A program made the translations under genes and the position numbers. This document shows, in pieces, positions 1 through 64,000 of a stretch of DNA of 64,000 nucleotides; the stretch's first letter is position 1, and each line of letters opens with the position of its first letter. Source of the DNA: Leucoraja ocellata (Eukaryota); NCBI GenBank assembly GCA_036785375.1, contig JAWMAR010000010.1, positions 9,362,001 through 9,426,000 of the forward strand, in the 5' to 3' direction. The notes under the pieces were generated by a model, which saw only the letters and a program-made list of their open reading frames with translations, ran no database searches and was not told the origin of the DNA.

Positions 1-50
1 TTGGATCTGATGGAGTTTGAGAGAATATCCCCTTTGCTGGAACAATGACA

Positions 51-974
51 GTCTGAAGAAGAGTCTCGACCCGAAACATAGAAACATAGAAATTAGGTGC
101 AGGAGTAGGCCATTCGGCCCTTCGAGCCTGCACCGACATTCAATATGATCATGGCTGATCATCTAACTCAGTATCCCGTACCTGCCTTCTCTCCATACCC
201 TCTGATCCCTTTAGCCACAAGGGCCACATCTAACTCCCTCTTAAATTTAGCCAATGAACTGGCCTCAACTACCCTCTGTGGCAGAGTTCCAGAGATTCAC
301 CACTCTCTGTGTGAAAAAAGTTATTCTCATCTCGGTTTTAAAGGATTCATCCCTTATCCTTAAGCTGTGGCCCCTTGTCCTGGACTTCCCCAACATCGGG
401 ACCAATCTTCCTGCATCTAGCCTGTCCAACCCCTTAAGAATTTTGTAAGTTTCTATAAGATCCTCTTTCAATCTCCTAAATTCTAGAGAGTATAAACCAA
501 GTCTATCCAGTCTGTCTTCATAAGACAGTCCCGACATCCCAGGAATCAGTCTGGTGAACCTTCTCTGCACTCCCTCTATGGCAATAATGTCCTTCCTCAG
601 ATTTGGAGACCAAAACTGTACGCAATACTCCAGGTGTGGTCTCACCAAGACCCTGTACAACTGCATTAGAACCTCCCTGCTCCTATACTCAAATCCTTTT
701 GATATGAAAGCCAACATACAATTCGCTTTCTTTACTGCCTGCTGCACCTGCATGCCTACCTTCAATGGTGTAGCATGACACCCAGGTCTCTCTGCATCTC
801 CCCCTTTCCCAATCGGCCACCATTTAGATAATAGTCTGCTTTCCCTTTTTTGCCACCAAAATGGATAACCTCACATTTATCCACATCATACTGCATCTGC
901 CAAACGACACCTATTCCTTCTCTCCAGAGATGCTGCCTGATCCGCTGAGTGAGTTACTCCAGCATTTTGTGTCT
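51..974 (+). mobile_element. Penelope-type terminal repeat remnant with a hammerhead-ribozyme core, split by a CR1 (halves 51-77 and 902-974)
   Basis: gtctgaagaagagtctcgacccgaaac | aaacgacacctattccttctctccagagatgctgcctga...ttactccagcattttgtgtct. An uninterrupted relative lies at 12640-12733 (-). Confidence 0.65.
78..901 (-). mobile_element. CR1 (HER1-like) LINE 3' fragment
   Basis: ORF 265-765 has LYRVLVRPHLEYCVQFWSP...FFTQRVVNLWN, the CR1 ORF2 C-terminus; (ATAGAAAC)n tail. Copy B: 33385-34208. Confidence 0.92.
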
Positions 975-1020
975 TACCCACTCCCAATTTCCATCCTCAG
1001 TATCGCCACAATTCCTAGTC

Positions 1021-1170
1021 GTTGCAATTTCGCAATCAATTCCCTGAATTATTCACAGCGGGGATTGCAATTGGCTGAAGTAATGTCTTTGCGAATAATT
1101 ACGCAATCTCTATTTTTAATTCTGTTGAAACTGCACTGTCCCAGTGGAGACGCTAAACGGCATAAAATCT
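1021..1170 (+). promoter_or_regulatory. Putative GPCR proximal promoter with clustered C/EBP-type motifs and a TATA-like CATAAAA
   Basis: ATTTCGCAAT 1027-1036, TTGCGAAT 1089-1096, ATTACGCAAT 1098-1107, CATAAAA 1161-1167. All are conserved in copy B (~34330-34480). Confidence 0.4.
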
Positions 1171-1247
1171 CCAGGAATGATCTGCCACAGAATTTCATTC
1201 CGAGAGATTTCCAGTACCGCATGAGGACACGTCGATCGGCAGAGAAA

Positions 1248-4200
1248 ATGCTTGACGAATATCTCACTGCCGCGAAAATATTATACGTGGTCATTGCTGT
1301 CGTTGGAGTCCCTGGTAAGTAAGCAAAACAATTCAAGTTTTAGAACTCAGTTTGCTAACTAGAGTTGACAGTATTCGTATTGTGTTGCAAGCTTCCAAAC
1401 TGATCGTCGTTGGAAAAGAGTTAGTCAATGCCATAAATTCTTTCTGTTAAATATCCTGACATTTTGCTGTTGTTTTTAATTATTTTCGAACATTGGAAAC
1501 TAACCTTTTTCTATACCTGCCGTGACCCATTGGAATGCAATTCTTACCTTCAGTGGAACCTTGCCCAGATTTAACCTAGCGCCCGGGACAGGCATGGTGT
1601 GAATGGGAGGGGTTTTTACATTGCGACGTTCACTGTGTCTGAGTTATTGATCGGAGTAAACAGCCGGTCCCGTGGACATGTCTCGCTATGGTATCTATCA
1701 CAGTCGATTACACCGCCTGATGATCAGTAATTGGATTGATCACCTGAAACAAATCCCGTGGATTTACCGGCGTGTGTTGTTACCGACTGGAAATCACTGT
1801 GGATGGAATCAATTAACGCAGCCACTCTGCTGCTGGATACTAAGTTGGCCCTGTCTTTCCATTGGAGCCCTCGCAGTCCCCATCAGATGCCGAGTTCCGT
1901 GAGCCCTGGTAAAACCATGGCCGTTCACAGTTAACTCTATGTAACCGGTCCCATCAGAGACGGTGGATAGGGTGAATTATAGAAAGGACCATTCCGCCTA
2001 GTAGTGGATGGCTGCTCATTCGCTTCCCGCTCTTTACCCCGCCCATCGCCTTATCTTTGCCCCGCCCCCCTGAACCGACATTTCGGACACAGTCTGACAA
2101 TGTTACAAGATGCTGATTTTTAGCTGAAAGTCGAACCGGTGAACTGCCCCGGACAACGTGTTCAGAAAGCGGGAATCAAGAGGATAGGGTCATGTTCAAA
2201 GAGAAACCGAAGGCAATTAGAAAGGCAATGCGGGGAGAAAAGATGAGGTTCGAAGGTAAGCTAGCCAAGAATATAAAGGACAGCAAAAGCTTATTTAGGA
2301 ATATGAAGAGGAAAACATTAGTTAAGACCCTGAAGACCGAAAAATATATTGTTGGGAACAAATGGCAGATGAGTTGAACCGATACTTTGGATCCGTCTTT
2401 ACTAAGGAGGACACAATCTTCCTGATGTATTGGTGGCAATTAGATCTGGGTTGACGGAGGAACTGAAGGAAATCCACATTAGGCAGGAAATAATGTTGGG
2501 TAGACTGATGGGACTGAAGGCTGATAAATCCCCAGGGCCTGATGGTCTGCATCCCAGGTTACTTAAGGAAGTGGCTCCAGAAATTGTGCACGCAATGGTG
2601 ATCATTTTCCAATGTTCTATAGATTCAGGATCAGATCCCGTGGATTGAAGGGTAGCTAATGTTATTTCACTTTTTAAGAAAGGCAGGAGAGAGAAAACAC
2701 GGAATTATAGACCAGTTAGCCTGACATCGGTGGTAGGGAAGATGCTGGGGTCAATTATAAAAGAAGTAAATGAATGAAATAGCGGCACATTTGGCTAACA
2801 GGATTGGTCCGAGTCAGCATGGATTTACGAAGGGTTGACTAATCTTGACTAATCTTCTGGATTTTTTTAGGATGTAACTAGGAAAATGGCCTGTCGGGTG
2901 TGGTGTACCTGAACTTTCAGAAAGCATTTGATAAGATCCCACATAGGAGATTAGTGGGCAAAATTATGGCATATGGTATTGGGGGTAGAGTGCTGACATG
3001 GATAGAAAACTGGTTGGCAGGCAGGAAACAAAGAGTAGGGATTGACGGGTCCCTTTCAGAATCGCTGGCAGTGATTTTTGGGGTACCGCAAGGATCGGTG
3101 TTGGGAGCAGCTATTTACAATATACATCGATGATTTAGATGACGGTTCAAAGTAACATTAGAAAATTTGTAGATAACACAAAGCTGGGAGCAATGTGAAC
3201 CGTGAGGAGGATGGTGCGAGAATGGGTGGATGCAGGGTGATGCTGTGTGACTTGGACAGGTTGGGTGAGTGGGCAGATGCATGGCAGATGCAGTTTAATG
3301 TGGATACATGTGAGGTTGTCCACTTTGTCTGCAAAAACAGGAAGGCATATTATATCTAAATGGTGTCGAGTTGACAAAAGGGGAAGTGCAACGGGATGTG
3401 GCGGTTCTTGTTCATCAATCAATGAAAGTAAGCTTGCAGGTACAACAGGCAGTGAAGAAAGCGAATGGCATGTTGGCCTTCATAACAAAAGGAGTTGGGT
3501 ATCGGAGCAGAGGTCCTTCTGCAGTTGTACAGGGCCCTAGTGAGACCACACCTAACGTATTGTGTGAGGTTTTGAGGAAGGACATTCTTGCTATTGAGGG
3601 AGTGCAGTGTATGTTCACAAGGTTAATTCCCTGCATGGCGGGACTGGCATATGTTGAGCGAATGGAGCGACTGGGCTTGTATTCTCTGGATTTTAGAAGG
3701 ATGAGAGGCAATCTTATCGGAACATGGAAGATTATTACGGGTTTGGACACGCTAGGGGGTGGAAACATGTTCCTGAGGAGACCAGAACCCGGGGCCACAG
3801 TTCAAGAATAAGGGGTATGGCAATTAGAACGGAGATGATGAACTTTTTTCACACAGAGAGTTGTGAGTCTGTGGAATTCTCTGCCTCAGAGGGCTGTGGA
3901 GACCGGTTCTCTGGATACTTTCAAGAGAGAGCTAGATAGGGCTCTTAAAGATAGCAGAGTCAGAGGATATGGGGAGAAGGCAGGAACGGGGTACTGATTG
4001 TGGATGATCAGCCATGATTACAGTGAATGGCGGTGCTGGTTCGAATGGCTGAATGGCCTACTCCTGCACCTTCTGTCCATTGTCTATAATGCCCAGTGTC
4101 CGTCTCCTTCTCTTTCTGCAGCGAATATAGTAGCGATTGTGATCCTGTCCCGAGGAAAGATTGGCCTCTCCACATGCACCACTCGCTATCTGATGGCCAT

Positions 4201-5029
4201 GGCAGCGGCCGATCTACTGGTGGTCATCATCGAAGTAATTTTGTTCCGACTCCGATATTTTTACTTCCTGTGGACTTTCCTATCCATTCCACCGACGTGC
4301 AGTGTCATCGCCGTTTTAACGTATATAGCTACAGACTGTTCAGTCTGGTTCACCATCTTTTTCACCTTTGATCGGTTTGTCGCCATTTGTTCCCAGAGGC
4401 TGAAAAGAACATATTGCACCGGGAAAACTGCGGCTGCGGTTCTCGCAACAGCCGGCGTCCTGCTATGTCTGAAAAACGTTCCCCGCTACTTCACACTGCG
4501 GCCCACAGTGATCATAGACAATGTCACCTGGGGCTGTGTCGCGATGGATACTTTTTTCACTGACCCCGGGTGGGTGGCATTTGACTGGATCGACACCGTT
4601 TTAAATCCACTCCTCCCTTTCTCTGTAATCATGCTGCTCAACGCTCTGACAGTCCGGCACATTGTGGTGGCCAGTCGGGTGCGTAAGTGGCTGATGGGTC
4701 AGAGCAAGGGGGAGAACCGTATTGACCCGGAGATAAGGAGCAGGAGGCGGTCTATCGTTTTGCTCTTCACCATTTCCGGATGTTTCATGCTCCTGTGGCT
4801 GACGAAAGTTGTTGAATTCATTTATTATCAGATCACAAGAACTGAGAACAATCTGACACTGTCTGACTGGGTCTTTAACAACCTTGGGTTTTTGCTGCGA
4901 AATCTCAGCTGCTGCACCAACACATTTATTTACGCGGCGACACAGTCCAAGTTCAGGGAAGAGTTGAAGAGCGCGGTGAAATATCTGGCCACACAGTGCT
5001 TCGGCTCTTTATTAAATCAGCGCGCTTAG
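1248..5029 (+). CDS. Two-exon orphan class A GPCR, GPR139/GPR142-like, copy A; join(1248..1314,4122..5029), 324 aa (alternative in-frame ATG at 1221)
   Basis: Exon 1 MLDEYLTAAKILYVVIAVVGVP ends at CCTG|GTAAGT (phase 1). The acceptor tctttctgcag|CG restores GVPANIVAIVILSR (TM1). Seven hydrophobic segments with MAAADLLV (TM2), FTFDRFVAIC (TM3), LLPF (TM5), SCCTNTFIY (TM7) and FREEL (helix 8). No frame breaks. Confidence 0.9.
2176..4087 (+). mobile_element. Decayed CR1 LINE (RT and 3' end) inside the GPCR intron
   Basis: KSPGPDGLHPRLLKE, VYLNFQKAFDKIPH, GVPQGSVLG; many frameshifts. Copy B: ~35480-37370. Confidence 0.9.
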
Positions 5030-5299
5030 CACATCCCGGAGTCGGCCGCTTCGGGCTCCGGCTCCGTCTCCGGCCAATCCCTGCGGGACCATCCATTTAC
5101 AAATTTGCGGATAGTGCAACCACAGTGGGCCGGGTACAAGGTAATGACGAGACGAACGACAGGAAGGCGATATAGAACTTCGCAACCCTGTGCCCATCAA
5201 TATCAGCAAGTCACAGTGATCAACTTCAGGAGGTGAAGCGGTAAACATACCCCGGTACGCATTGATGGCGCCGACTAGACATGGTTGACATTTTGTATT

Positions 5300-7490
5300 T
5301 TTACTTCAGTTACTTTGTGTTTTTACCCCTTTACCCAACAACTGGTCCCTTGGCAAATATTGGAATAATTCCATTGTGGGTGTAGAACACCATTCCGTAA
5401 TGTCCAACCGCATAGGGTTAAGCATCATCTGAATGTGACGGCAATGGGGAATAAAGGTTGCTCTTTCTTCCTTTGGAGTCATCACAAACCCGTGACCATC
5501 TACCACCTTGACATCCTCATCAGAGAGGGTCGGTCTCTCGGCAGTTGTGGCCCAGAAGAAGTGAGTTGAACACCTATATAACCAAACCATGCAATGATGA
5601 TTACAGTAATGGTTTCTACAGACCCACTTCGGGGGAAAATAAACCGCATTTGTAACTTTGCCGTTTGATATCCAAGGAGCCAACTCAAAACAGTACAATT
5701 TGAAAACATCCAATTAACATTTTCCCCTTCACTCTGCAATGTTTGCCCAATCATTATTATAGCTCCATTTGTACAGGTGACTATTTACTGGGTGTCGCCG
5801 TAGACGGCAGCCTCACCACCAGTCTGTCCCGTCCTTTTCTTCATTTGTTGTTTTCAGTCTGTTGTTAAATATATGTTTTAGTGCATCTTTAGTCTTGTAT
5901 TATTTGCGGGGTGGGGGGGGGGGGGGACTTCATTTTATCTCTTTCCTCGACAGAGATGCGACCTTTTCCGTATCGTATCTCCGTCCGCACTGCAGCCAAA
6001 CAACGTGGAGCTGGCGGTATCTGTGCTGGGGATCGTCCTCGGGAGCTCCAACGCGGGAGCCTGCGGACTTAATATCGTGGAGCTTGCGATTCCTTGGTGG
6101 GGGATCGACTTCGGTTAGCTCCAACCGCAGGAGCTTTGACCGCTGAGATCGCCGGAGCTTCGATCGCCACGAATCAGATTCCTTGTATGTTTTTAAATAC
6201 TTGGTTAATAAATTAATTACAATTACAATTACAACATTAGAACTTAGCCACTTTAACACTAATGTTGTATCACCCAATTTCTAATTACATAATTTCCGTC
6301 CATCAGCATATTAGCTTCAATGCTTATTTTCTCCTTTTCGCATTGTTGATCGTTTATTGATCAATTAACTCATTCTTAAGTGCATGTATTGTTTTACTGA
6401 CTCTTGGATGTGCTCGATAACGTTTCCCTTTCCGTTGCAAACCTCTGCTCCTGACGTTTTTACATCTTCAGTCTATTCATAACTCACTGTCATCAGCCCA
6501 CTTGTATTAACCCGTTCCGTCTCGCTGGGGCTACTTTGAACTTCATTAGAATGGCCGAGAGTACCTTAGTCCATCCCTATCCATTCTTGGTCAAAGCTTT
6601 AGTCACACTGTTCCTTCGTGTTCTGTTCGTTCACTCCACAATTCCAGAACTCTGTGAGTGTTGGGGAGTGTAAAATTGGTGGTAAACTCCTAACAAAGCA
6701 CACGCTCCCTTCATTACCTTCCTGTGAAATGTGTTTCCTGATCAGAGCATATCTGAAGTATAATCTCCCATCTAGGTGATATTTCTTCAGCCAGAATTCG
6801 TGTCACGGTTCCGGAGGTACAATCCCGACATGAGAATGCCACTACCCAGCGGGTAAAGTGATCAATTAGAACTAAACAATACATTTCATATCCCATTCAT
6901 AAACATTCCATCATATACAGTAACCATGTCCAACCTGAAAGACATATCTGCTGTCGGTATAAATATTCACTCTCTTTCATTTTCCTAACTTGTGGGCCTC
7001 TGTCAAGGCTATTAATTCTGCTACCTGTACTGATCTTGTCCCCTGAATCTGCTCCCCTTTAAACATGTTTCCCTCTCTATCTACCACTGCGCATGCTTTC
7101 GAGGGATACCATTATAATATTTCCTTGATCCGTCTATATACATAGTATCTAAAGGTACTTCTACAATCCTCCCATCCTTTTCTGCTTCTACTTCATTGCA
7201 GCATACGCTTTTTCTTCATTCACTAATTGTGGCTGGTTTCAACACATTGTCTTTGAATATCTGTACCTGCTTATCCGCTGGCAACGATACACTATCCCAT
7301 CTACTCCCCCGTCGATTATCTGATACTGCCTTTAGCTTCCCTGCCGCTAAACGTTGCACCATGATACGAGGACTGTGGAATTATAGCCACCATTAAAGTG
7401 ATGGACTTCAACTGAACATGTTGCAGTCAAGTGCTTGGGCACACCGGTGCAGCCTAGAAGCCACGGCAGGATGGAATCTGCAACCGTCTT
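5300..7490 (-). mobile_element. Decayed endogenous retrovirus: RNase H and integrase (~6300-7490) plus downstream env/accessory-like coding remnants (5306-5760, 6170-6280)
   Basis: Minus-strand YIDGS..AELIAL..IYTDSRYVF (RNase H, frameshifted) and YCLVLIDHFTRWVVAF..SDQETHFTG..SSGIVE (integrase core). Copy B: ~38590-40810. Confidence 0.8.
5788..6170 (+). mobile_element. GC-rich SINE/LINE-5'UTR-like dispersed repeat inserted into the ERV
   Basis: Poly-G tract and recurring cgtggagct motifs. Related sequences at 11480-11958, 39075-39500, 44340-44810 and 55240-56130 (-). Confidence 0.55.
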
Positions 7491-7571
7491 ATAAATCAAT
7501 TAAAAATGAACGAATTAGGAAGAAAACAAACAGACAAGTCGAAAAAAACCTGCACCTTTACACCCCTCCGT

Positions 7572-10400
7572 CATTTTATTTTATTTTATTTTATTTATTT
7601 TATTTATTCCGAACAAGTAAAGACATTAAATACATTAATAGTAACAAAATCGAAATTATCAAACAATTGGACTTTACAATCAATATTTACAAGCAATGAA
7701 AAGAACAAAAAGCAAATTTCCAATGTCCAACTCTGTGTCTGTACAAGCTCGAAAAGGAGTGAGAAGAAGAATAACTTATAAAATCTCACCCCTTTTCCCC
7801 AACACTTCTACCATATTTAAAAATCAATGAATTAATAATAATAATACTACCCCAGGCAATTTCCCATAAAAACTACAGATATATATATACATACAACTAT
7901 TATACACATACAAACTTAATATATGAAGTAACCAAACATAAGTAAACAATTGTAAAGCAATAGACAAACATTAACCCCCACTTGTCAACCATCCCCTCCA
8001 TCCTGGTACCCCTTGAACATTATTTTTTTATATATCATTTTAAAATGATTCATGTTTGTACATTGCTTTAATTCCTCGTTCAATTTGTTCCACACTCCTA
8101 CTCCACAAACCGAAATACAAAAGGTTTTTCTAGTCGTACGGACTCTTTGTTTCTTAAAATTAAATATTCCTCTTAAATTGTAACCCCCCACTCGCTCGTT
8201 AAATAATTTTTGAATGTTTCCAGGTAAATTTTTATTTTTGGCCCTAGACATTATCTGAGCTGTTTTGAATGTAACCAAAACTTCTAATTTTAATAATTTT
8301 GACTAAAAATAATGGATTCGTATGACCCAGATACTTGGCATTATGTATAATACGAATTGCTCTTTTTTGCATCATGGTTAATTAGTGTATCGAATTTTTA
8401 TAGTTATTGCCCCAGACTTCTGCACAACAATTTAAGTAGGGTAAGATTAATGAACAATAAAGAATACGGAGTGATTTATATTCCAGAGCCTGCTTGGCTA
8501 TGTATAATACAGAGATACTTTTGGACAATTTTAATTTTACATGTATAATATGTGATTTCCAGCTTACTTTATCGTCAATTATAACCCCAAGAAATTTATT
8601 TTCATGCACTCGTTCAACTTCCACCCCATTTATCTTTATACTTACTAGTTTATTTATTCTGCAATTACCAAATAACTTTATTTTAGTTTTACTCCAGTTT
8701 AATGACATTTTATTCCTATCAAACCATATTTTCAATTTACCCATTTCTTTTATTATTTTATCCAATAGCTGTTTTAAATTCTCCCCAGAACAAAAAATAT
8801 TTGTATCATCTGCAAACAAAACCAGCCTCAAGGCATTGGACACATTACAAATATCGTTTATGTACATGATAAATAATTTTGGGCCCAGCACTGACCCCTG
8901 TGGTACACCACAAACAATATCCAAGCATGTAGAATTATGACTACCCAGATTCACAAACTGTTGCCTGTTACTTAAGTAGCTTTTTATCCAGTCCAGTACT
9001 ATTCCTCTGATTCCATACCTTTCCAATTTTTAAAATAAAATATCGTGATTAATTGTATCAAATGCTTTCTTTATGTCAATAAATATCCCAGCTGCATATA
9101 AGTTACTATCAATGGCGTTTGTGATGCCTTCAATTGAATCTAATATTGCAAGTGATGTTGATCTGTTTGTTCTGAATCCATATTGACTTTCAGTGATTAA
9201 TTTATTCTTTTCTACAAATGTATCTAATCTATTATTGAACATTTTTTCTTGTATTTTGGAAAATTGTGGGAGTAAGGAAACAGGTCTATAGTTTGTAAAA
9301 TGATGCTTGTTCCCAGTTTTGTATATTGGTATTATTTTTGCTATTTTCATTTGAATTGGAAAAGTACCGGTTTGGAAAGATAAATTACAGATGAATGTTA
9401 AAGGTTTGGAGATCCCCTCAATGACTATCTTAACTAGCGACATGTCAATGTCGTTGAAATCGGTAGACTTTTTATTTTTACATGTTTTGACAATATCCAG
9501 CAGTTCTTTTTCTTCTACTGCCGTAAGAAACATAGAGCAGGGATTTCTCTCCACTAAGTTCTCAGGAGTTTCTCCAGATGTCCCTGGATCAGGGATTTGT
9601 TTAGCCAGGTCTGGTCCAACATGTACAAAAAAATTATTAAAGCTATTAGCTACATCTTCCATATTGTAATTTTCCTTATCCTTATCAATAAAATACTTCG
9701 GGTAATTTGTTCTCCCCGGACCATTTCTGATAATGCTATTAAGTATGCTCCATATTCTTTTTATGTTGTTTTTATTATCATCTAATTTCTTCTTATAATA
9801 ATCTTTCTTGCTTTTTCTTATGATGTAAGTTAATTTATTTTTGTACTTTTTATATTTATTTTCTGTATCTTTAGTTCTCTTTCTTATAAAATCTCTGTAT
9901 AGGGCATTTTATTTTGCAAGCATTTTGTAATCCGTTTGTAATCCATGGACATTTAGTATATTTTGATTTTCTATTATATTCTTTAATTGGACAATTTTAA
10001 TCATATAATGACTTAAACATAGCAATAAATGTTTCATAAGCACTATCAATGTATCTTTTTTGCTATATATTATGTCCCAATTTTGTACCAATAAATCCTT
10101 TTTTAGTGCATTGATAGCTTCCTCCGATCTCACTCGTCTATATTCTGTTAGTTTATTTGGTTTGTTGTTCCTGTGGATATTATCATAAACTATAAAAACT
10201 GGCAGGTGGTCACTTATATCATTAATTAATAATCCACTTACTATTTTATTTTCAACATCATTGTTGAATATATTGTCAATGAGTGTAGCACAATGGGAAG
10301 TAATTCTACTCGGTCTAGTGATTTTGGGAAATAGGCTCATACTGTACATTGTATTAATAAAATCTTCTGTAAGGTTGTGATGATTTGGATACATAGGATT
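7572..10400 (-). mobile_element. AT-rich L2-group (Crack/Daphne-like) LINE, endonuclease plus RT, frameshifted
   Basis: TLIDNIF..ISDHLPVF (EN), [42 protein letters not shown]; (TAAAA)n tail at ~7575-7607. Copy B (~40900-43250) has two internal deletions. Confidence 0.9.
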
Positions 10401-11213
10401 GTCATTAGATACATTAGGATAGTCATTAAAACATTTTGTAAGAAAACAAAGAATAAAGAGTTAATTTCCACATTGAAAGCATCTAACAAATGTCCAAAGA
10501 CTAAAAGATGAAGGGGTGGAGAGGCCCCATCTCACAATGTCTTAAAGGGACACGACCCCATTAAGACACATGAGATACAACTAATATATTTCACATTCAG
10601 GAGCAGAATCCTATTCCATCGTGACTATATGACTAATTCAACATTTCCACAGATCAAACTATTAAACAATTTAACAATATTTACACTCTCACCTCCCTTC
10701 ATACAAATCAAAAAATAACTAGCGAGTTGCCACAACACATGCAACCTGCTGACCCTCACAAACATTCGCATACTTATAACATTCCGGTTGGCCATATGTC
10801 CTATCATGCAGGTAATTTGCCCCTGGTCATACTGACAACTGTCTGAATCAGAGCTACTGGGACAGCAGCTCATTTCTTTATCTCTATGTTCTATGGTAGG
10901 GACAGTCCTTAATCCCCAGTATGCCCATCTTGAGATATCTCATTGTCTACTTTTTCCGTCAATGTCGCCTCCATCCATCGGCGGGGCCGTAGCCGACACA
11001 GCGCCACCTTTATCCCGCAAATGTATTTTGTTCTCGTGCTCTGCACACTCTAGTGTTATTTTTAACTTTTATTGCTGGTTCTTTGCCATGCCTGTGAGTA
11101 TAATTACTCTATGTTCTTATTTACCCCTTTCTTGCCCCTGCCACCTGGTTTTGTCCTCAGCGAGGAGTATTCCGGATCGTATAATTTCTCTCCCAATTAC
11201 CCGATTACTTTTT

Positions 11214-11281
11214 GTTGCAGTCAATTATAGGTCGAATACGGGCCCGAGGAACACAGAGTAGAATCTATAATTGACTGCAAC
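11214..11281. repeat. Perfect inverted repeat (17-bp arms; 19-bp arms in copy B at 44072-44139)
   Basis: gttgcagtcaattatag ... ctataattgactgcaac. Confidence 0.9.
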
Positions 11282-11479
11282 CACGTGACCTGGTCTGCCG
11301 TGCAACCTCCCTATTGAACATATTGGCAATCCGATCTGAACCCACCTATTCGTTTTTGGTCCAAATCCCAACATTTTCGGTATTCCGTGATTCACTTAGC
11401 CTTAAGAGCTAATTCGAACTATCTCTTGAAAACAACAACTTGAAGACAACAACCTTTATCTCAATATCAGTAGGACAAG

Positions 11480-11958
11480 GGAGGCGGCGAGACCAACGTT
11501 TGCAGCGGCCTCTGCAGTCCGTCTGTTTTTTTTTACTTTTGCCCCGTTGAGTGTATAGTTTGTGGTGATATATATATATATTGTTTTTAACTGTGCATAT
11601 GTGCGGGGGGGGGGGGGGGGGGGGCATTTTTAAATCTCTTCCCTGTACGGGGGACGTGACGTCTGTCGAATCACCGTTGTCGTTGGGGTCTAGCACCGTG
11701 GAGCGGCCTCCAACCGGAACGACCTGGGGGCTCCAGCCGAGGAGCCTGCGGACTTACCATCATTGAGCTAGGCCGCTTCGGAGTGTGGAGAGCTGTAGTG
11801 GCGCATGGCTGCGACTCGACTCCAGCCGCAGGCCCGTGGACGGTGACATCGGGAGCTCGCGGGTCCCTGGTGGGAGACTGCTTTTCGGAGCTCCCGCAAC
11901 GGCAACTTCTCCGGCCCGAATTGCGGGGTTGAAAACTACCAGGAGCAGGGCCTTACAT
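11480..11958 (+). mobile_element. GC-rich SINE/LINE-5'UTR-like dispersed repeat
   Basis: Same family motifs as 5788-6170; followed by a cagggcc hAT-like terminus at ~11959. Confidence 0.55.
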
Positions 11959-12218
11959 CCAGGGCCTGTCCTAGGCCGATTGGACCGATTTTTCCAAATT
12001 GGGCCCGCGCCCTATGGGGGCTCCGTGTTAATTTTACGTATTTCATATGGAAATACAAATTCGCTATGTTAAATAAAGATTTAAAAAAAACATTCGCCGT
12101 ACGGATTTTTTTAAAACTAAACTTGGTTACATGGTGTTAACTTCTGTAGCACTTGTGTAACAGACAGTAGTGTTAACAGCCAGATGTGATAACAGCCAGT
12201 AGTTCACAAGTAGTTATC

Positions 12219-12395
12219 CAATGTGTCATCAATGCATCGATCCACATTCCTCAGTAAATGTGTAATTGTGTTTTAGAAGAAGTATTAATGACGATGCGTT
12301 CGTTTGAATACAATTCACGCGGCGTCATTAACACTTCTTCAAAACATAATTACATTTTACTGAGGAATGTAGATTGATGCATTAATGACACATTG
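12219..12395. repeat. Long imperfect palindrome (~80-bp arms, ~17-nt spacer), MITE-like
   Basis: caatgtgtcatcaatgcatc...gacgatgcgt pairs with acgcggcgtc...gatgcattaatgacacattg. Copy B: 45072-45248. Confidence 0.88.
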
Positions 12396-12499
12396 AGGAT
12401 TTTTTTTAAACTCACCGTCATGAGTGAGAACGTCGTCTTGGTGAGATTCTTGGTCTGCAGCAGGTTAGTAATTCAATTTACCTACCAACCCACGTTGTG

Positions 12500-12610
12500 T
12501 CTCTCTGTCTTTCGTACTCTCCCTCCCTCTCTCTCTCGCGCTCTACCTCTCTCTCCCGTGCGCTCTCTCTCTCTCCCGTTCCCAGCTCCCTCTCTCTCTC
12601 GAGCTCTCTC
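12500..12610 (+). repeat. (CT)n-rich microsatellite
   Basis: Interrupted ctctctct runs. Confidence 0.85.
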
Positions 12611-12639
12611 CGCATTCCCGGAATCATTGACGCTTTGCG

Positions 12640-12733
12640 GTAGACAAAAATGCTGGAGAAACTTAGCGGGTGAGGCAGCACCTATGGAGCGAAGGAAATA
12701 TGCAACGTTTCGGGTCGAAACCCTTCTTCAGAC
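12640..12733 (-). ncRNA. Penelope-type terminal repeat with an intact minimal hammerhead-ribozyme motif
   Basis: Minus strand reads CTGAAGA-A-GGGT-TTCG-ACCC-GAAA-CGTT: CUGANGA core, 4-bp stem II, GAAA, palindromic AACGTT. Copy B: 45481-45574. Confidence 0.6.
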
Positions 12734-13146
12734 GCGGCTATTTCCTTCGCTCCATAGAGCTGCCTCGAGCCCTGTCCCACTGTGCGAGTCCACCCAAGAG
12801 CTTAAAATCTCTGTGTGGCATCTCTGTCCCTATCTTCACACTTTGAAATAAAATACTGTTTTCGATTTTAGTAACATTTCGCAGCACGATCGCGATCAGT
12901 CGATTCCCATGCTTTTTCAATCATCGTTCGATTCAGTGTAATTTTCACACCTGGTTGATATAGTTCTTTTTAAAGATACAGTACATTACAATAAATAGTT
13001 TCAAGCATACCCGGTGTTACAAACGGTTATAAATGAATATAATTTAAAAGTGAAATAGGAGATTTCCGTGGAAAGAATATTTTATATGTATTTGTGATAT
13101 TTTTAATATGCAATGCATTTTTATGTAATGTTGCCCCTTGTCTGGA

Positions 13147-13289
13147 NNNNNNNNNNNNNNNNNNNNNNNNNNNNNNNNNNNNNNNNNNNNNNNNNNNNNN
13201 NNNNNNNNNNNNNNNNNNNNNNNNNNNNNNNNNNNNNNNNNNNNNNNNNNNNNNNNNNNNNNNNNNNNNNNNNNNNNNNNNNNNNNNNN
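13147..13289. other. Assembly gap (N run)
   Basis: 143 N; the paralogous site in B contains (TTA)n. Confidence 1.
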
Positions 13290-13933
13290 GTACGGGATCG
13301 GAACCTCGCTGTGATGATACGGTCATTCACAGGTTTACAAGCTATCATTGTTTTGTCTGCATCTTTGTCTAACATCAGTCCTACTCCTCGTATGTCGGGT
13401 TTTGTTCACGCCCAGAGTACATCAGTTTTTTTCCTTCGCTTGTTCGCTTTCCATTTCATCGGACTTCACTCACCCCGAAGATGCCCAGCTCATACTTCTC
13501 AAACCCTCTCAGCAGCTGGGATAAGTTCCCAGTCTGGTACAAGGTCCTGACACTCCAGGTAGCTATTCGCATAGCAGTTTTGGGAAGAGAAGATGTTACT
13601 CTTTTTCGGGGCACAAGCGTCCCGGAGGCTTTGACCCGAGCCTGTCGTCCTTGCAGTTGGCGATGTCCATCTCTCCTGCCGGTTTCCAGTATAGTTTATG
13701 TTTGCTGTTTCCGTAGCGGGTTAGGGTTTTACAGGGTAGGGGTGGGTGCTCGCTCTACGCCCAACCGTTCCCCTTTGTCCGGGCTTGGGACCGGCACTGG
13801 CTTCGGGTGTCCATAACCAGAAGCGGGACGCTAACCTATCGAGGGTGCAAGACGTCACACATGACCGAACAGAATGGCGAAAGCTTGCTGTCCAATGCAC
13901 AGAATATGTGAAAAACTAAGTCTAAGTCTAAGT
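13290..13933 (-). mobile_element. RTE-clade LINE 5'/endonuclease remnant, with an adjacent (CTAAGT)n-tailed LINE 3' end on +
   Basis: Minus strand ATWSVRTL..GVSEVR..KPVNDRIITARF; ctaagtctaagtctaagt at 13916-13933. Copy B: ~46145-46790. Confidence 0.7.
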
Positions 13934-14087
13934 TCTATTTCTAACAAACGGTTCTGTCCTTGGATCCACAATTGCCAGAGTTAGTCCTTAAGAAATCTGG
14001 AGGTAAAAAACATCATATTCCGCTTGGATAGTTGACATCCCAAGAGCATCCCTACAACCACCCTTCTTCATTCCCGTTCCCCACATC

Positions 14088-15085
14088 CAGGGCCGGATTT
14101 AGATGAAGAGAGGCCCTAAGCGATTTCACTTGTGAGCCGCCCCCCACCCCCACCCCACATCCCCCTCCCAATCCCCCAACCCCACCACTAGAGGACCAGG
14201 ACTGCCCGACAGTGACAGTGTGACATTTTAGATCCTACTCTATGTTGTCATTAAACAGTTCGTTTTAAAATACATATTGGATTCACAGTGGAGCGGGCGA
14301 TGCCTTACCTGGATCGCCGTTTGAAGCTGGAGTGTTGGGCCTGTGGCAGGGATGGGGGTTGGGGCCGGAGGAAGGCGGGTGAGTGGGCTGAGGCCGAGGC
14401 GATGTCTGGTGGAGGGGTGGTGGGTGGTCAGGGGAGAGGGGAAGGGGAAATCCTTTAAAACCGAGATGAGAAGAACTTTTTTCACGCAGAGTGGTGAATC
14501 TCTGGAACTCTCTGCCACAGAGGGTAGTTGAGGCCTGTTCATTGGCTATATTTAAGAGGGAGTTAGATGTGGCCCTTGTGGCTAAGGGGATCAGGGGGTA
14601 TGGAGAGAAGGCAGGTACGGGATACTGAGTTGGATGATCAGCCATGATCATATTGAATGGCGGTGCAGGCTCGAAGGGCCGAATGGCCTACTCTTGCACC
14701 TAATTTCTATGTTTCTATAGGGGGTATGAGGACTGTAGTATGGGTGGGGAAGAGCTGGGGCCACATGGTTTGAGGGGGATGGGGAACACCCACTGAGATT
14801 ACCAGGGTTGGGGGGCTAGCACTAGGACCCAGCGCAGTCAAACTTAGGGGAGTGGGAATCTGCAGCGTGGAAACTTCAGGCCCGGTGCTGAGTCCAGGCT
14901 GCAGGTAAGGCGACGGCTGCGGGCTGTTGGAGGGCGGTGGAGTGGCCAGGGTCAGCGGGCAAAGAGTAGGAGGTCCTGGTGGGTGGATGGCCAGTGATGC
15001 AGCGAGGTATGTAGCCCCCCCCCCCCCCCTAGATCTCGAGGCCCTAAACTTAAGCTTGTCTAGTTTATACATAAATCCGGCCCTG
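14088..15085. mobile_element. Non-autonomous hAT-type DNA transposon (MITE)
   Basis: 14-bp TIRs CAGGGCCGGATTTA/TAAATCCGGCCCTG with a perfect 8-bp TSD CCCACATC (14080-14087, 15086-15093). Copy B: 46943-47653. Confidence 0.92.
14441..14718 (+). mobile_element. Short CR1 3' fragment present only in copy A, nested in the hAT MITE
   Basis: CR1 3'UTR and ttctatgtttctat tail. Copy B has the empty site (gggagagggggtttgagg, ~47290-47305). Confidence 0.9.
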
Positions 15086-15410
15086 CCCACATCCTTCCCT
15101 GTCAAACAATGTCTCATTTTTCCCTTCCCTTCCGCCAATATTCATGCCTCTGGCTCGCAGCTCAATCCTTACATCACAGCATTTGTCTTGTTATCTATAG
15201 CCTTTGTCTAACTATACATTTATCAAGCACCCGTATCCATTTATCAATCGCGAGTCTGTGCCCTGCCCTTCCTCTCTTCCAACTTTCTCTCCCCACTCAG
15301 TCTGAAGAAGGATCGTGACACGAAACACTGCCGATACATTTTCTCCAGAGATGTAACTTTACCTGGTGAGTTACTCATTCACGTTGTGTGTATTTGAGTA
15401 AACAAGCGCA

Positions 15411-16560
15411 CGCAGTAAGTAGTGCCTTTCAACTTCAAGCCACACCCAAGCTACCATTTGCAGTAAGTAGTGCCTTTCAACTTCAAGCCAAAGCTCCCAA
15501 GCCACCATTTGCAGTAATAGTGCCTTTCAACTTCAAGCCTATGCACCCATGCCCCCCATTTGTAGTTAGTGCCTTTCAACTTCAAGCCACACCCAAGACA
15601 TCATTTGCAGGGAGTAGTGCCTTTCAACTTCAAGTCAAAGCTCCCAAGCCACCATTTGCAGTAAGTGGTGCCTTTCAATTTCAAGACACACCCAAACCAA
15701 GCCAACCAGGAGGCGAGGGGAGGAGGGGGGGGGGGGGGGGGGGACTTCAAGCCACACCCAAGCCACACCCTAGCCAATGCACCCACGCCCCCATTTGCAG
15801 TAAGTAATGCATTTTAACTTCAAGCCATTGCACCCAAGCCACCATTTGCAGTAAGTGGTGTCTTTCAACTTCAAGCCACACCCAAGCCATCATTAGCAGT
15901 AAGAGGTGCCTTTCAACTTCAAGTCAAAGCTCCCAAGCCACCATTTGCAGTAAGTAGAGCCTTTCAACTTCATGCCACCATTTGCAGTAAGTAGAGCCTT
16001 TCAACTTCATGCCACCATTTGCAGTGCCTTTCAACTTAATGCCAAAGCACCCAAGCTACAATTTGCAGTAAATAATGCCTTTCAACTTATTGCCAAAGCA
16101 CCCAAGCCACCATTTCAATGCCTTTCAACTTCAAACCACAATTTGCAGTAAGTAGTGCCTTTCAACTTCAAGCCAATGCACCCACGCCCCCATTTGCAGT
16201 AAGTAATGCATTTTAACTTCAAGCCAAAGCAACCAAGTCACCATTTGCAGTAATTAGTGCCTTTCAACTTCAAGCCAAAGCAACCAAGCCACCATTCGCA
16301 GTAATAGTGCCTTTCAACTTCAAACCAAAGCTCCCAAGCCACCATTGGCAGGAAGTAGTGCCTTTCAACTTCATGCCACCATTTGCAGTAAGTAATGCCT
16401 TTCAACTTCAAGCCACACCCAAGCCATCATTTGCAGGAAGTAGTGCCTTTCAACTTCAAGCCACCATTTGCAGTAAGTAGTGCCTTTCAATTTCAAGACA
16501 CACACAAACCAAGCCAACCAGGAGGCGAGGGGAGGGGAGGGGGGAAGGGGGGGGGGGGCT
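15411..16560 (+). repeat. Satellite I, 37-51 bp variant units (gcagtaagtagtgcctttcaacttcaagcc...caagccaccattt)
   Basis: Direct tandem units. The copy B array (~48415-50070) is longer and rearranged. Confidence 0.95.
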
Positions 16561-16579
16561 TTCTGGAGCGCTAGAATGA

Positions 16580-18110
16580 ACCATTTTAGAACCAATATAC
16601 TTTTTTTTGCAAGCTTTAGAACGAATAGAGACAATTCTTGCAAGCTTTAGAACCAATAGACTTTTTTTGCAAGCTTTAGAACCAACGGACATTTTTTTGC
16701 AAGCTTTAGAACCAATGGACATTTTTCTGCAAGTTTTAGAACCAATGGACATTTTTTTGCAAGCTTTAGAACCAATGGAAATGTTTTTGTAAGCTTTAGA
16801 ACCAATGGACATTTTTTTGCAAGCTTTAGAACCAATAGACATTTTTCTGCAAGCTTTAGAACCAATGGACATTTTTGTGCAAGCTTTTGAACCAATGGAA
16901 ATTTTTTGTAAGCTTTAGAACCAATGGACATTTTTTTGCAAGCTTTAGAACCAATAGACGTTTTTTTTGCAAGCTTTAGAACCAATAGACATTTTTTTGC
17001 AAGCTTGAGAACCAATATACATTTTTTGTTGCAAGCTTGAGAACCAATAGAGCCACTTTTTGCAAGCTTTAGAACCAATAGACATTTTTTTTTGCAAGCT
17101 TTAGAACCAATGGACATTTTTCTGCAAGCTTTAGAACCAATGGACATTTTTTTGCAAGCTTTAGAACCAATGGACTTTTTTGCAAGCTTTAGAACCAATG
17201 GACATTTTTTTGCAAGCTTTAGAACCAATGGACATTTGTTTTGCAAGCTTTAGAACCAATAGAGACCCATTTTGCAAGCTTTAGAACCAATAGACATTTT
17301 TTGCAAGCTTTAGAAACAATGAACATTTTTTTTGCAAGCTTTAGAGCCAATGGACATTTTTTGCAAGCTTTAGAACCAATGGACATTTTTTTTTTGCTAG
17401 CTTTAGAACCAATAGAGACACATTTTGTAAGCTTTAGAACCAATCGACATTTTATTGCAAGCTTTAGAACCAATAGACATTTTTTGCAAGCTTTAGAACC
17501 AATAGACATTTTTTGCAAGGTTTATAACCAAGACATTTTTTTTGCATGCTTTAGAACCAATAGACATTTTTTTGCAAGCTTTAGAACCAATATACATTTT
17601 GTTTGCAAGCTTTAGAACCAATAGACATTTTGTTTGCAAGCTTGAGAACCAATATACATTTTTTGTTGCAAGCTTGAGAACCAATAGAGCCACTTTTTGC
17701 AAGCTTTAGAATCAATAGACATTTTTGCAAGCTTTAGAACCAATAGAGACACTCTTTGTAAGCTTTAGAACCAATCGCCACTTTTTTGCAAGCTTTAGAA
17801 CCAATAGACATTTTTGCAAGCTTTAAAACCAATAGACATGTTTTGCAAGCTTTAGAACCAATAGACATTTTTTTTGCAAGCTTTAGAACCAATAAACATT
17901 TTTTTGCAAGCTTTAGAACCAATAGACATTTTGTTTGCAAGCTTTAGAACCAATAGACATTTTTTTTGCAAGCTTTAGAACCAATAGACATTTTGTTTGC
18001 AAGCTTTAGAACCAATTGACATTTTTTTGCAAACTTTAGAATCAATAGACACTTTTTGTAAGCTTTAGAACCAATAGACACTTTTTGCAAGCTTTAGAAC
18101 CAATAGACAC
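16580..18110 (+). repeat. Satellite II, ~30-31 bp units (ttgcaagctttagaaccaat(a/g)gacattttt) with a HindIII site in most units
   Basis: About 50 tandem units. Copy B: ~50085-51710. Confidence 0.97.
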
Positions 18111-18508
18111 AATCTGCACTATTGGTTCTAAAGCATGCAAAAAAAAATTAGAACCACTAAGGGCACTTACATTTGAGTAGACATGTGTTCAGTGTTATTC
18201 ACAGTTCAGAGAAACGTGACCCTCTGCCTTCCTCCAGCTTGCAGACACTGATTGAGGCACACAACTTCCTGGTTTTATAGTCCCTCCCCCCTGCCGCCAG
18301 CGGGGGCAGCAGAGAGAATGGGGAATTTTGTAAAAATGTTAATATCTCTGTCATTGTTAATCGACGGAAAAAATCCTCGGCACACATGCGGCGGAGGCGG
18401 GCTCTGAGCGAAGTGGCCAAAAATGACGGCCGTAGGTGGCGCCGTTCTCTCGGAAATCGCAGCACAGATCGCCAAAACCGGTGAAGAACAGAGTTTTAGT
18501 AATATAGG
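18110..18508 (-). mobile_element. Helitron-like non-autonomous element 5' region, contiguous with both satellites
   Basis: Minus strand begins (c)ctatattactaaaact, resembling the TCTATA..AAAA start of non-autonomous Helitrons. No TIR or TSD seen; 3' CTAG end not located. Confidence 0.4.
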
Positions 18509-19480
18509 TTAATGATTTGGACGAGTGGAATTGAATGCAACATTTCCAAGTTTGCGGATGACACTAAGCTGGGGGGCAGTGTTAGCTGTGATGATGATGC
18601 TAGGAGGCTGCAAGGTGACTTGGATAGGCTGGGTGAGTGGGCAAATGTATGGCAGATGCAGTATAATGTGGATAAATGTGAGGTTATCCACTTTGGTGGC
18701 AAAATCAGGAAAGCAGACTTTTATCTAAATGGTGGCCGATTAGAAAATGGGGAGATGCAACGAGATCTGGGTGTCATGGTACGCCAGTCATTGAAAGTAA
18801 GCATGCAGGTGCAGCAGGCAGTGAAGAAAGCGAATGGTATGTTAGCATTCACAGCAAAAGGATTTGAGTATAGGAGCAGGGAGGTTCTACTGCAGTTGTA
18901 CAGGGTCTTGGTGTGACCACACCTGCAGTATTGCGTACAGTTTTGGTCTCCAAATCTGAGGAAGGACATTATTGCCATAGAGGGAGTGCAGAGAAGGTTC
19001 ACCAGACTGATTCTTGGGATGTCAAGACTTTCAAATGAAGAAAGACTGGATAGACTGGGCTTGTACTCGCTAGAATTTAGGAGATTGAGGGGGGATCTTA
19101 TAGAAGCTTACAAAATTCTTAAGGGGTTGGATAGGCCAGATGCAGGAAGATTGTTTCCGATGTTGGGGAAGTCCAGGACAAGGCATCACAGCTTAAGGAT
19201 AAGGGGGAAATCCTTTAAGACCGAGATGAGAAAAACATTTTTCACACATAGAGTGGTGAATCTCTGGAACTCTCTGCCACAGAGGATAGTTGAGGCCAGT
19301 TCATTGGCTATATTTAAGAGGGAGTTAGATGTGGCCCTTGTGGCTAAAGGGATCAGGGGGTATTGAGAGAAGGCAGGTACGGGATACTGAGTTGGATGAT
19401 CAGCCATGATCATATTGAATTGCGGTGCAGGCTCGAAGGGCCGAATGGCCTACTCCTGCACCTATTTTCTATGTATCTAT
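18509..19480 (+). mobile_element. CR1 LINE 3' fragment
   Basis: [12 protein letters not shown] through the 3'UTR and ttctatgtatctatg tail. Copy B: 52009-52888. Confidence 0.92.
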
Positions 19481-20745
19481 GTAACACTTACTCCAGTTGA
19501 TGCAGCCCACAAAACCTTCTGGCAATCATGCAGTCTCTGCAGGTCAACAGAGTCAGTGAACATTTGGAGTACATCATGAGCAGAAGCCGAGAGAATCACC
19601 TCCACCCCCGGACCTGGTAGAGCCAGGCTTGTCAACCGCCTCCGAAGAAGCCATGGGACTGGTTCCACACAGACTGAGTACAACTGACCAGACATTGGGC
19701 ACCTCTGGCGTACCCCTCCCCCAAAATAAATAGGAGCCAACAATGCACCGCTAATATTCACGAGACTCTCCGCTGCGGCGTACAAAAGCCGGACCCGGGC
19801 CATAAAATGCGGTCCAAATCTGAATGCTCGCATCTTCCGCAAGAGGTAGTCTTGGTCTACCCTGTCAAAAGCCTTCTCCTGATCAAGGGACAGAAAAGCA
19901 GCTGACTGACCAGTTCCCCGAGATAGATTAATCAGGTCCCTAACCAGGTGGATGTTATCCTGAATGGACCGGCCAGGGACTGTATAGGACTGGTCAGTGT
20001 GGATCAGTTGGGACAGCACAGTGCCCAGACTATTTGCCATTCCCCGTGCAAAAACGTTACACAAAGTACAGAGGGGAGAGACCAGGTGCCAGTTGTTCAA
20101 CAGGTGGAGATTGCCCTCTTGGGCAGCAGGACGATGACTCCCCGGTCGCCAGGCTCTTCCCCAGGACCTTCATGTAATCATCCCCCAGGACGCCCCAGAA
20201 GGCTGTAACAAAACTCTACCGTCAGCCCATTCAGCCCTGGGAACTTGCCCCTCCTGAGCTGGTACAGGGCACGAGTCAACTTCTACAATTATAAGGGATC
20301 ATCAAGGAGGTCAAACGCATATCTATGTACAGTCGGTAGACCCTCTCACAAGACCCGCTGAGCCTCCCCGCTGAATCCATCGGCGGAGAACAGAGACCCA
20401 CAAAAGGACCGGACTGAAGCACTGATCTTCTATGGATCTGTAACAGAGGAGCCATCATCCACGAGCAGCATGACGAGCTGTTTGCGAGCTCCTCGCACTT
20501 TCTCCAGAGAGAAAAGGAGAGGTGAAGCTCGGTCCAGATCGTGCAGCATCTGGACCCGCGACCTCGTGTAAGCACCTTGGGTCCACTCAAGCGGCAACTC
20601 CCTCAAGCCCCCTTCCTCTCCTGATACTCTCCCCACTCACAAGAATCCTCACCAATCTGCCCCAAGCGACAGTCTGCATCGAGTAACTCCCTCTTGAGTC
20701 GCCCGACCGCCATGTCCCGCCTTCTGGTCGATCCCCAGGTGTATT
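19481..20745 (-). mobile_element. Tx1-clade LINE RT remnant
   Basis: DQSYTVPGRSIQDNIHLVRD, FLSLDQEKAFDRV, GVRQRCPMSGQLY. Copy B: 52888-54150. Confidence 0.88.
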
Positions 20746-20921
20746 CATAGAAACATAGAAACTAGGTGCAGGACGAGGCCATTCGGCCCTTCGAGCCAGC
20801 ACCGCCATTCAACGTGGTCATGGCTGATCGTCCCCTATCAATAACCCATGCCTGCCTTCTCCCCATATCCCTTGACTCCACCAGACCCTAGAGCTCTATC
20901 TAACTCTCCCTTAAATCCATC
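20746..20921 (-). mobile_element. CR1 3' tail fragment
   Basis: atagaaacatagaaactaggtgcagg...; copy B 54153-54330. Confidence 0.85.
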
Positions 20922-20941
20922 CTGACAAAGAGAGACGGATG

Positions 20942-22020
20942 TAAAGAGTTTTGAAAGATTATTACTAATGCATCCACTATTTCTGGAGCTACTTCCTTAA
21001 GTACTCTGGGATGCAGCCTATCTGCCCGTGGGGATTTATCGGCCTTTATTCCATTCAATTTACCCAACACCACTTCATGGCTAACCTGGATTTCACTCAA
21101 TTCCTCCAACTCCTTTGACCCTCGGTCCCCTGCTATTTCCGGCAAATTATTTATGTCTTCCTTAGTGAAGACGGAACCAAAGTAGTTATTCAATTGGTCC
21201 GCCATATCCTTGTTCCCCATGATCAACTCACCTGTTTCTGACTGCAAGGGACCTACATTTGTTTTAACTAATCTCTTTCTTTTCACATATCTATAAAAAA
21301 AATTGCAGTCAGTTTTTATGTTCCCTGCCAGTTTTCTTTCATAATCTATTTTCCCTTTCCTAATTAATCCCTTTGTCCTCCTCGGCTGGTCTTTGAATTT
21401 CTCCCAGTCCTCCGATATGCTGCTTTTTCTGGCTAATTTGTACGCATCATCCTTCGCTTTGATACTATCCCTGATTTCCCTTGTTATCCATGGATGTACT
21501 ACCTTCCCTGATTTATTCTTTTGCCAAACTGGGATGAACAATTTTTGTAGTTCATCCATGCAGTCTTTAAATGTCTTCCATTGCATATCGACCGTCAACC
21601 CTTTTAGAATTAATTGCCAGTCAATCTTGGCCAATTCACGTCTCATACCCTCAAAGTTACCTTTCTTTAAGTTCACAACCATTGTTTCTGAATTAACAAT
21701 GTCACTCTCCATCCCAATGAAGAACTAAACCATATTATGGTCACTCTTGCCCAAGGGGGCACGTACAACAAGACTACTAACTAACCCTTCCTCATTACTC
21801 AATACCCAGTCTAAAATAGCCTGCTCTCTCGTTGGTTCCTCTACGTGTTGATTTAGATAACTATCCCGCATACATTCCAAGCAATCCTCTTCCTCAGCAC
21901 CCCTGCCAATTTGATTCACCCAATCTATATGTAGATTGAAGTCGCCCATTATAACTGTTTTGCCTTTGTCGCACGCATTTCTAATTTCCTGTTTGATACC
22001 ATCTCCAACTTCACTACTAC
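20942..22020 (-). mobile_element. CR1 LINE endonuclease/linker portion (3' part deleted in copy A)
   Basis: VIMGDFN, EPTREQAILDWVL, LGKSDHN, KSPRADRLHPRVLKE. Confidence 0.9.
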
Positions 22021-22115
22021 TGTCTTCTATCTTTATACATTTAACTATTGTCACACCCTCAACCCTCCCCATTTATCTTCTTCCAATCATAACATAAAGC
22101 CCAGATTCCCATGAT

Positions 22116-22176
22116 AGCAGCAGCAGCAGCAGCAGCAGCAGCCGCAGCAGCCGCAGCAGCAGCAGCAGCCGCCAGC
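22116..22176 (+). repeat. (CAG)n trinucleotide repeat with CCG interruptions
   Basis: Direct. A variant is at ~61075-61148 in B. Confidence 0.95.
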
Positions 22177-22199
22177 AACCACCATTGTCTGCAGCCTAG

Positions 22200-22945
22200 T
22201 GGGCCCGTTAAAACCCGCTGAAAGTGTCATTGTTTGTCCTGTGAATAATTATTGAAATCGGGATAAGCGTGTGAGACATTTATCCTACTTCAGAATTCCA
22301 AAAGTGAGGAGAAATGACGGTAGATAGAAGCGAGAGCTGAAGGGACAACAACAGACAGAGTGCTTGACGAACACTTCCCGTTTAATCACTGCATTTCATC
22401 TACTAAGGCATTATTTGAGTTTTTTCTTGATTCCTTTGGCATCTAAAAAGTTTCTGAAGTGATAAATCCATCTGTAATTTTTTTTAATCGCCCATGGTTC
22501 CCAAGTGGGTTTTTACATACAAAATGAAAACGCATCCGAAGAAAAATTTACAGCCAGATTTATCACCTGAGAATTTTTAGATACCAAAGGAATCAAGAAA
22601 AACACAAATAATGCCTTACTTGATGAAATGCAGTGAGCAAACGCGATAATTGTCAATATTTTAAATTCCGATATCTGCACAGCCAAGCACTTTTGTTGTT
22701 GTCCCTTCAGCTCTCGCTTCTCGATGCCTTAATTTTGCTTCACTTTTGGAATTCTAAAGTTGAGTACATGTCTCTCACACTTTTTTCAGCGCAAAAAATC
22801 TACATTATGGCGGTATTTATCAGGTAGGAAAGTACGCGTTTCTAGCATTAATAACATATACCGGAAGTGACGGATGTCTTCCAGATGCATTGATCGGCTA
22901 CGTGCGTCAGGCCCTTTGACCCGGTGACCTTACGTGCAACCCCCC
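22200..22945. mobile_element. One-end-truncated MITE of the same family as 23582-24209, with an internal ~70-bp inverted repeat (~22403-22620)
   Basis: Shares gggcccgttaaaacccgctgaaa and the terminus tgaccttacgtgcaacccccc. Copy B: ~61170-61916. Confidence 0.75.
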
Positions 22946-23581
22946 TGTAAACCTTTCAAAACAACCTAAGGTCCAAAAACACAAAGCAGATAGTGTTGTT
23001 CTTGCATTATGCCACGGAGAGTAGTCCCAATCACTATTCAAATTACTCTGGGCCCAATAACTGTAGTCGCCGTTACCCTGATAGTGCGCTGAATGGGCCA
23101 AATACAATCAAACGAGACAAGTCCATGATACCCAACCAGTGGGATGAGTAGATTGCGTCGCTTTGTGTCTCCGTGTGGACCATTCTTATTTGGGGAGCGA
23201 TATTCCCTCACTGCCCGCCTTGAAAAGCCGCACCAACGTCCAAGTGAAAGTATACCCAAGATGGGTTCGAGGCAAATCGATCTGAATTAATTTACTATCC
23301 GTTGATGTAATGTGATCCCAGCTAATTCCCGATGTTGACGATTAATTCTTAATGTCTATCCTTGTCTCTTGCCCGTTCTAGACTCCATACCCAGAATTAT
23401 ACCCACGTACTTTGCTGGTCTCTCTGACGGTGCTGGCTGCATCAGGTGCACTCTCGTTGCTTTGAACCATTTTTCGGAATTTTCGACAGACATATACCAA
23501 TATATTATGATATTGCTTAGTGCTTGGTGGAGCAGACAGTTCGTCACGCCGACCTATTTGGCGAAGATAGTCACTGCATAA

Positions 23582-24209
23582 GGGGAGGTTGCGAAAAGCT
23601 TCTCCTGGAACTTTGGCACAGGGAGGTTTCACGGCAGTCGGGTCACGACCCATGACCCGTACTGTTGCTACGCTACTCCAAATGGATTACACGCGATGAA
23701 CTGCAGGTAGGCACTTACCATTGGTTCCAGCGGAGCGGGCCCGTTAAAACCCGCTGAAATTGACAATTTTTGCGCTGTAAATAATTATGGAAATCGGGAT
23801 AAGCGTGTGAGACATTTAGCCTACTTCAGAAATCCAAGGAATTCCAAAGGAATCAAGAAAAACACAAATAATGCCTTACTTGATGAAATGCAGCGAGCAA
23901 ACGCGATAATTCCCAATATTTGGATGTTTACCAAGCACTTTAGCTGCTGTAGTCACTTCAGTTCTCGCTTCTCTATACCTTCATTTCGCTTCACGTTTGG
24001 AATTCTAAAGTTGGGTACATGTCTCTCACACTTACTCCCACAATTTTTTTCAGCGCAAAAATTCAACATTTTGGCGGTTTTTAACAGGTAGGAAAGTACG
24101 CGTTTCTAGCATTAATAACATATACGGGAAGTGACGGATGTCTTCCAGTTGGATTTAGCGGATCCGTGCGTCGAGCCCTATGACCCGGTGACCTTACGTG
24201 CAACCCCCC
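23582..24209. mobile_element. PIF/Harbinger-like MITE
   Basis: Termini GGGGAGGTTGC...GCAACCCCCC flanked by TAA on both sides (3-bp TSD). Copy B: 62553-63175. Confidence 0.7.
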
Positions 24210-24699
24210 TAAACAAATGCACTCAAATATATATGACCTTAACGTCATCGGCCAACCGAGCGCGCAATGGCCGCATAATCGAAGTGATTCCTATTCTACC
24301 AGCCAGTGGCGATTTGAGAGAAATCATCTTTCGGGAAATGGTGGAGCACGAAGAAATACGAGCGCGCATTTAGCGTAAGGTGCTGGTTCCTTCGAGAAAC
24401 GAACATAGCAAAACAGGTTCGGCTTTATGAAGTTACGCTTTTATTTGTGATTGAACAGAAAACATATTACGGAGAAGCTTTTAAAAACATAACACGAAGT
24501 GGTCAAAACAACTGAATTCCACACGAGAACGGGTACTCTCAACATTTAGCTCGAGAGTCGAAGGTTAGCTCTGAATTAAGGAAACGACAATTGTGCAGAA
24601 AAGGAGTAAATAGATATTTGCTGATACGTGGAATGTGCGCACGCGTTTGTATTTTCGGGTATGTATTTACACATGCATTTACATTACATTTTATTTACG

Positions 24700-24912
24700 G
24701 GTCTTCGGTTAGGCCGCACTTGGAGTATAGTGTGGAGGGAATAATGTGGAGGCTTTGGAGAAGATGCAGAAGAGGTTTACTAAAATGCTGCAGGGTTTAG
24801 AGTTATTAGCAAAAAAAAAGTGGTTAGCTAAACATGGATTGTTTTCTTTGGAGCATCGGAGGTTGAAGGAAGACCCGATAGAAGTTTTTAGAATAATGAC
24901 AGGCATAGATAG
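24700..24912 (+). mobile_element. Old CR1 fragment
   Basis: VRPHLEYSV..EKMQKRFTKML..GLFSLEHRRL. Copy B: ~63670-63880. Confidence 0.8.
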
Positions 24913-25235
24913 TGTGTCTGAATTTAACATGAAGTTTGCGACCTCACGCAAACAGCGTTCCCGACACTCTATACAACGGCATTCAACACCGGAATGACTC
25001 GAATATTGCTCATGTAAATAAAAAGAATAGAAAAGTATAGAAAAAACGATTTTTTTAAAAACCATGTATACCGTTTGAGAAAATCGACTTATTTTCACAT
25101 GATATTCGAATTACGATTAAAATAGTTTGATACATTAACGATATACTAAAGGCGACTAAGCAATATCAAACGAGTCTGATCGACAGAATGAACTATTGCT
25201 TATGATATTGTTCGTTTCAGATTGGAACATTTCCC

Positions 25236-27432
25236 TTGGTTACAACGGATGTGTTCAGGACAGCAGCATCCTATGATGACCTCATCAACATCGAGGAGTA
25301 CGCAGAGACTGTAACCAGCTGCATTGCCAAGTGCACTGAGGATGTCACCATGAAAACTTTCACTGCACGTGGTAACGAAAATCCATGGATGACAGCAGAG
25401 GTGCGCTCGCTGCTGAGGGCTCGTTATGCAGCCTACAGAGCCGGTAACACAGCCGCTCTCCGATCCACCAGGACTGCACTGGGAAAAGGAATCAGGGCAG
25501 CGAAACGTGCCTTCGCGGGGAAAATCCAGGGACACCTCTGCGACACAGGAGACACCAGGAGGATGTGGAAGGGAATCGAAACATTGACGGGGTACAAGGC
25601 AAGGCAGCAGGTAACCGACACGGACACTTCTCTCCCAGATAAATTAAACAACTTCTTTGCACGTTTTGATGCAGCAAACACCACACCCAAGAGGAGAGCC
25701 AGCCCCTGCCTACAAACCGACCAGCCAGTCCTGACCATAGACAAAATGGACACACGGAGAATCCTGTCTAAGGTCAACCCGTGGAAAGCAGTCGGACCCG
25801 ACAACATCCCAGGACGTGTGCTAAAGGAATGTGCTGAGGAGTTAGCAGATGTGCTAACAGACATCTTTAACATCTCCCTTAGTCAGGCCATTGTCCCCAC
25901 ATGCCTCAAAACTTCCACGATAATCCCCATAGCGAAGAAACCAGTGGTTGCCTGCCTAAATGACTACCGCCCTGTCGCCCTGACCCCAATAATAATGAAG
26001 TGTTTTGAACGCCTGGTGAAACCCCACATTACTGCCAGCCTCCCCTCATCGTTAGACCCCCTACAGTTTGCCTATCGCCCCAACCGCTCTACAGAGGATG
26101 CCATCTCCACCACGCTGCACACAGTAATCGCGCATCTGGAACACAAGAACACATACGCCAGAATCCTGTACATTGACTTCAGCTCAGCGTTTAATACCAT
26201 CATCCCACAGAGACTTGTGGAGAAACTAACCCTGCTGGGCCTCAACACCACCCTGTGTCACTGGATCTTGGACTTTCTGACAGAGAGACCGCAGTCAGTC
26301 CGTGTTGGCAAGAACACTTCAGGCTCGATCACGCTGAGCACCGGCTCCCCTCAAGGCTGTGTGCTCAGCCCGCTGTTGTTCACACTGCTCACACATGACT
26401 GTGCTGCCAGATTCAGGGACAATAAAATCATAAAGTTCGCGGACGACACTACAGTGGTGGGACTCATCAGTGGAGATGACGAAACAAGGTACAGGGAGGA
26501 AGTAGAACAACTGGTGGACTGGTGCGGCAAAAATAACCTGGAATTGAATGTCGAAAAAACTAAGGAGATGGTTGTCGACTTCAGGAGGGCGCAGCCAGAG
26601 CATACACCGCTCAACATTAGTGGCACTGCAGTGGAGAGAGTGGAGAGCATAAAGTTCCTCGGTGTGCAGATAACGGACAACCTCACCTGGTCCAGGAACA
26701 CCACTGGGACCGTCAAATGGGCCCATCAGCGACTGCACTTCCTGAGGAAACTAAAACAGGCCTCACTCCCCACCAACATCCTCAGGACTTTCTACAGGGG
26801 CACGGTGGAGTCTGTACTCACGTACTGCATCAATACGTGGTACTGCACCTGCAACTGCTCGGACAGGAAGGCTCTGCAGAGGGTAGTGAGGGGAGCAGAG
26901 AGGATTATTGGCGTCTCCCTACCCTCGGTACAAGAACTGTTCCAGAGCCGCTGTCTGAAGAAAGCACAGAGAATTGCCAAGGACAAACTGCACCCCCTCC
27001 ACACACACCTGGATCTCTTGCCATCAGGCAAGAGATATCGAAGCATCAAAGCCCGGACTACGAGGCTGCTAAACAGCTTCCTACCACAGGCGGTGAGGCT
27101 GCTAAACAGTCACTCTGCACTCACAGTCACTTGACTTGACTCTGCGGCTGGCACGGACACTTTAATAACTGGCACTGGCCACTTAAATCAGCGGCCCCGG
27201 ACATTTTTTTTATGATTGGTTTACTGTATTTTAACATTGTGTTTTTTACCTGATTTTAACTATTTATTCTGTTCCATCAGGGACTGGATTGTTTTTTTAG
27301 TGTTATTATGTGAGAAGTGTTTTAAATTTCATGTGCGAGGCTCCGCTATTCATTGGGAAACGTCTTTTCATTTTGCACTGTACTTGTTGCTTGCAAGATG
27401 ACAATAAAGGTTGATTGATTGATTGATTGATT
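25236..27432 (+). mobile_element. Young 5'-truncated Rex1/Babar LINE with an uninterrupted 632-codon RT ORF (25236-27134)
   Basis: [58 protein letters not shown]; AATAAA followed by a (GATT)n tail at 27402-27432. Confidence 0.93.
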
Positions 27433-27449
27433 GATATTGTCCACGGACC

Positions 27450-27544
27450 GCTCAGGAAGAACAGGATAATGAAAGTGGGAGCGGTTGTCCAGATGTTGTC
27501 TCTGATTTCCTCATAGTCCTCAAGGCGAACGTCGTCGGCGTAAT
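27450..27544 (-). pseudogene. IGHM: Ig heavy-chain transmembrane exon (TM1), truncated
   Basis: Acceptor ttctgtag|AT. In phase with the Cmu4 internal donor it reads DYADDVRLEDYEEIRDNIWTTAPTFIILFFLS: an acidic spacer plus the NIWTTASTFIVLFxLS-type motif. Homology ends ~17 bp before the Rex1 LINE tail. Confidence 0.88.
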
Positions 27545-28247
27545 CTACAGAAAGCAGAACGCGAAGACATTCACAATGTGTTCTAATATAGAACATTGTA
27601 TTTTATTTACTTACCAAAATAATACGAATATTAATATTGCGGATATAAATCTACTAGGAACAGTTTTTATGTTGAGGTAATCACCCTCAACAAATATATA
27701 CAACATCATGGCCATTTGTAGCCACAGCAGCTAATAAAGAACCGTTTATGAATTGTTTTGGAGAAAGCCATGTGTATGTATATTTCTGGGATTACTCGTT
27801 CATTCTATAAACGTCCGCTTCCCATTAATATAATTTACTAACCGGGATGGTATAAACATTGAAACTGGTTAATGCTTACAATGTTATCAGACAAACCTTT
27901 ATTTGGAGTTGGTGACCGGAGCCGGGCGAAGGAACTCACTGAATGCAAACATTGGCTCCCAATCATTTGCCATAATTCCCACATTAGAACCCTGTTGTCT
28001 GATGTATCCTGTTTTCGGATAAGTAATGGAGGAAGGGTTGTGTACAAAAATAGCTTTAAACCATTGTATAGCCAATATATTTTCTAGTGTAGAATATGGA
28101 GCACGAATTAATCTATGGTTACACTTAGTCTTTTGGAACGCGTGGAAAACTACTGATTAAATGATCTGATTTGCCCTTCCGTTTGCCTGTAACTGGGTAG
28201 ATGTGCGTGAATAAGTATAAGCTTGCTCAGATCCTAACATAGTTTTC

Positions 28248-28621
28248 NNNNNNNNNNNNNNNNNNNNNNNNNNNNNNNNNNNNNNNNNNNNNNNNNNNNN
28301 NNNNNNNNNNNNNNNNNNNNNNNNNNNNNNNNNNNNNNNNNNNNNNNNNNNNNNNNNNNNNNNNNNNNNNNNNNNNNNNNNNNNNNNNNNNNNNNNNNNN
28401 NNNNNNNNNNNNNNNNNNNNNNNNNNNNNNNNNNNNNNNNNNNNNNNNNNNNNNNNNNNNNNNNNNNNNNNNNNNNNNNNNNNNNNNNNNNNNNNNNNNN
28501 NNNNNNNNNNNNNNNNNNNNNNNNNNNNNNNNNNNNNNNNNNNNNNNNNNNNNNNNNNNNNNNNNNNNNNNNNNNNNNNNNNNNNNNNNNNNNNNNNNNN
28601 NNNNNNNNNNNNNNNNNNNNN
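28248..28621. other. Assembly gap followed by a (GT)n-rich microsatellite (28622-28725)
   Basis: N run abutting gtgt repeats. Confidence 1.
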
Positions 28622-29106
28622 CTGTGTCTGTGTATGTGTGCTTGTGTGTGTGTCTGTCTGTGTGTGTGTGTGCTTGTGTGTGTGCGTGTCTGTGTATGTG
28701 TGCTTGAGTGTGAGTGCGAGTGTATATAATGCATGTGTTGTAGAAAATCTGTTTCAACATCAATCAGCATTTGTGAAGAAGAAATATATTATATGAGTCA
28801 ACATATCTGCTAACGTGTATTGTCACGGGGAATTTGCTGTGAAAGTCCATTGGTATTAAAGTGAGCGCCTAAATGTATTTGTGTTGTATTAAAGTTTTTT
28901 TTTAATTTTGTGTGCAAATATGTGCTTTTAGTTAACCGTTCCTATTATTTTGCATTTCACATTATGTTTGAATGCTGGTCTGTTTAGGTGGATGTCCATG
29001 TACTATGGTGTATATATGTCGTTAGTTCCTGAAGACTTTCAGCGATAACATTGTCTTTTCATTAATATATGGAGGTTCCACTCTCATTCCTTCTTTTTGA
29101 ACGCGT

Positions 29107-29235
29107 NNNNNNNNNNNNNNNNNNNNNNNNNNNNNNNNNNNNNNNNNNNNNNNNNNNNNNNNNNNNNNNNNNNNNNNNNNNNNNNNNNNNNNNNNNNNNN
29201 NNNNNNNNNNNNNNNNNNNNNNNNNNNNNNNNNNN
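29107..29235. other. Assembly gap followed by a (GT)n-rich microsatellite (29236-29298)
   Basis: N run abutting gtgt repeats. Confidence 1.
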
Positions 29236-29853
29236 TGTGTATGTGCGCGTGTGTGTATGTTTGTGAGTCTGTGTGTGTGTAGGTGAGTGTGTGTGTGTTT
29301 ATATTGTTAATCCTCGTGCAATTGTGTGCAAATATGTTGAGTACATGACACTATGTAAAGGTTTCATGTGATTTTGCAGATGGGTGTTTCGATAATAAGA
29401 CAGTGCATGCGCATTTCAATCTATATGTGGAAATAGAAATGTGTGCAGAAATATGCGTGACAGACGCACTGGAAATTGCCGGTTCCCCTCATGCGGGTGG
29501 AGGAGGGCGGGTTGCTACTTTTTTTTCTCGGAGCGGCAGGCCCTACTAAGCGCGACGTCTCAGATCCTGCCTCAGGTCTGATTGGATTGGAAACAGGAGA
29601 AGGAGGGAAACGGAGATCCAAAGACATGGACCCATATCTGCCCAGCAAGAGCAATAATGTTGAAGTGTGTCCGCGATCAGCTGTGACTTATCTCCAAAAC
29701 CCCGAGGTTACTGTGCAGTCTGCATCCGTTTTCCGTGAATTGTCGCCAAGATTTTCAAGTATCAACGTTAATATACCGTCATCGTTTTGGCAAATGTTCT
29801 ATACAATTCATTGGGTGGCCACGTGTTCAGCTCAAGATTTGAAGTTAAAGGTA

Positions 29854-29863
29854 TTTATTTATT
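29854..29863 (-). terminator. AATAAA polyadenylation signals for the secretory-form Ig mRNA
   Basis: Two overlapping tttatt on + (AATAAA on -), ~45 bp downstream of the tailpiece codons. Confidence 0.55.
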
Positions 29864-29902
29864 AGTATTTATTTCAGCGAAAATTGAAACGAATTCATTC
29901 GT

Positions 29903-30276
29903 ATTGACAGTGTCCATCAATACAAGAGAAACGTTGACAAAACTAGGTTTACCGCTGGACATATTGACCGTTCTGCCGATGGTCTTCATGGGGAGTGCTT
30001 CGTGCCCCACCAGACAGGAGAAGAGTACTCCGCTAGCCCACTGCTCTGCCCCAACGGATAACAGGCTGTAAGTGAAGAAGGTGTCATTGCCGTTCTCCAC
30101 CACCGCCTCGGTGTTCCGGTACTTGCTCCAATGCTTGTCATCAACTGTTCACGCGACGAAGATCCTGCGAGGGGAGAATACTCTCACAAAGCAGGTGAGG
30201 ATGATAGTCTTGTGCGCGGAGATTTCTTCTGTCGGCGGCAGAAGGACTGAGACGGACAGTGTCAGCAGATGTTCAC
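29903..30276 (-). pseudogene. IGHM: Immunoglobulin mu heavy-chain Cmu4 exon plus secretory tailpiece (pseudogene)
   Basis: Acceptor ccgtag|GT at 30276. Reads (G)[123 protein letters not shown]. This is a C1-set domain with both Cys and an elasmobranch IgM-type tail. The core Trp codon is TGA (30149-30151) and the tail Cys/stop is lost. Internal donor AGCG|GTAAAC at 29953. Confidence 0.9.
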
Positions 30277-30469
30277 CTACGGAACAATTCAAACGGCGTT
30301 TATTATACAAGACGTTTAAACTGATTAAAAGCTAATATTCGTACGTGAGTAAACTGCCAACAGGCAGTATTAACGGTATTGCATTCCCCTTTAGTGACTT
30401 GTCTCTTTGTTCAGCCAAGTACACCCGAATGTGCGTCTCTTCGGTGCACGGCAGAAGATGTGTATGAAA

Positions 30470-30835
30470 TCCGAAGTGTCAGTGATGCAGTTGAACAAAG
30501 GGGATTATGAAGGCATGAGAGAGGAGCTGGCCAAGGTAGACTGGAAAGGGATCCAAGCAGGAATGACGGTGGAACAGCAATGGCAGGAATTTCTGGGCAT
30601 AATCCTGAAGACACAGGATCATTTCATTCCAAATAGGAAGAAAGATTCCAAGGGGAGTAGGAGGCAACTGTGGATAACGAGAGAAGTCAGGGATAGAATA
30701 AAACTAAAATAAATGATGTACAACACAGCAAAGAGCAGCTGGAAGATAGACGATTGGGAAGTTGGCAAGGAATATAAAGAAGGACAGTAAAAGCTTCCTT
30801 AGATGTTTTAAGGGAAAGAGAATAGCAAAGTCAAA
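30470..30835 (+). mobile_element. CR1 ORF2 linker fragment
   Basis: LNKGDYEGMREELAKVDW..WITREVRD. Confidence 0.8.
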
Positions 30836-31297
30836 TGGTAGGGATGAAGATCCAGACTGGACTACATATGGAAGTGCAGCATGCATAATTTGTGTGGTGA
30901 TGGATATAGTAAAGGCAGGCTAATATGGTTAATCTACAGTGAGAGACTGAAAAAACCGAGATAGTTGAAATCGTATTCTGCCACCTATCCAGTAAAGGGG
31001 AGAGGAAAAGTGGTGAATGGGTGAAGGGCGAGAGTAAGAGGGTAAAACAGAATATTTGGGAGGTACAGTATAAGGGGAGAGAGTGCGAGGGGGAAGAATA
31101 GATAGAGGGGTCAGGAATAAGGTAAGGAGTGAAGAGAGGTAGAGTGACAGGGAAGAAGGGGAGAGGGGAAAGAAGGATGCTAAATGGAGGCAAACACGAA
31201 GGAGGTGTTAGGGAGGGAATATGCGGGAGGATAGTAGAGAGGTTCAAATAAGGAGGAAGGTAGGGAGAGAGGAATGGCAAGGACAGGGCATAGCGAG

Positions 31298-32120
31298 ATA
31301 GACAATAGACAATTAACTATAGGCGCAGCAGTAGGCCATTTGGCCCTTTGAGCCAGCACCGCCATTCAATGTGGTCATGGCTGATAATCTACAATCAGTA
31401 CCCCGTTCCTGCCTTCTCCCCATATCCCGACTCCGCTATCCTTAAGCGCCCTATCTAGCTCTCTCTCTTGAAAGTATCCAGAGAACCGGCCGCCACCGCC
31501 CTCTGAGGCAGAGAATTTCACAGACTAACAATTCTCTGTGTGAAAAAGTGTTTCCTCATCTCCGTTCCAAATGGCTTACCCCTTATACTTAAACTGTGGC
31601 CCCTGGTTCTGGACTCCTCCAACAACGGGAACACGTTTCCTCTGCCTCTCGCGTGTCCAAACCCTTGATAATCTTATATGTTTCAATAAGATCCCCTCTT
31701 ATCCTTTTAATTTCCGATGTACAAGCCGAGCTGCTCCATTCTCTCAGCATATGACAGTCCCGCCATCCCGGGTATTAACCTTGTGAAACTAGGCTGCACT
31801 CCCTCAATACCTAAATGAGCTTTTACTATCCTCCTTTATATTCTTGGCTAGCTTACCTTCGTACCTCATATTTTCTCCCCGTATTGCCTTTTTCGTTATC
31901 TTCTGTTGCTCTTTGACATTACCCAATCCTCTGGCTTCCCGGTCATCTATGCTATGCTGTACTTCTCACATACGATGGTCACTACCTCCTAATGGCTCCT
32001 TAACCTCAAGTTCCTTTACCAAATCGGGTTCCTTACACAACACTAAATCCAGAATTGCCTTCTCCCAGGTAGGCTCCAGTACAAGCTGCTCTAAGAATCC
32101 ACAAACTCCCTTTCTTGGGG
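31298..32120 (-). mobile_element. CR1 3' end plus internally deleted upstream fragments
   Basis: (AGACAAT)n tail, 3'UTR, and EPTWEKAILDLVL..LGGSDH (EN). Confidence 0.85.
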
Positions 32121-32159
32121 TCCAGTACCAGATAGTTAGAAATTGAGTTTCCGTGGTAT

Positions 32160-32900
32160 ATAGTGAAGAGAAAGGGTGAGAGAGAAAATTGTGGCAAGGA
32201 TTCAGAGATGGAAAGTTAAAGAGAATGGGGAGGTGGACAGGTGAACGAGCGACAGGATACGGGGAGAACGCCAAGACGTCGAAAGGGGAATATAGTGAGA
32301 GGGAATGCTGGAGAGAGGTGGCAAGAGTGAGTGAAAGCAAATGTGCTCATTATGAATGAGAGAATGAGCATGGGGTAAGATACGGTTGGAGAGAGAAATC
32401 GAGAGGGACATGAAGTGAGAGTGTGAAGTGAGCCAGATACGGAGTGAGAGGGATTGCGAGTAGGAAAGATGGTGAGTGGGAAAGAGATAGGTAGTGTGAG
32501 AGAGGGAATGGGAGATATATCGATTGAGTGTGGGAGAAGGTCGTGGGAGAGAGATCTCGAAGCGAGGCGGGAAGGAGAGTTGGTGAAGACAGATAAAACG
32601 ATAGAGTGATAGGAGAAATAGAGAAAGGGAGGAAATGGAAGAGGGAGAATGAAGGGATGGGTGAGGGACAATAGGAAAGTGGAAGGGAGAAGGGAGGTCA
32701 GAGCGCCTGGATAGGAGGTGATTGTTAGTCAATGGGACAGAAGAGGAGAGAGTTGTGTCAGGGTGATACAGGGAAAGCGAGGGGGAAATACATCAAGAGC
32801 TGGAGGAGGGGTGGGGTAAGGGAAAGACGACTGGTTGTAGCAGAGGAAAGGTGCAGAGAGAGATGAGAGAGACTGTCAGAGAGAGCCGTCAGAGAGTGTG
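32160..32900 (+). repeat. Purine-rich (GA) low-complexity tract; a second tract at ~30990-31298
   Basis: Strong A/G strand bias with no clear unit. Confidence 0.85.
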
Positions 32901-34555
32901 AATAAAAATAAGGAATGGAGTGCAGGGAGTTGTATCATTTTCTGGTTTTTGGACAAGTCTCTGTTGCTCTCTGGATGTCGTGAGACTCTGCGATATTCCT
33001 CCTCTGGGTTAATGACGACAGATAATTGTATTGTCCGAGGCAAAGCCAGATACATTCGAAGTCAGCAAGGAATGAATGGGTAACGTTGGCGCCGGAAGTG
33101 TGTTGCTGTGATGAGCAGCGATCAAAATGAGTAGCGAAGCCGATTGACGAAGGCGATCTGTTGGACTAATTCCTAACCTGTGGACAAAAGTCACCCCGTC
33201 GATCTTCAGACTGCGCGCCCGAAGCCCCGACGGTTTCCATGGATGTTGGGATTGCCTTGGTAAGTAAAGCGGATTGAAGGAAATTAGACAAACAACATGT
33301 TGGAGAGTTGGATCTGATGGAGTTTGAAAGAATATCCCCTTTGCTGGACCAATGCCAGTCTGAAGAAGAGTCTCGACCCGAAACATAGACACATAGAAAT
33401 TAGGTGCAGGCGTAGGCCATTCGGCCCTTCGAGCCTGCACCGCCATTCAATATGATCATGGCTGATCATCTAACTCAGTATCCCGTACCTGCCTTCTCTC
33501 CATACCCTCTGATCCCTTTAGCCACAAGGGCCACATCTAACTCCCTCTTAAATATAGCCAATGAACTGGCCTCAACTACCCTCTGTGGCAGAGTTCCAGA
33601 GATTCACCACTCTCTGTGTGAAAAAAGTTCTTCTCATCTCGGTTTTAAAGGATTTCCCCCTTATCCTTAAGCTGTGACCCCTTGTCCTGGACTTCCCCAA
33701 CATCGGGACCAATCTTCCTGCATCTAGCCTGTCCAACCCCTTAAGAATTGTATAAGTTTCTATAAGATCCCCTCTCAATCTCCTAAATGCTAGAGAGTAT
33801 AAACCAAGTCTATCCCGTCTTTCTTCATAAGACAGTCCTGACATCCCAGGAATCAGTCTGGTGAACCTTCTCTGCACTCCCTATATGGCAACAATGTCCT
33901 TCCTCAGATTTGGAGACCAAAACTGTACGCAATACTCCAGGTGTGGTCTCACCAAGACCCTGTACAACTGCATTAGAACCTCCCTGCTCCTATACTCAAA
34001 TCCTTTTGATATGAAAGCCAACATACCATTCGCTTTCTTTACTGCCTGCTGCACCTGCATGCCTACCTTCAATGGTGTAGCATGACACCCAGGTCTCGCT
34101 GCATCTCCCCCTTTCCCAATCGGCCACCATTTAGATAATAGTCTGCTTTCCCGTTTTTGCCACCAAAATGGATAACCTCACATTTATCCACATTATACTG
34201 CATCTGCCAAACGACGCCTATTCCTTCTCTCCAGAGACGCTGCCTGACGCGCTGAGTGAGTTACTACAGCATGTTGTGTCTTACCCACTCCCAATTTCCA
34301 TCCTCAGTATCGCCACAGTATCCTAGTCGTTGCAATTTCGCAATCAATGCCCTGAATTATTCACAGCGGGGATTGCAATTGGCTGAAGTAATGTCTTTGC
34401 GAATAATTACGCAATCTCTATTTTTAATTCTGTTGAAACTGCACTGTCCCAGTGGAGACGCTAAACGGCATAAAATCTCCAGGAATGATCTGCCACAGAA
34501 TTTCATTCCGAGAGATTTCCAGTACCGCATGAGGACACGTCGATCGGCAGAGAAA

Positions 34556-37500
34556 ATGCTTGACGAATATCGCACTGCCGCGAAAATATTATACGTGGTC
34601 ATTGCTGTCGTTGGAGTCCCTGGTAAGTAAGCAAAACAATTCAAGTTTTAGAACTCAGTTTGCTAACTAGAGTTGACAGTATTCGTATTATGTTGCAAGC
34701 TTCCAAACTGATCGTCGTTGGAAAAGAGTTAGTCAATGCCATAAATTCTTTCTGTTAAATATCCTGACTTTTTGCTGTTGTTTTTAATTATTTTCGAACA
34801 TTGGAAACTAACCTTTTTCTATACCTGCCGTGACCCATTGGAATGCAATTCTTACCTTCAGTGGAACCTTGCCCAGATTTAACCCAGCGCCCGGGACAGG
34901 CATGGTGTGAATGGGAGGGGTTTACATTGCGACGTCCACTGTGTCTGAGTTATTGATCGGAGTAAACAGCCGGTCCCGTGGACATGTCTCACTATGGTAT
35001 CTATCACAGTCGATTACACCGCCTGATGATCAGTAATTGGATTGATCACCTGAAACAAATCCCGTGGATTTACCGGCGTGTGTTGTTACCGACTGGAAAT
35101 CACTGTGGATGGAATCAATTAACGCAGCCACTCTGCTGCTGGATACTAAGTTGGCCCTGTCTTTCCATTGGAGCCCTCGCAGTCCCCATCAGATGCCGAG
35201 TTCCGTGAGCCCTGGCAAAACCATGGCCGTTCACGGTTAACTCGATGTAACCGGCCCCATCAGAGACGGTGGATAGGGTGAATTATAGAAAGGACCATTC
35301 CGCCTAGTAGTGGATGGCTGCTCATTCGCTTCCCGCTCTTTACCCCGCCCATCGCCTTATCTTTGCCCCCCCCCCTGAACCGACAGTTCGGACACAGTCT
35401 GACAATGTTTCAAAATGTTGATTTTTAGCTGAAAGTCGAACCGGTGAACTGCCCCGGACAACGTGTTCAGAAAGCGGGAATCAAGAGGATAGGGTCATGT
35501 TCAAAGAGAAACCGAAGACAATTAGAAAGGCAATGCGGGGATAAAAGATGAGGTTCGAAGGTAAGCTAGCCTAGAATATAAAGGACAGCAAAAGCTTATT
35601 TAGGAATATGAAGAGGAAAACACCAGTTAAGACCCTTGAAGACCGAAAAATGTATTGTTGGGAACAAATGGCTGATGTGTTGAACCGATACTTTAGATCT
35701 ATCACACAATCTTCCTGATGTAGTGGTGGCCATTAGATCTGGGTTGACGGAGGAACTGAAGGAAATCCACATTAGGCAGGAAATAATGTTGGCTAGACTG
35801 ATGGGACTGAAGGCTGATAAATCCCCAGGACCTGATGGTCTGCATCCCAGGTTACTTAAGGAAGTGGCTCCAGAAATTGTGGACGCAATGGTAATCATTT
35901 TCCAATGTTCTATAGATTCAGGATCAGATCCCGTAGATTGGGGGGTAGCTAATGTTATTTCACTTTTTAAGAAATGCATGAGAGAGAAAACAGGGAATTA
36001 TAGACCAGTTAGCCTGACATCGGTGGTGGGGAAGATGCTGGGGTCAATTATAAAGGAAATAAAACCGTGAATGAAATAGCGGCACATTTTGCTAACAGGA
36101 TTAGTCCGAGTCAGCATGGATTAACGAAGGTTAAATCATGCTTGACTAATCTTCTGGAATTTTTTAGGATGTAATTAGGAAAATGGCCAGTCGGGTGTGG
36201 TGTACCTGAACTTTCAGAAAACATTTGATAAGATCCCACATAGGAGATTAGTGGGCAAAAGTATGGCATATGGTATTGGGGGTAGAGTGCTGACATGGAT
36301 AGAAAACTGGTTGGCAGACAGGAAACAAAGAGTAGGGATTGACGGGTCCCTTTCAGAATCGCTGGCAGTGATTTGTGGGGTACCGCAAGGCTCGGTGTTG
36401 GGAGCAGCTATTTACAATATACATCGATGATTTAGATTTATTTTCAAAGTAACATTAGAAAATTTGCAGATAACACAAAGCTGGGAGCAATGTGAACCGT
36501 GAGGAGGATGGTGCGAGAATGGGTGGATGCAGGGTGATGCTGTGTGACTTGGACAGGTTGGGTGAGTGGGCAGATGCATGGCAGATGCAGTTTAATGTGG
36601 ATAAATGTGAGGTTGTCCACTTTGGCTGCAAAAACAGGAAGGCATATTATATCTAAATGGTGTCTAGTTGACAAAAGGGGAAGTGCAACGGGATGTGGCG
36701 GTTCTTGTTCATCAATCAATGAAAGTAAGCTTGCAGGTACTACAGGCAGTGAAGAAAGCGAATGGCATGTTGGCCTTCATAACAAGAGGAGTTGGGTATC
36801 GGAGCAGAGGTCCTTCTGCAGTTGTACAGGGCCCTAGTGAGACCACACCTAGCGTATTGTGTGAGGTTTTGAGGAAGGACAATCTTGTTATTGAGGGAGT
36901 GCAGTGTAGGTTCACAAGGTTAATTCCCTGGATGGCGGGACTGGCATATGGTGAGCGAATGGAGCGACTGGGCTTGTATTCTCTGGATTTTAGAAGGATG
37001 AGAGGCAATCTTATCGGAACATAAAATATTATTATGGGTTTGGACACGCCAGGGGGCGGAAACATGTTCCTGAGGAGACCAGAACCCGGGGCCACAGTTC
37101 AAGAATAAGGGGTATGGCAATTAGAACGGAGATGAGGAACTTTTTTCACACAGAGAGTTGTGAGTCTGTTGTGAGAGTTGTGGAGACCGGTTCTCTGGAT
37201 ACTTTCAAGAGAGAGCTAGATAGGGTTCTTAAAGATAGCAGAGTCAGAGGATATGGGGAGAAGGCAGGAACGGGGTACTGATTGTGGATGATCAACCATG
37301 ATCACAGTGAATGGCGGTGCTGGTTCGAATGGCCGAATGGCCTACTCCTGCACCTTTTGTCCATTGTCTATAATGCCCAGTGTCCGTCTCCTTCTCTTTC
37401 TGCAGCGAATATAGTAGCGATTGTGATCCTGTCCCGAGGAAAGATTGGCCTCTCCACATGCACCACTCGCTATCTGATGGCCATGGCAGCGGCCGATCTA

Positions 37501-38313
37501 CTGGTGGTTATCATCGAGGTAATTTTGTTCCGGCTCCGATATTTTTACTTCCAGTGGACTTTCCTATTCATTTCACCGACGTGCAGTGTCATCGCCGTTT
37601 TAACGTATATAGCTACAGACTGTTCAGTCTGGTTCACCATCTTTTTCACCTTTGATCGGTTTGTCGCCATTTGTTCCCAGAGGCTGAAAAGAACATATTG
37701 CACCGGGAAAACTGCGACTGCTGTTCTCGCAACAGCCGGCGTCCTGCTATGTCTGAAAAACGTTCCCCGCTACTTCACACTGCGCCCCGTAGTGATCATA
37801 GACAATGTCCCCTGGGGCTGTTTCGCGATGGATACTTTTTTCACTGACCCCGGGTGGGTGGCATTTGACTGGATCGACACCGTTTTAAATCCACTCCTCC
37901 CTTTCTCTGTAATCATGCTGCTCAACGCTCTGACAGTCCGGCACATTGTGGTGGCCAGTCGGGTGCGTAAGTGGCTGATGGGTCAGAGCAAGGGGGAGAA
38001 CCGTATTGACCCGGAGATAAGGAGCAGGAGGCGGTCTATCATTTTGCTCTTCACCATTTCCGGAAGCTTCATGCTCCTGTGGCTGATGAAAGTTGTTGAA
38101 TTCATTTATTATCAGATCACAAGAACTGAGAACAATCTGACACTGTCTGAATGGGTCTTTAACAACATTGGATTTTTGCTGCGAAATCTCAGCTGCTGCA
38201 CCAACACATTTATTTACGCGGCCACACAGTCCAAGTTCAGGGAAGAGTTGAAGAGCGCGTTGAAATATCTGGCCACACAGTGCTTCGGCTCTTTATTAAA
38301 TCGGCGCGCTTAG
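34556..38313 (+). CDS. Two-exon orphan class A GPCR, GPR139/GPR142-like, copy B; join(34556..34622,37406..38313), 324 aa
   Basis: Same splice sites and exon lengths (67 + 908 nt) as copy A, intact frame, 15 amino-acid differences. Confidence 0.9.
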
Positions 38314-41300
38314 CACCTCCCGGAGTCGGCCGCTTCGGGCTCCGGCTCCGTCTCCGGACAATCTCTGCGGGTCCATCCATTGACAAATTTGCGGATAGTG
38401 CAACCATAGTGGGCCGGGTACAAGGTAATGACGAGACGGACGACAGGAAGGCGATATAGAACTTCACAACCCTGTGCCCATCAATATCAGCAAGTCACAG
38501 TGATCAACTTCAGGAAGTAAAGCGGTAAACATACCCCGGTACGCATTGATGGCGCCGACTAGACATGGTTGACACTTTGTATTTTTACTTCAGTTACTTT
38601 GTGTTTTTACCCCTTTACCCAACAACTGGTCCTTTGGCAAATATTGGAATAATTCCATTGTGGGTGTAGAACACCATTCCGTAATGTCCAACCGCATAGG
38701 GTTAAGCATCATCTGAATGTGACGGCAATGGGGAATAAAGGTCGCTCTTTCTTCCTTTGGAGTCATCACAAACCCGTGACCATCTACCACCTTCACATCC
38801 TCATCAGAGAGGGTCGGTCTCTCGGCAGCTGTGGCCCAAAAGAAGTGAGTTGAACACCTATTTAACCAAACCATGCAATGATGATTACAGTAATGGTTTC
38901 TGCAGACCCACTTCGGGGGAAATAAACCGCATTTGTATCTTTGCCGTTTGATATCGAAGGAGCAAATTCAAAACAGTACAATTTGAAAACATCCAATTAA
39001 CATTTTCCCCTTCACTCTGCAATGATTGCCCAATGATTAATATAAACTCCATTTGTACAGGTGACTATTTACTGGGTGTCGCCGTAGACGGCAACCTCGC
39101 CACCAGTCTGTCCCGTCCTTTTCTTCATTTGATGTTTTCAGTCTGTCCCGTCCTTTTCTTCATTTGTTGGTTTCAGTCTGTTGTTAAATATATGTTTTAT
39201 TGTGTCTTTAGTCTTGTCTTATTTGCGGGGTGGCGGGGGGGGGGGGGGGGGGGACTTCATTTTATCTCTTTCCTCGACAGAGATGCGACCTTCTCCGTGT
39301 CGTATCTCCGTCCGCACTGCAGCCAAACAACGTGGAGCTGGCGGTATCTTTGCTGGGGATCGTCCTCGGGAGCTCCAACGCGGGAGCCTGCGGACTTAAT
39401 ATCGTGGAGCTTGCGATTCCTTGGTGGGGGATCGACTTCGGTTAGCTCCAACCGCAAGAGCTTTGACCGCTGCGATCGCCGGAGCTTCGATCGCCACGAA
39501 TCAGATTCCTTGTATGTTTTTAAATACTTGGTTAATAAATTAATTACAATTACAATTACAACATTAGAACTTAGCCACTTTAACACTAATGTTGTATCAC
39601 CCAATTTCTAATTACCTAATTCCCGTCCATCAGCATATTAGCTTCAATGCTTATTTTCTCCTTTTCGCATTTTTGATCGTTTATTGATCAATTAACTCAT
39701 TCTTAAGTGCATGTATTGTTTTACTGACTCTTGGATGTGTTCGATAACTTTTCCCTTTCCGTTACAAACCTCTGCTCCTGACGTTTTTACATCTTCAGTC
39801 TATTCATAACTCACTGTCATCAGCCCACATGTATTAACCCGTTCCGTCTCGCTGGGGCTGCTTTGAATTTCATTAGAATGGCCGAGAGTACCTTAGTCCA
39901 TCCCTATCCATTCTTGGTCAAAGCTTTAGTCACACTGTTCCTTCGTGTTCTGTTCATTCGCTCCACAATTCCAGAACTCTGTGGGTGTTGGGGAGTGTAA
40001 AATTGGTGGTAAACTCCTAACAAAGCACACGCTCCCTTCATTACCTTCCTGCGAAATGTGTTTCCTGATCAGAGCATATCTGAAGTATAATCTCCCATCT
40101 AGGTGATATTTCTTCAGCCAGAATTCGTGTCACGGTTCCGGAGGTACAATCCCGACATGAGAATGCCACTACCCAGCGGGTAAAGTGATCAATTAGAACT
40201 AAACAATACATGTTATATCCCATTCATAAACATTCCATCATATACAGTTAACCATGTCCAACCTGAAAGACATATCTGCTGTCGGTATAAATATTCACTC
40301 TCTTTCATTTTCCTAACTTGAGGGCCTCTGTCAAGGCTATTAATTCTGCTACTGTACTGATCTTGTCCCCTGAATCTGCTCCCCTTTAAACATGTTTCCC
40401 TCTCTATCTACCACTGCGCATGCTTTCGAGGGATACCATTATAATATTTCCTTCATCCGTCTATATACATAGTATCTAAATATACTTTTACAATCCTCCT
40501 ATCTTTTTCTGCTACTACTTCATTGCAGCATGCGCTTTTTCTTCATTCGCTAATTGTGGCTGGTTTCAACACATTGTCTTTGAATATCTGTACCTGCTTA
40601 TCCGCTGGCAACGATACACTATCCCATCTACTCCCCCGTCGATTATCTGATACTGCCTTTAGCTTCCCTGCCGCTAAACGTTGCACCATGATACGAGGAC
40701 TGTGGAATTATAGCCACCATTAAAGTGATGGACTTCAACTGAACATGTTGCAGTCAAGTGCTTGAGCACACCGGTGCAGCCGAGAAGCCATGGCAGGATG
40801 GAATCTGCAACCGTCTTATAAATCAATTAAAAATGAATGAATTAGGAAGAAAACAAACAGACAAGTCGAAACAAACCTGCACCTCTACACCGCTCCGTCA
40901 TTTTATTTTATTTAATTTTATTTATTTAATTTATTCCGAACAAGTAAAGACATTAAAGACATTAATAGTAACAACATCGAAATTGTCAAACAATTGGACA
41001 TTACAATCAATATTTACAAGTAATGAAAAGAACAAAAAGCAAATTTCCAATGTCCAACTCTGTGTCTGTACAAGCTCGAAAAGGAGTGAGAAGAAGAATA
41101 ACTTATTAAATCTCACCCCTTTTCCCCAACACTTCTATCATATTTAAAAATCAATTAATTAATAATAATAATAATACTACCCCAGGCAATTTCGCATAAT
41201 ACCTACAGACATATATATATACATACAGCCATTATACACATACAAACTTAATATATGAAGTAACCAAACATAAGTAAACAATTGTAAAGCAATAGACAAA

Positions 41301-44300
41301 CATTAACCCCCACTTGTCAACCATCCCCTCCATCCCGGTACCCCTTGAAAATTATTTTTTTATATATCATTTTTAAATGATTCATGTTTGTACATTGCTT
41401 TAATTCCTCGTTCAATTTGTTCCACACTCCCACTCCACAAACCGAAATACAAAAGGTTTTTCTAGTCGTACGGACTCTTTGTTTCTTAAAATTAAATATT
41501 CCTCTTAAATTGTAACCCCCCACACGCTCGTTAAATGATTTTTGAATGTTTCCAGGTACATTTTTATTTTTGGCCCTAGACATTATCTGAGCTGTTTTGA
41601 ATGTAACCAAAACTTCTAATTTTAATAACTAAAAATAATGGATTCGTATGACACAGATACTTGGCATTATGTATAATACGGATTGCTCTTTTTTGCATCA
41701 TGGTTAATGAGTGTGTCGAATTTTTATAGTTATTGCCCCAGACTTCTGCACAATAATTTAAGTAGGGTAAGATTAATGAACAATAAAGAATACGGAGTGA
41801 TTTATAATCCAGAGCCTGCTTGGCTTTGTATAATACAGAGATACTTTTTGACAATTTTAATTTTACATGTGATTTCCAGCTTATTTTATCATCAATTATA
41901 ACCCCAAGAAATTTATTTTCATCCACTCGTTCAACTTCCACCCCATTTATCTTTATACTTACTAGTTTATTTATTCTGCAATTACCAAATAACATTATTT
42001 TAGTTTTACTCAAGTGTAATGACATTTTATTCCTATCAAACCATATTTTCAATTTACCCATTTCTTTTATTATTTTATCCAATAGCTGTTTTAAATTCTC
42101 CCCAGATCTAATATTGCAAGTGATGTTGATCTGCTTGTTCTGAATCCATATTGACTTTCAGTGATTAATTTATTCTTTTCTACAAATGTATCTAATCTAT
42201 TATTGAACATTTTTTCTAGTATTTTGGAAAATTGTGGGAGTAAGGAAACAGGTCTATAGTTTGTAAAATGATGCTTGTTCCCAGTTTTGTATATTGGTAT
42301 TATTTTTGCTATTTTCATTTGAATTGGAAAAGTACCGGTTTGGAAAGATAAATTACAGATGAATGTTAAAGGTTTGGAGATCCCCTCAATGACTATCTTA
42401 ACTAGCGACATGTCAATGTCGTTGAAATCGGTAGACTTTTTATTTTTACATGTTTTGACAATATCCAGCAGTTCTTTTTCTTCTACTGCCGTAAGAAACA
42501 TAGAGCAGGGATTTCTCTCCACTAAGTTCTCAGGAGTTTCTCCGGATGTCCCTGGATCAGGGATTTGTTTAGCCAGGTCTGGTCCAACATTTACAAAGAA
42601 ATTATTAAAGCTATTAGCTACATCTTCCATATTGTAATTTTCCTTATCCTTATCAATAAAATACTTCGGGTAATTTGTTCTCCCCGGACCATTTCTGATA
42701 ATGCTATTAAGCATGCTCCATATTCTTTTTATGGTGTTTTTATTATCATCTAATTTCTTCTTATAATAATCTTTCTTGCTTTTTCTTATGATGTAAGTTA
42801 ATTTATTTTTGTACTTTTTATATTTATTTTCTGTATCTTTAGTTCTCTTTCTTATAAAATCTCTGTATAGGGCTTTTTTTTTGCAAGCATTTTGTAATCC
42901 CTTTGTAATCCATTGACATTTAGTATATTTTGATTTTCTATTATATTCTTTAATTGGACAATTTTTATCATATAATGACATAGCAATAAATGTTTCATAA
43001 GCACTATCAATGTCTCTTTTTTGCTATATATTATGTCCCAATTTTGTACCAATAAATCCTTTTTTAGTGCATTGATAGCTTCCTCCGATCTCACTCGTCT
43101 ACGTTCTGTTAGTTTATTTGGTTTGTTGTTCCTGTGGATATTATCATAAACTATAGAAACTGGCAGGTGGTCACATATCATTAATTAATAATCCACTTAC
43201 TATTTTATTTTCAACATCAAAATCTTCTGTAAGGTTGTGATGATTAGGATACATAGGATAGTCATTAGATACATTGGGATAGTCATTAAAACATTTGTAA
43301 GAAAACAAAGAATAAACAGTTAATTTCCACATTGAAAGCATCTAACAAATGTCCAAAGACTAAAAGATGAAGGGGTGGAGAGGCCCCATCTCACAATGTC
43401 TTAAAGGGACACGACCCCATTAAGACACATGAGATACAACTAATATATTTCACATTCAGGAGCAGAATCCTATTCCATCGTGACTATATGACTAATTCAA
43501 CATTTCCCCAGATCAAACTATTAAACAATTTAACAATATTTACACTCTCACCTCCCTTCATACAAATCAAAAAATAACTAGCGAGTTGCCACAACACATG
43601 CAACCTGCTGACCCTCACAAACATTCGCATACTTATAACATTCCGGTTGGCCATATGTCCTATCATGCAGGTAATTTGCCCCTGGTCATACTGACAACTG
43701 TCTGAATCAGAGCTACTGGGACAGCAGCTCATTTCTTTATCTCTATGTTCTATGGTAGGTACAGTCCTTAATCCCCAGTATGCCCATCTTGAGACATCTC
43801 ATTGTCTACTTTTTCATCAATGTCGTCTCCATCCATCGGCGGGGCCGTAGCCGACACATCGCCAACTTTATCCCGCAAATGTATTTTGTTCTCGTGCTCT
43901 GCACACTCTAGTGTTATTTTTAACTTTTATTGCTGGTTCTTTGCCATGACTGTGAGTATAATTACTCTATGTTCTTATTTACCCCTTTCTTGTCCCTGCC
44001 ACCTGGTTTTGTCCTCAGCGAGGAGTACTCCGGATCGTATAATTTCTCTCCCAATTACCCGATTACTTTTTGTTGCAGTCAATTATAGGTCGAATACGGA
44101 CCCGAGGAACACAGAGTAGAACCTATAATTGACTGCAACCACGTGACCTGGTCTGCCGTGCAACCTCAATATTGAACATATTGGCAATCCGATCTGAACC
44201 TACCTGTTCGTTTTTGGTCCAAATCCCAACATTTTCTGTATTCCGTGATTCACTTAGCCTTAGGAGCTAATTCGAACTATCTCTTGAAAACAACAACTTG

Positions 44301-46047
44301 AAGACAACAACCTTTATCTCAATACAGTGGGAGAAAGGAGGCGGCGAGACCGACGTTTGCAGCGGCCTCTGCAGCCCGTCTGTTTTTTTTACTTTTGCCC
44401 CGTTGAGTGTATAGTTTGTGGTGATATATATATTGTTTTTAACTGTGCATATGTGCGGGGGGGGGGGGGGGGGTGGGACATTGTTAAATCACTTCCCTGT
44501 CCGGGGGACCTGATGTCTGTCGGATCTCCGTTGTCGTTGGGGCCTAGCACCGTGGAGCGGCCTCCAACCGGAACGACCTGGGGGCTCCAGTCGAGGAGCC
44601 TGCGGACTTACCATCATGGAGCTAGCCCGCTTCGGAGTGTGGAGAGCTGTAGTGGCGCATGGCTGCGACTCGACTCCAGCCGCAGGCCCGTAGACGGTGA
44701 CATCGGGAGCTCGCGGGTCCCTAGTGGGAGACCGCTTTTCGGAGCTCCCGCAACAGCAACTTCTCCGGCCCGAATTGCGGGGTTGAAAACTACCAGGAAC
44801 AGGGCCTTACATCCAGGGCCTGCCCTAGGCCGATTGGACCGATGTTTCCAAATTGGGCCCGCGCCCTATGGGGGCTCCGCGTTAATTTTACGTATTTGAT
44901 ATGGAAATACAAATTCGTTTTGTTAAATAAAGATTTTAAAAAAATATTCGCCGTACGGATTTTTTTTAACTAAACTTGGTTACATGGTGTTAACTACTAT
45001 AGCACTTGTGTAACAGACAGTAGTGTTAACAGCCAGATGTGATAACAGCCAGTAGTTCACAAGTAGTTATCCAATGTGTCATCAATGCATCGATCCACAT
45101 TCCTCAGTAAATGTGTAATTGTGTTTTAGAAGAAGTATTAATGACGAAGCGTTCCTTTGAATACAATTCACGCGGCGTCATTAACACTTCTTCAAAACAT
45201 AATTACATTTTACTGAGGAATGTAGATTGATGCATTAATGACACATTGAGGATTTTTTTTAAACTCACCATCATGAGTGAGAACTTCGTCTTGGTGAGAT
45301 TCTTGGTCTGCAGCAGGTTAGTCATTCAGTTTACCTACCAACCCACGTTGTGTCTCTCTGTCTTTCGTACTCTCCCTCCCTCTCTCTCTCGCGCTCTATC
45401 TCTCTCTCCCGTGCGCTCTCTCTCTCTCTCTCCCGCTCTCTCGAGCTCTCTCGGCATTCCCGGAATCATTGACGCTTTGCGGTAGACAAAAATGCTGGAG
45501 AAACTTAGCGGGTGAGGCAACACCTATGGAGCGAAGGAAATGTGCAACGTTTCGGGTCGAAACCCTTCTTCAGACGCGGCTATTTCCTTCGCTCCATAGA
45601 GCTGCCTCGAGCCCTGTCCCACTGTGCGAGTCCACCCAAGAGCTTACAATCTCTGTGTGGCATCTCTGTCCCTATCTTCAAATTCACACTTTGAAATAAA
45701 ATACTGTTTTCGATTTAAGTAACATTTCGCAGCACGATCGCGATCTGTCGATTCCCATGCTTTTTCAATCATCGTTCGATTCAGTGTAATTTTCACACCT
45801 GGTTGATATAGTTTTTTTTAAAGATACAGTACATTACAATTAATTGTTTCAAGCATACCCGGTATTAAATGCACGAACATTAAGGTGGTTACTGATGTTA
45901 CAAACGGTTATAAATGAATATAATTTAAAAGTGAAATAGGAGATTTCCGTGGAAAGAATATTTTATATGTATTTGTGATATTTTTTAATATGCAATGCAT
46001 TTTTATGTAATGTTGCCCCTTGTCTGGACCTCGAGTCCGTAATAAAC

Positions 46048-46125
<78 letters not shown>
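46048..46125 (+). repeat. (TTA)n microsatellite, ~26 units
   Basis: Direct. Confidence 0.98.
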
Positions 46126-48079
46126 GTACTACTGTTGTCCTTGTGTACGGGATCGGAACCTCGCTGTGATGATACGGTCATTCACAGGTTTACAAGCTAT
46201 CATTGTTTTGTCTGCCTCTTTGTGTAACACCAGTCCTACTCCTCGTATGTGGGGTTTTGTTCACGCCCAGAGTACATCAGTTTTTTTCCTTCGCTTGTTC
46301 GCTTTCCACTTCATCGGACTTCACTCACCCCGAAGATGCCCAGCTCATACTTCTCAAACTCTCTCAGCAGCTGGGATAAGTTCCCAGTCTGGTACAAGGT
46401 CCTGACACTCCAGGTAGCTATTCGCATAGCAGTTTTGGGAAGAGAAGATCTTACTCTTTTTCGGGGCACAAGCTTCCCGGAGGCTTTGGCCCGACCCTGC
46501 CGTCCTTGCAGTTGGCGAGGTCCATCTCTCCTGCCGGTTTCCAGTATAGTTTATGTTTGCTGTTTCCGTAGCGGGTTAGGGTTTTACAGGGTAGGGGTGG
46601 GTGCTCGCTCTACGCCCAACCGTTCCCCTTTGTCCGGGCTTGGGACCGGCACTGGCTTCGGTTGTCCATAACCAGAAGCGGGACGCTAACCTATCGAGGG
46701 TGCAAGACGTCACACATGACCGAACAGAATGGCGAAAGCTTGCTGTCCAATGCACAGAATATGTGAAAAACTAAGTCTAAGTCTAAGTTCTATTTCTAAC
46801 AAACGGTTCTGTCCTTGGATCCACAATTGCCAGAGTTAGTCCTTAAGAAATCTGGAGGTAAAAAACATCATATTCCGCTTGGATAGTTGACATCCCAAGA
46901 GCATCCCTACAACCACCCTTCTTCATTCCCGTTCCCCACATCCAGGGCCGGATTTAGATGAAGAGAGGCCCTAAGCGATTTCACTTGTGAGCCGCCCCCC
47001 ACCCCCACCCCACATCCCCCTCCCAATCCCCCACCCCCACCACTAGAGGGCCATGACTGCCCGACAGTGACAGTGTGACACTTTTAGATCCTACTCTATG
47101 TTGTCATTAAACAGTTGGTTTTAAAATACATATTGGATTCACAGTGGAGCGGGCGATGCCTTACCTGGATCGCCGTTTGAAGCTGGAGTGTTGGGCCTGT
47201 GGCAGGGATGGGGGTTGGGGCCGGAGGAAGGCAGATGAGTGGGCTGAGGCCGAGGCGATGTCTGGTGGAGGGGCGGTGGGTGGTCAGGGGAGAGGGGGTT
47301 TGAGGACTGTAGTGTGGGTTGGGAAGACCTGGGGTCACATGGTTTGAGGGGGATGGGGAACACCCACTGATATTACCAGGGTTAGGGGGGCTAGCACTAG
47401 GACCCAGCGCAGTCAAACCCAGGGGAGTGGGAATCTGCAGCGTGGAAACTTCAGGCCCGGTGCTGAGTCCAGGCTGCAGGTAAGGCGACGGCTGCGGGCT
47501 GCTGGAGGGCGGTGGAGTGGCCAGGGTCAGCGGGCAAAGAGTAGGAGGTCCTGGTGGGTGGATGGTCAGTGATGCAGCGAGGTATGTAGGCCCCCCCTAG
47601 ATCTCGAGGCCCTAAACTTAAGCTTGTCTAGTTTATGCATAAATCCGGCCCTGCCCATAACCTTCCCTGTGAAACGATGTCTCCTTTTTCCCTTCCCTTC
47701 CGCCAATATTCATGCCTCTGGCTCGCAGCTCAATCCTTACATCACCGCATTTATCTTGTTATCTATTGCCTTTGTCTAACTATGCATTTAACAAGCACCC
47801 GTATCCATCTATCAATCGCGAGGTTGTGCCCTGCCCTTCCTCTCTTCCAACTTTCTCTCCCCACTCAGTCTGAAGAAGGATCGTGACACGAAACACTGCA
47901 GATACATTTTCTCCAGAGATGTAACTTTACCTGGTGAGTTACTCATTCACGTTGTGTGTATTTGAATAAACAAGCGCACACAGTTCCTTGTGTCTGGGTG
48001 TAAGATCCAGGTTGAAAGAAACGTGCGAATTGTGGAGCCACAATTGTGGAATATAGGTGGAAAGTGAGGGGAGAAATTT

Positions 48080-48235
48080 GTGAGAATCCAGGTGGGCGAC
48101 AGGGAAAGAGAGGGAGGGGAATGAGCGAAATTGCCTGGGCATTAGTTCAGTTAACTAAAATCGGAGAATTGAATGTCCACACGATTTTGTTGTATGGAAG
48201 CTAAGTGGAATATGAGGTACTGAACTTTGAATTCT
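48080..48235 (-). mobile_element. Penelope ORF C-terminal remnant (segment absent from copy A)
   Basis: QYLIFHLASIQQNRVDIQFSDFS* resembles the Penelope/Poseidon C-terminal motif. Confidence 0.55.
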
Positions 48236-51200
48236 CCAATGCAAATGTGTGAAATCATGTGAGTATGTTTGAGTGTGCGTGAATGTGGGAGTGTGGAAGA
48301 ACGCGTGAGTGTGTGTGAAGTTGTGCGATTATGGGTGCGAAGCAATATGTGGGTCTGCGAGGTTGTAACTGAGTGAATGTGTGTGAACGTGCCCACATTT
48401 CCGAGTTTTATACTTCAACTTTCAACTTCAAGCCAATGCACCCACGCCCCCATTTGCAGTAAGTAATGCATTTTAACTTCAAGCCATTGCACCCAAGCCA
48501 CCATCTGCAGTAAGATGTGCCTTTCAACTTCAAGCCACACCCAAGCCATCATTTGCAGTAAGTGGTGTCTTTCAACTTCAAGCGAAAGCAACCAAGCCAC
48601 CATTTGCAGTAAGTAGTGCCTTTCAACTTCATGCCACCATTTGCAGTAAGTGGTGTCTTTCAACTTCAAGCCACACCCAAGCTACCATTTGCAGTAAGTA
48701 GTGCCTTTCAACTTCAAGCCACACCCAAGCTACCATTTGCAGTAAGTAGTGCCTTTCAACTTCAAGCCAAAGCTCCCAAGCCACCATTTGCAGTAAGTAG
48801 TGCTTTCAACTGCAAGCCAAAGCACCCAAGCCACCATTTGCAGTAAGTAGTGCCTTTCAACTTCATGCCACCATTTGCAGTAATACCTTTCAACTTCAAG
48901 CCAATGCACCCATGCCCCCCATTTGCAGTTAGTGCCTTTCAACTTCAAGCCACACCCACGACATCATTTGCAGGGAGTAGTGCCTTTCAACCAAGTCAAA
49001 GCTCCCAAGCCACCATTTGCAGTAAGTGGTGCCTTTCAATTTCAAGACACACCCAAACCAAGCCAACCAGGAGGCGAGGGGAGGGGGGGGGGGGACTTCA
49101 AGCCACACCCAAGCCACACCCAAGCCACCATTTGCAGTAAGTAGTGCCTTTCAACTGCATGCCACCATTTGCAGTAAGTGGTGTCTTTCAACTTCAAGCC
49201 ACACCCAAGCCACCATTAGCAGTAAGAGGTGCCTTTCAACTTCAAGTCAAAGCTCCCAAGCCACCATTTGCAGTAAGATGTGCCTTTCAACTTCATGCCA
49301 CCATTTGCAGTGCCTTTCAACTTAATGCCAAATCACCCAAGCCACCATTTGCAGTAAGTAGTGCCTTTCAACTTCAAACCACAATTTGCAGTAAGTAGTG
49401 CCTTTCAACTTCAAGCAAATGCACCCACGCCCCCATTTGCAGTAAGTAATGCATTTTAACTTCAAGCCATTGCACCCAAGCCACCATTTGCAGTAAGTAG
49501 TGCCTTTCAACTGCATGCCACCATTTGCAGTAAGTAGTGTCTTTCAACTTCAAGCCAAAGCAACCAAGCCACCATTGGCAGTAAGTAGTGCCTTTCAACT
49601 TCAAACCAAAGCTCCCAAGCCACCATTGGCAGTAAGTAGTGCCTATCAACTTCATGCCACCATTTGCAGTAAGTAATGCCTTTCAACTTCAAGCCACACC
49701 CACGCCCCTCATTTGCAGGAAGTACTGCCTTTCAACTTCAAGCCAAAGCAACCAAGCCACCATTGGCAGAAAGTGGTGCCTTTCAACTTCAAGCCACACC
49801 CAAGCCATCATTTGCAGGAAGGAGTGCCTTTCAACTTCAAGCCACAATTTTCAGTGAGTAGTGCCTTTCAACTTCGTCAAAGCTCCCAAGCCACCATTTG
49901 CAGTAATAGTGCCTTTCAACTTCAAGCCAAAGCTCCCAAGCCACCATTTGCAGTAAGTAGTGCCTTTCAACTTCATGCCACCATTTGCAGTAAGTAGTGC
50001 CTTTCAATTTCAAGACATACCCAAACCAAGCCAACCAGGAGGCGAGGGGAGGGGAGGGGGGGGGGGCTTTCTGGTGCGCTAGTATGGACATTTTAGAACC
50101 AATATACTTTTTTTTGCAAGCTTTAGAACGAATAGAGACAATTCTTGCAAGCTTTAGAACCAATAGACATTTATTTGCAAGCTTTAGAACCAATGGACAT
50201 TTTTGTGCAAGCTTTAGAACCAATGGACATTTTCCCGCAAGCTTTAGAACCAATGGACAATTTTTTGCAAGCTTTAGAACCAATGGAATTTTTTTTGTAA
50301 GCTTTAGAACCAATGGACATTTTTTTGCAAGCTTTAGAACCAATGGACATTTTTTTTGCAAGCTTTAGAACCAATAGACATTTTTTTGCAAGCTTTAGAA
50401 CGAATAGACATTTTTGTTGCAATCTTGAGAACCAATAGAGCCACTTTTTGCAAGCTTTAGAACCAATAGACATTTTTTGCAAGCTTTAGACCCAATGAAC
50501 GTTTTTTTGCAAGCTTTAGAACCACTGGACATTTTTTTGCAAGCTTTAGAACCAATGGACATTTTTTTGCAAGCTTTAGAACCAATGGACATTTTTTTCC
50601 AAGCTTTAGAACCAATAGAGGCACATTTTGCAAGCTTTAGAACCAATAGACATTTTTTTTGCAAGCTTGAGAACCAATAGAGACACTTTTTGCAAGCTTT
50701 AGAACCAATATACGTTTTTTGCAAGCTTTAGACACAATGAACATTTTTTTGCAAGCTTTAGAACCAATGGACATTTTTTGCAAGCTTTAGAACCAATGGA
50801 CATATTTTTGCAAGCTTTAGAACCAATGGACATTTTTTTGCAAGCTTTAGAACCAATAGACATTTTTGTTGCAAGCTTGAGAACCAATAGAGCCACTTTT
50901 TGCAAGCTTTAGAACCAATAGACATTGTTTTTGCAAGCTTTAGAACCAATGGACATTTTTCTGCAAGCTTTAGAACCAATGGACATTTTTTTGCAAGCTT
51001 TAGAACCAATGGACTGTTTCTGCAAGCTTTAGAACCACTGGACATTTTTTTGCAAGCTTTAGAACCAATGGACATTTTTTTGCAAGCTTTAGAACCAATG
51101 GACATTTTTTTCCAAGCTTTAGAACCAATAGAGACACATTTTGCAAGCTTCAGAACCAATAGACATTTTTTTTTGCAAACTTGAGAACCAATAGAGACAC

Positions 51201-54200
51201 TTTTTGCAAGCTTTAGAACCAATAGACGTTTTTTGCAAGCTTTAGACCCAATGAACATTTTTTTGCAAGCTTTAGAACCAATGGACATTTTTTGCAAGCT
51301 TTAGAACCAATGGACATTTTTTTGCAAGCTTTAGAACCAATGAACATTTTTTTTGCTAGCTTTAGAACCAATAGAGACACATTTTGTAAACTTTAGAACC
51401 AATCGCCACTTTTTTGCAAGCTTTAGAACCAATAGACATTTTTTGCAAGCTTTAGAACCAATAGACATTTTTTGCAAGCTTTATAACAAATAGACATTTT
51501 TTTGCAAGCTTTAGAACCAATAGACATTTTTTGCAAGCTTTAGAACCAATAGACATTTTGTTTTCAAGCTTTAGAACCAATAGACATTTTTTTGCAAGCT
51601 TTAGAATCAATAGACATTTATTGCAAGCTTTAGAACCAATAGAGACACTTTTTGTAAGCTTTAGAACCAATAGACACTTTTTTGCAAGCTTTAGAACCAA
51701 TAGACACAGTCTGCACTATTGGTTCTAAAGCTTGCAAAAAAATTTAGAACCACTAAGGGCACTTACATTTGAGTAGACATGTGTTCAGTGTTATTTACAG
51801 CTCAGAGAAAGGTGACCCTCTGCCTTCCTCCAGCTTGCAGACACTCATTGAGGCACACCACTTCCTGGTTTTATAGTCCCCCCCCCCCCTGCCGCCAGCG
51901 GGGGCAGCAGAGAGAATGGGGAATTTTGTAAAAACGTTAATATCTCTGTCATTTTTAATCGACGGGAAAAATCCTCGGCACACATGTGGCGGAGGGGGGC
52001 TCTGAGCGAGGAGGCTGCAAGGTGACTTGGATAGGCTGGGTGAGTGGGTAAATGTATGGCAGATGCAGTATAATGTGGATAAATGTGAGGTTATCCACTT
52101 TGGTGGCAAAATCAGGAAAGCAGACTTTTATCTAAATGGTGGCCGATTAGAAAATGGGGAGATGCAACGAGACCTGGGTGTCATGGTACACCAGTCATTG
52201 AAAGTAGGCATGCAGGTGCAGCAGGCAGTGAAGAAAGCGAATGGTATGTTAGCATTCACAGCAAAAGGATTTGAGTATAGGAGCAGGGAGGTTCTACTGC
52301 AGTTGTACAGGGTCTTGGTGTGACCACACCTGCAGTATTGCGTACAGTTTTGGTCTCCAAATCTGAGGAAGAACATTATTGCATAGAGGGAGTGCAGAGA
52401 AGGTTCACCAGACTGATTCTTGGGATGTCAAGACTTTCATATGAAGAAAGACTGGATAGACTGGGCTTGTACTCGCTAGAATTTAGGAGATTGAGGGGGG
52501 ATCTTATAGAAGCTTACAAAATTCTTAAGGGGTTGGACAGGCCAGATGCAGGAAGATTGTTTCCGATGTTGGGGAAGTCCAGGACAAGGCATCACAGCTT
52601 AAGGATAAGGGGGAAATCCTTTAAGACCGAGATGAGAAAAACATTTTTTCACACATAGAGTGGTGAAGCTCTGGAACTCTCTGCCACAGAGGGTAGTTGA
52701 GGCCAGTTCATTGGCTATATTTAAGAGGGAGTTAGATGTGGCCCTTGTGGCTAAAGGGATCAGGGGGTATGGAGAGAAGGCAGGTACGGGATACTGAGTT
52801 GGATAATCAGCCATGATCATATTGAATGGTGATGCAGGCTCGAAGGGCTGAATAGCCTACTCCTGCACCTATTTTCTATGTATCTATGTAACACTTACTC
52901 CAGTTGATGCAGCCCACAAAACCTTCTGGCAATCATGCAGTCTCTGCAGGTCAACAGAGTCAGTGAACATTTGGAGTACATCATGAGCAGAAGCCGAGAG
53001 AATCACCTCCACCCCCGGACCTGGTAGAGCCAGGCTTGTCAACCGCTTCCGAAAAAGCCATGGGACTGGTTCCACACAGACTGAGTACAACTGACCAGAC
53101 ATTGGGCACCCCTGGCGTACCCCTCCCCCAAAATAAATAGGAGCCAACAATGCACCGCTAATATTCACGAGACTCTCCGCTGCGGCGTACAAAAGCCGGA
53201 CCCGGGCCATAAAATGCGGTCCAAATCTGAACGCTCGCATCTTCCGCAAGAGGTAGTCTTGGTCTACCCTGTGAAAAGCCGTCTCCTGATCAAGGGACAG
53301 AAAAGCAGCTGACTGACCAGTTCCCTGAGATAGATTAATCAGGTCCCTAACCAGGTGGATGTTATCCTGAATGGACCGGCCAGGGACTGTATAGGACTGG
53401 TCAGTGTGGATCTGTTGGGACAGCACGGAGCCCAGACTATTTGCCATTCCCCGTGTAAAAACGTTATACAAAGTACAGAGGGGAGAGACCAGGTGCCAGT
53501 TGTCCAACAGGCAGAGATTGCCCTCTTTGGCAGCAGGACGATGACTCCCCGGTCGCCAGGCTCTTCCCCAGAACCTTCATGTAATCATCCCCCAGGACGC
53601 CTCAGAAGGCTGTAACAGAACTCTACCGTCAGCCCATTCAGCCCTGGGAACTTGCCCCTCCTGAGCTGGTACAGGGCACGAGTCAACTTCTCCAATGATA
53701 AGGGATCATCAAGGAGTTCAAACGCATATCTATCTACAGTCGGTAGACCCTCCCACAGGACCCGCTGAGCCTCCCCGCTGAATCCATCTGCGGAGAACAG
53801 GGACCCACAAAAGGACCGGACTGAAGCACTGATCTTCTATGGATCTGTAACAGAGGAGCCATCATCCATGAGCAGCTTGACGAGCTGTTTGCGAGGTCCT
53901 CGCACTTTCTCCAGAGAGAAAAGGAAAGGTGAAGCTCGGTCCAGATCGTGCAGCATCTGGACCCGCGACCTCGTGTAAGCACCTTGGGTCCACTCAAGCT
54001 GCAACTCCCTCAAGCCCCCTTCCTCTCCTGATACTCTCCCCACTCACAAGAATCCTCACCAATCTGCCCCAAGCGACACTCTGCATCGAGTAACTCCCTC
54101 TTGAGTCGCTCGACCGCCGTGTCCCGCCTTCTTGTCGAGCCCCAGGTGTATTCATAGAAACATAGAAACTAGGTGCAGGAGGAGGCCATTCAGCCCTTCG

Positions 54201-55239
54201 AGCCAGCACCGCCATTCAATGTGGTCATGGCTGATCGTCCCCTATCAATAACCCATGCCTGCCTTCTCGCCATATCCCTTGACTCCACTAGCCCCTAGAG
54301 CTCTATCTAACTCTCCCTTAAATCCATCCTGACAAAGAGAGACGGATGTAATCCTTTCCCACATCCCACCACTGCCTACGGGAAGGGAGGCTCCTCTGCC
54401 TCTCTCTTCACTTCACCAAAAACTGACTAAATGACACCCGGAATCGAAGATCGCCCTCCTTCTTCTTCTTACGCATGGCGTGCACAGCCTAAAGTTGTTG
54501 GTCAACTTGTTCTATTTGATATATTTGTTTGTGAATGACCGGTTGATTGCATTAGTCGAAACAGGGTGGACAACGTGAAGGTTGTGATCTCCCACCCCGC
54601 CGATTCTCCAGCAGATGGTCATTAAAGTGCTAGTATGCCAGTAATGTGTGCGTTGGGATAAAGTCCACTCGCACCAGACAGTAGTCCGAGCACGACACTG
54701 ACCGAATGGAGGCAGCTGAGGCACGAGAGACATTGGCCAGGCTGTCCCTCAGATGAACTGAGACCCAGGCCAATTTCAATTTTAATGGCCCACAAACCAA
54801 GATCAACTATAGGCCCCTCAATTTCAGAGGCCCCCAAATCAAGATCCATTTGAGGCAGACAAGGCCATGCCAAATGGCATTTATTGCCCCCCCGGCAGGG
54901 TCTGCCTTTGGCAACCTCTCTTCCTGCTGCGGTTACTGTTGGCAACGTCCCATTGTGATGTCATTGTGGTAATGGGCTGCTTGAGAGCCAATTATGATTG
55001 GTGCACTTTGAGTGGCATTGTGACATCATCATCTGAAGCTGCTGGAAAAAGGCTCTCTGTGAGAAGCGGTTTGTGTCTTTTTTTTTAACTTTAATCGCCA
55101 ATAACTTTTGAAATCGAGCATGCAATTTGAAGTGAACCTGATGAGGTTGTGGGGAGGAAAATGTAAGAAAGAATATGTAAAAATGTAAGAGTTTTAGGGT
55201 AGTGTTTTGAGGAAGATACAATGAATAAGTAAGTAATAG

Positions 55240-56130
55240 TAATGTAATATGTATTTATATAGCACTTTTAAACAAAATCACTTTGAACCAAAGTGCTTCA
55301 CAGAGATTGATTAAACTAATTGAATAGATTAAATGTCAATAAATCCACATAAAATAAAAAAGAAAAAGAAAAAAAAGAAAAAAGACACAGAACAGTACAC
55401 TATAGAAATCAACAAGAAACGTCCCCCCACAGCAGAATTCACTGTGAGGGAAGGCACTAAAAATATCCAGTTTTCCTCCTCATAGTCCACCTGAGGTCGG
55501 GGTCTATATGTGGCCTCCTCAACCAACCCGGTGTTTTCAGGCCCTCTTGCCACGAGGCTGGATCATTGGCGTCGGGTGAACATTCTTCAGTGGCTTGGAC
55601 TGAAGCGGCCGCTTCCTCCCCGGAGACTGCATTGTCCAAAGTTCTCAGGCTGCGCCGGCCGGACCTCCGACTCTGGCGATCTCGGATCCCAGGCTCCGCG
55701 GTGTTTTAAATCCAGTGGCGCCCGCCCGCGGCTGGACGCTCTGCAGCCGCAGCTCAACGATGTTGCAGACGGCGGTCACAGTGCCCCGGAGCTTACCGCA
55801 AGGCCACCCGGTAAGGCATCGCCCGCTCCGTGTTGGTGTCTCAACATTTGCACCGCTGGCGAAGCTGTAGTCCCGGCAGGAAACGCCGCTCCAGCGCTGC
55901 TCCAGCTCGATGGTAGGCCGCACAGAGAGGACGAAGATGCGGTTCGGAGGAAAACCGCATCTCCGACCAGGTATGACTGGGATTAAAATAGTTCCCCCCT
56001 TCCCCTCCGCCCGCCCACCACATAAATGAAGACCTCCAACAAACATTTTGTAGTGACAGGACTAAAAATAAAAATAAAAAAGGGTGAAAGGACGGACTGC
56101 ATGCGGAGCAGCCATACACAACGGCGCATC
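55240..56130 (-). mobile_element. Non-autonomous SINE-like element with an L2-type 3' end (copy B only)
   Basis: GC-rich body as at 5788 and 11480; the minus-strand end is aagcactttggttc...aaagtgctatataaat. Confidence 0.55.
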
Positions 56131-56419
56131 ACCCCTGCAGTCCGCCATCTTTAGACACAGACACAAGATCAGACTTTTATATGTTTACAGATGGAATGTG
56201 TGGGACACAGCAGCGGAGGGCTTGACCCATCAGCAGTGGACAGCGGAATCCCAATGGAATCCCAATGGACACGTTTCTTCAACTGCACACTCAAGCGTTG
56301 TTTAAATGTGTTCGGTACTCATGCCTCTATGACAATTTCTCTCTGTGAGTTACATATATGTCCTATCTGTCGCCCCCCATCCCGCACACATCCCCCCCCA
56401 CCCACTCGGCATCCTCAAC

Positions 56420-58480
56420 CCCAAATGGATCCGAGGGGATCAGTGCTTTGGTCCGGTCCTTTTATGGGTCCCTGTTCTCTGCAGATGGATTCAGCGGGGA
56501 GGCTCAGCGTACTCTGTGGGAGGGTTTACCGACTGTAACTCGTGCCCTGTACCAGCTCAGGAGGGGCAAGTCTCCTGGGCTGGATGGGTTGACGGTAGAA
56601 TTTGTTGGAGCTTTCTGGGATATTCTGGGGGGTGAGTACTTGGTGGTTCTGGGGGGAGAGCCTGGCGACCGGGGAGATGCCTCTCTCGTGGCGTAGGGCA
56701 GTTGGCGTCTTGCTGCCCAAGAAGGGGAACTCCACATGTTGAAAACTGGTGCCCGGTCTCTCTCCTATGTACAGAGAATAAAGTATTTGCATGGGTGATG
56801 GCAAATTGCCTGGGCTCTGTGATGTCTCAACTGATTCAACCTGACCAGTCCTATACAGTCCCTGGCCAATCCATCCACCTGGTTAGGGATCTGATTCATC
56901 TAGCCCAAGGTATTGTTTAGTCAACTGCTTTTCTGTCTCTTGATCAGGAGAAGGTCTTTGATAGGGTAGAATGAATACCTCTTCGGGACGTTGCAAGCCT
57001 TCGGATTTGAACCGAATTTTGTAGCCCGGGTCCGGCTTTTGTATACTGCAGTGGAGTGCTTTGGGAAGGTTAATGGTGTGTTGTTGGCACCATTTCATTT
57101 TGTGAGGGGCGGTCCGTCAGGGGTGTCCCATGTCGGGTCAGTTGTACTCAGTCTGTGTGGAGCCGTCCCTGTCTCTTCGGAGGAGGAGGTTGACAGGCCT
57201 GGCCCTATCTGGCCCGGGGGAGGAGGTGGTTCTTTTGGCGTATGTCGATGATGTATTCCTTACGCTCACTGATCCTGGTGACCTGCGGAGGATGCGTGAC
57301 TGCCAGAAGACTTTCTCAGCTGCATCTTCTGCCAGGATTAACTGGAGTAAGTGTTCTGGACTTTTAGTGGGTCAGTGGTAAGTAGACTCCCTGTCAGGAA
57401 GGATGACAATGTATGCGTGGAGCACCAGGCACCTCCTCTATCTGGGGGTTTACCTGAGTCCCACTAAGGATGGTTGGCCGGTGAACTGGCAGGAGTTGGA
57501 GAAGAAAGTGGTAGCCCAGCTGGGGCGCTGGTCAGGCCTGCTTGGAGTTCTTTCCTTTCAGGGGAGGGTGCTGGTCATGATCCAGCTGGTGGCCTCCATG
57601 TTATGGTACCGGCTGGCTACTCTTGGCCCGCCTTCCATTTTTGTAACTGCTTTGCAGAAGAAGCTGGTGGATTTCTTTTGGGGAAATAGGAAACATTGGG
57701 TCTCCGCAGCGACGGGAGACTCTCCTGAGTCTCCCGTTAGAGGAGGGCGGCCAGTCCTTAGTATGCGTGCGTACTCAGGTGGCGGCTCTCCATCTCAGGA
57801 CTCTGCGGAGGTATATGTATGCGGAGAACAGCCCCCCCCCCCCCCCCCCCCAGATGGCCCGCTCTGGCCATGTGTTTTTTCCGTCGGGGTCGTTGCCTAA
57901 GGGGGGTTTCGTGCCTCCCGGTGGCGGGCATCAGTCGACCCGCCTTACGGGGTTTGCCTAGTTTCTATGATGATGTGCTAACAGTCAGGAATTTGGTTGT
58001 TTTCAGCCAACGTGTTGCTCCACAGGGGGAGGGGGATGTTGTGGCTGCAGGACTGGCCGATCCTCACCCTGTCATAGCGGGTGTCGAGGAGAGGGTGCGC
58101 CTACAGTGGTTCTGAATGAGCTCACCCCGCTCCGTCCTATTTGCTCATCAGACCTAGGCTCCAGGATATTTCTCGGGCACCAGCTCCACACAACCTGAAC
58201 CGCCTTTCCGAGATGCCCAGCGTGCCATTTTGTGATGCGAACAGACGCATACTTTACACAATGCTCTTGCACATTCTGCACCTCCTTGTCTTCATCTCCG
58301 TCCTGACACACCATGGCGGTCGGTGTTACCACCCGAAGGCGGAGGAGGTCCCCAGTGGGGGTCCCTGTACAAGGGAGTTATCCCCCTTTACATTGGGGAC
58401 CTGGGTTGGGAGAGTGTTGCACAGAGCGGTGGCATGTAATAAATGTTTGAGTTGGTTCACGGGCTCGTCAGCCGCCTGTA
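56420..58480 (+). mobile_element. Decayed Tx1-clade LINE (copy B only)
   Basis: KSPGLDGLTVEF, DQSYTVPGQS, LLAYVDDV, QLVASMLWYRL. Confidence 0.88.
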
Positions 58481-58689
58481 TTTCCGATCTTTCCGTTCAC
58501 CACTGTGTATTTTTTAAAACGACCATCTCTGCTAGCAGTTTCAGAAAAGAACCAGAGGTGATCGAAAGGCGCTGTATCAATGAAAACACCGGCGCATCGT
58601 TTACTCAGGCTTGTACACCACTACCAACTCTGCCCTCGGCCTCTGTCGATGACCTTGTGGATGGTTTTAGCTCCAATGTTATGACTCTT

Positions 58690-60985
58690 ATAGAAACATA
58701 GACACATAGAAACATAGAAATTAGGTGCAGGAGTAGGCCATTCGGCCCTTCGAGCCTGCACCGCCATTCAATATGATCATGGCTGATCATCCAACTCAGT
58801 ATCCCATACCTGCCTTCTCTCCATACCCCCTGATCCCCTTAGCCACAAGGGCCACATCTAACTCCCTCTTAAATATAGCCAATGAACTGGCCTCAACTAC
58901 CCTCTGTGGCGGAGAGTTCCAGAGATTCACCACTCTCTGTGTGAAAAAAGTTCTTCTCATTTCGGTTTTAAAGGATTTCCCCCTTATCCTTAAGCTGTGA
59001 CCCGTCTCTGCACTCCCTCTATGCCAATAATGTCCTTCCTCAGATTTGGAGACCAAAACTGTACGCAATACTCCAGGTGTCGTCTCACCAAGACCCTGTA
59101 CAACTGCAGTAGAACCTCCCTGCTCCTATACTCAAATCCTTTTGCAATGAAAGCTAACATACCATTCGCTTTCTTTACTGCCTGCTGCACCTGCATGCCT
59201 ACCTTCAATGACTGGTGTACCATGACACCCAGGTCTCGCTGCACCTCCCCCTTTCCCAATCGGCCACCATTTAGATAATAGTCTGCTTTCCCGTTTTTGC
59301 CACCAAAATGGATAACCTCACATTTATCCACATTTTACTGCATCTGCCAAACATTTTCTCACTCACCCAGCCTATCCAAGTCACCTTGCAGTCTCCTAGC
59401 ATCCTCCTCACAGCTAACACTGCCCCCCAGCTTAGTGTCATCCGCAAACTTGGAGATATTGCCTTCAATTCCCTCATCCAGATCATTAATATATATTGTA
59501 AATAGCTGGGGTCCCAGGACTGAGCCTTGCGGTATCCCATTAGTCACTGCCTGCCATTGTGAAAAGGACCCGTTTACTCCTACTCTTTGCTTCCTGTTTG
59601 CAGCCAGTTCTCTATCCACATCAATACTGAACCCCCAATGCCGTGTGCTTTAAGTTTGTATACTAATCTCTTATGTGGGACCTTGTCGAAAGCCTTCTGG
59701 AAGTCCAGATACACCACATCCACTGGTTCTGCCCTATCCACGCTACTAGTTACATCCTCGAAAAATTCTATAAGATTCGTCAGACATGATTTACCTTTCG
59801 TAAATCCATGTTGACTTTGTCCAATGATTTCACCACTTTCCAAATGTGCTGCTATCCCATCTTTAATAACTGACTCTAGCAGTTTCCCCACTACCGATGT
59901 TAGACTAACTGGTCTGTAATTCCCCATTTTCTCTCTCCCTCCCTTCTTTAAAAGTGAGGTTACATTTGCTACCCGCCAATCTTCAGGAACTAGTCCAGCA
60001 ACTAAAGAGTTTTGAAAGATTATTACTAATGCATCCACTATTTCTGGAGCTACTTCCTTAAGTACTCTGGGATGCAGCCTATCTGGCCCTGGGGATTTAT
60101 CGGCCTTTATTCCATTCAATTTACCCAACACCACTTCACGGCTAACTGGATTTCACTCAATTCCTCCAACTCCTTTGACCCGCGGTCCCCTGCTATTTCT
60201 GGCAAATTATTTATGTCTTCCTTAGTGAAGACGTAACCAAAGTAGTTATTCAATTGGTCCGCCATATCCTTGTTCCCCATGATCAACTCACCTGTTTCTG
60301 ACTGCAAGGGACCTACATTTGTTTTAACTAATCTCTTTCTTTTCACATATCTATAAAAACTTTTGCAGTCAGTTTTTATGTTCCCTGCCAGTTTTCTTTC
60401 ATAATCTATTTTCCCTTTCCTAATTACTATCCCTGGTTTCCCTTGTTATCCACGGATGTACTACCTTCCCTGATTTATTCTTTTGCCAAACTGGGATGAA
60501 CAATTTTTGTAGTTCATCCATGCAGTCTTTAAATGTCTTCCATTGCATATCCACCGTCAACCCTTTTAGAATTAATTGCCAGTCGATCTTGGCCAATTCA
60601 CATCTCATACCCTCAAAGTTACCTTTCTTTAAGTTCAGAACCATTGTTTCTGAATTAACAATGTCACTCTCCATCCTGATGAAGAACTCAACCATATTAT
60701 GGTCACTCTTGCCTAAGGGGGCACGTACAACAAGATTCCTAACTAACCCTTCCTCATTACTCAATACCCAGTCTAAAATAGCCTGCTCTCTCGTTGGTTC
60801 CTCTACGTGTTGATTTAGATAACTATCCCGCATACATTCCAAGAAATCCTCTTCTTCAGCACCCCTGCCAATTTGATTCACCCAATCTATATGTAGATTG
60901 AAGTCACCCATTATAACTGTTTTGCCTTTGTCGCACGCATTTCTAATTTCCTGTTTGATACCATCTCCAACTTCACTACTACTGT
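58690..60985 (-). mobile_element. CR1 LINE, endonuclease through RT and 3' tail (fuller version of 20942-22020)
   Basis: [48 protein letters not shown]; (ATAGAAAC)n tail. Confidence 0.93.
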
Positions 60986-63900
60986 CTTCTATCTTATACA
61001 TTTAACTATTGTCACACCCTCATCCCTCCCCATTGAGCTTCTTCCAATTATAACATAAAACATTCCCATGATAGTAGCAGCAGCAGCAGCAGCAGCCGCA
61101 GCAGCCGCAGCAGCAGCAGCAACCGCAACCGCCGCTGCCGCCAGCAACCACCATTGTCTGCAGCCTAGCGGGCCCGTTAAAACCCGCTGAAAGTGTCATT
61201 GTTTGTCCTGTGAATAATTATTGAAATCGGGATAAGCGTGAGTGACATTTATCCTACTTCAGAATTCCAAAAGTGAGGAGAAATGACGGTAGATAGAAGC
61301 GGGAGCTGAAGGGACAACAACAGCCAGAGTGCTTGACGAACACTGCCCGTTTGCTCACTGCATTTAATCTACTAAGGCATTATTTGAGTTTTTTCTTGAT
61401 TCCTTTGGCATCTAAAAAGTTTCAGATGTGATAAATCTGGCTGTAATTTTTTTTAATCGCCCATGGTTCCCAAGTGGGTTTTTACATACAAAATGAAAAC
61501 GCATCTGAAGAAAAATTTACAGCCAGATTTATCACCTGAGATTTTTTAGATACCAAAGGAATCAAGAAAAAACACAAATAATGCCTTACTTGATGAAATG
61601 CAGTGAGCAAACGCGATAATTGTCAATATTTTAAATTCCGATATCTGCACAGCCAAGCACTTTTGTTGTTGTCCCTTCAGCTCTCGCTTCTCGATACCTT
61701 CATTTTGCTTCACTTTTGGAATTCTAAAGTTGGGTACATGTCTCTCACACTTTTTTCAGCGCAAAAAATCTACATTATGGCGGTATTTATCAGGTAGGAA
61801 AGTACGCGTTTCTAGCATTAATAACATATACCGGAAGTGACGGATGTCTTCCAGATGCATTGATCGGCTACGAGCGTGAGGCCCTTTGACCCGGTGACCT
61901 TACGTGCAACCCCCCTGTAAACCTTTCAAAACAACCTAAGGTCCAAAAACACAAAGCACATAGTGTTGTTCTTTCAATTTTGCCACGGAAAGTAGTTCCA
62001 ATCACTATTCAAATTACTCTGGGTCCAATAACTGTAGTCGCCGTTACCCTGATAGTGCGCTGAATGGGCCAAATACAATCAAACGAGACAAGTCCATGAT
62101 ACCCAACCAGTGGGATGAGTAGACTGCGTCGCTTTGTGTCTCCGTGTGAACCATTCTTATTTGGGGAGCGATATTCCCTCACGGCCCGCCTTGAAAAGCC
62201 GCACCAACGTCCAAGTGAAAGTATACCCAAGATGGGTACAAGGCAAATCGATCTGAATTAATTTACTATCCGTTGATGTAATGTGATCCCAGCTAATTCC
62301 CGATGTTGACGATTAATTCTTAATGTCTATCCTTGTCTCTTGCCCGTTCTAGACTCCATACCCAGAATTATACCCACGTACTTTGCTGGTCTCTCTGACG
62401 GTGCTGGCTGCATCAGGTGCACTCTCGTTGCTTTGAACCATTTTTCGGAATTTTCGACAGACATATACCAATATATTATGATATTGCTTAGTGCTTGGTG
62501 GAGCAGACAGTTCGTCACGCCGACCTATTTGGCGAAGATAGTCACTGCATAAGGGGAGGTTGCGAAAAGCTTCTCCTGGAACTTTGGCACAGGGAGGTTT
62601 CACGGCAGTCGGGTCACGACCCATGACCCGTACTGTTGCTACGCTACTCCAAATGGATTACACGCGATGAACTGCAGGTAGGCACTTACCATTGGTTCCA
62701 GCGGAGCGGGCCCGTTAAAACCCGCTGAAATTGTCATTTTTTGCGCTGTAAATAATTATGGAAATCGGGATAAGCGTGTGAGACATTTAGCCTACTTCAG
62801 AAATCCAAGGAATTCCAAAGGAATCAAGAAAAACACAAATAATGCCTTGTTAAAATGCAGTGAGCAAACGCGATAATTCCCAATATTTGAATGTTTACCA
62901 AGCACTTTAGCTGCTGTAGTCCCTTCAGTTCTCGTTTCTCTATCCTTCATTTCGCTTCGCGTTTGGAATTATAAAGTTGGGTACATGTCTCTCACACTTA
63001 CTCCCACAATTTTTTTCAGCGCAAAAATTCAACATTTTGGCGGTTTTTAACAGGTAGGAAAGTACGCGTTTCTAGCATTAATAACATATACGGGAAGTGA
63101 CTGATGTCTTCCAGTTGGATTTAGCGGATCCGTGCGTCGAGCCCTATGATCCGGTGACCTTACGTGCAACCCCCCTAAACAAATGCACTCAAATATATAT
63201 GACCTTAACGTCATCGGCCAACCGAGCGCGCAATGGCCGCATAATCGAAGTGATTCCTATTCTACCAGCCAGTGGCGATTTGAGAGAAATCATCTTTCGG
63301 GAAATGGTGGAGCACGAAGAAATACGAGCGCGCATTTAGCGTAAGGTGCTGGTTCCTTCGAGAAACGAACATAGCAAAACAGGTTCGGCTTTATGAAGTT
63401 CCGCTTTTATTTGTGATTTAACAGAAAACACATTACGGAGAAGCTTTTAAAAACATAACACGAAGTGGTCAAAACAACTGAATTCCACACGAGAACGTGT
63501 ACACTCAACATTTAGCTCGAGAGTCGAAGGTTAGCTCTGAATTAAGGAAACGACAATTGTGCAGAAAAGGAGTAAATAGATATTTGCTGATACGTGGAAT
63601 GTGCGCACGCGTTTGTATTTTCGAGTATGTATTTACACATGCATTTACATTACATTTTATTTACGGGACTTCGGTTAGGCCGCACTTGGAGTATAGTGTG
63701 GAGGGAATAATGTGGAGGCTTTGGAGAAGATGCAGAAGAGGTTTACTAAAATGCTGCAGGGTTTAGAGTTATTAGCAAAAAAGAAGTGGTTAGCTAAACA
63801 TGGATTGTTTTCTTTGGAGCATCGGAGGTTGAAGGAAGACCCGATAGAAGTGTTTAGAATAATGACAGGGATAGATAGTGTGTCTGAATTTAACATGAAG

Positions 63901-64000
63901 TTTGCGACCTCACGCAAACAGCGTTCCCGACACTCTATACAACGGCATTCAACACCGGAATGACTCGAATATGGCCCATGTAAATAAAAAGAATAGAAAA

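Follow-up and report, generated by a model that had tools for sequence, protein, structure and literature searches.

Cartilaginous fish carry their IgM genes as miniloci, V-D-J-Cmu1-4-TM clusters of which a genome holds dozens, and nurse shark IgM pseudogenes (Groups 6-8 and G2C) have been described (PMC2435157). Four Cmu domains are usual in shark IgM (PMC4279169), and one stated view is that Ig loci turn over by birth and death (PMC3308330). The skate locus analyzed here lies in a 64,000-nucleotide window (C10:9362001-9426000, on contig C10 of a 3.44-Gb assembly), and positions within it are given in window coordinates. Pieces of Ig genes found outside a working locus are called immunoglobulin orphons or truncated constant-region pseudogenes. 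The window holds an ordinary pseudogene in an unusual spot; the literature searched, which covered few subscription papers, contained no description of an IgM remnant in a receptor array.

Anatomy and isotype of the IgM fragment

The Cmu4 exon of the window shares 81% protein identity with a skate Ig terminal domain (E 2e-67), and therefore the resemblance to IgM is not a matter of chance. With X placed at the stop, the identity of the exon was 61-64% for the four named shark IgM chains compared, 38% for the three IgW chains and 32-39% for the three IgNAR chains. In a protein tree it grouped with the stop-free Cmu4 exons of the genome (100/99), outside the IgW/IgNAR clade (100/99), which also contains a second class of tailpiece exons of the skate genome. 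The identities and the tree placement ruled out an IgW or IgNAR origin, and as judged by these comparisons the isotype is IgM, in agreement with the preliminary description. One database entry under the name Aeromonas veronii, a protein with 68% identity to skate Cmu4, is probably host contamination, and C384 and C531 carry dozens of tandem C1-set Ig-domain exons, 10-15 kb apart, with 34-42% identity to Cmu4.

Of 433 candidates from the genome search, 150 were scored, and these gave at least 59 Cmu4 matches that are full-length and stop-free, with 96-100% identity; the closest database protein to an intact paralogue came from skate (96%). Five reference loci were read over 40 kb: V, Cmu1-4 and TM1 are complete in three (C10, C5 and C388), the other two (C404 and C1661) comprise Cmu3 onward only, and TM2 (GTCAAGTGA) is present in all five, J being seen in C388. 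At C404:1838085-1844032 and C1661:136117-141607, Cmu3-Cmu4-TM1 is intact, and no V, Cmu1 or Cmu2 lies in the 21-23 kb upstream. In the complete cluster at C388:2033122-2034200, V reads on beyond the CAR end with no recombination signal that matches, resembling a germline-joined VD gene; a J follows about 750 bp later.

Aligned to these loci at the DNA level, the IgM-derived DNA of the window starts on the minus strand at 30468-30471, about 190 bp inside the Cmu3-Cmu4 intron, and extends to at least 22959. The intron stub (30277-30471, delimited by the reference alignment) reaches up to the 5' breakpoint and is followed by the Cmu4 pseudo-exon (29953-30276), which starts at 30276 behind the acceptor CCGTAG/G and ends with the internal donor AGCG/GTAAAC at 29953. 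Next come the secretory tailpiece with its two AATAAA signals (29854-29952; signals at 29873-29868 and 29859-29854) and the Cmu4-TM1 intron (27545-29853), which is 77-87% identical to the reference IgM loci and includes two N stretches and (CA)n repeats. The acceptor CTGTAG/A at 27544 opens a 5' remnant of TM1 (27450-27544; DYADD...TTAPTFIILFFLS). The 3' UTR of the membrane form and the 3' flank (22959-25247) are collinear with the reference loci, pick up again at 25247 beyond a retroelement, reach to about 22960, and carry AATAAA at 24695 and 24445. All four kinds of processing signal noticed earlier from the letters alone (both acceptors, the internal donor and the secretory AATAAA) are thus in place on the minus strand. 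Since the introns were kept, the fragment moved as DNA and not as processed mRNA.

The coding parts bear several lesions. A TGA at 30151-30149, codon 42 of the exon, replaces the TGG found in the five aligned reference loci, as had been suspected for the invariant Trp, and the frame is open at this site in all 59 full-length stop-free genomic matches. Cmu4 has further lost 6 bp at 30133/30132 and gained one base near 30027; the insertion is common to other copies, and in the window copy it is cancelled by the loss of one base at 30023/30022. The penultimate Cys of the tailpiece, which in mammals has a role in polymer formation and J-chain binding, was correctly reported to be missing: a 10-bp deletion at 29903/29902 makes the tailpiece read DTVNTNEF instead of the intact DTVNSCQ-stop, so that Ser-Cys-Gln-stop is gone. 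TM1 reads TTAPTFIILFFLS and has TTAPTF for TTASTF, with no match beyond FFLS; the break, already visible in the preliminary description, is due to a 211-bp deletion between two copies of TTCCTGA (7-bp microhomology), which removed the end of TM1 including its donor, the TM1-TM2 intron and TM2.

No V, Cmu1, Cmu2 or Cmu3 exon was detected by tblastn (E<1e-4) within 364 kb (C10:9,162,001-9,526,000), which extends the earlier observation that no CH3 is recognisable in the 4 kb before the next receptor promoter; the sole match was a 29% cross-match of the Cmu2 query to the Cmu4 exon itself. Upstream of the fragments, no promoter, leader, V-D-J or Cmu1-3 was found in these 364 kb, nor on C3295 or C4713. 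The fragment would make no antibody chain.

The window copy also carries, on the plus strand at 25251-27432, a young, 5'-truncated non-LTR retroelement (RVT_1 and PF09004; 2.2 kb) with an open 641-aa RT frame, a (TTGA)n tail and a 3-bp target duplication. It was inserted about 15 bp beyond the TM1 deletion. The genome search gave 3272 candidates for the element; 40 were scored, and the 39 listed besides the window copy are all 99% identical. Disruption of TM1 by this element was ruled out, since the deletion is present in 10/10 copies of the fragment and the element in 1/10, namely the window copy.

A tandem unit shared with a GPR139-like receptor

The IgM fragment and a GPR139-like receptor gene with an open frame (34529-38313, plus strand) lie head to head; the two exons of the receptor span about 34529-34622 and 37406-38313. 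The receptor of the preceding unit is found at 1221-5029 (plus strand), its IgM fragment being just left of the window. Most of the 120 database matches listed for the receptor are named 'probable GPR139', and the family is large: there are at least 2198 matches at E<=1e-60 among 5703 candidates, and 118 of the 118 scored genomic candidates match. Another GPR139-like gene, 72% identical to the window receptor, lies at C10:4165095-4166003, 23 kb downstream of the intact IgM cluster to which the fragment is closest, and the IgM and receptor families are therefore neighbours.

The preliminary description had placed the rearrangement that joined the two genes within 30470-32900, and alignment to intact IgM loci of the same genome, the approach it had proposed for mapping the breakpoints, agrees with this: IgM homology stops at 30468-30471, and homology to the nearest outside receptor paralogue, C303, begins at 32732. 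The C303 receptor has 86-87% protein identity to that of the window, and the homologous upstream region (32732-34528, plus strand, 80-89% identity) is interrupted by CR1 at about 33380-34212. Between the two homologies stands a block of CR1 fragments in both orientations and purine-rich repeats (30469-32731). A CR1 fragment begins at the IgM break, and at 30467 the window sequence parts from reads and contigs that stem from other CR1 copies. The two sides of the break have 3-5 bp in common (AAATC against three of the five references, AATC against the other two). Two routes to the join fit the data: a truncated CR1 may have inserted first, with a repeat-mediated rearrangement after it, or the ends may have been joined directly by microhomology repair. 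Among 59 Cmu3 matches (150 of 224 candidates scored), none qualified as a reciprocal 5' half broken at the corresponding point. C1777, the only one of these matches without Cmu4, was rejected as the 5' partner because its break lies about 320 bp upstream of the window breakpoint, it is rejoined to its own 3' flank, and it shares 97% identity with the main family.

The fragment and the receptor lie together in a tandem unit of about 30-37 kb (33.3-kb offset within the window). Ten IgM fragments were found: C10 has six (9.244-9.429 Mb, one of them inverted), C3295 three and C4713 one. Every fragment has a receptor gene beside it in head-to-head orientation; on C3295 the contig stops after receptor exon 1 of the last unit. 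Each unit contains two adjacent minisatellite blocks, one with units of about 30 bp (15412-18417 and 48419-52015 in the window), whose length varies from unit to unit. Right of the array, at C10:9486492-9524601, there is an inverted duplication with arms of about 18 kb each, 97-99% identical, and a 200-N gap at its centre.

Most of the lesions are common property of the array. The single Ig/CR1 junction (30467-30471) occurs in 10/10 copies, as do the 211-bp TM1/TM2 deletion and the Ser-to-Pro change in TM1. The 10-bp tailpiece deletion was present in 9/9 aligned copies and was scored in the tenth by a pattern test; this test had missed copy A6, which bears a substitution, although the deletion is visible in the A6 alignment. 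All eight copies that keep the 5' part of Cmu4 have the TGA and the 6-bp deletion, and the single-base insertion is found in all eight that keep that stretch of the exon. The frame is kept when 29953 is joined to 27544 in the window copy, so the phase compatibility noted earlier holds there, but this frame is private: in 7/8 copies it is broken by the insertion. Furthermore, the Cmu4 acceptor is deleted in 2/10 copies and the pyrimidine tract of TM1 in 2/10, leaving both acceptors in 6/10. The emphasis of the preliminary description on retained secretory and membrane signals was consequently misplaced; with the insertion uncompensated in 7/8 copies and an acceptor lost in 4/10, they are leftovers. 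Its picture of an orphaned 3' half of an IgM minilocus stands as regards the missing 5' half; the fragment is, however, no lone orphan but exists in ten copies as the passenger of a repeated receptor unit.

Lesions common to the copies are older than the copying. In a DNA tree, the eight copies with an acceptor grouped into a single clade (stem 0.082, support 100/100), and the sister of this clade was the intact C10 cluster (93/87; 96/93 in the protein tree). The DNA-tree bootstrap for this donor assignment is below 95%, and the tree kept a truncated locus with a long artefactual branch (L118) as well as two array rows sharing a long branch, probably from intron indels. The array copies are 0.8-2.1% apart in the exon and 8-11.5% from the intact C10 cluster, so a long decay preceded a recent amplification.

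Substitution patterns differ between the two genes of the unit. Exon 2 of the receptor is open in eight of nine full-length copies, the ninth, in the inverted unit, being frameshifted. Among the distinct variant codons of the eight open copies, 31 are nonsynonymous and 28 synonymous (binomial p 9e-5; omega about 0.36). These counts are small, like all codon-change counts here, and not fully independent, as variants are shared between copies; omega against C303 was 0.43. By these codon counts, the receptor is under purifying selection. In the Cmu4 stem of the array, 12.5 nonsynonymous vs 1.5 synonymous changes fell on sites invariant in the five reference loci, compared with a neutral expectation of 76% nonsynonymous, and distinct reference pairs show 2-6 nonsynonymous to 7-13 synonymous changes. 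Within the array the sum is 16:8, and the exon and the non-coding parts of the fragment have diverged alike from C10 (8-11.5%). Cmu4 thus drifts neutrally.

Other public runs carry array-type DNA. The Logan contigs of X2 and X3, which come from different studies with different organism labels, include array-type pieces that have T at 30149 and lack the single-base loss of the window copy; others cross the junction, with 35 bases and 3 differences in X2 and 32 bases and 6 differences in X3. X1 provided a 150-bp array-type piece with no difference. One of these runs may be the assembly's own sample. Among the contigs listed, X15 and X18 (two other organism labels) are reference-type only, and as contigs cannot show absence, these runs do not date the fusion. 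Shared lesions, neutral substitutions and the T at 30149 in X2 and X3 all uphold the pseudogene status that had been proposed from the letters. With its introns and flanks kept, its disabling lesions and its neutral substitution pattern, the fragment would be classed on sequence grounds as an unprocessed (duplicated) pseudogene.

Origin of the unit and alternative readings

These findings led us to conclude that the locus is very probably the dead 3' end of an IgM gene, joined head to head to a GPR139-like receptor and copied tenfold in duplications that keep the receptor, with the IgM piece likely a neutral passenger. Given the long decay before the recent amplification, the IgM piece died first and was then amplified as a likely passenger. 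At the start, an IgM cluster copy that was probably related to the intact cluster lying 5.2 Mb away on C10 would have been cut in the Cmu3-Cmu4 intron at a CR1 fragment and brought beside the receptor upstream region, with the observed junction plausibly produced by a repeat-mediated or microhomology-mediated rearrangement. Devoid of a promoter and a V region, it would then have decayed, acquiring the stop codon, the frameshift and the tailpiece and transmembrane deletions. The duplication of the 30-37 kb unit in tandem, with one copy inverted, is directly seen in the assembly and may have proceeded by unequal crossing-over. Private changes would have followed in each copy, in the window copy the frame-restoring loss of a single base and the young retroelement.

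The IgM segment might instead be dead as a protein and still hold a B-cell enhancer or terminator that alters receptor expression and favoured the amplification of the unit. Enhancers 3' of IgM are known in teleosts, all ten copies have kept the fragment, which lies about 4 kb upstream of where the receptor starts and brings with it 2.3 kb of IgM 3' flank, and the receptor is under purifying selection. We nevertheless consider this unlikely, as the IgM-derived block contains no exact octamer, no segment of it is better conserved than its neighbours, pieces of it are deleted in several copies, and the receptor still has 1.8 kb of its own upstream region; the retention of the fragment follows from the size of the duplicated unit. 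The fuller version, in which the receptor captured the IgM 3' end with a B-cell enhancer, gained lymphocyte expression and was amplified tenfold because of that, is just as improbable. If true, it would be an exaptation of antibody-gene regulation by a G-protein-coupled receptor, and only if the fragment regulates the receptor would the locus be of wider interest.

Still less probable is a transcript that leaves the receptor promoter divergently, is spliced to Cmu4 and ends at the secretory or the membrane poly(A) site, giving a non-coding RNA or a short peptide. The acceptor, donor and AATAAA are present in the window copy, and the fragment is oriented divergently from the receptor promoter, but the exon has its stop at codon 42, only 6/10 copies keep both acceptors, and no array-type RNA read covered the exon in runs with almost no IgM reads. 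In those three RNA runs, chosen by species label, exon depth was zero in two and about two reference-type reads in the third; with so few IgM reads they are evidence neither for nor against silence of the fragment.

That the fusion or its copy number is an artefact of assembling a repeat-rich region is hardly credible: a 200-N gap lies inside the array at C10:9,276,309, where C3295 and C4713 may have their place, and four copies lie on two small contigs, yet the copies differ by 1-3% with private insertions and deletions, the small-contig units (C3295, C4713) are 1.7-2.8% from every C10 unit and are therefore probably extra paralogues, not alleles, and contigs of other runs bridge the junction.

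Comparison with truncated clusters and known systems

Truncated IgM clusters are common in the skate genome. At C1356:194316, C1461:51974 and C1544:127903, Cmu2 is joined to Cmu4-TM without Cmu3; no V or Cmu1 was present in the 16-17 kb read upstream, and Cmu2, Cmu4 and TM1 are open in two of the three. At C1777:101109-112314, V and Cmu1-3 are open and Cmu4 to TM2 is deleted, leaving at most a three-domain chain without a tail. In all four, the deletion of Cmu3 or of Cmu4-TM joins two copies of a repeat of about 520 bp that is present in the introns and 3' flank of the main IgM family. Counts of IgM clusters made with Cmu4 or TM probes would be inflated here: ten dead copies stand against the 59 full-length Cmu4 matches without a stop, and several of the latter belong to truncated clusters themselves. 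The array further indicates that antibody clusters and a large GPR139-like family are close enough to rearrange with each other, and its shared lesions put the events in a dated sequence and offer a yardstick of neutral change beside a receptor under selection.

The locus resembles three known systems and departs from each. As in the elasmobranch 'probable GPR139' expansion, the neighbouring gene belongs to the same family, has been duplicated in tandem and lies close to immune genes; what sets the skate sub-array apart is the IgM remnant in each unit. Like Ig orphons, the fragment is an Ig piece outside a working locus with its introns kept, but it shares its tandem unit with a gene that is apparently functional. 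Finally, it derives from the same kind of cluster as the IgM miniloci of cartilaginous fish, for which non-functional copies already belong to the known picture (PMC2435157); unlike those, the skate fragment comprises Cmu4 onward only, is fused to an unrelated gene, and was amplified with that gene after its death.
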